From assembly GCA_045106675.1 (NCBI GenBank), contig JBGCFA010000014.1, forward strand, positions 1 to 64,000: a stretch of 64,000 bases of DNA, given 5' to 3'. Below, in pieces: positions 1 through 64,000 of the stretch. Both the position numbers and the translations under genes were made by a program. The stretch is from Bacteroidia bacterium (GTDB taxonomy: Bacteria; Bacteroidota; Bacteroidia; J057). Position 1 is the first letter of the stretch; each line of letters opens with the position of its first letter. The notes under the pieces were generated by a model that saw only the letters and a list, made by a program, of their open reading frames with translations, had not been told where the DNA came from and searched no databases.

Positions 1-3000
1 ACGGCCCTGCAGAATTTTTTGCAGATCCTCAGCATCCTGTTTGTCTGCGAGTTCTAACTTTAACTCACCTTCCAGATCGTCGATTTGACCTTGCAGTATT
101 TGTTCCTGACTTGGGCCTTCACCACTACTTTGTTCTTTTTGCAAACTAAGCGTTTGTTCAAGGCGCTCTATTTCCAGTTGTTGATTATGGGTTGAAGCAA
201 GGAGCTGTTGTTTTTCCGCCACCAGAGAATCCCGTTCCTGAGTCAGAATCTGAATACTATTGTTATGTTCTTCCCGCAGGCGCTCTTGTTTATTTTTCAG
301 GATTTGAAACTGAGTCTCGGCCTGATTATTTGCTACCGACTCTGAAGCAAGTTGTGCTTCTAGTTCCTCAATCCGTTTTTGCAGTAATGTTTGCTCTGCC
401 ATCCTGCTATTATTTTTTTCCTGACTATTGACTGCCGTAAGGAGTTGTTGTTTTTCGGCCAGCAGTGCATCGCGTTCCTGCGTGAGGGTCAGGATGGTAT
501 TATTTTGCTGTTTCTGTAGTCTTTTTGATTCGGTTTGAAGGGTGAGTTTTTGTGCCTTCTCATTAGATAGCTGGGTTTCTAGTTCTTCGATCTGGTTTTG
601 TAGTAATGTTTGCTCTGCTAGGCTATTTTCATTTTCCTGTTCATCATTGGCTGCCGCGAGGAGTGCATCACGTTCCTGCGTGAGGATCAGGATTGTATTA
701 TTTTGCTGTTCTTGTAGTTTTTGTGCTTCGGTTTGGGCGAGGAGATTTTTCGTGTTTTGCTTAGCGAGCTGGGTTTCCAGTTTCTCGATCTGGTTTTGTA
801 GTAGTGTTTGCTCTGCTAGGCTATTTTCATTTTCCTGTTCATCATTGGCTGCCGCGAGGAGTGCATCACGTTCCTGCGTGAGGGTCAGAATGGTATTTTT
901 TTGCTGTGCCTGTAGGATCTTATGCTGATCCTGCATGTTTTGAAACTGAATCAAATCTTGGCTTTTTTTTGCACTTTCCGTAGCAAGTTGCCCTTCGAGT
1001 GTGATAATACGGTTTTCCAAAAGCTGCTGCTGGGCTAAGTTGGCATTGTCCTTTTTGCCAATATTATTCAACTGCAATTCCAATTGTGTAATCTCAGTTT
1101 GTTTGGCTTTGATAGAGGTGGTCAGTTCTTGTTCTCTGTTTTGTTGTCCCAATAACTGAGTCTCAAGCTCATTGATGCGGCTTTGCAATTGTTGCTGAGA
1201 GGTGGCGGCTGAAGCGCTTTGTTGGGAAGCACTTAACTGTCCTTTCATAGAAAGGATCTCCTGATCTTGTTGATAATTAAGTCCTTGGAGTTTCTTTACC
1301 TCTGCAAACAGGGAATCTCTCTGGGCGCTCTGCCTACGTGATTTTGTTATACTTTCCTGAGAGGTGGATTGCAATTTTGTGGCCAGTATTCCATTTTCCT
1401 CCTGTAACTGGGAAATGTAATTCTTCATTTCATCTGGATCAGGCTGAGCATTGAGTTGTCCTTCAAGGGAAGCAATGGTGCCGTTCAGAAGTTGGATTTC
1501 CTGTTGTTGAGCACGGTTTTGAGTGAGAAGAGACTGATACTTAAGCCGTTGATCTTGTTGTTGCTCCAGTCTCTGATTGACTTGTTGTGTCTGAACCTTT
1601 TGTTGGGTTTGGAGATTTTGCAGCGATTCGCGAAGAGTGATTCTTTCCTGATTTGCGGTGGTGAGGTTCGCCGACATGGCTCTCCATGAACGACTTAAGT
1701 TTGCAAGGTCTGTATTTGCGGTGGCGAGCTGTTGACTAAGCTGGGAAATTTGCGTTTGATAGCGATCTATCTCTGCCTGGGATACCTGGTTTTCATCTCC
1801 CACCTCAAGTTGACTCCCCATGCGAGCTATCACCTGCTGAAGCTGAAGTACATGTGTTTCCTGAAGGTCGTATTCAACAAGAAGGTCATTGGAATTCGTT
1901 CTAATAAGCTGGGTCAATCGACTGTTTTCTTCTTCCAGCCGGAGGAGCTCTGTTTTTTGTTTTTCCAGTTCATCCTCGTTATTCCTCCCTGGGATCTGCG
2001 TATTTCTTTGCGCTAAAATTGTTTGATTTAACTGTTGTTCTAGGAGGTTTTTTGCAGTAGTGAGTTCTATTAATGTCCCTTTCAATAAGAGATAGGACTG
2101 CTGACCAGGATTTAGGGTAGCAAGGTTCAAGGCTTGATTTAACTCCTTTATTTGTTGTTTGAGGCCCCTCTCAGCAGATTTTAATACTTCGTTTTCAGAC
2201 TGTACTTGTTTGATCAGCTTGAGGAGTTCTGCTTCCAGCTTTCGTACTTCCTCTTCCAGGACCTCTGCTTCTGGAGGGAGTGGACTGGCAAGTCTGGGTT
2301 CGGTCTGAGCCGCGATGGATTCCTGTTCAGGAATATTTTCATCCCAAAAGTTGATTCTAAAGCTAAAGTTCTGCTCTCTTCTGTGTTCAGCCATTAAAGC
2401 TTTGTGCCCCCTTCTCCAACCCCGGTCCGGACCACAAAAACGATTTAAGTTTGAAATCTCGTAGAAGCGTAAGGCAATGGCAGGTTGTTCGGCCAGGCCA
2501 GTGAGGTTGCTATTGAAGGCCTTCATGACATTAGGATTGCTATTCAACCAGGCAGCTGAGGCCATTAGCTTATAAGCCACATCCGGATGCATTCGCATCC
2601 AACTCAGATTCTTAAACAATTTCTCCGTGAGTTCAGGATGTCGTTTGTAATAGACGAGTTTGGCCTCATCGAAAAACGGGTATTTATCTCTTAGTTGGGC
2701 TATAATGGCAGCATCTAGATCGACCCTATAATTGTGAGCCGTTCCCAGACGTCGCTTGGTTTCCAACTCGTTGAGAAAACCGTCCTGATCCAAATCTGCT
2801 TCGGCAAAAAACTCATCAACCAGAAAGTAGGCCCATTCTTCTGGAAAAGCTTCCATTTCTCCATAGGAGAGCTGCTGATCCTTATTTCGATCAGTTTCTG
2901 CATAACGGGTCTGGACTAACCAAAGGTCGAGCCAATCAGCATGTCTGGAATTTTGAGCTAGAGAAATGTTTAATCCTCCCCAAAAAAGCAAGGTGAGTAC

Positions 3001-3024
3001 TGACGAAACGCGGAGCCGTCGCAT
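1..3024 (-). CDS. Partial (C-terminus lies off the window) secreted EF-hand-containing giant coiled-coil protein. ATG at 3024..3022; about 1,008 aa are inside the window.
   Basis: The minus-strand frame reads open from 3024 to position 1. The N-terminus MRRLRVSSVLTLLFWGGLNISLAQ looks like a signal peptide. A DLDQDGFLNELE loop is EF-hand-like. More than 700 aa of Q/E/L-rich heptad sequence follow. There are no plus-strand ORFs over 100 aa across the region. Confidence 0.65.
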   Translation of the reverse strand, partial: MRRLRVSSVLTLLFWGGLNISLAQNSRHADWLDLWLVQTRYAETDRNKDQQLSYGEMEAFPEEWAYFLVDEFFAEADLDQDGFLNELETKRRLGTAHNYRVDLDAAIIAQLRDKYPFFDEAKLVYYKRHPELTEKLFKNLSWMRMHPDVAYKLMASAAWLNSNPNVMKAFNSNLTGLAEQPAIALRFYEISNLNRFCGPDRGWRRGHKALMAEHRREQNFSFRINFWDENIPEQESIAAQTEPRLASPLPPEAEVLEEEVRKLEAELLKLIKQVQSENEVLKSAERGLKQQIKELNQALNLATLNPGQQSYLLLKGTLIELTTAKNLLEQQLNQTILAQRNTQIPGRNNEDELEKQKTELLRLEEENSRLTQLIRTNSNDLLVEYDLQETHVLQLQQVIARMGSQLEVGDENQVSQAEIDRYQTQISQLSQQLATANTDLANLSRSWRAMSANLTTANQERITLRESLQNLQTQQKVQTQQVNQRLEQQQDQRLKYQSLLTQNRAQQQEIQLLNGTIASLEGQLNAQPDPDEMKNYISQLQEENGILATKLQSTSQESITKSRRQSAQRDSLFAEVKKLQGLNYQQDQEILSMKGQLSASQQSASAATSQQQLQSRINELETQLLGQQNREQELTTSIKAKQTEITQLELQLNNIGKKDNANLAQQQLLENRIITLEGQLATESAKKSQDLIQFQNMQDQHKILQAQQKNTILTLTQERDALLAAANDEQENENSLAEQTLLQNQIEKLETQLAKQNTKNLLAQTEAQKLQEQQNNTILILTQERDALLAAANDEQENENSLAEQTLLQNQIEELETQLSNEKAQKLTLQTESKRLQKQQNNTILTLTQERDALLAEKQQLLTAVNSQEKNNSRMAEQTLLQKRIEELEAQLASESVANNQAETQFQILKNKQERLREEHNNSIQILTQERDSLVAEKQQLLASTHNQQLEIERLEQTLSLQKEQSSGEGPSQEQILQGQIDDLEGELKLELADKQDAEDLQKILQGR
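190..930 (-). repeat. In-frame tandem repeat with a 198-nt (66-aa) period, about 3.7 degenerate copies, inside the coiled-coil CDS.
   Basis: The block atctggttttgtagtaNtgtttgctctgctaggctattttcattttcctgttcatcattggctgccgcgaggagtgcatcacgttcctgcgtgagg recurs at about 591 and 789, 198 nt apart. A more diverged copy sits at about 370-520. Translation gives the repeated peptide ILTLTQERDALLAAANDEQENENSLAEQTLLQNQIE.LETQL. Confidence 0.8.
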
Positions 3025-3420
3025 AAGATTTGCTGCAATTTACAAGGCCAAAGGGTTGATACTCAACACCCTTGCCAAGTTGAATAGAATCATGAATAAA
3101 TCCGTTCCTATTTTCGAATAAACCTTATTATGAATAAGCTCCTGCTTATACCGATCGTGATAGCGGTTTTAGTGCTTATTGACTGCTATGCCTTCAGACA
3201 ATGAAGACGACTACCTAAAACCTTACAAGCCCTGCTCGGCAATGCAAACTTGGCATTTTCAACCAACTACCTGCATATGGTTTCTGGTAGTTTTCTCATC
3301 CAGGACGAAATATGGCGTCCAAATTGAGAAATAGTATGAAGTGAGGGGATATGCTTATTTCGAGTCTTTGCCAGAAGAGGACGATGATCATGATGGTGCT
3401 TTGCTTTAGTGCTTCACCTT

Positions 3421-3480
3421 CGGTGGAACGCTCCTACTCTTAGCCTTGGCCCCGTTTTTCTATCGTTCCGCGCAGCGGTA
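3421..3480. repeat. Degenerate, reverse-oriented copy of the dispersed palindromic repeat family (core GAACGC...GCGTTC / CGTTCCGCGCAGCGG).
   Basis: cggtggaacgctcctactc...tatcgttccgcgcagcgg matches the reverse complement of the consensus ccgtggaacgcttctagcgttctgcgaag seen at 43296-43330. Confidence 0.4.
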
Positions 3481-3704
3481 TACCCCCAAAAACTTGAGCG
3501 TCAGATCGCGTAATAAAATCTCTCGATTTATAGCTACTCATCATTCACGCAGTGGGAATTTGTTCCTGCTGCCTTTTTTTTGATAGAGTTTATCACCATT
3601 TGCGATATAGGAAACACCAATTGTATGGGATGAAATCTCATAATGAGGCAAGCTAAACGCATGAAAACGGCCTTATGATACTGTAGTAAATCTCACTAGG
3701 GCAT

Positions 3705-3727
3705 TTTGCCAAATTTTCTTATTTTTG
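3705..3727 (+). promoter_or_regulatory. Candidate Bacteroidota-type promoter for ffh: TTTG at 3705-3708 and TAttTTTG (TAnnTTTG, -7 element) at 3720-3727.
   Basis: The motifs lie 30-50 nt upstream of the ffh ATG at 3757. The spacing between the -33-like and -7-like motifs is shorter than the canonical one, so the call is weak. Confidence 0.2.
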
Positions 3728-3756
3728 GGTCCCTTTAGTAAATAGGTCAAAACCGT

Positions 3757-5109
3757 ATGTTTGAGAGCTTACAGCAGAATATAGAAGGCGCTTTTCGTAA
3801 ACTGAAAGGCCAAGGAAGAATTACTGACGTCAACGTTGCCGAAACGCTGAAAGAAATTCGGCGTGCTTTGATTGACGCGGATGTAAATTATAAAGTCGCC
3901 AAAGACTTTACCGCTAAGGTAAAAGAAGAGGCTTTGGGACAGGAGATATTGATCTCTGTTTCGCCGGGTCAATTGATGATCAAAATCGTCCAAGACGAGT
4001 TGACAAAATTGATGGGTGGGCAAAATGAAGGCATTAGCACTGCCAAAAACCCTCCTACGGTTATTTTGATTGCCGGTCTACAGGGTTCTGGTAAAACGAC
4101 TTTTACTGGTAAACTTGCCAAATACCTCAAGAGTAAAGGCAAAAATCCTCTGCTAGTAGCGGGTGATGTTTATCGTCCTGCTGCGATTGATCAGTTGGAA
4201 GTCTTAGGTGAGCAGGTCGGTGTGGATGTTTACCATGAGCGGGAAAACAAGAGTCCTGTCGATATTGCGAAAAACGCCATCAAGCACGCTAAGGCAAATG
4301 GCAAAGATTTGGTCATCGTGGATACCGCCGGTCGTTTGGCAGTAGATGAACAAATGATGAGCGAGATCGCTGATGTGAAGTCTGCTATCAATCCTGATGA
4401 AATTCTATTTGTGGTTGATGCCATGACTGGACAGGATGCCGTAAATACAGCCAAAGCCTTTAACGAACGCTTGAATTTTGATGGGGTAGTGCTCACCAAA
4501 ATGGATGGTGATACACGTGGTGGTGCTGCCATTTCGATTCGTTCGGTAGTTGATAAGCCAATCAAATTTATCTCTGATGGAGAAAAATTAGATGCTTTAG
4601 AGCTCTTTTATCCAGAGCGTATGGCTACCCGCATCCTCGGTATGGGTGATGTAGTCTCACTTGTAGAAAAAGCGCAAGAGCAGTTTGATCAAGTAGAAGC
4701 AGAGCGATTACAGCGCAAAATCCGCAAAAATGAGCTGGATTTTGATGATTTTCTCTCGCAGATCAAAGCCATCAAAAAGATGGGTAACGTCAAGGACCTA
4801 CTTGGTATGATTCCAGGTATGGGCAAGATGACCCGTAATATGGATATCGACAATGATGCCTTTAAGCATATTGAAGCGATCATCCAATCTATGACGAGAG
4901 AAGAACGATCTAAACCGCAACTTCTCAATGGTTCACGTCGTCGTCGTATTGCAACTGGTAGTGGACGTAGCGTTCGCGAAGTGAATGAATTGCTTAACCA
5001 GTTTCAGCAGATGAAAAAGATGATGAAGAAAATGAATGCTGCTGGCCGCTCCGGTAAAATGGCACGTAGTATGAGCCAAATGCAAATGATGCAAAATCGC
5101 CGTAAGTAG
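3757..5109 (+). CDS. ffh: Signal recognition particle protein Ffh (SRP54 GTPase).
   Basis: 450 aa. It has an N-domain and a G-domain, with Walker A GLQGSGKTTFTGKLAKYLK, DTAGR and TKMDGD GTPase motifs. The C-terminal M-domain is methionine-rich (MSQMQMMQNRRK). Confidence 0.95.
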   Translation: MFESLQQNIEGAFRKLKGQGRITDVNVAETLKEIRRALIDADVNYKVAKDFTAKVKEEALGQEILISVSPGQLMIKIVQDELTKLMGGQNEGISTAKNPPTVILIAGLQGSGKTTFTGKLAKYLKSKGKNPLLVAGDVYRPAAIDQLEVLGEQVGVDVYHERENKSPVDIAKNAIKHAKANGKDLVIVDTAGRLAVDEQMMSEIADVKSAINPDEILFVVDAMTGQDAVNTAKAFNERLNFDGVVLTKMDGDTRGGAAISIRSVVDKPIKFISDGEKLDALELFYPERMATRILGMGDVVSLVEKAQEQFDQVEAERLQRKIRKNELDFDDFLSQIKAIKKMGNVKDLLGMIPGMGKMTRNMDIDNDAFKHIEAIIQSMTREERSKPQLLNGSRRRRIATGSGRSVREVNELLNQFQQMKKMMKKMNAAGRSGKMARSMSQMQMMQNRRK

Positions 5110-5145
5110 GATTTCGATAGGCAGAATTCAAATGCCAGAGTCAAA

Positions 5146-5210
5146 CTGCAGCATGTAAATTTGAAAAGGAGCGATTCCTTTCCGATTTTACATACTGCAG
5201 TTTTTATTTT
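5146..5210 (+). terminator. Rho-independent terminator after ffh.
   Basis: An inverted repeat ctgcagcatgtaaa...tttacatactgcag forms a 13-bp stem with one mismatch and is followed by tttttatttt. Confidence 0.6.
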
Positions 5211-5236
5211 TGGCTCACCCTTCAAGCTCTACTACA

Positions 5237-7666
5237 ATGAAGTACTTACTCTTTCCTCTCTTATTATTATTTGTAGCACCATTGATCGCACAAGAAAACT
5301 TATCCTACCAAAAACCTCCTACCGAAATACTCGAGTTGGTGGACGTCCCCCTCGCTCCGGGTGTTATCATGGATGTCGAAGCAGAAAATATGATTCTGCT
5401 TTACCGCGATACTTATAAAAGTCTCGCCACGCTTTCTGAAAAAGAAATGCGTCTTGCAGGTCTTCGTATCAACCCTAACACTAATATTGGTAGCCGGACT
5501 ACCTATTATAAAAACCTCAAAGTTCAAAAAGTGAGTGGGGGAGAGGCAGTACAGATTGACGGTTTACCTGAAGAGCCTCGTCTCTCTAACTTCAATTGGT
5601 CGCCTGATCAAACCAAAATTGCTTGTACCAATACAGTAGAAGCAGGAGTTGAAGTTTGGGTATTGGATGTTGCCAGTGCCTCAGTGAAAAAAATCACAGA
5701 AGCGAATGTCAATGCCAATATGGGTAATCCTATCCGCTGGTTAGATGACGAAAAGATGTTGGTCAAGTTTATCCCCAAGGATCGCCAAGACCTGATCAAT
5801 ACGGGTACCAGCGTTCCGGCAGGGCCGACAATCTCTAAAAGCGATGGTGCCAAAGCCCAAAACCGTACCTATCAAGATTTGCTCAAAAATAATATAGATG
5901 AGCATAATTTCGAGCAATTAGCCTATTCAGAATTACATCAAGTCGATTTGAATGGTGGGAGTAAAGAATGGATGGAAAGTGCCATGTATAGTTCAGTTTC
6001 CCTTTCGCCTGACCGTAGTTATGTGATGGTAACGACTATTCACCGCCCGTTTTCTTATATCGTACCTTATTATCGTTTTCCCCAGAAAACCGTTGTCTAC
6101 GAGCGTTCTGGGAAGCAGATCAGTGTTGTCAACGAGATCCCATTGATAGAAGAGATGCCTAAGGGCTTTATGGCGGTGCGTACAGGCCGCAGAAGTATGC
6201 AATGGCGTAGTGATCGTCCATCTACTTTGGTCTGGACTGAAGCTTTGGATGGCGGTGATCCTGAAATGGAAGTGGAATACCGTGATGAAGTATTTCAAAT
6301 GGACGCGCCCTTCCGCGATGGAGCGGTCTCTCTTCTCAAAACTCAGCAACGCTTCAATAACATCCAATGGGCCAGTGATGAGATGGCAATCGCGACTGAT
6401 TATTGGTGGAATACTCGTAATCTAAAAACCTATATATTCAACCCTTCGGATCAGACACAGGAACCTAAACTCCTATATGATCGCAATTATCAAGACCGTT
6501 ATAGTGATCCTGGTAGCTTTGTCAGTAAGCGAAATGAATATGGACGCTCGGTCTTAGAAATGGATAAAAACAATCTGTTTTTGATGGGAGCAGGCTATTC
6601 GGATGAGGGCCAGTTTCCTTTCATTGATAAGCTGAGCCTTAAAGACTTGTCTACCAAACGTTTGTACCAGTCTGCTTATACTGATAAAAAAGAGAGTTTG
6701 AACTCTGCGATAGATATGAAAAATGGGGAAATCCTCGTGCGTATCGAGTCGCCGACAGAGTATCCTAACTACTATATCCGCAACATCAAGAAGGATGATT
6801 TGCAGCAAGTTACGGCTTTTACCAATCCTTTCAAGAGTTTACAAGACGTCCACAAAGAAGTGATCAAGTATAAGCGTGATGATGGACTTGAGCTTTCGGG
6901 TACGCTATACCTTCCTGTCGGCTATGATATGGACGCCAAGGAAAAAATGCCGATGATCATGTGGGCTTATCCGCGCGAATTCAAAGACAAAAATAGCGCC
7001 TCACAGTCCACTTCTAATCCCAATAGCTTTATCTATCCCTATTATGGTTCGATGGTTTATTGGGTGACGCGTGGCTATGTCGTCCTTGACAACGCTGCAT
7101 TCCCAATTATCGGAGAGAAGGAAGATCAGCCTAATGATACCTTTATTCCTCAGCTAGTCGCGAATGCTAAGGCTGCTATCGATGCGGTAGATGAGCTAGG
7201 CTATATTGATCGGGACAGAGTTGCAGTCGGTGGGCACTCTTATGGAGCCTTTATGACAGCAAACTTATTGACGCATTCAAACCTATTTGCAGCAGGTATT
7301 GCCCGTAGTGGAGCCTATAATCGGACGCTGACTCCATTTGGCTTCCAGAGCGAAGAACGTTCTTATTGGGAGGCGCCAGATGTCTACAATACGATGTCGC
7401 CCTTCATGAATGCTGATAAGATGAAAACGCCATTATTGTTGGTGCATGGAGAGGCTGATAATAATTCAGGTACTTACCCGATGCAAAGTGAGCGTTATTT
7501 CAATGCACTTAAAGGTATGGGTGCTACGGCTCGTTTGGTTATACTTCCCAAAGAAAGTCATGGCTATGCGGCTAAAGAGTCTATCCTACACCTACTTTGG
7601 GAGCAGGATCAATGGCTAGAGAAATACGTGAAAAATCGCGTGATGGAAGAGCCGGAGAATAAATAG
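5237..7666 (+). CDS. Secreted S9-family serine peptidase (prolyl oligopeptidase / dipeptidyl-aminopeptidase type) with an N-terminal beta-propeller.
   Basis: The signal peptide is MKYLLFPLLLLFVAPLIAQ. The ORF track starts 27 nt upstream at 5210, but the ATG at 5237 gives a proper signal peptide. The C-terminal alpha/beta-hydrolase has GGHSYGAF (GxSxG nucleophile), LLVHGEADNN (Asp) and ESHGY (His). Confidence 0.85.
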   Translation: MKYLLFPLLLLFVAPLIAQENLSYQKPPTEILELVDVPLAPGVIMDVEAENMILLYRDTYKSLATLSEKEMRLAGLRINPNTNIGSRTTYYKNLKVQKVSGGEAVQIDGLPEEPRLSNFNWSPDQTKIACTNTVEAGVEVWVLDVASASVKKITEANVNANMGNPIRWLDDEKMLVKFIPKDRQDLINTGTSVPAGPTISKSDGAKAQNRTYQDLLKNNIDEHNFEQLAYSELHQVDLNGGSKEWMESAMYSSVSLSPDRSYVMVTTIHRPFSYIVPYYRFPQKTVVYERSGKQISVVNEIPLIEEMPKGFMAVRTGRRSMQWRSDRPSTLVWTEALDGGDPEMEVEYRDEVFQMDAPFRDGAVSLLKTQQRFNNIQWASDEMAIATDYWWNTRNLKTYIFNPSDQTQEPKLLYDRNYQDRYSDPGSFVSKRNEYGRSVLEMDKNNLFLMGAGYSDEGQFPFIDKLSLKDLSTKRLYQSAYTDKKESLNSAIDMKNGEILVRIESPTEYPNYYIRNIKKDDLQQVTAFTNPFKSLQDVHKEVIKYKRDDGLELSGTLYLPVGYDMDAKEKMPMIMWAYPREFKDKNSASQSTSNPNSFIYPYYGSMVYWVTRGYVVLDNAAFPIIGEKEDQPNDTFIPQLVANAKAAIDAVDELGYIDRDRVAVGGHSYGAFMTANLLTHSNLFAAGIARSGAYNRTLTPFGFQSEERSYWEAPDVYNTMSPFMNADKMKTPLLLVHGEADNNSGTYPMQSERYFNALKGMGATARLVILPKESHGYAAKESILHLLWEQDQWLEKYVKNRVMEEPENK

Positions 7667-7732
7667 GTTCTCCTTTCTATAGCATTTAGCGCTGGCAGAT
7701 TACTTGATTTTCTGTCAGCGTTTTTGTTTGGC

Positions 7733-7760
7733 TGCTTCGCAGAACGCTAGAGACGTTTCA
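7733..7760. repeat. Copy of the dispersed palindromic repeat: gcttcgcagaacgctagagacgtttc.
   Basis: Near-identical to the copies at 28969-28998 and 43299-43328. It lies in the 360-bp intergenic region between the convergent peptidase and ABC-F genes. Confidence 0.6.
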
Positions 7761-7910
7761 CACAATCGTTTGACACGCTATATCGGTCCGAAGGACGTAG
7801 ATCGCCTCGCGTGCAGGCACGCCTTCAAACCGAAGAGAGAAGTCTCCGATTTCCCAATTCATGTCTGGCTATCGGGATTCTGCGGAATGAATGTGTGCGA
7901 GATTTTTCAC

Positions 7911-7950
7911 CTCTGCGCTCGTTCGAAATGATCGTTCCGCGAAGCGGACG
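7911..7950. repeat. Second, degenerate copy of the palindromic repeat in the same intergenic region (core cgttccgcgaagcgg).
   Basis: ctctgcgctcgttcgaaatgatcgttccgcgaagcggacg. The dyad CGTTCCGCG/CGAAGCGG resembles the core of the family. Confidence 0.4.
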
Positions 7951-7959
7951 AAAAAGAAT

Positions 7960-8004
7960 CCACCAAAAGCAATCGGCCTCCGAGAATAGATCTCAGAGGC
8001 CGAT
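7960..8004 (-). terminator. Rho-independent terminator downstream of the minus-strand ABC-F gene.
   Basis: The hairpin aatcggcctccgag-aatagatc-tcagaggccgatt has a 13-bp stem with one mismatch. A U-rich run (gcttttgg) follows on the minus-strand transcript. Confidence 0.55.
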
Positions 8005-8026
8005 TTTATATTGAAATCTGGTGATG

Positions 8027-9670
8027 CTACATCATCGCACCTTCCATCATCTTGTCGCGTAATGCCTTGATGTCTTCAGAGCGAATATACTCATCAAAGG
8101 GTAGGTAGCGGTCGATGACACCATTAGGAGTCAATTCGATCACACGAGTCGCGATTGAGTTCATCAATTGCTGGTCATGAGAGGTGAACAGGATATTGCC
8201 TTCGTATTCTTGCATACCCTTATTGAGCGCTTGAATAGATTCGAGGTCCAAGTGATTGGTCGGTTCATCCATGAGGATGAAATTGGGATGCTTGAGCATG
8301 ACTTTGGACATCATACAGCGCATCTTTTCGCCTCCTGAGAGAACGCTAGACTTTTTGTGGACTTCTTCACCCGAAAATAGCATGCGGCCCAAGAAACCAC
8401 GAATAAACTGTTCGTCAGTCTCATCATTTTCTGGGGCATACTGCCAAAGCCAACTAACTAGATCTAGGTCTTGGGCTCCACTGAAGTAAGCTTCGTTTTC
8501 GTTGGGGAGATACTCAGAAATGATCGTTTGCCCAAAATCAAACTTACCGCTATCCTGTTCCATTTCACCCGCCAATATTCCAAATAAAGCGGTAACGGCA
8601 CCTGTGGTACGGCTATAGAAGGCAATCTTTTCGTCTCTGTTGACAGAAAATGAAACGTTCGCGAATAGCGTCGTACCATCATGAGCCTTTTTACCCATCT
8701 TCTCTACCTCTAAAATTTGTCCACCTGCGGGACGTTCAGCGGTAAAGGAGATATATGGATATTTACGACTAGAAGGTTCAATGTCTTCTAGGTTGAGTTT
8801 TGCTAGCGCTTTTTTACGACTGGTGGCCTGTTTAGATTTGGCTGCATTGGCAGAAAATCGCTGGATGAATTCCTGCAATTCTTTACGCTTTTGCTCTGTC
8901 TTTTTGTTTTTGTCGGCGGCTTGTCTCGCCATCAACTGACTAGTCTCGTACCAAAAAGTATAATTACCAGTATAGATACTGATTTTTTGGAAGTCAATAT
9001 CTACGATATGAGTACAGACCATATCAAGAAAGTAGCGGTCGTGAGAACCCACGATCACTTTATTGCGAAAATCAGCTAAGAAATCAGCTAACCAAGTGAT
9101 CGATTCAGCATCAAGATCATTAGTAGGCTCATCGAGTAGGAGAAGATCGGGATCTCCAAAAAGGGCTTGTGCTAGGAGCACTTTTACCTTTTCGGCACCA
9201 CTTAGCTCCTTCATTTCGCGGTAGTGCAAGTCTTCTTTGACACCAAGCTGGCTTAATAATTCGGCAGCATCACTATCAGAAGTCCAACCACCCATCTCCC
9301 CAAATTCAGTTTCTAGTTCCGCAGCGCGTAGACCATCTTCCTCGGTGGCTTCAGGATCCATATAAATGGCGTCCTTTTCCATCATCATGTCATACATCTT
9401 CTTGTGCCCCATGATGACAGTGGTGAGGACTTGTACATCTTGGTACTCAAAGTGATTTTGTTTGAGGACCGCCATGCGGTTGCCTGTTTCGAGGTTAACA
9501 TGACCTCTAGTCTGGTCAACATCCCCTGACAAAATCTTAAGAAAGGTCGATTTCCCAGCTCCATTGGCTCCAATTACTCCATAGCAATTGCCACGAGTGA
9601 ATTTGAGATTGACTTCATCAAACAAGACGCGTTTGCCGTATTGCAAACCTATATTAGATACTGAGAGCAT
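8027..9670 (-). CDS. ABC-F family ATPase (YbiT/Uup-like), with two ABC domains and no transmembrane domain.
   Basis: 547 aa. NBD1 has GANGAGKSTFLKILSG, LSGGEKVKVLLAQAL and LLLDEPTNDLD. NBD2 has LSGGEKMRCMMSKVML and ILMDEPTNHLD. It aligns collinearly with E. coli YbiT. The NBD2 Walker A reads YSRTTGAVTALFG and is degenerate (see finding). Confidence 0.9.
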   Translation of the reverse strand: MLSVSNIGLQYGKRVLFDEVNLKFTRGNCYGVIGANGAGKSTFLKILSGDVDQTRGHVNLETGNRMAVLKQNHFEYQDVQVLTTVIMGHKKMYDMMMEKDAIYMDPEATEEDGLRAAELETEFGEMGGWTSDSDAAELLSQLGVKEDLHYREMKELSGAEKVKVLLAQALFGDPDLLLLDEPTNDLDAESITWLADFLADFRNKVIVGSHDRYFLDMVCTHIVDIDFQKISIYTGNYTFWYETSQLMARQAADKNKKTEQKRKELQEFIQRFSANAAKSKQATSRKKALAKLNLEDIEPSSRKYPYISFTAERPAGGQILEVEKMGKKAHDGTTLFANVSFSVNRDEKIAFYSRTTGAVTALFGILAGEMEQDSGKFDFGQTIISEYLPNENEAYFSGAQDLDLVSWLWQYAPENDETDEQFIRGFLGRMLFSGEEVHKKSSVLSGGEKMRCMMSKVMLKHPNFILMDEPTNHLDLESIQALNKGMQEYEGNILFTSHDQQLMNSIATRVIELTPNGVIDRYLPFDEYIRSEDIKALRDKMMEGAMM

Positions 9671-9824
9671 TTCTTATTAGAATATTTACTGTGTTAGTGA
9701 GAGGTAAAAGCTGTACCATACCTCTATTTATCAGCCTGCAAAGGTACGTAATTTTTCAAAAAAATAACACCTTTGCTAAAGAGTCAGATTTTAGGGTAAA
9801 AAAAATGACATACAGCAGAAATTC

Positions 9825-9850
9825 CTGAACAAAGCTTATCTTTTGTTCAG
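9825..9850 (+). promoter_or_regulatory. Dyad symmetry element ctgaacaaag-N6-ctttgttcag, 30 nt upstream of the cytochrome c peroxidase start.
   Basis: The inverted repeat is 9-10 bp and nearly perfect. It is not followed by a T-tract, so it is more likely an operator or a 5'-UTR structure than a terminator. Confidence 0.3.
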
Positions 9851-9879
9851 CACAATTTTATTAGCAAACCTAAGCAATC

Positions 9880-11376
9880 ATGAAAAAGTATTTACTCTCA
9901 CTTTGTTTGGTGATCTGTATGTTGGCTATTGCAGCCATCCCTATTCGCCCGCTTGTCCTGAGGATGGGTTTGACCGGAGAGCTTGACAGTCCGCTCTTAC
10001 CTCCGGCTCCGTTTTCTTATGAGATTTTTGCAAATCCATTGCCAGATCATTTTTTTGAAGATCTCTCCAATTTAAATGGTAATGTTGGCATTTATACTCC
10101 TGCAAGCGTTTTGCCCACAGAAGTTCCCGACCATATTGAAACTTTAGGACGAGTATTGTTTTATGATAAGCAGCTTTCAATCAACAATACAGTTTCCTGT
10201 GCTACTTGTCATATACAAGCAAAAGCATTCGCAGATACCTTAGCTCTTTCTCTAGGATTTGATGGTTCCAATGGTGAACGCAATTCAATTGGGTTTTCCA
10301 ATGTCTTTATACCTTCTATGCGGCATTTCTTTTGGGATGCGGGCACTGATGCGATGGCCACTCAAATCAAACTTGCGCTCGAAAGTGAAGTGGAAATGGG
10401 CATGAATCCAGCTTTATTAAAAGCTAGGATAGAAAATACCAGTTTTTATCCCAAACTATTTCAAAATGCATTTGGAGACTCTATCGTTACGGTTGATCGT
10501 TCAGTCGCTGCGATCAGGTCCTTTGTTTTGTCGATGCTTACGCTGCGATCAAAGTATGATTTTGGCCGGAGTACGGTGGGCCATCAAACACAATCCTTTG
10601 CCAACTTTAGTAAGCTTGAAAACCGGGGCAAAGATATTTTCTTTGGCATCAATAGTGATGCTCAATGTGCTAGTTGTCATCAAGGTGAACTTTTTATCTC
10701 CAATGAGGCCGTGAGCAATGGTTTGGATTTCAATCCTACCGATCTTGGTTTTGGTGGAGTGACAAACCTGCAGGAAGATATGGGTAAGTTTCGCGTGCCT
10801 AGTCTGCGCAATATTGGTTTTACGGCACCTTATATGCATGACGGCCGTTTTGCGAGCCTTGGAGAGCTTGTTGAGCATTATTCGACTGGGGTGAGTCCGC
10901 ATAGCAATCTGCATCCATTCTTGATTGATTCGATCACTTCGCAACCGAAACGCTTAAATCTATCTCCTACAGAAAAACGGGCATTAATCGCTTTTCTCCA
11001 TACGCTGAGTGATACTACCTTTATCAGAGATGTCCGCTGGTCCAATCCTTTTGATCCCAATCCAGCAGCTGATACCATCCCTGTCAATAGGTTCTCTTTC
11101 ATTCAGCCAGTCGATCCGGTTCCCTTTCTTGACCATCTACTGGTAGCTCCTAATCCAAGTGCTCATACGATGTCCTTTGATGCTAAGGCAAGATTTGTGG
11201 GTGTTAGTAGTTTGCAAGTCTTCAGCTTGAGTGGACAATTAGTTTATCAAGAGATATTTGATGGAACGCCAATTCGTTGGGAGCACAAAAGACAAGGCGT
11301 TCCCGAGGGGATCTACCTAGTTAGACTCGAATCCGATGGGGGAGTCTTTACGAAAAAAGTACAAGTGATCAAGTAA
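9880..11376 (+). CDS. ccp: Di-heme cytochrome c peroxidase (CCP/MauG family) fused to a T9SS C-terminal sorting domain.
   Basis: Signal peptide. Two CxxCH heme motifs (CATCH, CASCH). A CCP-family block PSLRNIGFTAPYMHDGRFASLGELVEHY. The C-terminal ~80 aa (APNPSA...QVFSLSGQLVYQE...GIYLVRLESDGGVFTKKVQVIK) has the pattern of the Por/T9SS CTD. Confidence 0.85.
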   Translation: MKKYLLSLCLVICMLAIAAIPIRPLVLRMGLTGELDSPLLPPAPFSYEIFANPLPDHFFEDLSNLNGNVGIYTPASVLPTEVPDHIETLGRVLFYDKQLSINNTVSCATCHIQAKAFADTLALSLGFDGSNGERNSIGFSNVFIPSMRHFFWDAGTDAMATQIKLALESEVEMGMNPALLKARIENTSFYPKLFQNAFGDSIVTVDRSVAAIRSFVLSMLTLRSKYDFGRSTVGHQTQSFANFSKLENRGKDIFFGINSDAQCASCHQGELFISNEAVSNGLDFNPTDLGFGGVTNLQEDMGKFRVPSLRNIGFTAPYMHDGRFASLGELVEHYSTGVSPHSNLHPFLIDSITSQPKRLNLSPTEKRALIAFLHTLSDTTFIRDVRWSNPFDPNPAADTIPVNRFSFIQPVDPVPFLDHLLVAPNPSAHTMSFDAKARFVGVSSLQVFSLSGQLVYQEIFDGTPIRWEHKRQGVPEGIYLVRLESDGGVFTKKVQVIK

Positions 11377-11385
11377 GGGGTTTTC

Positions 11386-11432
11386 ATTATTCCAGCTTCG
11401 CAGAACGATAGAAGCGTTCTGCGAAGCTGGAA
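11386..11432. repeat. Perfect 47-bp palindrome attccagcttcgcagaacgatagaagcgttctgcgaagctggaat. It is the archetype copy of the dispersed repeat family and lies between convergent genes.
   Basis: A 21-bp perfect stem and a 5-nt loop. There is no flanking T-tract on either strand. The core is shared with copies at 7733, 28969, 43299 and 58275. Confidence 0.8.
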
Positions 11433-11474
11433 TAATAAACAAAAAAGGGAGAAACAAAGTGCTTCTCCCAAAAT

Positions 11475-12635
11475 TTATCTGATAAATTCTTCGAGTTGTC
11501 GTTTGTAGGAAGAATATGAGAAGGCTCCCTTGACGATATAAAAGTTTTCTGGATCGACTACGTGGCGGTAAGCATGCTTAGCCAATTTAAGGCGGTAAGA
11601 ATCATACGAAATAGTGCCTAACATCTGGCGTATGTGCTCACTACTAAGAGGATATTGTTCGGCGATACGCTTACCAATTTGGAGTTTGTCCTTGTCATAA
11701 TTGGCTTGGCGCATATCTCTCAATAGCCCGCGAAACTCTTGCTCGCTAACAAGCCGCTGTGGTTGATGATATTGATCATTATAATTTCTGTCATCATACT
11801 GTGGTTCCTCTTGGTAGTAGGTACCACTGCCATGGGCACCGCAGCTACCATTTCGACAAGGCTGGCATATTTGCGGCGGAGAATTTTTTGGCGCAAAGCG
11901 AGGATGGTGTCCCATATAGTCTTGCAATGAACGTTGATAAGCACGGCGACTAATCTGTTGCTCGACTATGCGGAAGTTTTCTGGATCAACTACTCGCTCC
12001 CAACCCAATTTTGCCACTTGCAAAATATGATCTTCGTGGTTCATCGCCTTCAATAGCTTAGACAACTGACGACTGCTAAGACAAGTAGTGCGGACGATCT
12101 GTTTGGCAGTACGAAACTGATTCTCAGAGCCACGACTATTGTAAACAGCTTTAAGCGCCTGTTGAAAATCTCCTTGGTGCATAGGAATGGCGCAATAATC
12201 AGCATTTTGATACTGTCCTTGACCTCTACCTTTGTTTTGTCCATAAGCATTTCCGTTGCCACGAGGACCGGCTTGACGTGGTCGTGTACTCGGAGTGTAT
12301 TGACGGATAGGCTCTGAAGCTGTTTTTTGGAGAGTCATCATATCTCGGCCTCGCCGAACGAGTGTAAATATTACACGTTCGTTTTGTGGGAGATAAACGC
12401 GATCAAATTGAAGCGTTTTTTGACGACCGTCAACCATTCGCATAGCGATATGGTGGTTTCCCGCTTGTAAATCTGGGATTATGACTTGGCTTTGAGGAGT
12501 TCGGTTAAATGTTCTGCCATTAATCTTGAGGAGGAAAGGGCCATTGTTGCTTTTGACGACCATTTCGGCATTGTAAGCAAAAGCTAAACTCAAGCTGGCA
12601 AGTAAACCAAAAAATAAAGTAACAATCCGTTTCAT
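11475..12635 (-). CDS. Secreted hypothetical protein with two C-terminal DUF4476-like repeats.
   Basis: 386 aa. The signal peptide is MKRIVTLFFGLLASLSLAFA. The N-terminal region is beta-rich, and a Q/G/P-rich low-complexity linker follows. A module of about 45 aa is duplicated: LSKLLKAMNHEDHILQVAKLGWERVVDPENFRIVEQQISRRAYQRSL and EHIRQMLGTISYDSYRLKLAKHAYRHVVDPENFYIVKGAFSYSSYKRQL. The DUF4476 assignment is from memory of that family's pattern. Confidence 0.55.
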   Translation of the reverse strand: MKRIVTLFFGLLASLSLAFAYNAEMVVKSNNGPFLLKINGRTFNRTPQSQVIIPDLQAGNHHIAMRMVDGRQKTLQFDRVYLPQNERVIFTLVRRGRDMMTLQKTASEPIRQYTPSTRPRQAGPRGNGNAYGQNKGRGQGQYQNADYCAIPMHQGDFQQALKAVYNSRGSENQFRTAKQIVRTTCLSSRQLSKLLKAMNHEDHILQVAKLGWERVVDPENFRIVEQQISRRAYQRSLQDYMGHHPRFAPKNSPPQICQPCRNGSCGAHGSGTYYQEEPQYDDRNYNDQYHQPQRLVSEQEFRGLLRDMRQANYDKDKLQIGKRIAEQYPLSSEHIRQMLGTISYDSYRLKLAKHAYRHVVDPENFYIVKGAFSYSSYKRQLEEFIR

Positions 12636-12786
12636 AAGGCTAATGGTTAAGTATAAATTCTGTGTTTGTTATGTTTACCTTTCCAAATACGTGCCTGATT
12701 ATGAGGAAGTTATCTTCTTTGATGTCTTCGTGTGCTTTGGGTTTACAGCCGTGTAAATATTTTGTCTATTCGTACTATTGATTCAC

Positions 12787-12830
12787 CCCAAAAAGGGCAA
12801 AAAAGAAAGGGCCACGAATAATCGCGACCC
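12787..12830 (-). terminator. Rho-independent terminator after trigger factor (minus strand).
   Basis: On the minus transcript, GGGUCGCG-auuauuc-GUGGCCC forms an 8-bp stem including G-U pairs and is followed by uuucuuuuuugcccuuuuu. Confidence 0.5.
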
Positions 12831-12855
12831 TTTTTGATACAAGTATCAGTATGTT

Positions 12856-14244
12856 TTAAGCAGCTTCCTGCTCTTTCTTCTGGAGTTCGACGAAGTCAGT
12901 AGCAGTGATCTTCTCAGTCTGTCTAGTAACCTTATTGTCGAGATAGTCATAGAGACGATCATTGGTCATACGACGATGGTGCATATCTAGCATCTCTTGG
13001 TTACCCATAGAGTATTCGGTGTATTGCTGCATCATCTCATCTGTAAGCTCCTCTTCACGAGTGGCAAAGCTATCTTTGATGGCCTGCTTCATGCTCTCCT
13101 CAATATCTTCGCGCTCAATGCGGTTGAAACCTTCACCTTGTTGGATTTTTTCAACGACGAGACTCCAAGTAACAGAAGTGGTAAATTCGGGATAAGCCGC
13201 TTCTACATCTTCCATTGTTTTGTACTTCTCTTCGTTTTCGAGCAACCAAACTTTGAGAAACTCATCAGGAAGCGTGAGAGCGTTAAGCTCCATTAGTTCC
13301 TTCTGGACCTGATTACGGAACTGCCATTTAGTAGATTCTGTGAGCTCTTTTTTCATTTGCTCCTTCATCTTCGCGCTAAATGTTTCTAAGTCTGCAAACT
13401 CAGTTTCATCCCACTGTAGATTTTGAGCCACTTTGGTAAAGAACTCAGGATTGAGTTCGGCTAGTGAGATGCGGTTGATACGCTTCACCTCAAATTTGAG
13501 TTTCTTTTTGCGTAACTCCTCAAGCTCCTCTACTTCCATGAAAATTAGTTTGCCGATTTCAGCAACATCCTTTTTCATTTTGAAGATATCTAAGTCAGCT
13601 ACTTCCTCAAGCTTCATACCTATATAAGGCTTGAAAAATTTAGGATTTTCAACTCTGATTGGGTTGAGGGCGATCATGCGCTGAAAGCCTTCTTCTACCG
13701 CTTCACCTGCATCATCTACTTCAAAAGCACTACCATAAATGATATCGCCATCACCAACTTCTTCTGGTGTCTGTACCTCGCCAAAACGATCTTGATAGTT
13801 TTTGAGCTCTTCTTCGAAGAACGCATCGTCAATTTCAACTTCGTATTGAGTAGGCGTTTCTTTGAAATCATAACTCACCTCAAATTCAGGCGCTAGTCCT
13901 ACTTCAAAGACAAAATCCATTGCAGTTTTGCAATCAGGATCAAAGTCCTCTTCGGTGAGTTCATGCTTAGGCATTGGATGCCCTAGTATGTCAAGCTTTG
14001 TTTCCGTCAAGTAATCAGTAAGCTCTTTGCTTACTTTCTTATTGACTTCTTCAACCACGATGGAGCTTCCAACCATCTTTTTGACCATGCCCATAGGCAC
14101 TTTTCCTGCTCTGAAGCCAGGTATGTTAGCCTGCTTCGCATAACGCTTAAGTTCTGTATCTACTGCGTCTTTATAGTCCTCTGGCGCCAAATGGATATTG
14201 ATATGGGCCGTAAGATTGCCAGTACTTTCTTGGGTGATATTCAA
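12856..14244 (-). CDS. tig: Trigger factor (ribosome-associated chaperone with a PPIase domain).
   Basis: 462 aa. The N-terminal ribosome-binding domain carries the signature GFRAGKVPMGMVKKMVG (compare E. coli GFRKGKVPMNIV). The overall acidic composition and the length fit trigger factor. Confidence 0.85.
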   Translation of the reverse strand: MNITQESTGNLTAHINIHLAPEDYKDAVDTELKRYAKQANIPGFRAGKVPMGMVKKMVGSSIVVEEVNKKVSKELTDYLTETKLDILGHPMPKHELTEEDFDPDCKTAMDFVFEVGLAPEFEVSYDFKETPTQYEVEIDDAFFEEELKNYQDRFGEVQTPEEVGDGDIIYGSAFEVDDAGEAVEEGFQRMIALNPIRVENPKFFKPYIGMKLEEVADLDIFKMKKDVAEIGKLIFMEVEELEELRKKKLKFEVKRINRISLAELNPEFFTKVAQNLQWDETEFADLETFSAKMKEQMKKELTESTKWQFRNQVQKELMELNALTLPDEFLKVWLLENEEKYKTMEDVEAAYPEFTTSVTWSLVVEKIQQGEGFNRIEREDIEESMKQAIKDSFATREEELTDEMMQQYTEYSMGNQEMLDMHHRRMTNDRLYDYLDNKVTRQTEKITATDFVELQKKEQEAA

Positions 14245-14318
14245 GACGAGAATTATTTAGAATGTATATACTTGAAAAAACGCCTCTGTCCGTTTCCGAC
14301 CAGAGGCGTACTTATTTG

Positions 14319-14400
14319 TACGGATGAAGGGACTCGAACCCCCACGCCTTGCGGCACCAGATCCTAAATCTAGCGCGTCTACCAATTCCGCCACATCCGC
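14319..14400 (-). tRNA. tRNA-Leu (anticodon TAG), long variable arm, CCA not encoded.
   Basis: The reverse complement reads GCGGATG-TG-GCGGAATTGGTAGACGC-GCTAGA-TTTAGGA-TCTGG-TGCCGCAAGGCGT-GGGGG-TTCGAGT-CCCTT-CATCCGT-A. The acceptor stem is 7 bp, and the T-loop is TTCGAGT. The anticodon loop tTAGga has a 5-bp stem. Confidence 0.85.
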
Positions 14401-14551
14401 ATTAATCAAAAGAACAATGGTGAATTGAGGCACAAATGTAGTGTTTTTTTTGTTAAAGGGAAATAAAATTTCAATTTTATATTAAAGGCAATTATTCGTG
14501 CATATAGCCCACATTTGCAGCATATTTGTATTGAGAGATTGTGGATGATCT

Positions 14552-16798
14552 ATGAGTGAAACTAGCACCCTACCCATAAGTTACGATCAGCAGATAATCA
14601 GAGCCTACCGCTCCATCATTCGCGGTATGAAGGATATTGAGCGTTCTGATAAAGCGGTTGTTAGGCGAGCTTTTGAGTATGCACGTGATGCCCACGAAGG
14701 CGTAAAGCGTAAATCGGGCGAACCCTATATTTTACATCCTTTGGCTGTGGCAAAGATTATTGTCAATGAAATGGGTTTAGAAGACCCTATTGCATTGGCT
14801 TGTGCCCTCTTGCATGATGTGGTAGAAGATACTCCCATCGAACTCGACGATATTAAAAGAGAGTTTGGTAAAAAATCCATGGAGATTATCGATGGATTGA
14901 CCAAAATCCCTCGTTCTACTACATTCGATGAGCTCAATTCGCAGCAGGCGGAAAATTTCCGCAAAATTCTACTCACCATTTCAGATGATATCAGAGTAGT
15001 CCTGATCAAACTGGCGGATCGTCTCCACAACATGAGAACCCTTGGTTCGATGCGGCGGGAAAAAATGTTGAAGATTGCTTCTGAAACATTGTATATATAT
15101 GCTCCCTTGGCACATCGACTTGGACTATATGAGATCAAAACTGAGTTAGAGGATCTTTCCTTCAAGCATAGTAATCCGACTCAATACGCGGACATTCAGG
15201 CCAAAATGCAAGCTTCGAGAGAAGATAAGCAGGCCTTTATTGATCGGATTATTAGGAGTATTAAGCAAAGATTAAAGCCTTCTGGATTAAAATTCGCCAT
15301 CAAGTCGCGCTATAAATCTGTCTATTCGATCTACTCGAAGATGCAGCGCAAAAACTTGCCCTTTGAAGAAGTTTTTGACCGCTATGCCGTTCGAATCATT
15401 TTAGAATCGCGAGAAGGACAAGAGCGTGAAGATTGCTGGCTAGTGTACTCACTCGTCTCAGGACTCTATCGTCCCAATCCAAAACGCCTCCGTGATTGGA
15501 TCACCGTGCCTAAGGACAATCATTATGAGTCTCTGCATACCACTTTGATGGGGCCTGACGGTAAATGGGTAGAGGTGCAGATTCGCACCCAAAGGATGGA
15601 TGAAATTGCTGAGAAAGGGGTTGCTGCTCATTGGAAGTATAAAGAAAATGGAACGGTTGAAGAGGAGTTTTTAACAGAATGGATATCTCAGATTCGAGAA
15701 ATCTTAGAAAACCCTCACCTAGATGCGCTTGAAGCGCTGCGGGGCTTTAAAGAAAACCTTCAACCGAATGATGTATTTGTCTTTACTCCTCAAGGTGAGA
15801 TGAAACGACTCCCTCGAAACTCTACTGCATTGGATTTGGCTTATAAAATCCATACCAATATTGGAGATAGTTCAATTGGTGCTAAGGTCAACAATCAAGT
15901 AGTTGCTCTGGACTATGTATTGCGTCCGGGCGATCAAGTTGAGATTCTTACCTCTCGTAAAGGTAATCCGCAAAAGGAATGGTTGCGATTTGCCAAGACC
16001 CCCCGCGCTAAAGACAATATCAAAAATTTCCTTCGCCGCAAACGGAACGAAGTAATCGAACAGGGAAGGATGTTATTTTTGTGGCGAGCCCGTCAATATG
16101 ATATTGATGAGAACCACCCCTATATGAATGAGTTGCTGGCCTATTTTATGATGCCGAGTGTAGAAGACTTTTTCTTTGCACTAGGTGCTCGTAAAATTGA
16201 TACGAATAAGATTCCGGAGTTCATCCAGATGAAAAAAGATGGACAGGCTGTCGGTAAAGAGTATATCGAAGCTTGGGAACAGCGCCAGAAATGGATGAAA
16301 GCACGCTTAAAAGAATTGGGGGTTGATGCTGATATGCTCGTTCTTGGCAAAGAACAAAGTGTTGATTACTATGTTTTAGGCAAATGTTGCAATCCCATAC
16401 CAGGCGATGATATTTTAGGCTTTGTCGAAGGCAACAAGATCACCATCCATCGGCCTTCATGTGAGAAAGCGATCTCCTTGATGTCTAGTTTTGGTTCACA
16501 AGTAGTACGAGCAAAGTGGACCGAGAGTGGAGATTCGAAAGATGTGACTTTTATGGTCGGAATCAAGGTAGTTGGCCTTGATAAACAGGGAATGCTCAAT
16601 GATTTGATCAGGGTGATTTCTCTTCAGCTTAAGCTAAATATTCAAAAAGTAACCATCGAATCACGCGAAGGCTTGTTTGAAGGCTTTTTTCATATATATG
16701 TGCATAACGATGAAGAATTGGACCGGATTATGGCCAAAATAGAAAAAGACCCCAATGTGTATACCGTATCTCGATATGATAGTGAAACCCATGAATAA
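14552..16798 (+). CDS. rel: Bifunctional (p)ppGpp synthetase/hydrolase of the RelA/SpoT family.
   Basis: 748 aa. The HD hydrolase domain has HPLAVAKI...LLHDVVEDT. The synthetase domain has RYKSVYSIYSKMQRK...DRYAVRII. A TGS domain and a C-terminal ACT-like domain are present. Confidence 0.92.
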   Translation: MSETSTLPISYDQQIIRAYRSIIRGMKDIERSDKAVVRRAFEYARDAHEGVKRKSGEPYILHPLAVAKIIVNEMGLEDPIALACALLHDVVEDTPIELDDIKREFGKKSMEIIDGLTKIPRSTTFDELNSQQAENFRKILLTISDDIRVVLIKLADRLHNMRTLGSMRREKMLKIASETLYIYAPLAHRLGLYEIKTELEDLSFKHSNPTQYADIQAKMQASREDKQAFIDRIIRSIKQRLKPSGLKFAIKSRYKSVYSIYSKMQRKNLPFEEVFDRYAVRIILESREGQEREDCWLVYSLVSGLYRPNPKRLRDWITVPKDNHYESLHTTLMGPDGKWVEVQIRTQRMDEIAEKGVAAHWKYKENGTVEEEFLTEWISQIREILENPHLDALEALRGFKENLQPNDVFVFTPQGEMKRLPRNSTALDLAYKIHTNIGDSSIGAKVNNQVVALDYVLRPGDQVEILTSRKGNPQKEWLRFAKTPRAKDNIKNFLRRKRNEVIEQGRMLFLWRARQYDIDENHPYMNELLAYFMMPSVEDFFFALGARKIDTNKIPEFIQMKKDGQAVGKEYIEAWEQRQKWMKARLKELGVDADMLVLGKEQSVDYYVLGKCCNPIPGDDILGFVEGNKITIHRPSCEKAISLMSSFGSQVVRAKWTESGDSKDVTFMVGIKVVGLDKQGMLNDLIRVISLQLKLNIQKVTIESREGLFEGFFHIYVHNDEELDRIMAKIEKDPNVYTVSRYDSETHE

Positions 16799-17309
16799 GT
16801 TAAGTATCCCTCTTATTGTATTGATGCTTTGTGCGTTTAGCCTTGCTTGCCAAACAGCTCAGGAACCAAAAAACACTTTGTCACTCGCTGACCTATATAC
16901 GAGTGCAAGCCAACTTGAGCAGCCTATCCAAGGAATGGAGGCAAAACCTATGTTGAGTAAAATGCAGATACATGTTCGGGCCTTGCAAACTGAACTGAAA
17001 AATTTGGATCAGCGCATTGAAGAAACACAGTCTGCTCATCGTTCTCAAACTGGTATTATGCTTACCGATTCGATCTTCGGACGCTTAATCAATGAGATGA
17101 ATGCCCTACAAGGGGTTATGAAGCCGCTTTGCCAAAAACTAGAAGGGGTTTCTCTTCCCTTTGATGTCGATGCTTTGAGAAAAGAAAGCCCTGAAACAGA
17201 GTTTGGCCAGCCGCCACTTGCTAATCAAGTAATCTTGCAACAGCTTTCTACTGATGTCCAAGAAACTGAAAGAGCGATATTAGAGGCAATCGTAAGTCAT
17301 AGCCCCTGA
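16791..17309 (+). CDS. Hypothetical lipoprotein. The start ATG overlaps the rel stop (ATGAATAA).
   Basis: MNKLSIPLIVLMLCAFSLAC has a lipobox Cys. Coiled-coil-like sequence follows (QIHVRALQTELKNLDQRIEETQ). The ORF track begins at 16755 in the same frame, but 16791 gives the lipoprotein signal. Confidence 0.5.
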   Translation: MNKLSIPLIVLMLCAFSLACQTAQEPKNTLSLADLYTSASQLEQPIQGMEAKPMLSKMQIHVRALQTELKNLDQRIEETQSAHRSQTGIMLTDSIFGRLINEMNALQGVMKPLCQKLEGVSLPFDVDALRKESPETEFGQPPLANQVILQQLSTDVQETERAILEAIVSHSP

Positions 17310-17499
17310 TATTTTATGCAATATTCCAACCCTTGATTGAGATTGATACTCTCTTTAGTAAGAGGCGTTTCTGTGGGCTGGTAATATTATTTTATTTCGA
17401 ATATTATAAAGATGGTTAATTTTCAATATTCGTAACTAATTCGCTTCTCCGGCGTATTATTATACAAACACACAGTTCAACGCTTAAACCAATATCGCG

Positions 17500-18165
17500 A
17501 TGCAAGAATTGTTTCGTGAAGCCATTACAGGCCCTAATCTCCTTTATACAATTTTACTAGGTTTCGTACTCCTTTATTTCCTTTCTGTCTTATTAGGCGC
17601 ACTGGATTTAGAGTTCTTCGAAATCGAACTTGATGCTGATATTGATATCGATGTAGATATCGATATGGATGTAGAGGCTGAAGCCGATGCAGATGTCGGA
17701 GGAGGAGGGCTCTTTGTGAACGTATTATCCTTCCTCAACATCGGGAAAGTGCCATTTATGATCTATGTTAGTTTGGTCATCCTTTCGATGTGGGTAATTG
17801 GGATCATCGCCAATCATATTTGGTATCCCACCTATAGTTGGTTTCCTCTTGCCTTGATGTTACCTAATTTTTTGCTCAGTCTATTGGTCGGCAAACTATT
17901 GTCAGAGCCATTTAAAAGCTCTTTTAGCAAGATCAATAAGCAAGGCCTTTCTAAAACCAAATTAGTCGGCAAGATATGTCAAGCTAGGACGACTCTGCGT
18001 TCCGATGCAATCGGCCAAGCAGAAGTAATGGTCGGAGAAGATCACCACACTATCACAGCCAAACTGCAAAAGGAGAAAACTCCTATCAAAGCAGGCGAAA
18101 AGGGCCTCATCATTGAATATCATAAGGACGATGACTATTTTATAGTAGCGCCTTTTGACGTATAA
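17500..18165 (+). CDS. YqiJ/NfeD-like inner-membrane protein (DUF1449-type) with a C-terminal OB-fold domain. It is the expected partner of the downstream flotillin.
   Basis: 221 aa. An N-terminal TM segment, then an acidic run DADIDIDVDIDMDVEAEADAD, then two or three TM helices. The C-terminal beta-rich segment GKICQARTTLRSDAIGQAEVMV...GEKGLIIEYHKDDDYFIVAPFDV resembles the NfeD C-terminal OB domain. The gene sits 34 nt upstream of the SPFH gene, as in E. coli yqiJ-yqiK. Confidence 0.6.
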   Translation: MQELFREAITGPNLLYTILLGFVLLYFLSVLLGALDLEFFEIELDADIDIDVDIDMDVEAEADADVGGGGLFVNVLSFLNIGKVPFMIYVSLVILSMWVIGIIANHIWYPTYSWFPLALMLPNFLLSLLVGKLLSEPFKSSFSKINKQGLSKTKLVGKICQARTTLRSDAIGQAEVMVGEDHHTITAKLQKEKTPIKAGEKGLIIEYHKDDDYFIVAPFDV

Positions 18166-18199
18166 AACTCATATTAACACTCAACCATATTATTAACGC

Positions 18200-20377
18200 A
18201 TGAACGATTTACTAATTAACATTGGTATTTTTGGCGGCAGTATTATTCTAGGCATTGTCTTAGTCTATGTAATCCTCGTCGCGGTGTTCTATCGCAAAGT
18301 CACGCAGGGGAAAGCCCTCGTTCGCACTGGGATGGGAAACACCAAAGTAGCCTTTGAAGGGATGTATGTAGTACCGCTATTACATACAGCGGAGGTTATG
18401 GACATTTCCCTTAAACAAGTTGTCATCAGCCGAGAAGGCAAAGATGGCCTAATTTGTAAAGACAATATCCGAGCTGACATTAAAGTGGTGTATTTTGTAC
18501 GCGTCAACGCTACCAACGAAGACGTCAAAAAAGTCGCCAGAACCATCGGTTGTAAACGAGCTTCTGATCTCGAAATGTTGATTCAACTTTTTGAAGCGAA
18601 ATTTTCAGAAGCCCTCAAGACAGTGGGTAAGCAATTTGACTTTGTTGATCTATACAATGCTCGTGCAGAGTTTCGTGATAATATCGTGAGCCAAATCGGA
18701 CAGGATCTCAATGGTTACTATCTCGATGACTGTGCGATTGACTACCTCGAGCAGACAGATATTGATCATCTAGATGAAGAAAATATCCTCGATGCAGAAG
18801 GTATCAAGAAAATTCGCGACCTGACTGCCAAGCAGATTACGCTTGCCAACAAGATCCAACGTGAAAAGGAAAAAGAAATCCGCAAACAGGATGTCGAAGC
18901 GCAGGAAGCAATCCTTGAGTTAGATAAGCAACTCGTTGAAAAAGAAGAAGTTCAAAAGCGTGAAGTTGCTTCGGTGAGAGCTCGTGAACTAGCTGAAACC
19001 CGCAAAATACAAGAAGAGGAATCTCTCAAAGCAGAGACAGCCCGTATCGCTAAAGAGCGTGATCTCGCCATCCAGACTGAAAATAAACAGCGTGATGTCA
19101 TAGTTGCCTCCAAAAACAAAGAACGTACAGAAGCTATCGAAACCGAAAAGGTGGTTCGCGATAAGGAACTTGAATCGACTGAAAGAGAGCGTATCGTTAC
19201 GCTAGCTAAGATTGAAAAAGAGAAAGCTGTTGAAGAAGAAAGGAAGAACATCCAAGATGTGATCCGCGACCGAGTAGCGGTAGAACGTGAGGTAGTCGAA
19301 GAGCAAGAAAAGATCAAGGATACTGAAGCTTTTGCCACGGCAGACCGCGAGAAAAAAGTCGCTTTGACTAAAGCAGCCCAGACTGCGGAAGAAGAATTGG
19401 TTCGCAAGATCAAAGGCGCCGAAGCGGATAAAGAAGCTTCTCAGCTAGTCGCTGAAAAGCGTATCATAGAAGCCAATGCGTTACGCGAAGCGATCGATAA
19501 AGAAGCCGAAGCTAAAAAGATCATGGCTGATGCAGTCGCCGTAGAGCATGCCTCTATCGGTATGGCCGAAGCCAAAGTCATGGAAGCCAAAGCCGACGCT
19601 CATCAGAAAGAAGGTGAAGCCCAAGCCAATATCCTTGAACAACAAGCCGTTGCAGAAGCTAAAGGCATCGAACTCAGAGGAGAGGCCCAAGCCGAATCTA
19701 ATCGTAAGATTGGTCGTGTTGATGCCGAACTCTCCATCGATCGTGGTATGGCCTTAGCACAGGTTACAGAAGCACAAGCTATCGCTGACGAAAAAGCAGG
19801 TATTGCCGAAGCCAAAGTCATCGAGCATAAAGCCCTCGCTGATGCCAAAGGCGTAGAAGCCAAAGCCGAAGCCATGCAAAAACTCGATGGGGTAGGCAAA
19901 GAGCACGAAGAGTTCAAGCTACGCTTGGAAAAAGATAAAGAAGTCGAATTGGCTCAAATCTCTATCCAGCGTGAAATTGCTCAGGCTCAGGCTCAAGTCC
20001 TTTCTGAAGCGCTGCAACATGCTAAAATCGACATCGTCGGTGGCGAAATGGAGTTCTTCGATCGTATCACCAATGCGGTTGGTCAAAGCAAATACGTCGA
20101 TAAGATCATGGAAAACCAGCACGTGGAAGAACTCAAAACGGCTCTCCTTGGCTCTGGTGGCAATGGCGACTTTCAAGGTAAACTGCGCGACTTTATCAGT
20201 CAGTTCAAATTGTCTACTGATGACATTCGCAATCTGACTGTATCTGCCCTGATCATGAAAATGCTCAGCCAGACCCAAGACGGTGAGAAGCAAGGGATAC
20301 TCAATCAATTGCTCAATACAGCCACCACACTGGGGATTGCCGATAAAAAGGCCGATAGTTTGGGCATAAGTATCTAG
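18200..20377 (+). CDS. Flotillin-like SPFH/band-7 protein (YqiK/FloT type).
   Basis: 725 aa. An N-terminal TM helix is followed by an SPFH domain (ISLKQVVISREGKDGLICKDNIRADIKVVYFVRV). A coiled coil of about 400 aa follows, with the flotillin-type Ala/Glu-rich repeats AEAKVMEAKADAHQKEGEAQANILEQQAVAEAKGIELRGEAQAE. Confidence 0.88.
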   Translation: MNDLLINIGIFGGSIILGIVLVYVILVAVFYRKVTQGKALVRTGMGNTKVAFEGMYVVPLLHTAEVMDISLKQVVISREGKDGLICKDNIRADIKVVYFVRVNATNEDVKKVARTIGCKRASDLEMLIQLFEAKFSEALKTVGKQFDFVDLYNARAEFRDNIVSQIGQDLNGYYLDDCAIDYLEQTDIDHLDEENILDAEGIKKIRDLTAKQITLANKIQREKEKEIRKQDVEAQEAILELDKQLVEKEEVQKREVASVRARELAETRKIQEEESLKAETARIAKERDLAIQTENKQRDVIVASKNKERTEAIETEKVVRDKELESTERERIVTLAKIEKEKAVEEERKNIQDVIRDRVAVEREVVEEQEKIKDTEAFATADREKKVALTKAAQTAEEELVRKIKGAEADKEASQLVAEKRIIEANALREAIDKEAEAKKIMADAVAVEHASIGMAEAKVMEAKADAHQKEGEAQANILEQQAVAEAKGIELRGEAQAESNRKIGRVDAELSIDRGMALAQVTEAQAIADEKAGIAEAKVIEHKALADAKGVEAKAEAMQKLDGVGKEHEEFKLRLEKDKEVELAQISIQREIAQAQAQVLSEALQHAKIDIVGGEMEFFDRITNAVGQSKYVDKIMENQHVEELKTALLGSGGNGDFQGKLRDFISQFKLSTDDIRNLTVSALIMKMLSQTQDGEKQGILNQLLNTATTLGIADKKADSLGISI

Positions 20378-20490
20378 TATTAAGTAGAAAGTACTGAGTA
20401 GGTCAAATCTTATTTCAATAATTTTGCTTCCTACTGCTATGCTATCCCAAGTACTTCATACTTTGTACTAAGTACTTAATACTAAAAAAA

Positions 20491-21132
20491 ATGTACACAA
20501 CGCTGACAATAGGGAGGGGCCATTGGCTTCTCCCGCTTTCCCTAAGTTTGCTGTTTTTATCCTGTACGGAAACGCTTTCAGATGTTGGGCTTAAACGCCA
20601 AACGATAGAAGCCCTCGTACAAAGTTCACAGCAAAAGCAAACCTACATTTATGAGGAAGAAGGGGAAGAGATAGAAGAGGAACAACAATGGTCCCAAATT
20701 GATCGCCAAAACGGTAATTGGGCCTACCTCGAAGTCTACAACCAGTTTCTAACCGAAAGCGGTCAGCAAGAGTACAATCTCTACGAATTTCAATTTGATC
20801 CACACAATGTCGGGGCGCGTTTTCCGATCCTCGAATATGAACTCAGGATATACCAAGATAGTGCTTGGTTTGCCCTGACCAATGAATTAGAAGCCAGTCT
20901 GGATAGCGTATTGATCCATGAAGTAGATACACTCTATCGTCTTCTTGGCTACGCACACAAAGGCGACCCGGCCCCTGGCCATATGCGCTATTGGTCTCCA
21001 GAATATGGCACCGTCCTCACTTGGTATGGCGAAAGTCGATACTTCGAACTTCACAAAGCCTATCAAGGATTGGACCCAGCACGCTTAACGCTTTTGAAAG
21101 GCCTCGCCTTTCAGGATACTCAAAAACAATGA
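20491..21132 (+). CDS. Hypothetical lipoprotein. Its stop overlaps the start of the giant AAA+ gene (ATGA at 21128-21132).
   Basis: 213 aa. LLPLSLSLLFLSC has a lipobox. An acidic stretch EEEGEEIEEEQQ follows. I recognise no known domain. Confidence 0.5.
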   Translation: MYTTLTIGRGHWLLPLSLSLLFLSCTETLSDVGLKRQTIEALVQSSQQKQTYIYEEEGEEIEEEQQWSQIDRQNGNWAYLEVYNQFLTESGQQEYNLYEFQFDPHNVGARFPILEYELRIYQDSAWFALTNELEASLDSVLIHEVDTLYRLLGYAHKGDPAPGHMRYWSPEYGTVLTWYGESRYFELHKAYQGLDPARLTLLKGLAFQDTQKQ

Positions 21133-24100
21133 CCGATCAGAATATCGCTTTAGAAGGAGGAACTTACGAAATCATCCAGCGTCGCTTACAAAAGCATGCA
21201 GATGAACTTCGTAGTCGCCTACAAAAGCTCAATGTCGAACGCAAGGATGTATTTGGTGCCATCGAAACCGAACTACTTGCTACCGACCGCATTTCCACCC
21301 AGCACAATTGTATCCCTCGAGATATGGTGGCGGTCGGCCCTCACTTTTTGTTTGGATATAACGTCCACCTCGGCCTCAAAGGAGAGATCGAACTTAGCGA
21401 TGTATTTAGTGCCTTTCGTTTTGATAATCAGGATCATAGCTTTCATCAGGAGGCTTTGTCTCTGATCGAGAACGCTCAATTTGAGGAGGATTTTCAAAAC
21501 CTCTACAAATATTATAAAGACACTGTATTTGCAAAGTTTGCGATCATCGGGCCGCATCTCTATATGGTTTTTCAGGTAGGTAAAGGACAAAATGATCTCA
21601 AGACGTTCAAATGGATTGTCAACGATGATAGCCTTACCTACTTAGGCAACCGTTTTGATCATGAGTACCGCTTCCCGGAACAACATGCCTTTCGTTGGGT
21701 ACGCACTACCCGTGAGATGCAGCGTCGCGGCAAGCACCCTCATATCTCGATCTTGGATCGCGTATTTGTCGAGACGGTAGGTGGTGACCTTACCATCAAA
21801 GTCGAGGACAATACTGAGACAGGACATGGCATCTATGAAGAGGCCGTAGAGCATAGCGATCAAACCCTTGACGACGCGGAGTTTTATTACGCTAATCTTG
21901 GTAATTTGATTGTACTCAAGATTCGCCCTTACCAAGAAAAAACATGGCGTTATCTCATCTTCAATGAAAAAATGCAAACTGTATTACGAGTAGATAGCTT
22001 GGATCAGTCTTGTGTATTACTACCTGATGATCAGGGGATTATTTTCTCCAATGGCTATTATCTACAGACCGGCGATTATAAGATTTTTGACAATCTAATC
22101 CATGATCTACAGTTTGAAAAGCGTTTGGCTTCGCCGAACGGGGAAGACTTTCTCTATATGTTTTACCAACGCAAGGAAGGAGCATATGTCCTACTTCCTT
22201 ACAATCTGGTAGAGCAACAAGTAGCCACACCTATTATCTGTAGTGGATTTTCGATCTTCTCCGATGGAGAACTCTGCTACTTCAGAGCCGAAGAGACTCC
22301 AAGTCGCCATCATGTGGTGCAAGTATGGCAAACGCCTTATGGAGAGGCTATCATTACGCCTGAGCAGCATGTCGATACCTATCTCTACAAGATTGGCAAC
22401 AAAGACTTGGTGCGCGGTATGGCAGAGTGTAACGAACTCTTAACGCTTCTCAATAAAGGCGATGAGTACGGTAATCTCTATGTCGATTTGGTGCGTAAGA
22501 CCAACGAAATTCTTGATAGTTATTATTGGATCAATCAGGCCGAAACGCAACAATTAAATGTGCCACTTGCTGCTGTCAAAGAAGCAGCAGCCTCGGCCAT
22601 AGATGAATTTGCTAAAGTGCGTCGTTTGCGTGAGCAAACCCGCCAAGCAGTAGACGAAACTGAAGACAATCTGAAAGCTTTGATGGATAAAATCCGTCGC
22701 TATAAGCCCAAGCAGGTCGATCAGTTTGTACAGTACCTATCGTCCCTCCGTCAACTCAATGGTGCCATCGTTGGCCTCAAAGAGCTACGCTATATCGATA
22801 TGGCAGGAGTAGAGGATATGGAGGCACGGGTTGTCGAACAATCTGCTAATCTCTCTGAGCAGATGGTTTCCTTTTTGTTGGAAGCTCAGGCTTTGGAGCC
22901 ATACCAGCTCAAAGTCGTTGAAAGTAAGCAGCAGATCAGTGAAGTAAGCAAAGTCGCTGAGGCCGAAACTTGTAAAGAACGCCTTGACGAAATCGGTGGA
23001 GAACTTGAACTCCTTATCGAGATCGTAGGTAATCTCAAGATCGGCGATGCTACCCAAACTACGGAGATCATTGAGCGTATTTCAGAGATTTATACGCAGC
23101 TCAATGGTCAGCGCGCTCAACTGAAGCAAAAGCGTCAGGAACTACAAGGCACCGAGGCCGCAGCTGAGTATCAGGCCCAGGTCCGTTTATTGGATCAAGC
23201 CTTGCTCAACTATCTCGATCTCTGTGATAGCCCAGCTCGATGTGAGGAATATTTGACGCGTATGACCATTCAATTAGAAGAGTTGGAAGGTCGCTTTTCA
23301 GAATATGAGACTTATATCTTAACTCTTTCCGAAAAGAGAGAGGAGATATACAATGCATTCGAAACTAGGCGTTTGCAACTGCTAGAGACACGTAATCGCC
23401 GTGCCGGAACGCTTTTTTCTGCCGGAGAACGTATCCTCAAAGGCATTGCCAATCGCTTAGCCCAGTTTAGCGAAGCCAATGAAATCAACGCTTACTTTGC
23501 CGCTGACCTTATGGTCAACAAAGTGCGCGATATCATCGGCGAGCTAGAGAAGCTCGAAGACAACGTCAAAGCGAGCGATCTACAAGCCCGTCTCAAGACT
23601 TTGCGTGAAGATGCACAGCGTCAATTGCGCGATCGTAAGGAACTCTTTGTTGACGGGAAAAACGTGATCCGTTTTGGGCGACATGCTTTTAGCGTCAATC
23701 AGCAAAAGCTTGAATTGACCATAGTCCCGAAAGAAAGCGAGCTATATTTTCATCTTACGGGTACCAACTTCTTTCAATTGATTGAAGATGGGGCGCTTCT
23801 GGCGACTCGCTCGGTTTGGGATATGAGTATTCCGGCGGAGAACAGGGAGGTCTATCGCGCTGAGTTTTTGGCTTATCTGCTACTCGCAGAACTCAGGAAC
23901 GAGGCCTTGCCCAAAGGTCAAAAACTAGCCGCCAAGGTCAAAGACTTTATGGCTAAGCGTTATACCGAAGGTTACATCAAAGGCATCCACGATAGCGACG
24001 CTACCCAAATCCTCACGGCTTTGCAAAAAATGGAAAGCAAGATGGGCTTGCTGCGTTATGCTGCACCCGTTCGAGCTTTGGCGCAGAGCTATTGGGAGCA

Positions 24101-25967
24101 TGGCTTGACCGACGAAAGTCGCAAGCAATTGTTACCTCAAATCAAGGCTGCCGCTAATGTGATGGGACTCTTTCCCAATAGCCGTGAGTTTGCCAGCTTG
24201 CAACAAGAACTCGAAAAGGGCCTCGAAAGCTTTGTCAATGGCAACGAACTATTTGCTGAGGTCGATTTGAAGTTGGCGGCAAGTTATCTATTTGCCGAAT
24301 TGAGTAGTGGAGATCGCTTTGCGGTCAGTAGTGCGGCGCGTGATCTTGCAGAAGGCTTTTTGGCTTTTCTCAAAAAGAAGAAGTCCACGCAGAAGTTTCG
24401 TGCTTCATACGAGAACTTAGAAGGGCTTGATCGTCTGGCCTTGATCCATCATTGGGTGCAGGCTTATATCAAGCAGGAAGTAGATGTCGCAAATTTAGGC
24501 TACGCCAAAGAGGTGAGCGTTCTGCTGGACGGCAGTAAAATAGATCCTAAACAAGTAATAGATGTGGCGCTGCGTCAAGAGTTGAAGGATATGTTGGGAG
24601 AGCATACAGTACTCGAAAAGGGTACTTATCTCCTTGATTATCATCAGTATCAGGCGAAATTACAGCATTTTGCTAATACAGTATTGCCGATGTATCACGC
24701 CTTCGTCGAACGCAAAAAGCAATTGGCAGAGGAGTATCGTGATAGTTTAAGATTGGAGAGCTTTAAACCTCGAGTACTGAGTTCGTTTGTGCGTAATCAA
24801 CTGATCGATGAGGTGTATTTGCCTTTGATTGGAGACAATCTCGCCAAGCAAATCGGTACAGTAGGGGAGGAGACACGCACAGATCGTATGGGTATGTTCT
24901 TACTGATTAGCCCTCCGGGTTATGGTAAGACGACTTTGATGGAGTATATCGCCAATCGATTAGGCTTAATCTTTATGAAGGTCAATGGCCCAGCTATCGG
25001 TCATGATGTGCGCTCTATCGATCCGGCAGAAGCACCAAATGCAGCAGGCCGCGAAGAACTCAATAAACTCAATCTCGCATTGGAGATGGGGGACAATATT
25101 ATGCTGTATGTTGATGATATCCAGCATTGTCATCCAGAGTTTTTGCAGAAGTTTATTTCTCTCTGCGATGCACAACGCAAAATTGAAGGGGTCTATCGGG
25201 GACGTACTCGGACTTATGACCTGAGAGGCAAGCGTGTGGCGGTAGTGATGGCTGGAAACCCTTATACGGAGTCTGGTGAGCAATTTCAGATACCGGATAT
25301 GTTGGCCAACCGAGCTGATACCTACAATCTTGGCGATATCATCGGTGAGCGAGATGAGGCATTCAAGCGTTCCTATTTGGAAAATGCCTTGACCTCCAAT
25401 TCTATCTTGACTCGGCTCAGTAGTGCACCCAAAGCGGATGTGCAATTGCTCATTCGTATGGCCGAAAGTGGCGAAGAAGATGCTGGCACCTTTGAGTCTC
25501 GCATTAGTAGTGAAGAGAGAGGGGAATACCTCAATGTTTTGCGCAAACTATTGCTGGTTCAAGATGTGATTCTCAAAGTGAATCAGGCGTATATACGTTC
25601 TGCAGCGCAGAACGATAACTTTAGGACCGAGCCGCCTTTCCAGTTACAAGGCTCCTATCGTAATATGAATCGCTTGGCTGAAAAGGTGGTACCTGCCATG
25701 AACGATGAGGAATTGCAGACGTTAATTTCTTCGCACTATGAAGGTGAGTCGCAAACGCTCAGCCAAGGAGCTGAGGCAAACTTCCTCCGTTTCCGTGCCT
25801 TGACGGGACAGTTAGATGAAACCGAGACGACTCGCTGGGAAGAAATTTGCCAATTGTACCGCGCGCAGAAAACACTTGAAGGCGATAGACTCGCTCAACT
25901 CGTACAGGAAATGGGCCGCTTTGCTGAGGGTCTTACGAGCATCAAAGATGCGATTGAGAAGGGCTAG
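21128..25967 (+). CDS. Giant (about 1,613 aa) uncharacterised protein with an N-terminal beta-rich domain, a long coiled-coil region and a C-terminal Lon-type AAA+ ATPase module without a peptidase domain.
   Basis: The ORF track shows the frame open from 20991, but the ATG at 21128 (MTDQNIALEGG...) overlaps the upstream stop and is the likely start. The Walker A is ISPPGYGKTTL at about 24911-24940. The Walker B is IMLYVDDIQH at about 25104-25127. Sensor 1 is VAVVMAGNP at about 25246-25265. The downstream stretch IPDMLANRADTYNL and the sensor-2-like GSYRNMNRLAEKV follow. The whole module aligns collinearly with the LonA ATPase (VGPPGVGKTS / LLDEIDKM / FVATSN / IPAPLLDRMEVIRL / GVRGLEREI). Confidence 0.7.
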
Positions 25968-26053
25968 ACTTTCTCACTAGTTTCATGTGAAAAACAAAAT
26001 TAAATAGTGGCATATGTGAGGATGCTACTGTTAGGTGCAAGTAAAAAAACAGA

Positions 26054-26542
26054 ATGAAGAATTTTAATCACTACGTATCAATCTATAAAGAACAACTCGA
26101 TAAAGGGGACATATTAATTGCATATAATGGATTAGTGAAATTTGTTATGCAATTAAGAACAGATTTTATTAAAAATCTCTCTGAGCGCTATGCATTTTCA
26201 GGTATTCTTCACGGATACATGGATTACACTTACTTCTATTTCACCAACGAATTTTTGAAAAGCAAAAAATTAAAATTGGGACTAGTGCTAAATCACTTAG
26301 AAATGAGGTTTGAGATTTGGCTTTTAGGAAATACAAAAGACATTCAAAAATCATATTGGAATGCTTTAAAAGAATCAGAATGGAACAAAGGCAGAAAAGA
26401 AATGCCTGAGTATTCGATTTTAGAAATAGTTATCGAAAAGGAACCAGATTTTAATGACTTAAGGCTGTTATCTCAAAAAATTGAAAATAAATTGATTGTA
26501 ATATCTGATGAAATTGTAAATGCAATCGAAAACTTGGATTAA
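26054..26542 (+). CDS. Hypothetical protein in an AT-rich islet.
   Basis: 162-aa ORF. Local GC is clearly lower than in the flanking genes. I recognise no motif. Confidence 0.4.
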   Translation: MKNFNHYVSIYKEQLDKGDILIAYNGLVKFVMQLRTDFIKNLSERYAFSGILHGYMDYTYFYFTNEFLKSKKLKLGLVLNHLEMRFEIWLLGNTKDIQKSYWNALKESEWNKGRKEMPEYSILEIVIEKEPDFNDLRLLSQKIENKLIVISDEIVNAIENLD

Positions 26543-26745
26543 TCAAATGAAACCTGCACCTAACATGGTCTACGAGTTAGTCATTCGTCGCGGGCTCCTC
26601 GATCCCGTAGGCAGTCCGGTCGTTAGCAGTAATTGAAGAAAAAGCATGAATGAACAAAATTTCCAAATAGAATTTGGAGCATAATGTTTGGAGTTTCAAT
26701 TCCGCTACTATTTTTATACTAAACGTTATGTATAACTGAAAAAAA

Positions 26746-27519
26746 TTGATGGAATATCTGCTGATCATCTTGGGCTTCTTATTGCTTGTTAGTTGCGAAA
26801 ATATGATCCCTCCTGCTAAAGAAATCGTCGAAGTAGTGGCTTGGGATGGCATGGGTAAAGCAATTGAGGAAGGTGATACGCTTCAGTTCTTAATCACTGA
26901 AGAATATCGCCGTAATGATGTTGTTGGTTTTTTTTAGGCAGCGGTTGAAACGGATTCTCTAGTCCTAATACCTTCTCGAATCATCGGACTTACTGGAGAG
27001 TCTATTAAGATGAGAAATGGGGTGATTTACATAAATTCCCAAGCATACCTTGATCCTATTGATGTTAATAGACCTTATGCATTGCATTTAGGATTACGCG
27101 ATAGTACATTTTTTGCAGGGACCAATTTCGAACAATCAGGTTCTCCCCCGAAAAGCTTTTTTGTCTTGGACCTAAGGACAACAGAACTCGCACTAGTCGA
27201 TGACAAATGGATGAATGTAAACGAGATATCACGCATGGAAAATATCCACTCGGCAGGGGATGTTATAGGAGGGACAGTTGAGAATAATTGGAATAGATAT
27301 AATTGGGGTCCATTCAAGATTCCTAATGTAGGCGATAAAGTTGTTTTGAATGATAAAAATGAAAGATTATATGAATCTCTATTCTTTGAGAAGAGGAAAA
27401 AAAACCTAGTAACAACTGAGTGTTATTTTTTGATAAGCGATGATAGAGGGACATTATATGATTCAAGATTTATTGGCTTGATCCCTAAAAGGGCAATTAT
27501 TGGGAAAGTGATGACATAA
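26746..27519 (+). pseudogene. Signal-peptidase-I (LepB)-like gene interrupted by an in-frame TAG at 26935-26937. The catalytic Ser and Lys positions are substituted.
   Basis: ORFs 26746..26937 and 27010..27519 are in the same frame. Read-through gives ...GDTLQFLITEEYRRNDVVGFF*AAVETDSLVLIPSRIIGLTGESIKMRNGVIYINSQ...SDDRGTLYDSRFIGLIPKRAIIGKV. This is collinear with LepB boxes GD.L.V...RGDIVVF / YIKRVIGLPGD / GDNRDNS.DSRYWG.VP...I.GKA. The SSM catalytic Ser position reads WDGM, and the catalytic Lys position (YIKR) reads SRII. Confidence 0.55.
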
Positions 27520-27582
27520 CTCTTATCCGAAATGATTAGGATGAAAAAAGGTGTTAAATTATGGATAGCTTAAAACATTAGA

Positions 27583-28248
27583 ATGACAGTCCAAGAAATC
27601 CTCTCTCAACTCGAATCCCTCAGCGACGAAAGAAGACGGAAGCACAACACTAAAAATGGTGCTGGTGACAATCAATTTGGCGTGCCAATGGGTGAAATCC
27701 GCAAAGTGGCCAAGAAGCTAAAAACTAATCATGAGTTGGCTTTGAAACTTTGGGAAACCGGCAATATCGAAGCTAGGCTGGTAGCTATCCTTATTATCAA
27801 ACCCAAAGACTTATCGCCAGACAAAGTAGATCAATTGGTTCGTTCTGTGGGCTTTTTTCAAGTAGCAGATTGGCTCAATGCATATATCGTAAAAAAACAT
27901 CCCGAAAAGGAAACACTTCGTCAAGGCTGGATGCAGGCTAATGATCCAATGGCAGCCCGTGCAGGCTGGAGTTTAACTGCCGAACGAGTGGAGCGCAGTC
28001 CAGAAGGAATCGACCTTCCCGGATTACTCGATCGCATCGTAGCCGAAATGCTTATAGCCGACCCCTTGGTACAATGGACCATGAACAATACGCTTGTAGG
28101 AATTGGTGTCCATCATCCTGAATATCGAGAACGTGCGCTTGCGATAGGGGAGAAGTTGGGCGTTTATCGTGATTATTCTGTACCTAAAGGCTGTACATCA
28201 CCTTTTGCTCCGATGTGGATCAATAAAATGGTGAGTCAGCAGAGCTAA
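27583..28248 (+). CDS. DNA alkylation repair protein (AlkC/AlkD-like HEAT-repeat family).
   Basis: 221 aa. The N-terminus ...RRRKHNTKNGAGDNQFGVPMGEIRKVAKKL...LWETGNIEARLVAIL matches the pattern of the DNA_alkylation family. Confidence 0.65.
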   Translation: MTVQEILSQLESLSDERRRKHNTKNGAGDNQFGVPMGEIRKVAKKLKTNHELALKLWETGNIEARLVAILIIKPKDLSPDKVDQLVRSVGFFQVADWLNAYIVKKHPEKETLRQGWMQANDPMAARAGWSLTAERVERSPEGIDLPGLLDRIVAEMLIADPLVQWTMNNTLVGIGVHHPEYRERALAIGEKLGVYRDYSVPKGCTSPFAPMWINKMVSQQS

Positions 28249-28260
28249 CACAATGAAACA

Positions 28261-28794
28261 ATGAGGAAAATCGTCTACTATGTTGCCATTTCATTGGATG
28301 GCTTCATCTCTGGTCCAGATGGAGACATTAGTGGCTTTTTACAATCGGGGAATGGAGTTGAAAAATACCAACAAGACCTTGCTGAATTTGATACAGTGAT
28401 CATGGGCCGCAATACCTATGAATTTGGCTATCAATATGGCCTGAAGCCCGGCAAGCGTGCTTATCCTCATATGAGGCATTATATCTTCTCAAAGTCCTTG
28501 AAATTTGAAATAGAAAAGCCTGAAGTAGAAGTGTGTGCATTGGACCTTGAGATAGTGCAGCAACTGAAAGCAGAAGAAGGTATCGATATCTATTTGTGTG
28601 GAGGCGGGATATTTGCGGGTTGGCTATTGAAAAATGGGCTGATTGATATCGTAAAAATCAAGCTGAACCCATTTGTTCAAGGAGAAGGAGTGCGACTTTT
28701 TGAAGGCTTACAAAAGCAATATCAACTGTCCCTAGTCGAGAGTAATCTTTATGAAGAGGGGCTACAAATCATGACGTATCAGGTGAATTATTAA
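28261..28794 (+). CDS. Dihydrofolate reductase-like / RibD C-terminal reductase-domain family protein.
   Basis: 177 aa. MRKIVYYVAISLDGFISGPDGDISGF...VIMGRNTYEF...YIFSKS is a typical opening for the RibD_C/DHFR-like fold. Confidence 0.7.
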   Translation: MRKIVYYVAISLDGFISGPDGDISGFLQSGNGVEKYQQDLAEFDTVIMGRNTYEFGYQYGLKPGKRAYPHMRHYIFSKSLKFEIEKPEVEVCALDLEIVQQLKAEEGIDIYLCGGGIFAGWLLKNGLIDIVKIKLNPFVQGEGVRLFEGLQKQYQLSLVESNLYEEGLQIMTYQVNY

Positions 28795-28965
28795 TCAGCT
28801 AAAGCGGCAGTCTTTAGGCGAAAACCTTCTATTTTGAGATAAATATGAGTGTCACAGAATCCATATATCGAGTGTGTGGATATGATTATGGCGATGAAAA
28901 TCCCACTTGACGAGTTCCAACCTCAAACTGTAAAATTGTCATTTAGGGTCCTGAGACACTCGAAG

Positions 28966-29000
28966 GACCTGCTTCGCAGAACGCTAGAAGACGTTCCGAG
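28966..29000. repeat. Copy of the dispersed palindromic repeat: ctgcttcgcagaacgctagaagacgttccg.
   Basis: Intergenic position between the DHFR-like gene and the convergent DPP-IV gene. It matches the 43299 copy at 28/30 positions. Confidence 0.6.
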
Positions 29001-29067
29001 AATCGGCTGTGAAAGTGAAGGCCGCTCAGATACTAGCTCTCTCAAACTCTATCCGCTGGACCCCAAT

Positions 29068-31221
29068 TTAGTTTTGTAAACGGCTGTCGAAATAAGTGAA
29101 GATTTTATTCAATAAATGTAGATTATCCTTGCCACGCACATGATGTTCGTAAATCATATACGGATAAAAATCTATCTGTACATTTTGATCCACCGCTTCG
29201 CGTAACAAGCGATAAGAATGCTGGGGCACTACTACATTGTCCTGTAAACCCTGTATTAGGAGAAGATCTCCTTGGAGTTGCTTGACATAAGGGATCAAGT
29301 TTGCCTTATCATAACCCTCTGGATTGGTCTGGGGAGTATCCATATAGCGCTCTGTGTACATGATTTCATACATACGCCAATCTACAACTGGACCTCCGGC
29401 AACGCCCACCTGAAAGGTTCCTGGCGTTCTCAGCATGAGAGCGCTCGTCATAAATCCACCATAGGACCAACCTAAGACGCCCATGCGCTCAGCATCAATC
29501 CAAGGCTTTTGCTTGAGATATTCTACGCCCACGAGCTGATCTTGAACCTCTAGCGTACCTAATTGGCGGTGCACGGCTTGCTCAAATGCTAAGCCCCGAT
29601 GAGCGGAGCCTCGGTTGTCAAGCGTAAATACGACATAGCCCTGACTGGCAAAGTAGTTCATCAGCATGATCCAACGACCCATAGAGCCGCCCATCCAAGT
29701 ATTGGTTACCATCTGAGCGTGAGGACCACCATAGACATAAGTGAGTACGGGATACTTCTGGGTGCTATCAAAACCTGCGGGCAAAATCATACGGCAATAC
29801 AAATCCGTTCCATCGTTCGCTTTGAGTGAAAATAAACTGGTCTTACCTAACTGAAAATCAGCGAGAGGATTAGCTGCTTTGAATATGCTTTTGACGATTT
29901 CGCCCTTTTTAGTTTCGATGATTTGAGCTTCAAAAGGAGTCTCTGTACTCGAATATTGATCAAGTATATATTTTCCGTCAGCGCTGAGACTTGCCTTATG
30001 CGTTCCCGCTTGAGGGCTAAGACGCTTGAGGCTGCCTTTGCCGAGATCAACAGCATAAATGTGGCGCTCTAAAGGACTTTCTTGGGTGCTTTGGATATAG
30101 AGATATTTCCCCTTCGGACCAAAGCCGAGTACATCCGTTACTTTCCAATTGCCACTCGTGATTGCTCCTAAGGACTTTCCAGAGGCATCATAATGGTATA
30201 AATGATCAAAACCGCTCCGCTCACTATACCATAAAAACTCATCCGGCTTATCGGTGAGGAAGATCGGTCCATGTTCAGGCTCAACGTATTTGGTCTGTCG
30301 TTCGTCGAAGAGTTTTCTATTCAATCTACCATTGACGGCACTGTATCGCTGCAACTCCATATAGTTTTGATCGCGATTGACGACTGCTACATAGACATAT
30401 TGGCCATCTGGACTCCAAGTGATATTGGTGAGATATTGGTCAGCTGGTCCAGAGATCGCTAGATAAACGACTTCTTGGGTATGGACATCGTAGATACCAA
30501 TGCTCGCTTGATGGCTACTGTCTCCCGCCATGGGATACTTTTGCGGCTCATGTAAAGCGGGTACGGCTATCTGATTGACAAAAGGATAATCCTTGACGGG
30601 GCTATGATCAACACGATAAAAGGCTAAGCGTTTCCCATCGGGTGACCAAAACATACCCTTGCGAATACCAAACTCAAAACGGTGGGCCGCCTCACCATAT
30701 GTAAGACCATAGTGGCCATCATCAGTTAGCTGTCTGACGCCAATAGAGTCATTGATATTGACATAGAGATTATGCTCCTTGACTTGAGCGTGAATGCCAT
30801 TGGGACCCCATTCTGTCAATGCAGCTTCTGGATCAATATCTGTTACTTTTTCCAAGACATCTGTATCTAAATGATAGTGTAGCAGACGGTTTTCATGCAT
30901 AAATGAAAAGGTCTCACTATCTACCCATTTGATCCTCGGAAAACGCTTAAGGTCGGCTCCGAGTTTGTTTTTTAATACGTTGAGAGGAACCAATACCTTT
31001 TCATTGCCTTTGAGATCGATCTGTTTGAGATTTTGATTGCTAATATCGATCTGGGTGTAAACCGACTCTGATCCTTTCCATTGCAGTTGAGGCACTCGTT
31101 CGGGAAAATGAGTAGGAGCAATGATATCCTCTATGCTTAAAGTTTGAGTTTGGCCCCAGAGCGATAATGTCCCAAAGACAAGAAGAACAAGGAGTAAGAT
31201 GTAAGCTTGACGGTGTCCCAT
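29068..31221 (-). CDS. Dipeptidyl-peptidase IV-like S9-family serine peptidase.
   Basis: 717 aa. A signal peptide, then a DPP-IV-type beta-propeller. The catalytic domain has GWSYGGFMTSALML (GxSxG), plus Asp and His regions (LLIQGLQDNVV, HHVRG). Confidence 0.85.
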   Translation of the reverse strand: MGHRQAYILLLVLLVFGTLSLWGQTQTLSIEDIIAPTHFPERVPQLQWKGSESVYTQIDISNQNLKQIDLKGNEKVLVPLNVLKNKLGADLKRFPRIKWVDSETFSFMHENRLLHYHLDTDVLEKVTDIDPEAALTEWGPNGIHAQVKEHNLYVNINDSIGVRQLTDDGHYGLTYGEAAHRFEFGIRKGMFWSPDGKRLAFYRVDHSPVKDYPFVNQIAVPALHEPQKYPMAGDSSHQASIGIYDVHTQEVVYLAISGPADQYLTNITWSPDGQYVYVAVVNRDQNYMELQRYSAVNGRLNRKLFDERQTKYVEPEHGPIFLTDKPDEFLWYSERSGFDHLYHYDASGKSLGAITSGNWKVTDVLGFGPKGKYLYIQSTQESPLERHIYAVDLGKGSLKRLSPQAGTHKASLSADGKYILDQYSSTETPFEAQIIETKKGEIVKSIFKAANPLADFQLGKTSLFSLKANDGTDLYCRMILPAGFDSTQKYPVLTYVYGGPHAQMVTNTWMGGSMGRWIMLMNYFASQGYVVFTLDNRGSAHRGLAFEQAVHRQLGTLEVQDQLVGVEYLKQKPWIDAERMGVLGWSYGGFMTSALMLRTPGTFQVGVAGGPVVDWRMYEIMYTERYMDTPQTNPEGYDKANLIPYVKQLQGDLLLIQGLQDNVVVPQHSYRLLREAVDQNVQIDFYPYMIYEHHVRGKDNLHLLNKIFTYFDSRLQN

Positions 31222-31475
31222 AATGTGTTTTGTCGAATGTACTAGTTATGGCTTGTATGTGAGATTTCCAAAGGTTGAATAAAATTACTGTTGAAGCAGC
31301 TAATATAGCATTCGGCCCCAAAAATGCTCCTACTTGGCATTTTTGGCACAGTTTTGACTATATGGAAACGAAGGAAGTTTGGAATACGTTTCTTAGATGG
31401 ATATGTAATATTCTTATCCCTTTTGGATAGTATCTAGGATAATTTCATTCCAAATTGAATCCCCATCAGGGCAGT

Positions 31476-31514
31476 AAATGAAAAACCTCACTGTATGTAA
31501 GCAGTGAGGTTTTT
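31476..31514 (-). terminator. Rho-independent terminator immediately after the stop of the 31519..32226 gene. The hairpin is symmetric and could act in either direction.
   Basis: aaaaacctcactg-tatgtaagc-cagtgaggttttt is a perfect 13-bp stem flanked by A5 and T5. Confidence 0.65.
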
Positions 31515-31518
31515 GTGT

Positions 31519-32226
31519 TTATTCTATGCGACCCTCTTCCAATATATCTGCGCCCAAAAAGCTTGTGTCTGGGAAGGTGTACCATTCTCTGATTTTAGGG
31601 ATGCGCATTTGCCCCACCATAGTTTCTTCTTTGAGCACGATATATTCACCTTTGGGTTGAGTTTCATCGCGATAAAAGCGATATCCAATCATTGCATAAT
31701 TATTGGGCTTGATGTAAAATTGATAAATTTCATCGCCCACCTCTGGATTGTATCGCACTGTCAGTACCCATACATCCTCATTCATATAGCTTGTCTTTTC
31801 TACCTTAGGATCGAGGATCGTGCCTGGATCTTTTAGTTTCATCGGCAAACCATTGAGATAAGTCAGGTAGTCTCTAAACATGAGCGTTCTGGCACAGTCC
31901 AAACGATACTTCTGGATACTATCTTCAGCTAAGTCAGTTTCTCCATTCAAAGCGTAATAGCAGCTATCCTTGAGCATGCCTCTGAGGCTTTGGCTAGCAT
32001 TTTTGGTAGCCTTCATCTCAAACTTCTCTGCTGGGATATTGATCCACGCCTCTCGAATGTTTGAGTCGCCCTTGGGACTTTCAGAACGAATTTTGAGATA
32101 AATTGCACCGCTTGCCCATTGTCCTTGAGGATCATGGTATTGGATAGTGCGTTCGAGTATTTCGCTAGCTGTTGGAGGCTCAGCACTAGCAATGAAAAAA
32201 CTAAAGACTAAGAGTAATATGACCAT
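31519..32226 (-). CDS. Hypothetical secreted protein.
   Basis: 235 aa. The N-terminus is hydrophobic (MVILLLVFSFFIASA). I recognise no catalytic motif. Confidence 0.45.
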   Translation of the reverse strand: MVILLLVFSFFIASAEPPTASEILERTIQYHDPQGQWASGAIYLKIRSESPKGDSNIREAWINIPAEKFEMKATKNASQSLRGMLKDSCYYALNGETDLAEDSIQKYRLDCARTLMFRDYLTYLNGLPMKLKDPGTILDPKVEKTSYMNEDVWVLTVRYNPEVGDEIYQFYIKPNNYAMIGYRFYRDETQPKGEYIVLKEETMVGQMRIPKIREWYTFPDTSFLGADILEEGRIE

Positions 32227-32240
32227 AATATCTAAGCAGC

Positions 32241-33260
32241 TTAAGCATTTGATTGTGGAGAAATACCATCGACCCGACGACTAGGATCAAGTTCCAAAGT
32301 AGCGACGACTTGTCCGTGATCTGATTCCCATGCTGGAACGTCATCATCACTTTGGGTTTCGTCGATAAGATGGTCGTTAAATACCTTGACATAGCCAATG
32401 CGACCGATACTCTGTGGGTTTTCCTCTACCAGCTCCTGGCTGACCATGATATGATCAAGGGCTTCATGGTGTCCATTGTAGATATGTGTAAAATAGTAAT
32501 CCTCATAGCTTTTTCTCGCTTGAATGTCTTTGGCCTGATAGAGCAATACGTCCCAAATCTCCTTTTTGACATCAAGAGGATACTTACGGTGAGGCGGTTC
32601 TCCGGAGAGAATACGAGTGGTTACGGCAAGGCCGGAATCATTGACATCACCTAATAAAATCAAAGGGTGGTCATTTTTTTTGAGATCCGCTAACACCAAT
32701 CCTCTCACGGATGTGGCTTCCATTGCCCTGCGGATCAGGGAACGAGTTTGTGCTTTGGCCAATGCATAATGATCCCCACGTAATTCGCCTTCATAAAAGT
32801 CTGGTCGTTTGCTTTTGAGATGTACCACATAGACGATCACTTTATGCCCAAAGGGTAGCTCGACCAAGGCTCGTAAGACTGGTCTGGAAAATGATTCAAT
32901 GGGGATTTGAGTGCCTTCTAAATCGATCCCTTCGGGGAACGCTTCGATCACTTGGAACTCTAGAATGGGATATTTTGAAACGAGGCCCACCCTTGGCAAT
33001 AGATCTTCTGTGGGATTAGCGACTACAAAGTGAGCCTTATTGAGGCGTTTAGATTGACGCAAAGCATCTTGTAAAGCCTCAGGATGAAATATTTCTTGAA
33101 AACCTACAAGATCAGCGCCCATACGATCGAGTTGTTCCCCAATCCAGCGACATTTCTTCTGATAGGTTTTCTTATTGTATTTGCGGCGGTAGTAGGTAAT
33201 CTCCGGCGATACCAAGTTGAAGGCATTGAAGTTGCCTATTTTGACAATTTTGGCTTTCAT
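32241..33260 (-). CDS. Endonuclease/exonuclease/phosphatase (EEP) family protein.
   Basis: 339 aa. The GFQE, LLGDVNDS, DHIMVSQEL and SDHGQVVATLEL motifs are those of the EEP fold. Confidence 0.75.
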   Translation of the reverse strand: MKAKIVKIGNFNAFNLVSPEITYYRRKYNKKTYQKKCRWIGEQLDRMGADLVGFQEIFHPEALQDALRQSKRLNKAHFVVANPTEDLLPRVGLVSKYPILEFQVIEAFPEGIDLEGTQIPIESFSRPVLRALVELPFGHKVIVYVVHLKSKRPDFYEGELRGDHYALAKAQTRSLIRRAMEATSVRGLVLADLKKNDHPLILLGDVNDSGLAVTTRILSGEPPHRKYPLDVKKEIWDVLLYQAKDIQARKSYEDYYFTHIYNGHHEALDHIMVSQELVEENPQSIGRIGYVKVFNDHLIDETQSDDDVPAWESDHGQVVATLELDPSRRVDGISPQSNA

Positions 33261-33350
33261 ACGACTTCTTTTTCTTTAGGTGGAAAATAGGTCGATTTAT
33301 GTACCCTTGCAACCTTTGGACAGAGATGTATCCTTATATGGTGCCTAGAC

Positions 33351-33752
33351 TTAGTCTCTAGTGAGGACCAAACTTTGGTTTTTTAGGGTGATAAAGTAGA
33401 ACAAAAAGCCGACAGCAAAGAGTAAATGGATACTCGAAAACATATAGCCTAAACTATTCATCACTTCGCTTGAGGCTCCTCTAAAAGTCAAAAAGCTGTC
33501 GATGGTATGAAAACAAAGATTTCCAACTAAGATTGCCTCCAATGCCGGGCTGTTTTCTTTGACATTTCTGGCTATGAGACAGATCAACCCAAAGGATAAT
33601 AACATAGAACCAACAGTACTTGCCATCAGCAAGCCATCACTATCTAACTGAACATCGAGCATTCCAAAGATAGGGGAGGGGAAGAGCAACATGCCGATAC
33701 CAAATGGAATAAACATAATCGAGTTAAGGACTAAAAAGGTCTTAATTGACAT
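33351..33752 (-). CDS. Small integral membrane protein with four predicted TM helices (DUF4345/DoxX-like).
   Basis: 133 aa. Four hydrophobic segments. Confidence 0.45.
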   Translation of the reverse strand: MSIKTFLVLNSIMFIPFGIGMLLFPSPIFGMLDVQLDSDGLLMASTVGSMLLSFGLICLIARNVKENSPALEAILVGNLCFHTIDSFLTFRGASSEVMNSLGYMFSSIHLLFAVGFLFYFITLKNQSLVLTRD

Positions 33753-33807
33753 AATTTGATAGTTTATTATTTCTAATCAATTGATTAGAAATAGGATAAA
33801 AAAATAG

Positions 33808-34374
33808 TTATAATTTCTGGAAGCTCATTTCAATGTAGTTCTTGATTTGTGGGGTATCGATCATTTTGGCACCGAGTACCATGCCTTGAAGCGCCACAAA
33901 TAGGTAGCTTACCTTTTGTTGAGTAACCTCTGGATCATTTTGCTTAGAGAGGGCCTTGGTAAATGCGGTCATGATCTCCTTAGAAAATGCCATGATTTCT
34001 TGAGCAATCGGCTCTGCCATATTTTGGCCCAATTCATTTGCTGTATTGATCATTAGACATCCTCGATAGTGCTGTCCTTTTTGAGTAAAGTCTAGGAACG
34101 CATAAAAAAACTGTTTAATGCTGGTAAGGTCTTGGGGACCATGCACCAAATCCTTCAGTAACATCTTGCGCACCAGATCCTGATAGTGCTTGATACTGGC
34201 CAATAGCACCCCTTCCTTATTATTGAAACTCGCATAGATGGAAAATAGATTGATACCCATGCTCTGTTCCAACATCCGAGTAGAGGTTGAGGTATAGCCT
34301 TGGGACCAAAAAAGATCCATGGCTTTCAATGCTACTTGAGATTCATCATAGTTTTTTTGTCTCGGCATAATCAA
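33808..34374 (-). CDS. TetR/AcrR family transcriptional regulator.
   Basis: 188 aa. The N-terminal HTH ALKAMDLFWSQGYTSTSTRMLEQSMGINLFSIYASFNNKEGVL is TetR-type. Confidence 0.85.
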   Translation of the reverse strand: MIMPRQKNYDESQVALKAMDLFWSQGYTSTSTRMLEQSMGINLFSIYASFNNKEGVLLASIKHYQDLVRKMLLKDLVHGPQDLTSIKQFFYAFLDFTQKGQHYRGCLMINTANELGQNMAEPIAQEIMAFSKEIMTAFTKALSKQNDPEVTQQKVSYLFVALQGMVLGAKMIDTPQIKNYIEMSFQKL

Positions 34375-34436
34375 ATCTAAACAATTGATTAGTTATAAGC
34401 AACAAACTGATTCTAATCTCCTCGCTACCATCACAA

Positions 34437-34892
34437 TTACAATTGATTTTGTGGCAAATTGAGATAGGATGCTATGAACGCATTGACTTGCTGATTGAGG
34501 ATACCAGTCTCGACTTCTATGCCAGCTTCTTGCAGTATGCTGATGCCTTTTCCTAGATTGCGCGGGTCAGGATCTTCTATGGAGATGTATACCTTCTTGG
34601 GGTGTCGCGAGACTAGACTTTTAGCACAGGATGGCGTTCGTCCCTGAAAAGAGCAGGGCTCTAAGGTTACATAGATTTCACAGTCTGCCAAACTACCATC
34701 AACTTGGGCCAGGGCACTTGCTTCTGCGTGAAACTGTCCGGGCGCTTGGGTAAACCCACTCGCAAGTATCTGGCCGTCCTTGACAATTACACAGCCTACG
34801 GGTGGGTTGGGTAGACAATCAGGAAGCGCTTTTTTACTTTCTGCGAGAGCCGCTTTCATAAAAGCGCTTGGATTATATTCTGAAGCTAGCAT
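34437..34892 (-). CDS. Cytidine/deoxycytidylate deaminase-fold protein, RibD deaminase-domain type.
   Basis: 151 aa. HAEASALAQ (the H-A-E zinc/catalytic motif) and YVTLEPCSFQGRTPSC (PC..C) match the RibD N-terminal deaminase domain. Confidence 0.7.
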   Translation of the reverse strand: MLASEYNPSAFMKAALAESKKALPDCLPNPPVGCVIVKDGQILASGFTQAPGQFHAEASALAQVDGSLADCEIYVTLEPCSFQGRTPSCAKSLVSRHPKKVYISIEDPDPRNLGKGISILQEAGIEVETGILNQQVNAFIASYLNLPQNQL

Positions 34893-35168
34893 AACGAGTT
34901 ATCTGTTATTCCTTATGTTCATAACAACAAGCGTTTGACGCTTTTGTCTAAAACATACGAGAAGCAGCGATAATTGGATTTAGATAGAGGTGAATCTTTA
35001 GGTTTAAGTAGTACTTGAAAACGAATTGCCATGTAAGTATCCTACCATTGTCAGTTCAATGCTAAATAGTAACCGTCTATACAAATTGATCATAAATACC
35101 ATTTTTCGTAATTAATTTCCGCGTGAATATTACTAGTCTTTTTCAAACGGTTAATACGATACTCACAC

Positions 35169-38100
35169 ATGTGGTTGACACAATTTAGGCGGAGACCTCT
35201 GCTACTCGTTCTTCTTTTTACTGCTTTTTCGGCCTTTACTCCTTTATTTCTGCCTCCTCCCGGACTTACTAGTCCAGAAGCAATAGGACCATTTCTCAAC
35301 AATACCTTACCTGATAAAACGCCAGGCAATGGAGGTAGTGTTGCATGGAGTGTGACTCCGGCTTACATCAATCTATATTTTGATGATCCTTTGGTGATTG
35401 TTCCTGATGAGCGTGCAAACAAGATTTTTGTAGGTTCACGCGATGGCGTGCTAGAGGTTTTTGATGACAACCCCAATGTTACGACTAAGCAAACAGTAGT
35501 CGATCTGCGCACACAGGTGGCAGAGGTTTGGGATGCTGGTTTCTTAGGCATGGCACTCCACCCAGATTTTGGCTTAGCCGGATCTCCCGACGCCAATTAT
35601 GTGTATCTCTATTACACTGCTAAAGGAGCAAATGGCCAAAATGGTCCGTTTAGCTGTGGAGGTGGTTGTTTTACATGTTTCGATAACCCCAATTTTTTCG
35701 GTAGTTATTTGCGACTTTCTCGCTTTACCTTAGATCCGAGTAATTATACGATTGATCCTGCCACTGAAGTCCGAATGTTCAATATCCGCCAATACAACGG
35801 TACTCACCGTGGTGGTGGAATGGTTTTTGGCGACGATGGCTATTTATACTTAACAATTGGAGATCAAGCGCGCTATACTGGTGCATTGAACATCGTCGAT
35901 AACTTCGAAGGTGGAGTTGTTAGACTTGATGTTGATCAACAAGGAGGAAGTGTCAGCCATGCTCCGCGTCGTAAAATGGGCGTTGAAACGGGGCTTTCAG
36001 ACGAGTTTACGGGTGTTGGATACTATGTACCCAACAGTAACCCTTGGCAAGCTCCTGATAATAGCCTCTTTGAGGAATTTTATACTGTAGGACACCGTAG
36101 TCCTCACCGTATGACCAAAGACCGTGCTACCGGAGATTTATTTATCGGTGAAGTTGGCGGTGGCCAACGCGAAGAAATCAACATCGTAGAAAGCGGGCGA
36201 AACTATGGCTGGCCAATCTTTGAGGGAAACCTCGGCCCGAGTAATCGTTGTAATTCAGGAACCACAATCAATTTTGGTACTTATAAGCCGCCATTGACAG
36301 ATTTTTTGCGTAGCGAAGCCAATGCTATCATTGGTGGCTATGTGTATCGTGGCAATAACTACCCCAATATTGCTGGCCAATATATTTGTGGAGGATATTC
36401 ACAAAATCGAATCTTCAGCATTGATCCTGCTACAGGAACCAAAACAGTATTGACTAGCTTTACTCCAGGTGGATTGATCACCTTTGGCGAATCCAATGAT
36501 GGCGAACTCATCATGGGCCGTCAAAACGGCAATACTAATTTATATGCCCTTACTGGTACAGGAATTGGTGCACCGGCTCCAACTTTACTTTCGCAAGTAG
36601 ATGCATTTTCAGACTTGCAGACGCTTACACCAAAAGCAGGAGTGATTCCTTATGATATGATCGAGGACTTCTGGTCTGATGGCGCGGATAAAGATCGCTG
36701 GATAGCTATCCCTAATGATGGGACACATGATACTCCAGATGAGCAAATCCAATTTTCTGAAAATGGCAACTGGACGTTCCCCAAGGGGGCGGTCCTCATC
36801 AAGCACTTCGAACTGTTTGGCAAACGTCTAGAGACTCGTTTTGAAGTTCACGGCATAGATGGTACTTACTATTATCTCACCTATAAGTGGAATGCCCAAG
36901 GTACGGATGCAACATTACTTACTGACGGGCTTGATGAAACGATCACCGTCAATGGACAAAGTCAAGTATGGCATTTTCCTAGTACGAGTGAATGTCAAAA
37001 CTGTCACCAATCTGCAAGTGGATTTGTACTGGGAGCCAGAACGCGTTATCTCAACCGTGATATCGTCTACCCTCAAACGGGTTTGAGTGCAAATCAATTA
37101 GTGAGTCTTAGTCATATCGGTATCCTAGATCAACCAATTTCTGATACTGATGCAGCAAATTATCTAACGGCAGTCGCCAAGGATGATCCCAATGCCAGTT
37201 TAGAGATTAAGGCGCGTTCATACCTTGACCTCAATTGTTCTTATTGCCACCAGCCGGGTACAGGCAATCGTGCTGTTTTTGACGCACGCTTAACGACAGA
37301 TCTCTCGAATCAAGATATTATCAATGGTTCGGTTATCGAAGCCCTCGGTCTGAGTGACGCAAGGGTCATCGTTCCACAGAATGTGGGCCAATCAGTGACT
37401 CACTATCGTATGAACTCTCTCTTAAGCGGGGTAGCAATGCCTCCTTTAGCTAAAAATAAAATTGATACCGAAGGCGTCCAGCTGATCGAAGACTGGATCA
37501 ACAGCCTAACACCAGATACGACCCAAAACTTAGTCGTTGTGGGTGATGCTGTCCAACAAGCTGGCGGTTGTTATGAATTGACCGCTGCACAAAATAGCTT
37601 AGCAGGAGCTGCTTGGTATCCTGAAGTAATCAGCCTCGATGAAGATGCCACCATTACTTTCAATATTGGTATGGGAAGCAATGATGCGGGTGCCGATGGA
37701 GCAACCTTTATCTTCCAAAATCAAGGTACTGATGTTATCGGTACATTAGGTGGTGGATTAGGAGCTACGGGCATAACCCCTTCTTTGGGTATTTCATTTG
37801 ACACTTATGGACAAGTTGATGACCAAATCGTGATTTGGCAAAATGGCGCTATTGCTACTGCCTTAGCCGGTCCGGTATGTGCGCTGCCTTCATGTGTCAA
37901 TATTGAAGATGGTGGTACACATGCAGTTGAAATCCAATGGGATGCAGGCCTTCAGCGTTTGCAAGTCCTTTTTGATGGTTCGCTGCGTGCTACTTATACC
38001 GACAATGTCGTACAAACCATTTTTGGCGGCAATCCTTGGGTCTATGTCGGAGCTACTGCTGCGACTGGCGGACTCAATAATCTCCATGAGATCTGTAATT

Positions 38101-41100
38101 TTGATCTCGATGCGACCTTCCCGCCTGAGCAAGTAAATCCCGGTGGCACAGGTATTACAGCCAGTTACTTCAACAATATTGACTTTACTAGTCCTGCCTT
38201 CACACGTATTGATCCCCAAATCAATTTTGCTTGGGGCAATGATTCTCCTGATCCATTGATCACAGACCCCAATACCTTCTCTGTTAGATGGGAAGGTGGT
38301 TTAGTGGCACCTTATACAGGAACGTTTACCTTTTACTCTACTACCGATGATGGTGTGAGACTATGGGTAGATGGTGTCTTAGTCATTGATCAATATATCG
38401 ATCAAGCGCCTACCGAGTGGACTGGTACTTATGATTTGGTTGCTGGGGAATTGGTTCCTTTCAAGATGGATTATTATGAGCGTGCTGGTGGTGCTGTGGC
38501 TAAACTAGAATGGGCGGGTCCATTTACAGAGCGCCAATTTGTGCAGCCTACTTTCCTTTTCCCCGTTGGGGCGGTGTATTCTCCTCAGCCTCCGGTGGCT
38601 TCCTTTACGGTAACGCCTAATGTAGGCATCGCACCATTACCGGTCATCTTTGATGCGATAGCCTCAAATGATCCAGACGGTAGCATCGCAAGCTATGACT
38701 GGGACTTTGGTGATGGTAATACGGCTACTGGCCTTACGCCACTTCATACCTACAATACTGATGGTACTTATAATGCTCGCCTGATCGTAACCGATGATGG
38801 TGGCAAGACTGATACTGCTTTCCAAACGATACAGGTGGATGCCTCTAATACGGCACCTGTCGCTAGTTTCACGGCTTCGCCGAACGCTGGTACGGCTCCT
38901 CTTTTGGTAAGTGTCGATGCGACTGCGTCGAACGATGACAATGGTATCCAGACTTATGATTGGGACTTTGGCGATGGTGCTACTGGCAACGGACAGATTA
39001 CCGATCATACTTATCTAGTTGGTGGTACTTTTACCATCACTCTGATCGTCAGTGATCAAGAAGGACTAAAAGATACTGCGACGACTAGTATTGATGTACA
39101 ACCAGCAGGGGGCTACTGTCATGTGCTTGCTAATGGAGAAGTCGTGATTGAAGCTGAAAACTTCAGCGATAATGTTAGTGGATCTGGTGGTGCAAGTGCT
39201 ACTACTTGGCAGATCTATAACGATGCTGCTGCCAGTGGAGGCGTTGCGCTACGCGCAGAACCTAATACTGGTGTCTGGACAGGACTCAATCTCAATGGAC
39301 CTCGTCTCGATTACGATATTTTGTTTGACGTACCAGGTCAATATTATGTATACGTTCGGGCTAGTGCTGCATCTGGTTCAGACGATTCCTTCCACGCTGG
39401 TTTGAATGGTAACTCCGTTACTAATCAATCTGGCACCGGTATGGGAGTCAATGGTCCTTGGGACTGGTCTGAGAGAGCTAATAATTATGAAGTAGTCGTA
39501 ATCAACGTACCGAGTACAGGTAAGCATACCTTCAATCTCTGGATGCGTGAGGACGGTACGCAAGTAGATAAGATCGTGATCAAGGCAGCTAGTGCTACTC
39601 CTTCGGGTAACGGCCCTGCTGAAAGTCAAATCGGTGATTGTGGCACTAGCGTGGGTAACCAAGCTCCGATTGCCAACTTCACTTCAGATGTGATTTCAGG
39701 TTTCGCACCATTGCCAGTGAACTTTGATGCTGCTAACTCTACTGACAATGAAGGTCCAATCGCTAGCTATAGCTGGAACTTTGGTGATGGCAATACTGCT
39801 GCGGGTGTTACCGCTAGCAATACTTATTCACAAGCGGGTATTTATACGATCAGCCTTACCGTAACAGACCAAGGTGGACTTAGCGATACCTATGATGCAC
39901 AGGTTCAAGTCAGCAATGATCCCGGAAATGGAGAAATTTGCTTTGATGAAGCTGGCGGTGAGTTGGTAATTGAAGCTGAAAATTACTCAGCGCTTGGTGC
40001 TGGTACTGGTAGTGCTGCGGGAGTAGCTTGGGTCAACTTTACTGATGCGAGCGCAAGTAATGGTGCTGGAGTAAGAGCTGAACCTAATACAGGTACTTGG
40101 ACAGGACTCAATCTCAATGGCCCTCGTCTTGACTACAATGTCAATTTCAATGCTGCTGGAACTTATCAAGTATATGTCCGTACTAGTTCACCTACTGCCA
40201 ATGATGATTCTTATCATGTAGGACTCAATGGAGTAGGGGTAACCAATCTTTCTGGTTATGGTATGGGAGGCGTTGGTCCATGGTTTTGGGCTTCTGGTGC
40301 TAATGATGGTGATCAAGTAGAGATCGTCGTACCTGCTGCTGGTAAGCATACCATTAGTGTTTGGATGCGTGAAGATGGCGTAGCTTTAGATAAGTTGGTT
40401 ATCACTCAATTGAGTGCCCCAACAGCTGCTGGACCAATCGAAAGTAGCCAAGTTACTTGTGGCAATGCCGCTAACTTAGCGCCAATCGCAAGCTTTACAG
40501 CAACGCCTAGTAGTGGAATCGCTCCTCTTCCTGTAGCGGTTGATGGCAGCACTTCTTCTGATCCCGATGGACAGATTGCTGCTTATGCTTGGGACTTCGG
40601 TGATGGTACTACCACCTCGGGTCTAACGGCCAATCACACTTACAACAATGCAGGTACTTTCAATATCGTATTGACGGTAACAGATACCGCTGGCTTGAGT
40701 AGTCAGACTAGCCAGTCGATTACGGTTTCTCCTTCGGGCAACGGGCCGCTCTGTTTTGACGAAGTCAATGGAGAACTCGTGATGGAAGCGGAAAATTATT
40801 CTGCTATCATCCCAGGAACGGGTAATGCCGCTGGTCATACTTGGCAAACTTACACAGAGGCTTCAGCTAGTGGCAGCGCTGCTGTTATCGCTACTCCAAA
40901 TACTGGCGCTTCTGCAGGTTTAAATCTCACTGGTCCACGTTTGGACTACGAGATCAACTTTGCTACTGCTGGTACTTATCGAGTCTTTGTGCGTAGTGCT
41001 GGTGCAAGCAATGCCGATGATTCTTACCATGTTGGTCTCAATGGCGTTTCTACTACTAACCTCTCTGGTTATGGTATGGGAGCCAATGGCCCTTGGGCTT

Positions 41101-41840
41101 GGAAAGATGTGGCGAATAATAGTGATCCAGTTACTCTCGTGGTAGCTACACCGGGTCAGTACGTATTCAATCTATGGATGCGTGAAGATGGAGTAGAAGT
41201 GGATAAAATCGTTATGAGAATCATCCCAACTACTTTCAGTGGACTAGGACCCGTAGAGAGTCCGCGTAATCCATGTGGAGCGCCTGCCTTAATGCTTAGT
41301 CGTAACTTTGGTGTCGAAGGCTATGCACAAGATGCTAACATAAACTGGGGCAATTTCTACGAAGAGTTTGAAGATCAGTATATCCTCCAACGTTCATTTG
41401 ATGGCAAAATCTATGAATTATTAGAAAAGGACGAAATCATCGTAGATAAGGAACTCAATACTTATACCGATCCTAACATCCGTACTTATGATGCTGATAA
41501 GGTTTATTATCGCTTGCAAGTAGTGGATGCGTTCGGACAAGTCCGTGAAACTAGAGAAGGCAGTCTGAATTTGAGAACCTCCTTTGCGAGTCTCAATCTA
41601 CAGGCTTATCCTAATCCTGCGAATACAAAGTTGAGCTTGAAATACGCCAACCAAAGTGAAGAAACCCTCCGTTTGAGAGTCATCTCTTCAACTGGGCAAA
41701 CGATCTATACACAGTCTATCGACTCCAATGCGGCAGAAGGTATAGTGAAACTCGATGTCTCTGAGTGGGCTGCTGGAATTTACTTTATTCAGCTGACCAA
41801 CGATAGCGCGAGTCAGGTCGTTAGGGTATTGATATACTAG
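35169..41840 (+). CDS. Giant (2,223 aa) T9SS-secreted multidomain protein. The domains are a PQQ-dependent soluble sugar dehydrogenase beta-propeller, a di-heme cytochrome c region, a legume-lectin/ConA-like domain, a PA14 domain, four PKD domains interleaved with three copies of an unassigned beta-sandwich (CBM-like) domain, and a T9SS CTD.
   Basis: Signal peptide. GSDH motifs FLGMALHPDF, LYLTIGD, GHRSPHRMT and EINIVESGRNYGWP at about 35350-36580. CxxCH motifs CQNCH at about 36990 and CSYCH at about 37243. A lectin segment GGLGATGITPSLGISFDTYGQ at about 37510-38140. A PA14 segment (ITASYFNNIDF...RWEGGLVAPYTGTFTFYSTTDDGVRLWVDGVLVIDQY) at about 38150-38530. PKD domains (ASYDWDFGDGNTATG...) at about 38590, 38850, 39660 and 40490. 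The repeated domain (GELVIEAENYS...NTG.WTGLNLNGPRLDY...DDS.H.GLNG...WMREDG..VDKIV) at about 39110-39640, 39920-40440 and 40740-41260. The C-terminus ...GIYFIQLTNDSASQVVRVLIY is a T9SS CTD. Confidence 0.85.
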   Translation: MWLTQFRRRPLLLVLLFTAFSAFTPLFLPPPGLTSPEAIGPFLNNTLPDKTPGNGGSVAWSVTPAYINLYFDDPLVIVPDERANKIFVGSRDGVLEVFDDNPNVTTKQTVVDLRTQVAEVWDAGFLGMALHPDFGLAGSPDANYVYLYYTAKGANGQNGPFSCGGGCFTCFDNPNFFGSYLRLSRFTLDPSNYTIDPATEVRMFNIRQYNGTHRGGGMVFGDDGYLYLTIGDQARYTGALNIVDNFEGGVVRLDVDQQGGSVSHAPRRKMGVETGLSDEFTGVGYYVPNSNPWQAPDNSLFEEFYTVGHRSPHRMTKDRATGDLFIGEVGGGQREEINIVESGRNYGWPIFEGNLGPSNRCNSGTTINFGTYKPPLTDFLRSEANAIIGGYVYRGNNYPNIAGQYICGGYSQNRIFSIDPATGTKTVLTSFTPGGLITFGESNDGELIMGRQNGNTNLYALTGTGIGAPAPTLLSQVDAFSDLQTLTPKAGVIPYDMIEDFWSDGADKDRWIAIPNDGTHDTPDEQIQFSENGNWTFPKGAVLIKHFELFGKRLETRFEVHGIDGTYYYLTYKWNAQGTDATLLTDGLDETITVNGQSQVWHFPSTSECQNCHQSASGFVLGARTRYLNRDIVYPQTGLSANQLVSLSHIGILDQPISDTDAANYLTAVAKDDPNASLEIKARSYLDLNCSYCHQPGTGNRAVFDARLTTDLSNQDIINGSVIEALGLSDARVIVPQNVGQSVTHYRMNSLLSGVAMPPLAKNKIDTEGVQLIEDWINSLTPDTTQNLVVVGDAVQQAGGCYELTAAQNSLAGAAWYPEVISLDEDATITFNIGMGSNDAGADGATFIFQNQGTDVIGTLGGGLGATGITPSLGISFDTYGQVDDQIVIWQNGAIATALAGPVCALPSCVNIEDGGTHAVEIQWDAGLQRLQVLFDGSLRATYTDNVVQTIFGGNPWVYVGATAATGGLNNLHEICNFDLDATFPPEQVNPGGTGITASYFNNIDFTSPAFTRIDPQINFAWGNDSPDPLITDPNTFSVRWEGGLVAPYTGTFTFYSTTDDGVRLWVDGVLVIDQYIDQAPTEWTGTYDLVAGELVPFKMDYYERAGGAVAKLEWAGPFTERQFVQPTFLFPVGAVYSPQPPVASFTVTPNVGIAPLPVIFDAIASNDPDGSIASYDWDFGDGNTATGLTPLHTYNTDGTYNARLIVTDDGGKTDTAFQTIQVDASNTAPVASFTASPNAGTAPLLVSVDATASNDDNGIQTYDWDFGDGATGNGQITDHTYLVGGTFTITLIVSDQEGLKDTATTSIDVQPAGGYCHVLANGEVVIEAENFSDNVSGSGGASATTWQIYNDAAASGGVALRAEPNTGVWTGLNLNGPRLDYDILFDVPGQYYVYVRASAASGSDDSFHAGLNGNSVTNQSGTGMGVNGPWDWSERANNYEVVVINVPSTGKHTFNLWMREDGTQVDKIVIKAASATPSGNGPAESQIGDCGTSVGNQAPIANFTSDVISGFAPLPVNFDAANSTDNEGPIASYSWNFGDGNTAAGVTASNTYSQAGIYTISLTVTDQGGLSDTYDAQVQVSNDPGNGEICFDEAGGELVIEAENYSALGAGTGSAAGVAWVNFTDASASNGAGVRAEPNTGTWTGLNLNGPRLDYNVNFNAAGTYQVYVRTSSPTANDDSYHVGLNGVGVTNLSGYGMGGVGPWFWASGANDGDQVEIVVPAAGKHTISVWMREDGVALDKLVITQLSAPTAAGPIESSQVTCGNAANLAPIASFTATPSSGIAPLPVAVDGSTSSDPDGQIAAYAWDFGDGTTTSGLTANHTYNNAGTFNIVLTVTDTAGLSSQTSQSITVSPSGNGPLCFDEVNGELVMEAENYSAIIPGTGNAAGHTWQTYTEASASGSAAVIATPNTGASAGLNLTGPRLDYEINFATAGTYRVFVRSAGASNADDSYHVGLNGVSTTNLSGYGMGANGPWAWKDVANNSDPVTLVVATPGQYVFNLWMREDGVEVDKIVMRIIPTTFSGLGPVESPRNPCGAPALMLSRNFGVEGYAQDANINWGNFYEEFEDQYILQRSFDGKIYELLEKDEIIVDKELNTYTDPNIRTYDADKVYYRLQVVDAFGQVRETREGSLNLRTSFASLNLQAYPNPANTKLSLKYANQSEETLRLRVISSTGQTIYTQSIDSNAAEGIVKLDVSEWAAGIYFIQLTNDSASQVVRVLIY

Positions 41841-41922
41841 ACATACTGGGGAATTCTGGGCGACAGTGTCCAAATTCCCCAGCTTTATGTACCTTTGCGG
41901 CAGAAAAAATAGATACTGCACT

Positions 41923-43233
41923 ATGAAAAAATTGTGGCTACTGATTGGGCTGATCTTAGGGGCGAACGCGTTAATGTGGGCCCAAAATGCAACCCCAGGC
42001 ATAAATGAGTTTATCTTTGTCGACAAAGAACCCGTACCTACCAACCTCGCTGAGGTAAGAACTGCGATAGGTTATCCAGAGATGGCGATCCAACAAAACC
42101 TTCAAGGCAATGTTGTCATCCGAGTCTTAGTGGATACTACTGGCGACTATCTTGATCACTCTGTGATTGCTTCTGCTCATCCCGTATTAGGTAAAGCAGT
42201 CGAAGATAGAATCCCAGAACTTTTGTTTAGTCCAGCGATCTTAGGAGGCAAAGCAACACGTTTTTGGGTCAATATTCCTTTTACTTTTCGCCTTGTCAAT
42301 GAAGAAGAGGAAAAGTTAAAAGCTTCGATAGATTCAATCGGTCAACTGATTGCAGCCAGCCCTGAAGACTACGAATTGTATCATAAAAGAGGGGTAGAGC
42401 AAAGTCAACTTGGTAATACTGATGAAGCACTCGAAGACTTGAACAAAAGCTTGGCTTTGAATCCACGCAAGAACAAGAAAAAGAAAGAGAAGAATACCTA
42501 TTCATACCTAGTTTACTCCCTATACAGCCGTGCGGCAGTCTTCGTGGGGAAAGAAAAGTATGATGAAGCTATTATTGATTATGCTGAGGCTTTCATGCTG
42601 ATGGAAGAAATGAAGTATCAAGACTCAGCCGTTGATGCAATAAAGCCTTTGTTGTACCTCGAGCGTGGCTATACTTACCAACTCAAAAAAGACAATGAAT
42701 TGGCTAGAAAGGACTATCGCTGGGTACTAGACAATGATAGCTCTCAGAAGTGTACTGTTTACTCTTTATTGTCTGATATGGGAATAGAGGACAATGATTA
42801 TGAAGAATTATCTTGGGTCTATACCGGTCTGATCGAATGTGATACTGCCAATACTTATCTGCCTTATAGTCGCGGCTTTTATCGCCTCAAATCAGGAGAT
42901 TATGCTGGTGCTTTAATAGATTTTCAAACAGCAGTTGATCGTAATAAGAATATGTTGATTCGTATTGCTTCGCTTAACCATATGGCACTTGCTCATATGG
43001 AAATGGGCCAAACGATGGATGCTCAGGCTTCTATTGATGCTGCTTTATTGATCAATGCCTTAAATCCACAGTCCTATTATTTCAGAGGGATGCTCAAGGA
43101 AAAAGACGGAGATAGCGAAGCTGCTTGTAAAGACTATCGCAATGCGATGGAATTTGGTCTTTCGGGTGAGGACGCTGATAAATGTATCGAAAAACTCAAT
43201 GCTTCCTGCGGTGGTTGGGAAGTTGAGGAGTAG
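41923..43233 (+). CDS. Secreted protein with an N-terminal TonB-C-like domain followed by TPR repeats.
   Basis: The signal peptide is MKKLWLLIGLILGANALMWAQ. The ORF track starts at 41866 in the same frame. The TonB_C-like segment is PEMAIQQNLQGNVVIRVLVDTTGDYLDHSVI...PAILGGKATRFWVNIPFTFRL. Several TPR-like helices follow (YELYHKRGVEQSQLGNTDEALEDLNKSLALNP ...). Confidence 0.6.
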   Translation: MKKLWLLIGLILGANALMWAQNATPGINEFIFVDKEPVPTNLAEVRTAIGYPEMAIQQNLQGNVVIRVLVDTTGDYLDHSVIASAHPVLGKAVEDRIPELLFSPAILGGKATRFWVNIPFTFRLVNEEEEKLKASIDSIGQLIAASPEDYELYHKRGVEQSQLGNTDEALEDLNKSLALNPRKNKKKKEKNTYSYLVYSLYSRAAVFVGKEKYDEAIIDYAEAFMLMEEMKYQDSAVDAIKPLLYLERGYTYQLKKDNELARKDYRWVLDNDSSQKCTVYSLLSDMGIEDNDYEELSWVYTGLIECDTANTYLPYSRGFYRLKSGDYAGALIDFQTAVDRNKNMLIRIASLNHMALAHMEMGQTMDAQASIDAALLINALNPQSYYFRGMLKEKDGDSEAACKDYRNAMEFGLSGEDADKCIEKLNASCGGWEVEE

Positions 43234-43248
43234 ATAATATTTTAGACG

Positions 43249-43293
43249 AAAAGCGGGCTTTACTGATTACAGTAGAGTCCGCTTTTCTTTTTT
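43249..43293 (+). terminator. Candidate Rho-independent terminator after the TonB_C-TPR gene.
   Basis: aaaagcgg ... ccgctttt is an 8-bp stem with a loop of about 21 nt, followed by ttttctttttt. Confidence 0.4.
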
Positions 43294-43295
43294 GC

Positions 43296-43330
43296 CTCTG
43301 CTTCGCAGAACGCTAGAAGCGTTCCACGGA
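43296..43330. repeat. Copy of the dispersed palindromic repeat: ctgcttcgcagaacgctagaagcgttccacgg.
   Basis: It contains the inner dyad GAACGC-TAGAA-GCGTTC. It lies between convergent genes, right after the candidate terminator. Confidence 0.6.
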
Positions 43331-43358
43331 GTGATAAGAAATAGATAAAAGACCTAAA

Positions 43359-43814
43359 CTACTTCTTGACCCGCTTCACATTATACTTAGACGAAGCATA
43401 AAGAAATCCAAAAGCCTCACTATCATGCTTTTGCATGTGTTTGTGGTGCTTTTTGTGGGCTCGTATCAAGCGATTGATATATGAGTTCTCGAAATGATAT
43501 TTGATCTTTATTCGTCGATGGATGATAATGTCATGAAAGACAAAGTAGAGTATCCCGTAGGCTGTGATCCCGATGCCCACCCAAAAGGGCCAACTCAAGT
43601 CTTCTGCTCCCTGCAAGATGCCTGCGGCTGCACCTACGGCATATAGGATGCTTACAAGGTCATTCCACTCCCACCAACTGGCTTGAGGTTCATGATGTGT
43701 CTTGTGTAGAAACCAAAGGGGGCCGTGGAGGAGATATTTGTGCATGAACCAGGCCCAAGCCTCCATAATTAATATGGTTAGGATGATGATTCCTGCGTTG
43801 ATCAAAAAATTCAT
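43359..43814 (-). CDS. crtZ: Beta-carotene 3-hydroxylase of the CrtZ type (sterol-desaturase/fatty-acid hydroxylase superfamily).
   Basis: 151 aa, four TM segments. The histidine boxes are HKTHHE, FHDIIIHRR and HKKHHKH. It aligns collinearly with CrtZ (MEAWAWFMHKYLLHGPLWFLHKTHHEP ... AYGILYFVFHD...H). Confidence 0.8.
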   Translation of the reverse strand: MNFLINAGIIILTILIMEAWAWFMHKYLLHGPLWFLHKTHHEPQASWWEWNDLVSILYAVGAAAGILQGAEDLSWPFWVGIGITAYGILYFVFHDIIIHRRIKIKYHFENSYINRLIRAHKKHHKHMQKHDSEAFGFLYASSKYNVKRVKK

Positions 43815-43826
43815 GTAGCTAGTAGA

Positions 43827-44966
43827 TCAAAGATTGATAGTCGGATAAGCTTTCCGATCAAAACAAACGGTATCGGCGTTTTGTTTTACAATCTGATCTA
43901 ATTCGAGAAGAGATGCTAGGGCGATTTGAGAATAATTTTGCGAAGCGTTTTTGAAGCCTCCATACTCCGTTCGCCAGAGGCGTTGCAATAATTCGGGCCC
44001 ATACATATCAGGGGCAATCTGATTGATCGCACCACCTACATTACCTGCTCCGGCGTGATAGATGTGTAGCACTAATAATCTGAACCAAAGTTCATTTTCA
44101 TTAGGTGGTAGGTTCCACTTTTGCACGATACGCCTCGCTTGTGGGATACAACGAGTTCTTAGCAAAGCTGCTGCAGCCCATGCTGCTTTGAAAAAATCAG
44201 CTCTTTCATCTACAGTATCGTTGACGATCAGGCCATGTTCGCGGGCTACTGACTCCATCAGTTGAAATGAACCATATGCTCCGACAGGTGATAAAGCCAA
44301 TTGACCGGGACTTTCTATCAATAGGATCGCTTGCGCATACCAAGGATCAACTTTTGCTTTTTCAAACGCTTGTATGCCTCTTGCTAGCGTAGGGATAACT
44401 CGATCAAAATGATAGTAATGGGACTTGCCAAAGGTGATCATCAACTGCTCTGTACTATCAAGGACATGTACTCTTTGTAAACTGTCTTTGAAGTTTGTCT
44501 GTTGATTGTTGGAAAGGCTACTCCATTGCTTCCAGTTGATTCCGCCCAAGATCCTCCGACTTGGAGTGGCACTAATCAAAGCTGTATCGTTGGGTAAACG
44601 CATGATAGTACGCCAAAAACGCACTTGGTGCATGGTATCCCAACGTTGCTGATAGAGACTCGGGTCCTCCAATAGCGTATAACAAACGCCAGGGGTAAAG
44701 ACGCGTTCCGATGTACGGGTAAAAGCAGATTTGGGAATATGATCCAGGTTTATGCCCTTGGGAAGATAGGAGCTTAGTTCAGCAAGGCTGTCGTTGCTAT
44801 AAACGGTGAAAGAGATCGAAGCCTCCGCTAGTATTGCTTCAAATGATTCGTCTTCAAATGAAGCAGCCCGGACGGAATCTCCATCGGTAAAAAAATGTAT
44901 GGGTAGGAATATGGCGAGCCATATTCCTAACATCCAAACAAATTTTTGGCCAATCCGAACGATCAT
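43827..44966 (-). CDS. Lytic transglycosylase (SLT domain) protein, secreted or membrane-anchored.
   Basis: 379 aa with an N-terminal hydrophobic segment. The SLT-like block is AQAILLIESPGQLALSPVGAYGSFQLMESVA (E-S ... GAxG.MQLM). Confidence 0.55.
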   Translation of the reverse strand: MIVRIGQKFVWMLGIWLAIFLPIHFFTDGDSVRAASFEDESFEAILAEASISFTVYSNDSLAELSSYLPKGINLDHIPKSAFTRTSERVFTPGVCYTLLEDPSLYQQRWDTMHQVRFWRTIMRLPNDTALISATPSRRILGGINWKQWSSLSNNQQTNFKDSLQRVHVLDSTEQLMITFGKSHYYHFDRVIPTLARGIQAFEKAKVDPWYAQAILLIESPGQLALSPVGAYGSFQLMESVAREHGLIVNDTVDERADFFKAAWAAAALLRTRCIPQARRIVQKWNLPPNENELWFRLLVLHIYHAGAGNVGGAINQIAPDMYGPELLQRLWRTEYGGFKNASQNYSQIALASLLELDQIVKQNADTVCFDRKAYPTINL

Positions 44967-45196
44967 ATTATTGATTTGAAGGTAGAATTTACTATCATAG
45001 AGGCAAACATTATGCCCTGATCCACTGGTCGGATATTATTGGAGGGGCAATTAGATTATTATGGGGTCCAACGGTAATAAACTGCTGACACACAGATTTG
45101 TCCATTTGAGGTTGATGTTAACACTACTTAGCAAAGCATACTGATAAATTGCTCGAATCTGTTATTTTTGTGGTGAGAGAACGGTAAATTAAATCA

Positions 45197-46933
45197 ATGG
45201 CGGTCAAAAAAGACCATACAGCGGATGTATTATATCCCGGTAAAAAAATTGCAGGAAAGTATAGCTTACAAGCTAGGCTTGGCCGTAGCAATCTTGCCGA
45301 CGTTTGGTTAGCAGAAAAAGACAAGAAGATTTGGGCGGTAAAGTTATACTTGCTGCCTCATGCTCTATCTGAAGAGCAATGGGAATCCATGCAATCGGTT
45401 CTCGAAAATCTACCACAATTTCCTTCCCCTTTATTGCAACGTCCCGTCGAGCATGGAATGATCGATGGGCTTCCGTATGTAATATTACCTTATTGCCATT
45501 ATGGCTCTGCACACCAATGGGCAGGTAAACTCAGTGAGAGTGAATTAGCGACTTTTATGTATCAAGGAGCCAAAGCGCTCAAAATGCTACATGAAGCCAA
45601 TCCGCCTATTTTACACCGTAATTTGCATCTGTTCAATTTTTTGATTGATCAAGATCTTAATTATGTGCTCAGTGATGTTGCTTTGTCTGGAGCGTTGCGT
45701 TTGATCTGTGAAGAGGAAGAAAGCGGGTATATCAATATTGCCTACCAAGCTCCTGAGACTTTTCAGGAGGCTGGATATGGACCCCCTGCAGACATCTTTT
45801 CATTTGGTATGTGTATGTTCCAAATGGCAACAGCTCAACTCGCTTTTGGGCCTCAAGGTGGACAACGATTATTGCATTGGGTACAAACTCCTAAGCTTCC
45901 CGATTATTTTTCGGACAGATTTAATCAGATTATACATGTCTGCATTGGTAGAGGGGCCTCAGGTAGGCCAAGTGCCGATATTTTGGTCCGCCTTGCGGAA
46001 CGCTACCTCGCAGAAGGAGAATGGAAATCTGTCCCGGGTTTTTCGTTTGGAGTTGGACGTTCCGCAAAGCGGAAATCGACTCTATTTGATCGGAGAAAGT
46101 CTAAATCTAAACAAGAACCTAAGCCCAAACGTAAACCTACACCAATAAGCCAGCAACGAGCGAATCCATATACTTGGGGTAAAAAAGGGTTTTCAATAAG
46201 TACCAAATGGCTGGTTGCCGCTTCGATAGCTATCGGGATTGGAATCACATTGTATTTTATCAATCCATTGCTAGAGCTAAGGTCAAATGAAAGCTCTCCA
46301 TCTGAAATTAGTAATCAGGGGCCAATTTTTGCTCCTACGCCTAGTCCTGAGCCGATCGCCAGACCGACTATAGTTGATTCAGGGCCAACACCAGAAAGCT
46401 TAGCGGCCAAAGAAAAGGAAATTGCGGAGGCCATCTTAGCTGAGTCAAACAAAACTGTTGAAGTGGAGGTGGTGAAACAGCCACCTGTAATTCCGGCCAC
46501 TACTCCAGCCGCAAGGAGCGAAAATCCGGAGCCAAAGGCTAGTAGCGCCGCTTTGCCATCAGAGATAAAACCCAGTAATGCTAAACCGGCAACTCCTCCC
46601 AAAACTGCCAAACCGAAAGTAGTCAGAATACTTTCGCGAGATTTGCGGAACCTGAAAATGTTGATTTCGGATGCCAATAAGCTAGAATCTCAACTTTCTG
46701 ATTTGGCCTTTAAGGTGGATAGCCTTAATTCCAATGATCAGGCTTATATCAAACAATTAAATAGTGAACTCAATCTACTAGGCCGTCAAATTGAAAGCCG
46801 AGCAGTATTTGATGATGCTCAGAACATATTAGGTTGGAGAAAAGAAGCGAATAACGCTTCTTGGTTAAAGCAAATGAATGCTTCTGTTAGGCAACACAAA
46901 GGCAATCTGAAACGCATACAAGAAAGTATCTAG
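45197..46933 (+). CDS. Membrane-anchored Ser/Thr-protein-kinase-like protein, predicted pseudokinase. It has an N-terminal kinase-like domain, one TM helix and a Pro-rich/coiled-coil C-terminal region.
   Basis: 578 aa. The kinase landmarks are AVKL (beta3 Lys), HRNLHLFNFL (HRD to HRN), LSDVALSG (DFG to DVA) and AYQAPETF (APE). The TM helix is WLVAASIAIGIGITLYFINPLL at about aa 335. PTPSPEP...AKPATPPKTAKPK low-complexity sequence follows, then a coiled coil. Confidence 0.65.
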   Translation: MAVKKDHTADVLYPGKKIAGKYSLQARLGRSNLADVWLAEKDKKIWAVKLYLLPHALSEEQWESMQSVLENLPQFPSPLLQRPVEHGMIDGLPYVILPYCHYGSAHQWAGKLSESELATFMYQGAKALKMLHEANPPILHRNLHLFNFLIDQDLNYVLSDVALSGALRLICEEEESGYINIAYQAPETFQEAGYGPPADIFSFGMCMFQMATAQLAFGPQGGQRLLHWVQTPKLPDYFSDRFNQIIHVCIGRGASGRPSADILVRLAERYLAEGEWKSVPGFSFGVGRSAKRKSTLFDRRKSKSKQEPKPKRKPTPISQQRANPYTWGKKGFSISTKWLVAASIAIGIGITLYFINPLLELRSNESSPSEISNQGPIFAPTPSPEPIARPTIVDSGPTPESLAAKEKEIAEAILAESNKTVEVEVVKQPPVIPATTPAARSENPEPKASSAALPSEIKPSNAKPATPPKTAKPKVVRILSRDLRNLKMLISDANKLESQLSDLAFKVDSLNSNDQAYIKQLNSELNLLGRQIESRAVFDDAQNILGWRKEANNASWLKQMNASVRQHKGNLKRIQESI

Positions 46934-46938
46934 AAATT

Positions 46939-48333
46939 TTGTCAAAACATTTTTCCCAGCACCCTGTCGACCACCCTCGCTTATTTGCCAATAAATACAA
47001 ACTCTCTCGTCAGCTTTCATATGATGGCCAAGGTGATCTCTGGCTAGCTGAGAAGGATGGGCTAGCTTATTGGATCTATTATATACCTTTAACTACTGTC
47101 CAGGCGATACAACTTTGGGAGAAGTGGGAGCTTAAACTGGAAGACTTAAAGGCAAAAATGATTACCAAAGCCTTAATCTTGCCAACTGAGAGTCAAAAAG
47201 AAGAAGATTTGGCAGTAGTTGTCTTCCCCGCTCCCAATGGAGAGAGTATTGGCAAGGAACAAAAGACTCTTTCTGAATTAGATTTGGCCTTACTCATGCT
47301 GGACATGAGCCAATCCCTAATTGATGCAGAAGACGGTCAAAGTCAAATGACTATTTCTCCGGCCTATATGTATCGGCGACAAGAAGGTGGTTTTTCTATA
47401 TTTGGATGGGGATTGAGGGCGCTAAATCAAACATTATCTGGTGAGCAAAGCGTTGAAGCACCAGCCTATTTAGCACCTGAATGTTTTGACCCTGCACAAG
47501 ATGTCGGTTCAGAAGCATCCATTTTTTCATTAGGCGTGAGTCTTTTTGAACTAGCAGCTGCTAAGCTGCCGTTTGGGATAAAGGGGGGAGCTCGCTTAGC
47601 TCAAGTCAATGTGCCGCTCCCAGAATTGCCTCAGTATTCAGAACGGTTTAATCATATTTTACAACTTATGTTGGCTCGAAAAGCCGACCGTAGGCCAAGT
47701 GCTGATACCGTATTTCGGCTGGCAAGTACTTTTATCAAAGAGCAGCAATGGAAGTCTGTAGGAGGTTTGTCTTTTGCACCTAGCCTTTCAGGAACGCCTC
47801 TTTCTACCCAAGTGGATGCTCCTAAGCAGCTTCCAAAAGTGGAAAAGCTCGTACAGAAAGAAAAAGTTAAGCGTTCTCCGAAGGAGGAAACTAAAACTGA
47901 GCCTAAGTCTGAGAAACCTAAGTCTGAGAAAAAGAATAAGCTATGGCTCGCCTTTATTCCAGTATTGGCGGGTATCGGGTTAGTCGCTTGGTTTTTGATG
48001 GGCCCAGATACAGTAGAGACATCAAAAGGCGACGATACAGGAACTCTGACTCTACAGTATTCAGATGAATTGAGGCATCTCGTAAAATCGAAATCGCACT
48101 TTGCAGAACTAATTGAAGCGATGGAAAGGAATCCTAATTTGCCTCCTACTGAAAAAACTTTTTTGCGACTGGCTCAGATGCAGCTGAAAAACTTAGAGAT
48201 GGAAATGCAGGAGTACTTATTGATGCGAGATGATAGTAGCCTGGCTTGGAAAGAGAAAACCGCCTACAATTGGTTGCAAAGCACCCAATCACAATTAAAT
48301 CGAAACATCCAGAATTTGGAGCTAATGCGTTAG
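46939..48333 (+). CDS. Paralogous membrane-anchored kinase-like protein that is more degenerate (no beta3 Lys and no HRD).
   Basis: 464 aa. It starts 5 nt after the previous gene. Shared blocks with its neighbour are DLWLAEKDG, APECF, S.F..G..LFE.A.A.LPFG and RPSADTVFRLAS..IKEQQWKSVGGLSFAPS. The TM helix is LWLAFIPVLAGIGLVAWFLM, and the C-terminal tail is helical. Confidence 0.6.
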   Translation: MSKHFSQHPVDHPRLFANKYKLSRQLSYDGQGDLWLAEKDGLAYWIYYIPLTTVQAIQLWEKWELKLEDLKAKMITKALILPTESQKEEDLAVVVFPAPNGESIGKEQKTLSELDLALLMLDMSQSLIDAEDGQSQMTISPAYMYRRQEGGFSIFGWGLRALNQTLSGEQSVEAPAYLAPECFDPAQDVGSEASIFSLGVSLFELAAAKLPFGIKGGARLAQVNVPLPELPQYSERFNHILQLMLARKADRRPSADTVFRLASTFIKEQQWKSVGGLSFAPSLSGTPLSTQVDAPKQLPKVEKLVQKEKVKRSPKEETKTEPKSEKPKSEKKNKLWLAFIPVLAGIGLVAWFLMGPDTVETSKGDDTGTLTLQYSDELRHLVKSKSHFAELIEAMERNPNLPPTEKTFLRLAQMQLKNLEMEMQEYLLMRDDSSLAWKEKTAYNWLQSTQSQLNRNIQNLELMR

Positions 48334-50612
48334 CTTAGACGGAATGGGATACTGAGGTTTTTGGCCAATGTAAAGTGAAAAGTAGAACCAATTTGATCTT
48401 TACTTTCTACCCAGATATTACCATGATGACGGTCCACAATCTTGCGACATATCGGTAGGCCAAGCCCACTGCCTTCATAATCTACTTTGCTGTGCAAACG
48501 CTTAAATAATAGAAATATCTGCTCATGATATTCTTTGGCGATACCGAGACCATTATCGGAGATACTAAATTGCCAATAATCACCATTGTCTTTGCCGCTA
48601 ATTACTATTTCGGGGCTAGTCTCATGCTTTCTAAACTTCAGTGAGTTGGAAATAAGGTTGAGAAAAACGCGATATAAGCCTGTTTCGTGTCCATTGATGG
48701 TCTCGGGCAAATCTAATACAATCAATACACCATTGTTCTCTTGCAGTACTTCCTCTAGATCTAATTTGATCCTTTTGAGTAAGCTTCCACATGAGATTTC
48801 TCGATATTCCATTGATTCATTGCTGACTCTCGAATATTGGAGTAAGTCTTGAACCAATTGATGCATATGCTTAGAAGCATCTAAAATCAGGTCTAGAAAT
48901 TCATTTGCTTCTTGATTGAGGTCTGTGCGATAACGAGATGCCAAGATTTGAGTAAACCCGATAATCGTACGTAGCGGTTCACGCAAGTCATGCGAAGCGA
49001 TGTAGGCAAATTTTTCTAATTCTGAATTGGATGAAATATATCGTTTAAGCTTTTGGTTGGCATCATCTAGTTCAGCAACTTTTATGTCCAATTCTATTTC
49101 AGCGGCTACTCGATCAGTGATATTTCGCGAATTGCCTTGAACAAAAATGAGGTCCCCTAATGGAGATTTTATTGGGACAAAAACGGATTCAATCCAGATG
49201 GTTTTACCTGCTTTAGTGATGACCCGATAGCGAATTTCAGATTTGTTAGGAATATTTGGTTTTAGGATTTCGGCCACTAAAGCTCGATCATCTGGATGCA
49301 CCAACTGAATCCAAGGTTTTTCCTCTAATTCGATTGCCTCATAGCCCAAGAGGTTGATCACACTAGGTGAGAGGAAACTAATGGTAGCCTGTTCATTAAT
49401 TTTGAATAAACTAATGAGGTCTATGGTGTTTTGGGCGATCAGTCGATACCGCTCTTCGCTTTGCTGTAGCCTTTCGGTTGCAATCTTTTCTTCAGAAATA
49501 TCAACTACTGTCCCTAAGAGTTCAACGATTTCTCCTGATTGATTGGGTAGGGCCGAAACGGTTACATTTACCCATATGATTTTTCCATCCTTGCGGATAT
49601 ACCGCTTGGTCATGGTATAAGAAGAAGTTTCCTGATTGATGACCTTTTGTCTCAAAGCATGATTGGGAACTATATCATCAGGATGGGTCAATTCTCTAAA
49701 AGCTAACTGCTTAAGCTCTTCCAATGTGTACCCAATAATGCGTTCAAAAGCGGGGTTGGCATTGATTACCTGACCGTGTATATCAACTACGTTTATCCCT
49801 ACTAGGGTATTATTATAATAGGATTCAAATTGTTTTCTATGCTGAATGAGTTCTTCACTAATCCTTTTTTCTTCGGTAATATCCTGTATTGTGGCCAATA
49901 AATAAGGACCTTGTTCTTCTTCTAGAACACGGACCCATAATTTAGCCCACATACTTCCTCCTCCTTTTTTTACATATCTCTTTTCAAATGAAATCCATCC
50001 GTTTTCTCCGGAGAGCAATTTGGCGATAAGCTCTTTATTGGGAGGAGCATCATCTGGATGACTCAATTCATAAAAAGAACCTCCTGCTAATTCTTCGGGA
50101 TCATATTCAACCATCTTTGCGAAGGCATGGTTAACCTGGTATATTTTTCCATCCAATCCGCTGACAGACAATCCCAGAGCATTGTTATAAAACATTGCTT
50201 CAGGAATAGAGAACTCGGTGGAGTTTGGACCGATTAGTCGTTTTATAGCACTTTTTCTAGAAAGATAAGCTGCTGGATGTTCTGGAAGTTGAAGGACAAA
50301 AGTATCTCGTAACTCTGGATGCTGTGAAAATACGAAAGGGAGAATATGATACTCTTCCCCTGGAGCAGTGAGGGTGAATTGGATTGCTCCTTCAATTGCT
50401 TCCGCTTGATCTATAAGATCAGTTACTTTAGCTACTAAGGATGGATAGCGAATGTCTGAAATATGTTTGGGCTGTAATTCTTGATTCCAGTGAGATAATG
50501 TTTTTTCTGCTTTTTGAGAATGATATATGAAGTCTCCATTCTGGTTTAGGACAGATATTGGAGGCATTAAAGGAGTGAGCAGGTCTGACTGAATGTTGAC
50601 AGAAGTTTGCAT
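48330..50612 (-). CDS. Multi-PAS sensor histidine kinase (cytoplasmic; about four PAS/PAC modules, then HisKA and HATPase_c).
   Basis: 760 aa. The H-box is ASHDLREPLRTIIGF. The ATPase boxes are ISDNGLGIAKEY and GSGLGLPICRKIV. There are repeated PAS-type segments. Its stop overlaps the stop of the convergent pseudokinase gene (48330-48333). Confidence 0.88.
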   Translation of the reverse strand: MQTSVNIQSDLLTPLMPPISVLNQNGDFIYHSQKAEKTLSHWNQELQPKHISDIRYPSLVAKVTDLIDQAEAIEGAIQFTLTAPGEEYHILPFVFSQHPELRDTFVLQLPEHPAAYLSRKSAIKRLIGPNSTEFSIPEAMFYNNALGLSVSGLDGKIYQVNHAFAKMVEYDPEELAGGSFYELSHPDDAPPNKELIAKLLSGENGWISFEKRYVKKGGGSMWAKLWVRVLEEEQGPYLLATIQDITEEKRISEELIQHRKQFESYYNNTLVGINVVDIHGQVINANPAFERIIGYTLEELKQLAFRELTHPDDIVPNHALRQKVINQETSSYTMTKRYIRKDGKIIWVNVTVSALPNQSGEIVELLGTVVDISEEKIATERLQQSEERYRLIAQNTIDLISLFKINEQATISFLSPSVINLLGYEAIELEEKPWIQLVHPDDRALVAEILKPNIPNKSEIRYRVITKAGKTIWIESVFVPIKSPLGDLIFVQGNSRNITDRVAAEIELDIKVAELDDANQKLKRYISSNSELEKFAYIASHDLREPLRTIIGFTQILASRYRTDLNQEANEFLDLILDASKHMHQLVQDLLQYSRVSNESMEYREISCGSLLKRIKLDLEEVLQENNGVLIVLDLPETINGHETGLYRVFLNLISNSLKFRKHETSPEIVISGKDNGDYWQFSISDNGLGIAKEYHEQIFLLFKRLHSKVDYEGSGLGLPICRKIVDRHHGNIWVESKDQIGSTFHFTLAKNLSIPFRLS

Positions 50613-50936
50613 GACAGAAGCCTTGGAAATTAATCCATTTTGTAAGTGTAGGGGTTTATTTGCGGATAAAAAGCTAATATCAATCTAGCTTGTTTTGGTC
50701 AGATTTTGACGGCAAATATTACAGACTTCTAATTTGATTTATGAGAGGAGATCTACTTGTTTATTTAGCCTTTTTTTGTGAAAATCATGCTTTGAGGGCA
50801 CTTAGGTGGGGATATGCCATTTTTTCAAAAAGGATTTGAACGCAAAGTTCATATTTTTTGCGATTTCTTTCATCAATAGAGTGCCTTTTACTCGCTGTGC
50901 GAACGCTTAATTGAGTGTGCAAGAAATTGGCAATAT

Positions 50937-52274
50937 TTAGTAACCGAAAAATCCAAGTTCCTGTAATCCGCTTTGGACTTCTGGGCAAGACATAAAGAGT
51001 TCCCAAATTAAACCAGTACGATGGTTTTCTATCATTACAGGGATAGGGCCCTGATCTATCGCTAAATAGTGATTTGGAAACCAATTTTCCGTAACACTAA
51101 AAGCATCAATCGGACCATACTTAGCCCAAGCCATACCGTCTAATGAATCATGAAAAAATCGTAAGGCCTGCATACTATATTCAGGCGTATAAGGAAATGA
51201 TGCCAATGCCGCAGTAGGGCTAATGACGCCTAAGTCATTGCTTGGTTGGTGGGCGTTATAGCCTTTTGGGGAATAACTGGCTGTCAGGCCCCAGCAATTT
51301 TCTCCATAATGAGGATAGCCTTTCGGATTTTCTAGGCAGTATTGCCTATCTATTAGGACATGATTGACATTGTGTTGCCAATAATCCGCGTATCTGTCTT
51401 TGAGCTCGCGCGGATCAAGTCCTAAATAGGAATAGTGGGACCAAAATAGCGGCCCTCCATATTCTTCCGAATAATTGTGTTTGAGTCTAAGCGGAATGCC
51501 ATATTTTTCCCCATCTACTTTGATCGCGCCTGACTGTGCCCAACCTTTGTGATAGGCCGTGCTGTCTATGGCATGAGCAGGCGATGAAGCCGCCAGTACA
51601 TAGGTGATGAGGCATTCATTATAGCCCGTGAGAGCAAAGTTCATCTCCCAGCCAAAGTTAGGCGACCAATGCCAATACATGACTTCCTGACCATTTTGGT
51701 ACCAATCCCACTCGATTCCGCGCCAGAGAGCATCAATGTCGGCTGCCAACTTCTTTTCGGTATCATCGCCCTCTCTGAAATACTGCCTCACGCACAAAAG
51801 TCCTTGAGCCAAAAATGAGGTCTCCACAATATCTCCGCCATCATCTTTAGGGCTAAAAGCTTTGACTTTGCCAGTTCTTCCATCAATCCAATGCGGCCAA
51901 GCACCATGAAATCGATCACTAGCAGCCAGAAAGTCTACCATCTTACGCAATCTGATCACTGCTTCTGCTCTCGTAACAAATCCTCTCTCAATGCCTACCA
52001 AGATCGCCATCAGGCCAAATCCAGTTCCTCCGCTCGTTACGATATGTTGATCATTGCTGGGATAAACACCATCTAGGTGGATGCGTTCGGCCGCTAGGCC
52101 AGAATTAGGCTCAGCCCCATCCCAAAAGTATTGGAAGGTATTTTCTTGTACTAAGTCCAATAATTGCTCATCGCTGAGTGGGGGAGAGTCTTGAGTTTGT
52201 TCGCTAGCTTTAGGTTCTGGCTTGCAGCCGAACGCTAGAAACATGATCGTAGCAAATAGGTAGATTCGATGCAT
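50937..52274 (-). CDS. Lipoprotein with a six-hairpin glycosidase-like fold (DUF3131 / 'putative glucoamylase' / GH144-like family). The family assignment is tentative.
   Basis: 445 aa. MHRIYLFATIMFLAFGC has a lipobox. Trp-rich conserved blocks (YFWDGAEPNSGLA, GAWPHWIDGRTGK, YWHWSPNFGWEMNF) recall the alpha/alpha-toroid glycosidase families of Bacteroidota. I cannot confirm the family without a search. Confidence 0.4.
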   Translation of the reverse strand: MHRIYLFATIMFLAFGCKPEPKASEQTQDSPPLSDEQLLDLVQENTFQYFWDGAEPNSGLAAERIHLDGVYPSNDQHIVTSGGTGFGLMAILVGIERGFVTRAEAVIRLRKMVDFLAASDRFHGAWPHWIDGRTGKVKAFSPKDDGGDIVETSFLAQGLLCVRQYFREGDDTEKKLAADIDALWRGIEWDWYQNGQEVMYWHWSPNFGWEMNFALTGYNECLITYVLAASSPAHAIDSTAYHKGWAQSGAIKVDGEKYGIPLRLKHNYSEEYGGPLFWSHYSYLGLDPRELKDRYADYWQHNVNHVLIDRQYCLENPKGYPHYGENCWGLTASYSPKGYNAHQPSNDLGVISPTAALASFPYTPEYSMQALRFFHDSLDGMAWAKYGPIDAFSVTENWFPNHYLAIDQGPIPVMIENHRTGLIWELFMSCPEVQSGLQELGFFGY

Positions 52275-52308
52275 AAGGATGGATTTATGAGACGCTCAAG
52301 CAAGCTAA

Positions 52309-53463
52309 TCATTCTGCAAACTTCAACACATACTCCCCTTCAATCCAAGTACCCGCTGCAGTCAAGAAGGGGATGCTGATTCTACATTTTGGCCACTCTT
52401 CGATTACGGACGCGTCCGAACGCACAAACTCAAATTGATATTCGTTGTCTTTAGATTCTGCTTTCATCTCCATTTTGACCCCGTTTGATGGATAAACTTG
52501 CCAACGTCGATTGGGATATTCCCACTGTACAAAAGCGGTAAGGTCTTGAAAGGTCGGATTGTTGAGCCTAAGGGTAAACTGATAGCTACTGTCTGTCTTG
52601 ATGAGACTCTGTACCAGAACGGGATTTTCTGGAAATAAAAAGCGCTCAAGATGATAAAGTCGGTTGTCTTCTGGCTTGATCATAAAAGGCGGTAAAATGC
52701 TCCGCTTGCGGATAATACAAAAACTAAATTCATCATCTTTGACTGTGGCATGGAGGAAGTGATGAAAATTACCTGCCTCCTCTTGATATATCGCCGATCT
52801 ACCAGTGGCATTGGTCATGATGTAAGGGATGCCATCTCTGACCATAGACTCATAATGATGAAAATGTCCATAAAACACCGCCCGAACGTCATACTCTAAA
52901 AAGAGTGCGTGTAGCTCATCTTCCATTTTCATCGTATACATTGGGTGATGAAACATCACAAAACGATGTTGAGCGTTCTGCGCGGCAGCAAGATCCTTTT
53001 TTAACCACTCAATCTGCTCAGGACCAATGCTATACTCCTCCGGATCAATAGTGTTGAGAATGGTGAAGTGGGCGTTTTTATAATCATAGGAATAATACAA
53101 TTCCCTCTCCCAAGCCTCCATATAAGCCTTTTCCTTTAAGGTATCTCGTTTGTCGTCAGTCTCTACGTCATGATTGCCTGGAACAGGGAAATAGGGGATA
53201 TCATCTAGGGGGAGAAGTTGCCCTTTGAAGCGATTCCATTCTGCCTGCAACTCTCCATAATTATCTGTTCGACCGTGAATCAAATCACCCACTTGGATCA
53301 CAAATGAAGGATTGAGCATGGCGGCCTCTTCTACCATTTCATTGAACTCTGCTGGCGATTCCATTTGACTATCACCAAATATGATAAAAGAAAACTCGTT
53401 CTCCGGAGGAGTCTGAGCCCAAAGAGTGAGTGGCAAAAAGAATAGAAAGAGTAGCTTTTTCAT
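52309..53463 (-). CDS. Secreted calcineurin-like metallophosphoesterase.
   Basis: 384 aa with a signal peptide. The metallophosphatase motifs are GDSQ, GDLIHGRTD, GNHD and GHFHH. Confidence 0.8.
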   Translation of the reverse strand: MKKLLFLFFLPLTLWAQTPPENEFSFIIFGDSQMESPAEFNEMVEEAAMLNPSFVIQVGDLIHGRTDNYGELQAEWNRFKGQLLPLDDIPYFPVPGNHDVETDDKRDTLKEKAYMEAWERELYYSYDYKNAHFTILNTIDPEEYSIGPEQIEWLKKDLAAAQNAQHRFVMFHHPMYTMKMEDELHALFLEYDVRAVFYGHFHHYESMVRDGIPYIMTNATGRSAIYQEEAGNFHHFLHATVKDDEFSFCIIRKRSILPPFMIKPEDNRLYHLERFLFPENPVLVQSLIKTDSSYQFTLRLNNPTFQDLTAFVQWEYPNRRWQVYPSNGVKMEMKAESKDNEYQFEFVRSDASVIEEWPKCRISIPFLTAAGTWIEGEYVLKFAE

Positions 53464-53488
53464 ATCGGTAAAAGAAGTAGAATTATCC

Positions 53489-54673
53489 TTATTCCCCCTT
53501 GCAAATCTTGCTATTTAAAAAACGGGCGATCTCAGTTTCGCTAAAAGCTGCTGCTTGCAATATTGCTGTCGTATGCTCACCCAACCTTGGTGGCCGAGTG
53601 GAGGGGAGTTGCTGCGCAGAATGCCCATATTGAAGAGGAATACGCGGAAGTTTGGTTTGGGTGCCGTCCTTGAGTTCTACTGGGATCAAGGCTCCTGCAG
53701 CATTGAGGTGTGGGTCGTCAAATAGCTGCTCTGGCCTTGATATAGGTGCAAAGGGTACGCCTGCAGCTTCACACTTAGCGATGATTTCAGCCTTAGGCAT
53801 GGTGGCAAAGCGTTCGACTAAGGTCGGGATCAACCAATCATTTTGAGCGATACGCCCATTGTTTGTCTCTAAACGTGGATCATCGGCCCAGTCCAACCAA
53901 GCAAAAGCCGTACAGAATCTTTGCCAATGCTTATCACTGATGATGCCAACGAATACTTGTTCCTCGTCTAGCGTATCAAAAGGACGATAGACTGACCAAG
54001 GACTATTTTTGCCCGCCATCGGAGGGAGTTTGGTGTCCGGACCCAAAATAGAGGCATAAGCCATATGTTGGCCCATCAAAAAGACGCATGTCTCAAATAG
54101 CGATGCTTTGACAAACTTGCCTTTGCCGCTGCGCTCACGTTCATAAAGCGCTTGCAAGATGCCGATATAGCCAAACATACCGCCCGTAATATCAATGATC
54201 GAACTCCCCGCCCGATGCGGATCACCCTCTCTACCTGTCATATAAGCCAAGCCGCCCATCATTTGCACGACCTCGTCCATTGCAGGGCGCTTATCATAAG
54301 GCCCATCCAAAAATCCCTTGAGAGAGCAATAAATAAGACGTTCGTTGACAGCTGACATTTGCTCATAACTAAAGCCTAAACGATCAAATGTACCCGGCCC
54401 AAAATTCTCCACGATTACATCAGTCTCTTTGAGCAGCCGATAAATAATCGCTTTACCATCTTCTGTTTTAAGATCAATGGCGAGACTTTGTTTGCTGCGG
54501 CTATACATATCAAAAAAGCCTGAGCCAAAGCCTTTTAACTCCCGAGTATAATCGCCCGTAATTGGTTCAATATGAATTACTTCTGCTCCCATTTCAGCTA
54601 GCAATAAACCAGTGGTGGGACCCATTACGGCATGGGTGAATTCAAGAACTTTGATTCCTTCTAAGGGGGACAT
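53489..54673 (-). CDS. CoA-transferase family III (CaiB/BaiF) protein.
   Basis: 394 aa. The N-terminus is VLEFTHAVMGPTTGLLLAEMGAEVIHIEP, and the conserved Asp region matches family III CoA-transferases. Confidence 0.88.
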   Translation of the reverse strand: MSPLEGIKVLEFTHAVMGPTTGLLLAEMGAEVIHIEPITGDYTRELKGFGSGFFDMYSRSKQSLAIDLKTEDGKAIIYRLLKETDVIVENFGPGTFDRLGFSYEQMSAVNERLIYCSLKGFLDGPYDKRPAMDEVVQMMGGLAYMTGREGDPHRAGSSIIDITGGMFGYIGILQALYERERSGKGKFVKASLFETCVFLMGQHMAYASILGPDTKLPPMAGKNSPWSVYRPFDTLDEEQVFVGIISDKHWQRFCTAFAWLDWADDPRLETNNGRIAQNDWLIPTLVERFATMPKAEIIAKCEAAGVPFAPISRPEQLFDDPHLNAAGALIPVELKDGTQTKLPRIPLQYGHSAQQLPSTRPPRLGEHTTAILQAAAFSETEIARFLNSKICKGE

Positions 54674-54682
54674 GTAATAAGA

Positions 54683-57007
54683 TTAGATCGGCTTTTGTAA
54701 AATTTCCCAGACGAGGGCTTTGGTCATTTTTTTATCTCCGGCTAGTCGCCGAACGTCATCAAATGAAAAACGAAAATCACAACCCGCTTGCCAGCGATTA
54801 CAACCATAGGCAGTTTTGCCTTTTTTGACTTCACCCAAGCCACATTTAGGGCAGCGCAGCACATCTGGAATATTCGCGCCTGCCACTGGTTTGGGTTCAA
54901 AACGAAGATGATGCTCTCCGTCAAAGCGAACTTTACCTGTTAGCTTTTCCTTGCCTTCTCGAAAACCTTTTAACTCAGTGGTGGAGCCTTTTTGCAGTAA
55001 ACGAAGCAGTTGATTGTCAGAGATTTTTTTCTCCATGAAGGCAAAAGGTAGACGAAAACTACAGCCTTCTTTATAGCGATTGCAGCCATAGGCAGTTTTG
55101 CCTTTGAGGAGTTGACCTTTCTCGCATTTGGGGCAAGTTTGGCCTTGCACGCTCTTTTTAGGTTTAGTAGCCTTCTTTTTAGCTGGCTTAGCGTTCGCCG
55201 CAGGCTCGGTATAGGCACTGATGACGGGTCTATAAGCGGCTAAGCGAACCTCCGTAACCAATGAATCTACCATATGCTTCATCTCATTGATGAAAACTTT
55301 GGCGCTGTACTCACCTGATTCGATGTCCCGCAATTGCTTCTCCCATTTGCCCGTCAGCTCGGCAGATTTTAAGAGATCGTTTTGGATGGTGTCAATCAAA
55401 CTGATACCAGTTTCGGTAGGGAGAATCAGTTTTTTACGTCTGAGGATGTATTTACGTCTGAACAAAGTTTCAATGATACTGGCTCGCGTAGAAGGTCTGC
55501 CGATGCCATTGGCTTTCATGAGATCGCGTAGCTCTTCATCATCAACTTGCTTGCCTGCTGTCTCCATTGCTCGCAACAATGTCGCTTCAGAATAGGATTT
55601 GGGAGCTTGAGTCATTTTCTCAATCAGACTCGGTTTATGTGGCCCACTTTCGCCTACAGTGAAGGCCGGCAATATCTTGTCATCCTCTTTCTTGTCGTCT
55701 TCCTCCTCCCCTTTGTTGCTTTTTTTCTTGGGATAAAGTACTCGCCAACCGGGTTCGAGGATTTCTTTGCCCTTAGCGGTGAAGATTACCTCATTGGCTT
55801 CGCCTTTGACTAAGGTGTTGGCTACCAGGCAGTCTGGGTAAAAAGCCGCGATGAATCTTCTCGTGATAGCATCATAAACCTGCTGTTCCTGTGGCCCGAG
55901 GGAGCGTTCCACGCCAGTGGGTATGATAGCATGGTGATCCGTAACCTTTTTGTCATTGAAGACTTTGGCTGACTTGCGAATTTTCTTCCCTAGAAGTGGC
56001 TGCGTAAAGGCTTGATATTGTTGCAAACGACTCAGGATACCCGAGACTTTGGGATAAATATCATTGGGCAAATAGGTAGTATCTACCCTTGGGTATGTAA
56101 CTACTTTTTGCTCGTAGAGCTTTTGAGTGATCTTGAGCGTTTGATCGGCAGAGTTGCCAAAGCGTTTGTTGCAGTGTACCTGTAGGCTCGTCAAATCAAA
56201 TAGTCTGGGAGGCCCTTCTTTGCCGTTTTTCTTATCCGCAGAAATAATGCCGAAAGGATGTCCATCTACTTGTGCGAGTAAGGCTTCGCCCTCCTCCTTT
56301 TCAGTAAATCGCCCCTTGGTGCAATTAAACGGTACTTCACGGTATAGCGTCTGGAGTTCCCAGAATGGTTCAGGCTTAAAATTAACAATCTCATAGTGGC
56401 GGTTGACCAGCATCGCTAGGGTAGGGGTCTGGACGCGGCCTACGGACAAGACTTGTTTGTAGCCTCCATACTTGAGGGTATAAAGCCTTGTGGCGTTCAT
56501 GCCGAGTAACCAATCACCAATCGCTCGTGAAAAACCCGCATAATAGAGATTGTCAAAATCCTTGCCGTCCTGCAAATTGTTAAAACCATCTTTGATGGCT
56601 TCCGCTGTCAAAGATGAAATCCAAAGTCGCTGAACTGGTCCTTTATATTTTGCCTCCTTGAGTACCCATCGCTGAATCAATTCCCCTTCTTGCCCGGCAT
56701 CCCCGCAATTGATCACCACTTCTGCTTGTTGAAAAAGGTTTTGCAGCACTCGAAACTGCTTCTGCACACCCGAATCATCTCGTAGTTTGATTTCAAAAAC
56801 TGGCGGGAGCATCGGAAGCGTATTCAAGTCCCATCTTTTCCAATGAGGTTGATAGTCATCTGGTGCTTTGAGGGAGCAAAAATGGCCAAAAGTCCAGCTC
56901 ACGCAGTAGCCATTGCCCTCAAAGTAGCCGTCTCGCTTGGTAGTTGCTCCAAGGATACTGGCTATTTCTCTCGCTACGCTCGGCTTTTCCGCTACACAGA
57001 CTTTCAT
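54683..57007 (-). CDS. topB: DNA topoisomerase III (type IA) with two C-terminal zinc-ribbon modules.
   Basis: 774 aa. The TOPRIM start is MKVCVAEKPSVAREIASILGA...CVSWTFGHF. There is a type IA core. Two C4 zinc-ribbon repeats are present (CPKCEKGQLLKGKTAYGCNRYKEGCSFR and CPKCGLGEVKKGKTAYGCNRWQAGCDFR). Confidence 0.85.
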   Translation of the reverse strand: MKVCVAEKPSVAREIASILGATTKRDGYFEGNGYCVSWTFGHFCSLKAPDDYQPHWKRWDLNTLPMLPPVFEIKLRDDSGVQKQFRVLQNLFQQAEVVINCGDAGQEGELIQRWVLKEAKYKGPVQRLWISSLTAEAIKDGFNNLQDGKDFDNLYYAGFSRAIGDWLLGMNATRLYTLKYGGYKQVLSVGRVQTPTLAMLVNRHYEIVNFKPEPFWELQTLYREVPFNCTKGRFTEKEEGEALLAQVDGHPFGIISADKKNGKEGPPRLFDLTSLQVHCNKRFGNSADQTLKITQKLYEQKVVTYPRVDTTYLPNDIYPKVSGILSRLQQYQAFTQPLLGKKIRKSAKVFNDKKVTDHHAIIPTGVERSLGPQEQQVYDAITRRFIAAFYPDCLVANTLVKGEANEVIFTAKGKEILEPGWRVLYPKKKSNKGEEEDDKKEDDKILPAFTVGESGPHKPSLIEKMTQAPKSYSEATLLRAMETAGKQVDDEELRDLMKANGIGRPSTRASIIETLFRRKYILRRKKLILPTETGISLIDTIQNDLLKSAELTGKWEKQLRDIESGEYSAKVFINEMKHMVDSLVTEVRLAAYRPVISAYTEPAANAKPAKKKATKPKKSVQGQTCPKCEKGQLLKGKTAYGCNRYKEGCSFRLPFAFMEKKISDNQLLRLLQKGSTTELKGFREGKEKLTGKVRFDGEHHLRFEPKPVAGANIPDVLRCPKCGLGEVKKGKTAYGCNRWQAGCDFRFSFDDVRRLAGDKKMTKALVWEILQKPI

Positions 57008-57098
57008 ACCAGCAATTTGCTAAAATGCTGCAAAAGATGCGAAAGGCTTTTTCCCCAACTATTTGTACTTTCGTATTTATTGAAAAACCCCCGAAATT

Positions 57099-58265
57099 AT
57101 GCCTATATATCATAAACTGGGACAAATTCCTCCCAAACGACATACAATCTTCCGCCAACCCAATGGCAAACTTTATAATGAGCAACTTTTCGGCACCATC
57201 GGTTTTGATGGGATGTCCTCGCTACTCTATCATGTGCATCGACCGACTCAAGTCAAGCAAATCAATGAGCCTAAAGATGTTAGCCCTAAAGTAGCAGTGA
57301 GCAAAAACATGACTGCGCGTAAGCTAGTGGGTTTTGATCTTCCTGCGGAGAACGATTTTTTGGATAGTCGCACTCCCATGTTGATCAATAGTGATATCCA
57401 TATTGGTTTAGCGGCTCCTAAAAAGTCGATGACATCTTACTTTTACAAGAATGCGGATGCCGATGAGATGTTATTCATTCACCATGGTACGGGTACGCTC
57501 AAAACTATCATGGGCAATATCTCTTTTGAGTATGGTGATTATCTGATCATACCGCGTGGGATGATTTATCAGATCGAGTTCGATACCGAAGACAACCGGA
57601 TCCTTTACGCAGAATCATTTGATCCGATTTACACCCCCAAGCGCTATCGCAATTGGTTTGGACAGCTTTTGGAACATAGTCCTTTTTGCGAGCGTGACTA
57701 CAAATTACCGGAGGTGCTAGAGACGCATGATGAGGAAGGTGATTTTATCATGAAGATCAAGAAGCAAGGCATGCTGCATGAATTGGTTTATGCGCATCAT
57801 CCTTTTGATGTAATCGGTTGGGATGGTTATAACTTCCCTTATGGCTTCTCTATCCACAATTTTGAGCCGATTACAGGTCGCGTGCATCAACCACCGCCCG
57901 TCCACCAGACTTTTGAAACTAAAGCTTTTGTGATTTGCTCCTTTTGTCCACGGATGTATGATTATCATCCGCAGGCGATTCCTGCTCCATACAATCACTC
58001 CAATATTGACTCAGACGAAATGCTCTATTACGTCGATGGCGACTTTATGAGCCGCAACGATATTGATCAAGGCTATATCACTTTACATCCGGGCGGGATT
58101 CCTCATGGACCGCATCCAGGTGCCTATGAGCGCAGTATCGGCAAAAAAGAAACAGGCGAATTGGCCGTGATGATTGATACTTTCAAGCCATTGCAAGTAA
58201 CTGAGGCTGCTGTCAAATTAGATGATGGTAAGTACTATCAGTCTTGGTTGGAAGGGAGTCATTGA
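57099..58265 (+). CDS. hmgA: Homogentisate 1,2-dioxygenase.
   Basis: 388 aa. The N-terminal region YNEQLFGTIGFDGMSSLLYHVHRP is collinear with the HGD block YAEQLSGSAF..PR...WLYRILP. The length and the cupin-like His/Glu-rich core are consistent. Confidence 0.7.
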   Translation: MPIYHKLGQIPPKRHTIFRQPNGKLYNEQLFGTIGFDGMSSLLYHVHRPTQVKQINEPKDVSPKVAVSKNMTARKLVGFDLPAENDFLDSRTPMLINSDIHIGLAAPKKSMTSYFYKNADADEMLFIHHGTGTLKTIMGNISFEYGDYLIIPRGMIYQIEFDTEDNRILYAESFDPIYTPKRYRNWFGQLLEHSPFCERDYKLPEVLETHDEEGDFIMKIKKQGMLHELVYAHHPFDVIGWDGYNFPYGFSIHNFEPITGRVHQPPPVHQTFETKAFVICSFCPRMYDYHPQAIPAPYNHSNIDSDEMLYYVDGDFMSRNDIDQGYITLHPGGIPHGPHPGAYERSIGKKETGELAVMIDTFKPLQVTEAAVKLDDGKYYQSWLEGSH

Positions 58266-58274
58266 TGCGGATAA

Positions 58275-58289
58275 GCGTTCCGCGCAGCG
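58275..58289. repeat. Short copy of the palindromic repeat core (gcgttccgcgcagcg), 10 nt after the hmgA stop.
   Basis: The same CGTTCCGCGCAGCG core is seen at 3463-3478. The copy at 7934-7948 carries the related variant CGTTCCGCGAAGCGG. Confidence 0.4.
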
Positions 58290-58407
58290 ATCGTGGATAA
58301 TCGAGTCCTATGGATTTGAATGAAGACTGACAGAGTAATAAGCATTTTGCTGAGAACTTTGTCAGTCTTTTTGTTTCATGTTTTCAGCTTCGGCATGCAT
58401 GCCGAAC

Positions 58408-59751
58408 CTACTCCCCCAAATGAACCTTTGGTCTCGGGATCAAAAACAACTCAGTTTGCCGCCCATCAATATAGCGTACCCTCTCCCCATCAAAAAAGGC
58501 GTCTTCCTCCATCATCATGCGGATCTCTTTGTCCCATTCGGGGATGAAAACTGCGGTATTGAGTTCGATGGAGTAAGCAGTATTGGGGTACATTGGATAG
58601 TCTCCGCGATGCGGAACGCCACCTTGTTGGTCCCAAAGCCCAATTGTAGGGCCCGCACCATGTCCATGATAACCAATCGGATGAGTATAGATGGTGGGTT
58701 TTAAGCTTTCGCTTTTAGCTTGTGCTAGCGCTCCTAGAAGGATTTGATTACCGCTTTTGCCAGTTTCAAACTGACTCGTCAGTATGTCCATCAGTCGTAA
58801 GCCCTTGGCGAACGCTTGGACTAGATAGACAGGAGCCTCTGTTTCACCCGCTTTGAGGATGTAGGCATTTTCTTGGGTGTCAGTATTGAGTCCGAGGTAG
58901 GTGATGCCAAAATCTACATGGATCAAATCTCCAGGCTGGATGATTTGTTGATCTGGCCGCTTGGAGAAGGATCGAAGGTGATCAAAGTTTTCGGGATCGT
59001 GACGCTGGATATCTACCGTTGGATGAAACCAAGCGTCTAGACCGAGCTGATTGATGCGGTTGCGATAGTACCAGACTACCTCATCGGTGCTCGTAACGCT
59101 CGGCTGGATGACCTTTTCTGAAAAGCCTTCGGCTATGATCTCATGTGCGATCCGGCAAACTTGTTGGTAAACGACCATCTCTTGGGGCGTGCGGGTTTCA
59201 AGCCATCCTACGGCCAAGCGTTCGGCGGAGACGAGACGATCTTGATACTGCTTGGGCAAGCGAGCCTGAAACTCGGCATAATGAAATGCACTCATGCCAT
59301 CAGCAAGGGCAAAATGTTCAGAGCGATTGACGGCAATTTTCTTGGGCTTGCGCTCGGCAATAAGATCGACTAATTGTTGCCACTGATCAGGCTGAGTTTC
59401 TTTGTCCCAAGCTTTTTTGAAGACTTCGCCTACGTCGTAACGTGCACAGGCAAGGGTTTCCAGCTTTTCGCCATTGTCATAGACGAGGAGTATGGTCGTT
59501 CGGCGAGCCGACATCCAACTAGAAGGTAGCATCGTCTTGAGGACGGGATCTTCATTATATTCTCTTGAGATCAACACCCACATATCAATGCCTTCGCGCC
59601 GCATAAGTTCAGGCAGTACGGTTTCAAAACGATTTTGAAGCCATTGATCCTTTAACTCGCCTCTTTGTTGGAGGTCGAGGATCTTGGGCATTTGTGCGAA
59701 ACTACTCAAACTAATAAGCAGCAATATGATAATCGAAAGCAGGTTTTTCAT
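58408..59751 (-). CDS. Secreted M24-family metallopeptidase (Xaa-Pro aminopeptidase/prolidase-like).
   Basis: 447 aa. The signal peptide is MKNLLSIIILLLISLSSFAQ. The pita-bread-fold metal ligand blocks are DFGITYLGLNTD and HPIGYHGHGAGPTIG, with E-rich C-terminal ligands. Confidence 0.75.
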   Translation of the reverse strand: MKNLLSIIILLLISLSSFAQMPKILDLQQRGELKDQWLQNRFETVLPELMRREGIDMWVLISREYNEDPVLKTMLPSSWMSARRTTILLVYDNGEKLETLACARYDVGEVFKKAWDKETQPDQWQQLVDLIAERKPKKIAVNRSEHFALADGMSAFHYAEFQARLPKQYQDRLVSAERLAVGWLETRTPQEMVVYQQVCRIAHEIIAEGFSEKVIQPSVTSTDEVVWYYRNRINQLGLDAWFHPTVDIQRHDPENFDHLRSFSKRPDQQIIQPGDLIHVDFGITYLGLNTDTQENAYILKAGETEAPVYLVQAFAKGLRLMDILTSQFETGKSGNQILLGALAQAKSESLKPTIYTHPIGYHGHGAGPTIGLWDQQGGVPHRGDYPMYPNTAYSIELNTAVFIPEWDKEIRMMMEEDAFFDGERVRYIDGRQTELFLIPRPKVHLGE

Positions 59752-59853
59752 ACTATGAAACTACAAAAAAATGGTTTTGCTGAGGTGCCTATTCTATCCA
59801 GCGACCAATTATTTCTCATCCTTATATTCTTGGCAATATTTACGTATTGAGTC

Positions 59854-60732
59854 ATGATACTCTTAATCAATATTGTAATAAATTGTATTGATATGATTCA
59901 AGCGCATCAACAATTCGACTTATTAGGGAAAAAGATTTTTGAAAAGGCCGTTTTACAGCCGCCCTTTCGGATACCAGCAGAAATGCCCAATGAAGCTTGC
60001 TTTTATTATATCGTTTCGGGTTGTGCCGAAGTGATCACGCCAATGGGCACTATCACAGGAGAGGCCAATGAAGGAATCGTGCTCAAATGCGGCAACTATT
60101 TCAATGATTACCTCAATGGAGTGGAGGGAGAGTTCTGCGAAGCAGTAGCGGTACACTTTTACCCGGAGGTACTCAAATTGATCTATGACAAAGATTTTCC
60201 GGACTTTTTGTTGGAGGTGGAAAACGCTAAGCCGATAAAACTGGAGAAGATTGCAGGCTCTCAACTCTTAAAAAGTTATGTAGATGGTTTAGGCTTCTAT
60301 TTTGAAAATCCGGCACTGGTGAGTGATGAACTCCTGAAGCTGAAACTCAAAGAATTAATCTTATTATTGGCTAAGACGGATAATGCAGAGACGATCCGGA
60401 TGTTGATTACGGGGATGTTTGCGCCCGCTGAACTAGATTTCAAAGGAATGATAGAGGCGAATCTTTATAATAATTTGAGCTTGGAGGAATTGGCATTTTT
60501 AGCTGGATTCAGTTTGTCTTCTTTTAAGCGAGAGTTTGTTAAGCATTATGACCAATCTCCGGCCAAGTATATCAAGCAGCGTAAACTCGAAAAAGCGGCA
60601 AAATTGCTAAAGGCAACAGAGCTTCGAATCTCTGAAGTGGCCTATGAGTGCGGGTTTGTCGATTTGGCTCATTTCTCTAAGTCTTTTCAGCAATTTTACC
60701 ATGTTTCCCCCTCGAATTATCGTTTGGACTAA
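59854..60732 (+). CDS. AraC family transcriptional regulator.
   Basis: The C-terminal dual HTH is LEELAFLAGFSLSSFKREFVKHYDQSPAKYIKQRKLEKAAKLLKATELRISEVAYECGFVDLAHFSKSFQQFYHVSPSNYR. The start could instead be the MIQAHQ Met at 59893. Confidence 0.88.
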   Translation: MILLINIVINCIDMIQAHQQFDLLGKKIFEKAVLQPPFRIPAEMPNEACFYYIVSGCAEVITPMGTITGEANEGIVLKCGNYFNDYLNGVEGEFCEAVAVHFYPEVLKLIYDKDFPDFLLEVENAKPIKLEKIAGSQLLKSYVDGLGFYFENPALVSDELLKLKLKELILLLAKTDNAETIRMLITGMFAPAELDFKGMIEANLYNNLSLEELAFLAGFSLSSFKREFVKHYDQSPAKYIKQRKLEKAAKLLKATELRISEVAYECGFVDLAHFSKSFQQFYHVSPSNYRLD

Positions 60733-60830
60733 ATTGACAAGGCATTGGACGGATCGGCAAAACTTTCCGGTCTTGACTGATTCATCTTTGTAGGGTATTC
60801 AATAAGCAACACCCTTAAAACTAATTTAAG

Positions 60831-61418
60831 ATGAAACCATTCCTCAAAATCAGTCTTTTATTTAGCCTTACTGTCTTAGGTTTTAGCTTCCTCCATGCCC
60901 AAGAAAAGGTGCAGGAATTTACGGTTTCTCATGTGATTCATGCTCCTGCCGACAAAGTTTGGGCGGTAGTAGGTGAAGATTATGGTGCCATCGCAAATTC
61001 ACATCCCAAGATTATCAGTTCTGACTACATCAATGGTTCGCTGCAAGCGGGCGAAGGTGCCGAGCGTGTCTGCAATTTCAATGAAAGCGGCACCAAGTAC
61101 CTCAAGGAAAAGCAAGTCAACTATGATCCGACTAATTACACTTTCACCAATCAGGTATATCAAGCTGGTAAATTTCCAGTTGATCCAGCGAACACATTTG
61201 CGGTTTACCGTGTGGAGCCGATTGATGATAATTCTTGCCGCTTTGTTTTCGAGATGACGTATCGTACCATTCCCCCAATGATGGGAGGCATGATGAAAAG
61301 AAGTTTCAAGAGCTTGGTTGCAGATTATGCAGTAGCGGTTGAGCATCACGTCAATACTGGCGAAAAGGTCAATAAAGATAATTTTAAGCAGCTGAAGCGT
61401 GAAATTTCTGCTAGATAG
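60831..61418 (+). CDS. Secreted SRPBCC (Bet v1-like / polyketide-cyclase-like) family protein.
   Basis: 195 aa with a signal peptide. The VWAVVGEDYGAIANSHP pattern is typical of the SRPBCC superfamily. Confidence 0.55.
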   Translation: MKPFLKISLLFSLTVLGFSFLHAQEKVQEFTVSHVIHAPADKVWAVVGEDYGAIANSHPKIISSDYINGSLQAGEGAERVCNFNESGTKYLKEKQVNYDPTNYTFTNQVYQAGKFPVDPANTFAVYRVEPIDDNSCRFVFEMTYRTIPPMMGGMMKRSFKSLVADYAVAVEHHVNTGEKVNKDNFKQLKREISAR

Positions 61419-61529
61419 GAGGCATTTTTAAAATACATAGACACAGGAATCCACCTATCTCTGTGTCTATGTATTTACTAAATAAAGCGATTACTGGTCC
61501 ATTCGGGGAAATTATCCGAACTTGCGTCC

Positions 61530-63077
61530 ATGCCGCAGGAAATCCAGCTTCAAATCCCTCCCAAGTTTATCGAAGACGAAAGTTTTATTCGCCGTCAAGT
61601 GGCGTTTAAACTCAAAATTGAGGAGAATCGGATCAAGCATTTTCAGATCATAAGAAGGTCTATTGATGCTCGTAAAAACAAGGCCAGCTATGTTTTGCGC
61701 CTTCGTATTTGGGTAGATGAAAACTTTGAACCTGTTGAAAAGACACCTTTTCCTTTACAAGATGTGAGCAATAAAGCTCCAGTACATATTGTAGGATTAG
61801 GTCCAGCAGGCTTATTTGCCGCTTTACATTTGATCAAGCAGGGATTGAAGCCGATTGTCATCGAACGCGGAAAAGCAGTGCGTGAACGTCGCCGTGATTT
61901 GGCTCGTTTGAACAAAGAAGGTATTGTCAATCCTGATTCAAATTATTGCTTCGGGGAAGGGGGAGCAGGAACGTTCTCCGACGGAAAACTCTATACTCGC
62001 TCTACCAAAAGGGGAGACACCCAGAGTGTGTTGGATGTCTTGGTACAGTTTGGCGCTACAGAAGCAATATTGATAGATGCGCACCCTCATATCGGTACCA
62101 ATAAGCTACCAGGTATCATTCAGAATATGCGGGAAGCGATTTTAGAAGCAGGAGGCGAGATTCATTTTGATACCAAGCTGACAGATTTTAAGATCGAAAG
62201 TGATTGCCTCAAGGCGATACAAGTCAATGGACAAGATTGGTGGCCGGTGGAGGCTTTAATTCTCGCTACTGGGCATTCTGCACGTAATATATTTGAACTC
62301 TTGCATCGAGCGGAGATCGAAATAGAAGCCAAAGCGTTCGCCTTGGGCATAAGAGTCGAACACCCTCAAGGAATCATCGACCAAATCCAATATCGACAAA
62401 GTCCTCGTCATGAAAACCTGCCTGCTGCTTCCTACTCATTGGTCCAGCAGATAGAAGGGAAAGGCGTTTATTCCTTTTGTATGTGTCCGGGGGGGATTAT
62501 TTGTCCTGCGGCAACGGGAGGGGACGAAATCGTGGTCAATGGTTGGTCGCCCTCTAAGCGTAATTCTCCTTTTGCTAATTCGGGGATGGTGGTCGAACTG
62601 GGTTTGAAGGACTTTGGTAACGATAATCCTTTAGCTGGAGTGGTATTACAAGCGGAACTTGAGAAGAGAGCGTTCCAGCATGGAGGTGGCAAACAAGTAG
62701 CTCCGGCAGCGCGATTGACTGACTTTTTGAAAAATAAAGTTTCTCCCAGCTTACCTAACTGCTCTTACCTCCCCGGTATTACGGCGGTGAATATGCGAGA
62801 AGTATTACCTAATAAAATCTTGAAACGTTTGCAAGGCGGTTTTCGACGCTTTGGGGCCAAGATGCATGGCTATATCAGTGAAGAGGCGGTAGTAGTCGGA
62901 GTCGAGTCACGTACTTCTTCGCCAGTTCGGATTCCCCGAACGCCAGAGAGCCTAATGCACGTACGAATAGAAGGCTTATTTCCTTGTGGTGAGGGCGCTG
63001 GCTATGCTGGAGGGATCATGTCGGCTGCAATTGATGGTGAAAAATGCGCCAAAGCCGTTGAAAGATTTATTTCATAA
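61530..63077 (+). CDS. NAD(P)/FAD-dependent oxidoreductase (uncharacterised FAD-dependent dehydrogenase family, COG2509-like).
   Basis: 515 aa. The dinucleotide-binding motif is VHIVGLGPAGLFAALHL. The downstream GGAGTFSDGK block fits that family. Confidence 0.75.
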   Translation: MPQEIQLQIPPKFIEDESFIRRQVAFKLKIEENRIKHFQIIRRSIDARKNKASYVLRLRIWVDENFEPVEKTPFPLQDVSNKAPVHIVGLGPAGLFAALHLIKQGLKPIVIERGKAVRERRRDLARLNKEGIVNPDSNYCFGEGGAGTFSDGKLYTRSTKRGDTQSVLDVLVQFGATEAILIDAHPHIGTNKLPGIIQNMREAILEAGGEIHFDTKLTDFKIESDCLKAIQVNGQDWWPVEALILATGHSARNIFELLHRAEIEIEAKAFALGIRVEHPQGIIDQIQYRQSPRHENLPAASYSLVQQIEGKGVYSFCMCPGGIICPAATGGDEIVVNGWSPSKRNSPFANSGMVVELGLKDFGNDNPLAGVVLQAELEKRAFQHGGGKQVAPAARLTDFLKNKVSPSLPNCSYLPGITAVNMREVLPNKILKRLQGGFRRFGAKMHGYISEEAVVVGVESRTSSPVRIPRTPESLMHVRIEGLFPCGEGAGYAGGIMSAAIDGEKCAKAVERFIS

Positions 63078-63236
63078 TCAAATCACGCAAAAATATTACT
63101 TCAATATTAGCGACTAAACTAGCTTTATGGCTTATTCGGACTGCCGATTATTCCATATTTGGCTAATTTACGATCATTTTAACTACTGATCTTACATCTG
63201 GGGGTGTAATAAGTAAGTTTTTTGTACGATTGTGCT

Positions 63237-64000
63237 ATGAAAAAAATCCTTGCTCTGCTTGTGGCGGCTCTCCTTGGAGTCTCCCAAATTACCCCTTTAT
63301 TTGCCCAGGCCGACTTTGTGGCGACGCCCAGCTCGGGTTGTGCGCCCTTAATCGCTACCTTTTTGGATTTGACGCCCAATGCTGTCTCTTGGGATTGGGA
63401 TTTTGGCAATGGCAATAGCTCATCGCTTCAGTCTCCCGGCTTGATTTACAATAATGCTGGAACCTATACTGTGCGGATGATTGTAACCTATGCCAATGGT
63501 ATTCAGGATACCGTAATCAAACCAAATTACATTACCGTTTTCTCTAGTCCTGTAGCTGATTTTAGTGTCAATCCCAATCAAGTTTGTCAAGGGGATTCGG
63601 TGCAGTTTTTAGATCAGAGTATTTTGGGCTCTGGGACAAATTTGACGGTTAGCTGGGATTTTGGAGACGGAATCACAACTAGCATCCAAAATCCTAAACA
63701 TGCTTATCAAAATGCAGGGATTTATAGTGTCATCTATGCGATCATTGATGAAAATGCTTGTAGTGATCTCTTGATACTGCCAAATTTAATCGAAGTGGAT
63801 TCGATCCCTAACGCAAGCTTTACTTTTGACATTGGCTTTAGTTGTACCGCTCCGGTAACGGTTAGCTTTACCGCAGATGATACCCTCTTAAGTTTACAGC
63901 ATTTTTGGGACTTTGGGGATGGCAATACTTCCACGCAAACTAATCCACAGCATACTTATACCAGTTTTGGCGTATTCACAGTATTGCATACACTCGGCTC
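63237..64000 (+). CDS. Partial secreted PKD-repeat protein. It continues beyond the window.
   Basis: The signal peptide is MKKILALLVAALLGVSQITPLFAQA. At least three PKD repeats follow (VSWDWDFGNGNSS, VSWDFGDGITTS, HFWDFGDGNTSTQTNPQHTY). The ORF track lists a different-frame ORF at 63230, but the ATG at 63237 gives the long open frame. Confidence 0.8.
   Translation, partial: MKKILALLVAALLGVSQITPLFAQADFVATPSSGCAPLIATFLDLTPNAVSWDWDFGNGNSSSLQSPGLIYNNAGTYTVRMIVTYANGIQDTVIKPNYITVFSSPVADFSVNPNQVCQGDSVQFLDQSILGSGTNLTVSWDFGDGITTSIQNPKHAYQNAGIYSVIYAIIDENACSDLLILPNLIEVDSIPNASFTFDIGFSCTAPVTVSFTADDTLLSLQHFWDFGDGNTSTQTNPQHTYTSFGVFTVLHTLG

Follow-up and report, generated by a model that had tools for sequence, protein, structure and literature searches.

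A rare tandem pair of membrane-anchored pseudokinases from uncultured Bacteroidota

Introduction

Bacterial pseudokinases have been catalogued but are almost unstudied. Seven STK pseudokinase families, ActPs1-3, GLW, CP1, DYD and DLHK, are distinguished (2025 Atlas; review PMC12599244); most of their members belong to Actinobacteria, Proteobacteria and Cyanobacteria, and neither source mentions Bacteroidota. Two adjacent genes from a Bacteroidia bacterium, here called PK1 and PK2, raise the question of whether proteins with a kinase fold in this phylum still catalyze phosphotransfer and, if not, what they might do instead. The genes lie in the first 64,000 nucleotides of contig JBGCFA010000014.1, and this whole stretch is referred to as the window. 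A first-pass annotation made from the sequence had read them as a pair of increasingly degenerate pseudokinases, acting as scaffolds or allosteric sensors and not as catalysts.

Gene organization and domain architecture

Both reading frames are genuine and lie exactly where they had been placed: PK1 (45197..46933, forward strand) encodes a membrane-anchored pseudokinase of 578 aa of the HRN/DVA type, and PK2 (46939..48333, forward strand) a membrane-anchored pseudokinase of 464 aa, each supported by ORF analysis, Pfam, alignments, AF2, Foldseek and omega values. The PK1 stop codon TAG (46931-46933) is followed by a gap of 5 nt and the TTG start codon of PK2 at 46939; the distance from PK1 stop to PK2 start is 1-5 nt in every locus of the near clade. 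The two proteins are paralogous (31% identity over 354 aa, E=2e-31). An intergenic region of 230 bp (44967..45196) separates PK1 from a divergent gene on the reverse strand (43827..44966) for a membrane-anchored SLT-domain (lytic transglycosylase-like) protein (Pfam SLT, 27.6 bits). A motif scan, in which 0.48 matches per kb per strand are expected by chance, placed the sequence TATTTTTG at 45163-45170, 26 nt 5' of the PK1 ATG at 45197; judged by the promoter consensus, we take it to be a Bacteroidetes-type -7 box. On the other side, the PK2 stop codon TAG (48331-48333) overlaps the TAA (complement 48330-48332) of a convergent histidine kinase gene (48330..50612, reverse strand). The earlier description of its product as a cytoplasmic 4-PAS histidine kinase holds for the lack of a TM segment (hydropathy) and for the HisKA and HATPase_c domains, the Pfam matches to PAS numbering three to four. 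PK1 and PK2 are probably a long-standing gene pair, transcribed together, and each product crosses the inner membrane once.

The kinase fold itself is secure. In profile searches both proteins score above the Pfam PF00069 gathering score, PK1 with 69.7 bits (E=3.4e-19) over the full domain and PK2 with 33.6 bits against a cut-off of 31.7 (E=3.6e-8) over the C-lobe only, and AF2 predicts a complete bilobal kinase fold for each, with kinase-domain pLDDT mostly 84-97. Compared by Foldseek over about 270 columns, the predicted models superpose on Staphylococcus aureus Stk1/PknB with TM 0.73-0.79 and on solved kinases with TM 0.73-0.81. The PASTA-kinase profile that the first-pass annotation had brought into play does not describe them: with NF033483 they score about 30 bits where 450 are required, and a PASTA domain is absent by Pfam.

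The cytoplasmic pseudokinase domain spans aa 16-275 in PK1 (45242..46021) and aa 13-270 in PK2 (46975..47748), and is directly followed by the motif W-K-S-V-P-G-F-S-F in PK1 (aa 276-284, 46022..46048), predicted by AF2 as a short beta hairpin, and by W-K-S-V-G-G-L-S-F in PK2 (aa 271-279, 47749..47775). Hydropathy and charge bias give each protein one TM helix with the N-terminus inside, as had been proposed: aa 338-358 in PK1 (46208..46270; AF2 helix 336-355), preceded by a K/R-rich disordered linker, and aa 335-353 in PK2 (47941..47997; also AF2). Counts of K+R before and after the helix are 8 versus 1 in PK1 and 12 versus 3 in PK2, a positive-inside bias. The remainder had been called an extracytoplasmic tail; the location stands, but the part is no mere tail, since alignment and AF2 point to a folded, conserved domain of three helices plus a hairpin (PK1 aa 478-578, 46628..46930, pLDDT 78-90; PK2 aa 368-464, 48040..48330). 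These periplasmic domains are homologous to each other, W547 and W556 are invariant in that of PK1, and profile searches of Pfam and PDB sequences returned no significant match to the domain (best E=0.16). PK1 alone has, between helix and domain, a fast-evolving Pro-rich periplasmic spacer (aa 359-477, 46271..46627; pLDDT <50, omega 0.28, alignment) with no counterpart in PK2.

Catalytic motifs

The PK1 motifs were assigned from three independent alignments (phmmer versus MST3, MAFFT with canonical relatives), which bear out the residues named in the first-pass annotation: the beta3 Lys is kept as K49 (AVK), HRD has become H140-R141-N142 and DFG has become D160-V161-A162, and A185-P186-E187 preserves the APE motif. 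N142 thus replaces the catalytic Asp, while the catalytic-loop Asn (N147) and the DFG Asp (D160) are retained. Two further losses had been overlooked: the Gly-rich loop has degenerated to LGRSNLA, and the alphaC Glu is replaced by Val, as it is by Val, Ile or Ala in every PK1 ortholog. In PK2, the reported loss of Lys (Tyr, in WIYY) and of HRD (QMT at HxD, or a gap) is seen in the alignments, and the catalytic Asp is restored in no alternative alignment. The catalytic-loop Asn is changed to Tyr and DFG to GWG; neither the beta3 Lys nor the alphaC Glu nor the Gly-rich loop is left, and APE (aa 179-181) is kept.

Both proteins thereby lack features of a catalytically competent Hanks kinase, having lost the HRD Asp, the Gly-rich loop and the alphaC Glu. 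A pseudokinase is defined by the loss of at least one of the VAIK Lys, HRD Asp and DFG Asp (Atlas preprint), and PK1 and PK2 fit this definition, with triad-residue substitutions that are conserved in maintained genes.

Distribution, phylogeny and selection

An exhaustive profile search found about 10 family clusters among 1.84 billion representatives, all from uncultured Bacteroidota and all without the HxD Asp; below them the scores fall sharply to canonical kinases. The family is very rare and undescribed. It is marked by four traits: loss of the HxD Asp, a W-x-SV-x-GFSF juxta-kinase motif, one TM helix and a C-terminal W...WL three-helix domain. PK1, PK2, P0026-P0029 and P0171 have all four; P0030 matches them in kinase domain, motif and TM region, and has a divergent or truncated C-terminus. 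The W, S, G and F of the juxta-kinase motif are invariant in all family members and absent from canonical sister kinases. The residue replacing the HxD Asp varies across the family (N, S, H, A or T), and the motif states are conserved in six PK1 and eight PK2 orthologs at 40-81% identity.

A scan of JGI metagenomes with the PK2 pattern gave no match. Those to the family pattern were canonical kinases only, the best of them (L027) with HQDIKPDN/DFG in a PP2C/FHA operon. The 704-aa gene downstream of the family member at L024 and the gene downstream of the pair at L023 were considered as hidden pseudokinases and rejected (hhalign probability <2%).

Neighbor-joining places all pseudokinases in a single clade (bootstrap 1.0) beside the canonical kinases; P0026 groups with PK2 (0.96), and PK1 with P0027/P0030 (0.79). 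On this sequence evidence the dead state has a single origin, catalysis having apparently been lost once in the family. A tandem pair is also present at the distant locus L023, and its PK2-like member has not lost the Lys, the Asn and the Asp. Degeneration on the PK2 branch was stepwise, because the PK2-like proteins P0026 and P0171 from a distant lineage still have the Lys, the Asn and the DxG Asp. Together with the losses conserved among orthologs, the Asp-less clade and the signature of purifying selection, these intermediates uphold the view of PK1 and PK2 as increasingly degenerate pseudokinases. A paralogous partner is not obligatory for the family, since the members at L024-L026 are solo.

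Purifying selection acts on both genes. Omega, quoted for the closest pair only as the distant orthologs are saturated (dS undefined), and approximate because dS is near 1 even there, is 0.12 for PK1 (kinase domain 0.042) and 0.157 for PK2 (kinase domain 0.13), comparable to 0.116 for the neighboring histidine kinase. Kinase-domain dN is 0.133 in PK2 versus 0.034 in PK1, about four times faster in PK2. That genes of a dead family are kept by selection suggests that the pair probably signals or scaffolds without phosphorylating anything.

Relationship to known kinases and pseudokinases

The nearest relatives by sequence, at 24-31% identity, are canonical Bacteroidota membrane Ser/Thr kinases (P0007, P0031-P0037, L027), which have in common with PK1 and PK2 an FG-x-x-GG motif in the C-lobe and the layout of kinase, linker and TM segment. 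Unlike the pair, they keep GxGxxS, VA(I/L)K, HQDIKPDN and DFG, adjoin PP2C and FHA genes, and have neither the W-x-SV-x-GFSF motif nor the C-terminal three-helix domain. A search of the window ORFs of at least 150 aa for active Hanks kinases, PP2C or FHA proteins and response regulators found none. Rfam identifies one tRNA only in the window, and a stretch of skewed composition at 1-3 kb corresponds to a long coiled-coil gene that runs off it.

With the seven catalogued families the pair shares a Hanks fold with a substituted catalytic triad. However, loss of the VAIK Lys is common to all seven, while in PK1 and several other members of its family only the HRD Asp is gone, with the Lys and the DFG Asp still in place; the GLW family has GLW for HRD and poly-Leu/Trp for VAIK, as against QMT/WIYY in PK2 and HRN/AVK in PK1. 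These distinctions, for GLW as for the others, compare motif descriptions and not profiles. Tandem pairs or heterodimers, as represented by PK1/PK2, are mentioned in neither the Atlas nor PMC12599244.

Membrane pseudokinases are a class already known from bacteria, to which the family belongs. EssB/YukC from the type VIIb secretion system of Firmicutes offers a close parallel in layout: an N-terminal cytoplasmic pseudokinase with degraded catalytic motifs and Gly-loop, one TM segment and a C-terminal domain outside the cytoplasm. This monotopic membrane protein acts as a dimeric scaffold (PMC12599244; PMC9600267), and its dimerization leads to recruitment of the secretion machinery (PMC12599244). 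EssB/YukC is absent among the 60 PDB sequence and 50 Foldseek matches listed for PK1 and PK2, the best of which are Stk1/PknB and eukaryotic STKs. PK1 and PK2 differ from it in phylum, in having another, undescribed extracytoplasmic domain and in being tandem paralogs, and the window contains no T7SS genes. In another bacterial example, MviN, the pseudokinase domain dimerizes and does not bind ATP (PMC12599244).

A eukaryotic counterpart to PK1 is HER3 (ErbB3), likewise a single-pass protein with a cytoplasmic pseudokinase that retains the Lys and the DFG Asp. Like other receptor pseudokinases, HER3 functions through heterodimers. The catalytic loop of HER3 reads HRNLAARN, which the HRNLHLFN of PK1 resembles. 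The topology is nevertheless reversed, the kinase domain of PK1 being N-terminal to the TM helix, no specific homology is detectable, and the partner of PK1 is not an active kinase but the still more degenerate PK2.

Alternative explanations

The first-pass annotation denied both proteins a catalytic role, and for PK1 we infer from sequence that residual activity would be absent. PK1 could instead be a weak or atypical kinase or an ATP-binding switch, with PK2 as its dead allosteric regulator, in an arrangement of the HER2-HER3, LKB1-STRAD or JAK JH1-JH2 kind. Because the Lys (K49), the catalytic-loop Asn (N147) and the DFG Asp (D160) are retained, along with APE, PK1 may bind nucleotide or be weakly active; HER3, with the same HRN loop, retains ATP binding and residual activity, which by analogy makes either possible, and the kinase domain of PK1 is extremely constrained. 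Yet the catalytic Asp of PK1 is an Asn, a classic kinase-dead substitution, to which the LGRSNLA loop and the Val, Ile or Ala at the alphaC Glu add, and the Asp is absent from every family member with replacements so varied that they argue against a conserved substitute base; we consider this reading unlikely. The fast evolution of the PK2 kinase domain might be taken to mean that both genes are decaying, functionless duplicates of an active kinase, but the omega values of 0.12-0.16 effectively refute decay. No locus has a disrupted reading frame, the AF2 models are confidently folded, and the pair has been retained across lineages in which PK2 identity is down to 30-40%, so that we give the idea almost no credence. 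Matches by PADLOC to mad6 (99.6 bits, residues 17-273) and PD-T4-6, and to MAD6 in NCBIfam (E=1e-11), raise the prospect of anti-phage defence kinases resembling MADS MAD6 or PD-T4-6. This similarity is of the generic kinase domain only (NCBIfam 44 bits against a cut-off of 460), other defence components were not found adjacent, the catalytic residues are missing and the surroundings are chromosomal housekeeping genes, making a defence role extremely improbable.

The flanking genes suggest other roles. The adjacent PAS histidine kinase is soluble and carries no TM sensor; the pair could serve as its membrane input module, relaying envelope signals into the two-component pathway by way of contacts between pseudokinase and histidine kinase. 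The latter lies directly downstream (-4 to +76 nt) in the near clade wherever that side is visible (L001-L005 and L014), including L005, where PK2 is 39% and the histidine kinase 58% identical to those of the window, and the solo P0028 (L025) also overlaps a convergent hybrid histidine kinase, unrelated to the one in the window. The convergent orientation means, however, that the pair and the histidine kinase are not co-transcribed. Their adjacency is not independent evidence, because the entire region is syntenic in the histidine kinase-bearing relatives, where the SLT, FAH, Metallophos and CoA-transferase genes are also conserved; at L023 a DUF6851 gene takes the downstream place, the neighbors differ again at L024 and L026, and a histidine kinase adjoins in two of five independent contexts, a small, post-hoc count. 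The neighborhood drawn attention to in the first-pass annotation is therefore conserved in the near clade but the functional link is weak, and the input-module reading quite unlikely. On the other flank, the pair might act in envelope or peptidoglycan homeostasis with the SLT-like lytic transglycosylase, as in the links of PknB and MviN to cell-wall synthesis. The SLT gene and PK1 have the 230-bp divergent control region in common, conserved in five loci (L001-L003, L006 and L015); ES, G-x-FQLM and YHAGAGN motifs can be read in the translated SLT protein, each pseudokinase has a domain exposed to the periplasm, that of PK1 on a long tether, and the MviN pseudokinase provides a precedent in peptidoglycan synthesis (PMC12599244). 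Against this, the Pfam match is modest, the adjacency is seen only in the syntenic near clade, the sequence at L023 not extending to that side, and the divergent cluster conserved at the solo members is another one, their upstream partner genes being unrelated to the SLT gene of the window and without homologs in the window. We regard such a role as improbable.

Discussion

The reading that best fits these observations, with a probability of roughly 0.6, is that PK1 and PK2 form a non-catalytic transmembrane scaffold or sensor pair, probably heteromeric. Their cytoplasmic Hanks-type domains would no longer catalyze phosphotransfer, and the two proteins would assemble, probably as a heteromer, in the inner membrane, with the periplasmic domain of PK1 held on a Pro-rich tether of about 120 aa and that of PK2 close to the membrane. 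These domains may respond to a periplasmic or envelope cue, and the conserved pseudokinase surfaces, with the family-specific W-K-S-V-x-G-F-S-F element, might bind or allosterically control cytoplasmic partners. A bolder version, which we hold to be doubtful, has the pair as a pseudokinase-only transmembrane receptor whose undescribed periplasmic domain senses an envelope cue and which controls the PAS histidine kinase by direct contact; if true, Hanks-fold proteins would serve as non-catalytic input modules of two-component systems, with no Ser/Thr phosphorylation.

The practical weight of the finding is limited by the extreme rarity of the family and its restriction to uncultured organisms. 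The locus adds to the known bacterial pseudokinases a Bacteroidota family with a distinct pattern of decay, in which the catalytic Asp was lost first while the Lys and the metal ligands were kept, and which brings its own juxta-kinase motif and periplasmic domain. What is unusual is that an ancient tandem pair is accompanied by living intermediates, P0026 and P0171, which record the stepwise loss of the ATP site in one paralog. The pair would thus be a compact natural example of the passage from a receptor kinase to a non-catalytic signaling pair, parallel to the receptor pseudokinases of eukaryotes.

Gene pair and kinase fold

Two adjacent genes on the forward strand encode the candidate pseudokinases: PK1 (45197-46933; 578 aa, TAG stop) and PK2 (46939-48333; 464 aa, TTG start, TAG stop at 48331-48333). 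The first-pass annotation had placed them correctly, with the TTG of PK2 5 nt past the TAG of PK1, and the overlap it described between the last stop codon and that of a convergent gene is also present, the latter being the TAA (complement 48330-48332) of a 760-aa PAS histidine kinase (HK; 48330-50612, reverse strand). In the NCBI annotation of this uncultured Bacteroidia MAG, PK1 is a “protein kinase” and PK2 a “hypothetical protein.” Both pass the curated threshold of the Pfam Pkinase profile, PK1 over the whole domain (69.7 bits; E=3.4e-19) and PK2 over the C-lobe only (33.6 bits, cut-off 31.7; E=3.6e-8). AlphaFold2 models calculated from family alignments contain a complete and confidently predicted bilobal kinase domain in both proteins (block pLDDT mostly 84-97), and Foldseek matched both models to solved kinases, the best being Staphylococcus aureus Stk1/PknB (TM 0.73-0.79 over ~270 columns); the region of PK2 missed by Pfam is thus a kinase N-lobe, and the N-terminal eukaryotic-like kinase fold proposed for both proteins stands. 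PK1 and PK2 are clear paralogs (31% identity over 354 residues; E=2e-31).

Catalytic motifs

The motifs of PK1 were read from three independent alignments, one by phmmer against MST3 and two by MAFFT with canonical relatives, and all three agree. As had been claimed from the sequence, the β3 Lys (A-V-K49) and APE (185-187) are kept, HRD has become HRN and DFG has become DVA. The catalytic loop reads H140-R141-N142-L-H-L-F-N147, so that the catalytic Asp is replaced by Asn and the loop Lys by His; the metal-binding Asn is retained, as are the metal-binding Asp of D160-V-A and the subdomain XI Arg (R257). Two features absent from the first-pass annotation are a degenerate Gly-rich loop (L-G-R-S-N-L-A) and a Val at the αC Glu position. 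The loss of Lys and HRD reported for PK2 is evident in the alignment, which has W-I-Y-Y at the Lys site and Q-M-T for HxD, and the loss extends to the loop Asn (Tyr) and DFG (G-W-G); APE and the subdomain XI Arg are retained. No alternative alignment restores the catalytic Asp in PK1 or PK2.

Occurrence and selection

A word-indexed search of 5.8 billion proteins recovered six PK1 and eight PK2 orthologs, all from uncultured Bacteroidota; PK1 is present in only 3 of 185,579 species-representative genomes, and the JGI metagenomes searched contained no family members. The motif states are conserved in all orthologs found: H-(R/G)-N…N, D-V-x and (A/V)-V-K in PK1, and absence of Lys, HRD and DFG in PK2. 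Compared with its closest ortholog (81% identity), PK1 has an omega of 0.12 overall and 0.042 in the kinase domain; the corresponding ratios for PK2 (74% identity) are 0.157 and 0.13, all of them approximate at a dS of ~0.9-1.0. These values are similar to that of the neighboring HK (0.116), which indicates that PK1 and PK2 are maintained proteins; decaying gene copies are effectively excluded by the low omega of both.

Architecture and topology

PK1 and PK2 each contain a single hydrophobic segment (338-358 and 335-353, respectively), preceded by a K/R-rich disordered linker. Lys and Arg in the 30 residues before versus after the helix number 8 versus 1 in PK1 and 12 versus 3 in PK2, and neither protein has a signal peptide; together these features point to a kinase domain in the cytoplasm and a C-terminus in the periplasm. 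The single transmembrane helix and predicted topology agree with the first-pass annotation, but what it called a tail is a confidently modeled domain of ~95 aa, formed by three helices plus a hairpin and homologous between PK1 and PK2. It contains two invariant Trp residues (W547 and W556, PK1 numbering), and neither Pfam nor the PDB sequences gave a significant match to it. In PK1 it is borne on a Pro-rich, fast-evolving spacer of ~120 aa; in PK2 it follows close behind the membrane segment. Directly after the kinase domain both proteins carry a W-K-S-V-x-G-(F/L)-S-F motif. It is conserved throughout the family, W, S, G and the last F without exception, and is missing from the canonical relatives of the family.

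Evolution of the pseudokinase family

An exhaustive HMMER profile search over 1.84 billion cluster representatives returned five proteins beyond the orthologs (P0026-P0030; 207-295 bits), four of which match the profile end to end; the next matches are generic kinases at 176 bits or less. An indexed search found a further relative, P0171. The catalytic Asp is missing from all six (H-L-S, H-H-T, H-G-S, H-Q-H, H-Q-A and H-G-N), and none has lost the Asn of the loop or the Asp of DFG (D-V-G, D-L-G, D-Y-C, D-M-I, D-T-A and D-Y-R). The juxta-kinase motif, transmembrane helix and C-terminal domain are common to P0026-P0029 and P0171; the C-terminus of P0030 is divergent or truncated. The next-nearest proteins are canonical (GxGxxS, VAIK, HQDIKPDN, DFG) and located in FHA/PP2C operons. 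Two such operons (L007, 4019-9260; L027, 1680-8253) contain a PP2C phosphatase, FHA-domain proteins, a second kinase-FHA and a trypsin-like FHA protein, in what appears to be a recurrent Bacteroidota Ser/Thr signaling cassette.

A neighbor-joining tree built from the kinase domain unites all pseudokinases in a single clade (bootstrap 1.0), in which P0026 groups with the PK2 clade (0.96) and PK1 with P0027 and P0030 (0.79). A tandem pair is also present in a distant lineage (L023, 1-2451): P0026 is its downstream member, and the partial upstream gene is PK1-like (hhalign E=3.7e-29), with WKSVPGFSF, a transmembrane helix, a Pro-rich spacer and the tail GWLRQMNASLSQH. A single clade that lacks the Asp throughout, together with this second pair, places one loss of the catalytic Asp at the root of the family and makes the duplication that gave PK1 and PK2 an old event. 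Lys, Asn and the Asp of DFG then disappeared step by step along the PK2 branch; P0026 and the PK2-like P0171 still have the β3 Lys, the Asn of the catalytic loop and the Asp of DxG, and as living intermediates they directly support the earlier description of an “increasingly degenerate” pair.

P0027, P0028 and P0029 are encoded by solo genes, not tandem pairs. Beside the solo members lies a conserved divergent cluster (L024, 2994-7836; L026, 3-3144; L025, 1-1042) encoding three secreted proteins (~370 aa, ~260 aa and a TPR protein; 42-46% identical), none of which has a Pfam family or a homolog in the window.

Genomic neighborhood

Wherever flanks are visible in the near clade (L001-L006, L014/L015), genes for a fatty-acid hydroxylase and a lytic transglycosylase-like protein (SLT-like; 43827-44966, reverse strand, in the window) run leftward, PK1 and PK2 rightward, and the PAS histidine kinase leftward, with gaps of 1-5 nt between PK1 and PK2 and of -4 to +76 nt between PK2 and HK. 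These genomes are syntenic across the whole region, Metallophos and CoA-transferase genes included, so the adjacency of the pair to HK is not an independent sign of a functional link. Conservation of this neighborhood holds for the near clade; L023 has instead a gene for a DUF6851 protein downstream of the pair, and no histidine kinase there. HK has HisKA with an intact SHDLREP H-box (read in translation) and HATPase_c; its convergent position is as first described, it has no transmembrane segment, in line with the cytoplasmic location given there, and its PAS matches number three to four. In L025, the solo P0028 gene faces a convergent gene for a 1309-aa hybrid histidine kinase unrelated to HK (2563-6492, reverse strand; Reg_prop, HisKA, HATPase_c, receiver), which overlaps its 3′ end by 53 nt, a second, independent convergence of this kind. 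A histidine-kinase neighbor in two of five independent contexts is suggestive, but the count is small and was made post hoc.

ES, G-x-FQLM and YHAGAGN motifs are present in the SLT-like protein, a membrane-anchored protein whose gene and PK1 diverge from a common region of 230 bp. The Bacteroidetes -7 promoter box has the consensus TAnnTTTG, and its sole match in this region (0.11 expected by chance) is TATTTTTG (45163-45170), 26 nt upstream of the start codon of PK1 (45197).

Elsewhere the window carries chromosomal housekeeping genes (Ffh, trigger factor, RelA/SpoT, topoisomerase), and its ORFs of at least 150 aa include no active Hanks kinase, PP2C, FHA protein or response regulator. The 3′ part of a long gene for a Q/E/L-rich coiled-coil protein, running past the window start, occupies 1-3039 (reverse strand), with 198-bp (66-aa) tandem repeats at 464-915, and accounts for the AT skew of -0.35 in the first 2 kb. 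The stretch 17500-28000 may be a repair or defense island: a 1658-aa protein encoded at 20991-25967 combines DUF3686 (“ATPase involved in DNA repair”), DUF7902 and AAA. ORFs of 725 aa and 213 aa, without a Pfam family, precede its gene, and a DUF7000 gene and a low-GC stretch (26-28 kb, GC 0.37) lie after it. A secreted protein of 2223 aa, encoded at 35169-41840 (forward strand), combines GSDH, lectin and PA14 modules with repeated PKD modules, the ~250-aa repeats being very alike; its T9SS C-terminal sorting tail is consistent with Bacteroidota.

Proposed role of the pair

Sequence, predicted structure and evolutionary history all support the reading of PK1 and PK2 as a pseudokinase pair. We consider it reasonably probable (about 0.6) that the two are made together, from one transcript, and form a non-catalytic scaffold or sensor across the membrane, probably as a heteromer. 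Receiving or anchoring would fall to the periplasmic domains, and binding of cytoplasmic partners to the strongly constrained pseudokinase surface of PK1 together with the family-specific motif.

The main competing explanation, that PK1 still binds ATP or is weakly active and PK2 is its regulator, draws on the Lys, Asn and DFG Asp retained in PK1 and on the HRN catalytic loop of HER3, which is the same as that of PK1; we regard it as unlikely, however, in view of the degenerate Gly-rich loop, the missing αC Glu and the variety of residues replacing the Asp across the family. That the PAS histidine kinase is the partner of the pair is more doubtful again, and coupling to the SLT-like enzyme and the cell envelope seems the least probable of these, the gene order in both cases being synteny limited to one clade. 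An anti-phage role is effectively excluded.

Relation to known pseudokinases

Bacterial Hanks-fold pseudokinases are a recognized class, with seven families (ActPs1-3, GLW, CP1, DYD and DLHK) described in a 2025 atlas and in a review (PMC12599244), which also treat EssB/YukC, MviN, SidJ and SelO and mention neither Bacteroidota nor tandem paralogous pairs. The seven families lose the VAIK Lys, whereas the PK1/PK2 family primarily loses the HRD Asp and retains Lys and the DFG Asp; the GLW signature motifs are absent from PK1 and PK2. Nearest in architecture and presumed action is EssB/YukC, the monotopic membrane pseudokinase whose dimer serves as a scaffold, and nearest in motif pattern are the HER3-type receptor pseudokinases. 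Unlike the PASTA kinases, PK1 and PK2 have no PASTA repeats, and unlike EssB/YukC they have no T7SS context. By the features tested they appear to fall outside every described family. The family is tiny and comes solely from uncultured organisms; it adds an undescribed, putatively periplasmic domain, and its receptor-like pair preserves a clean natural trace of how pseudokinases evolve step by step.
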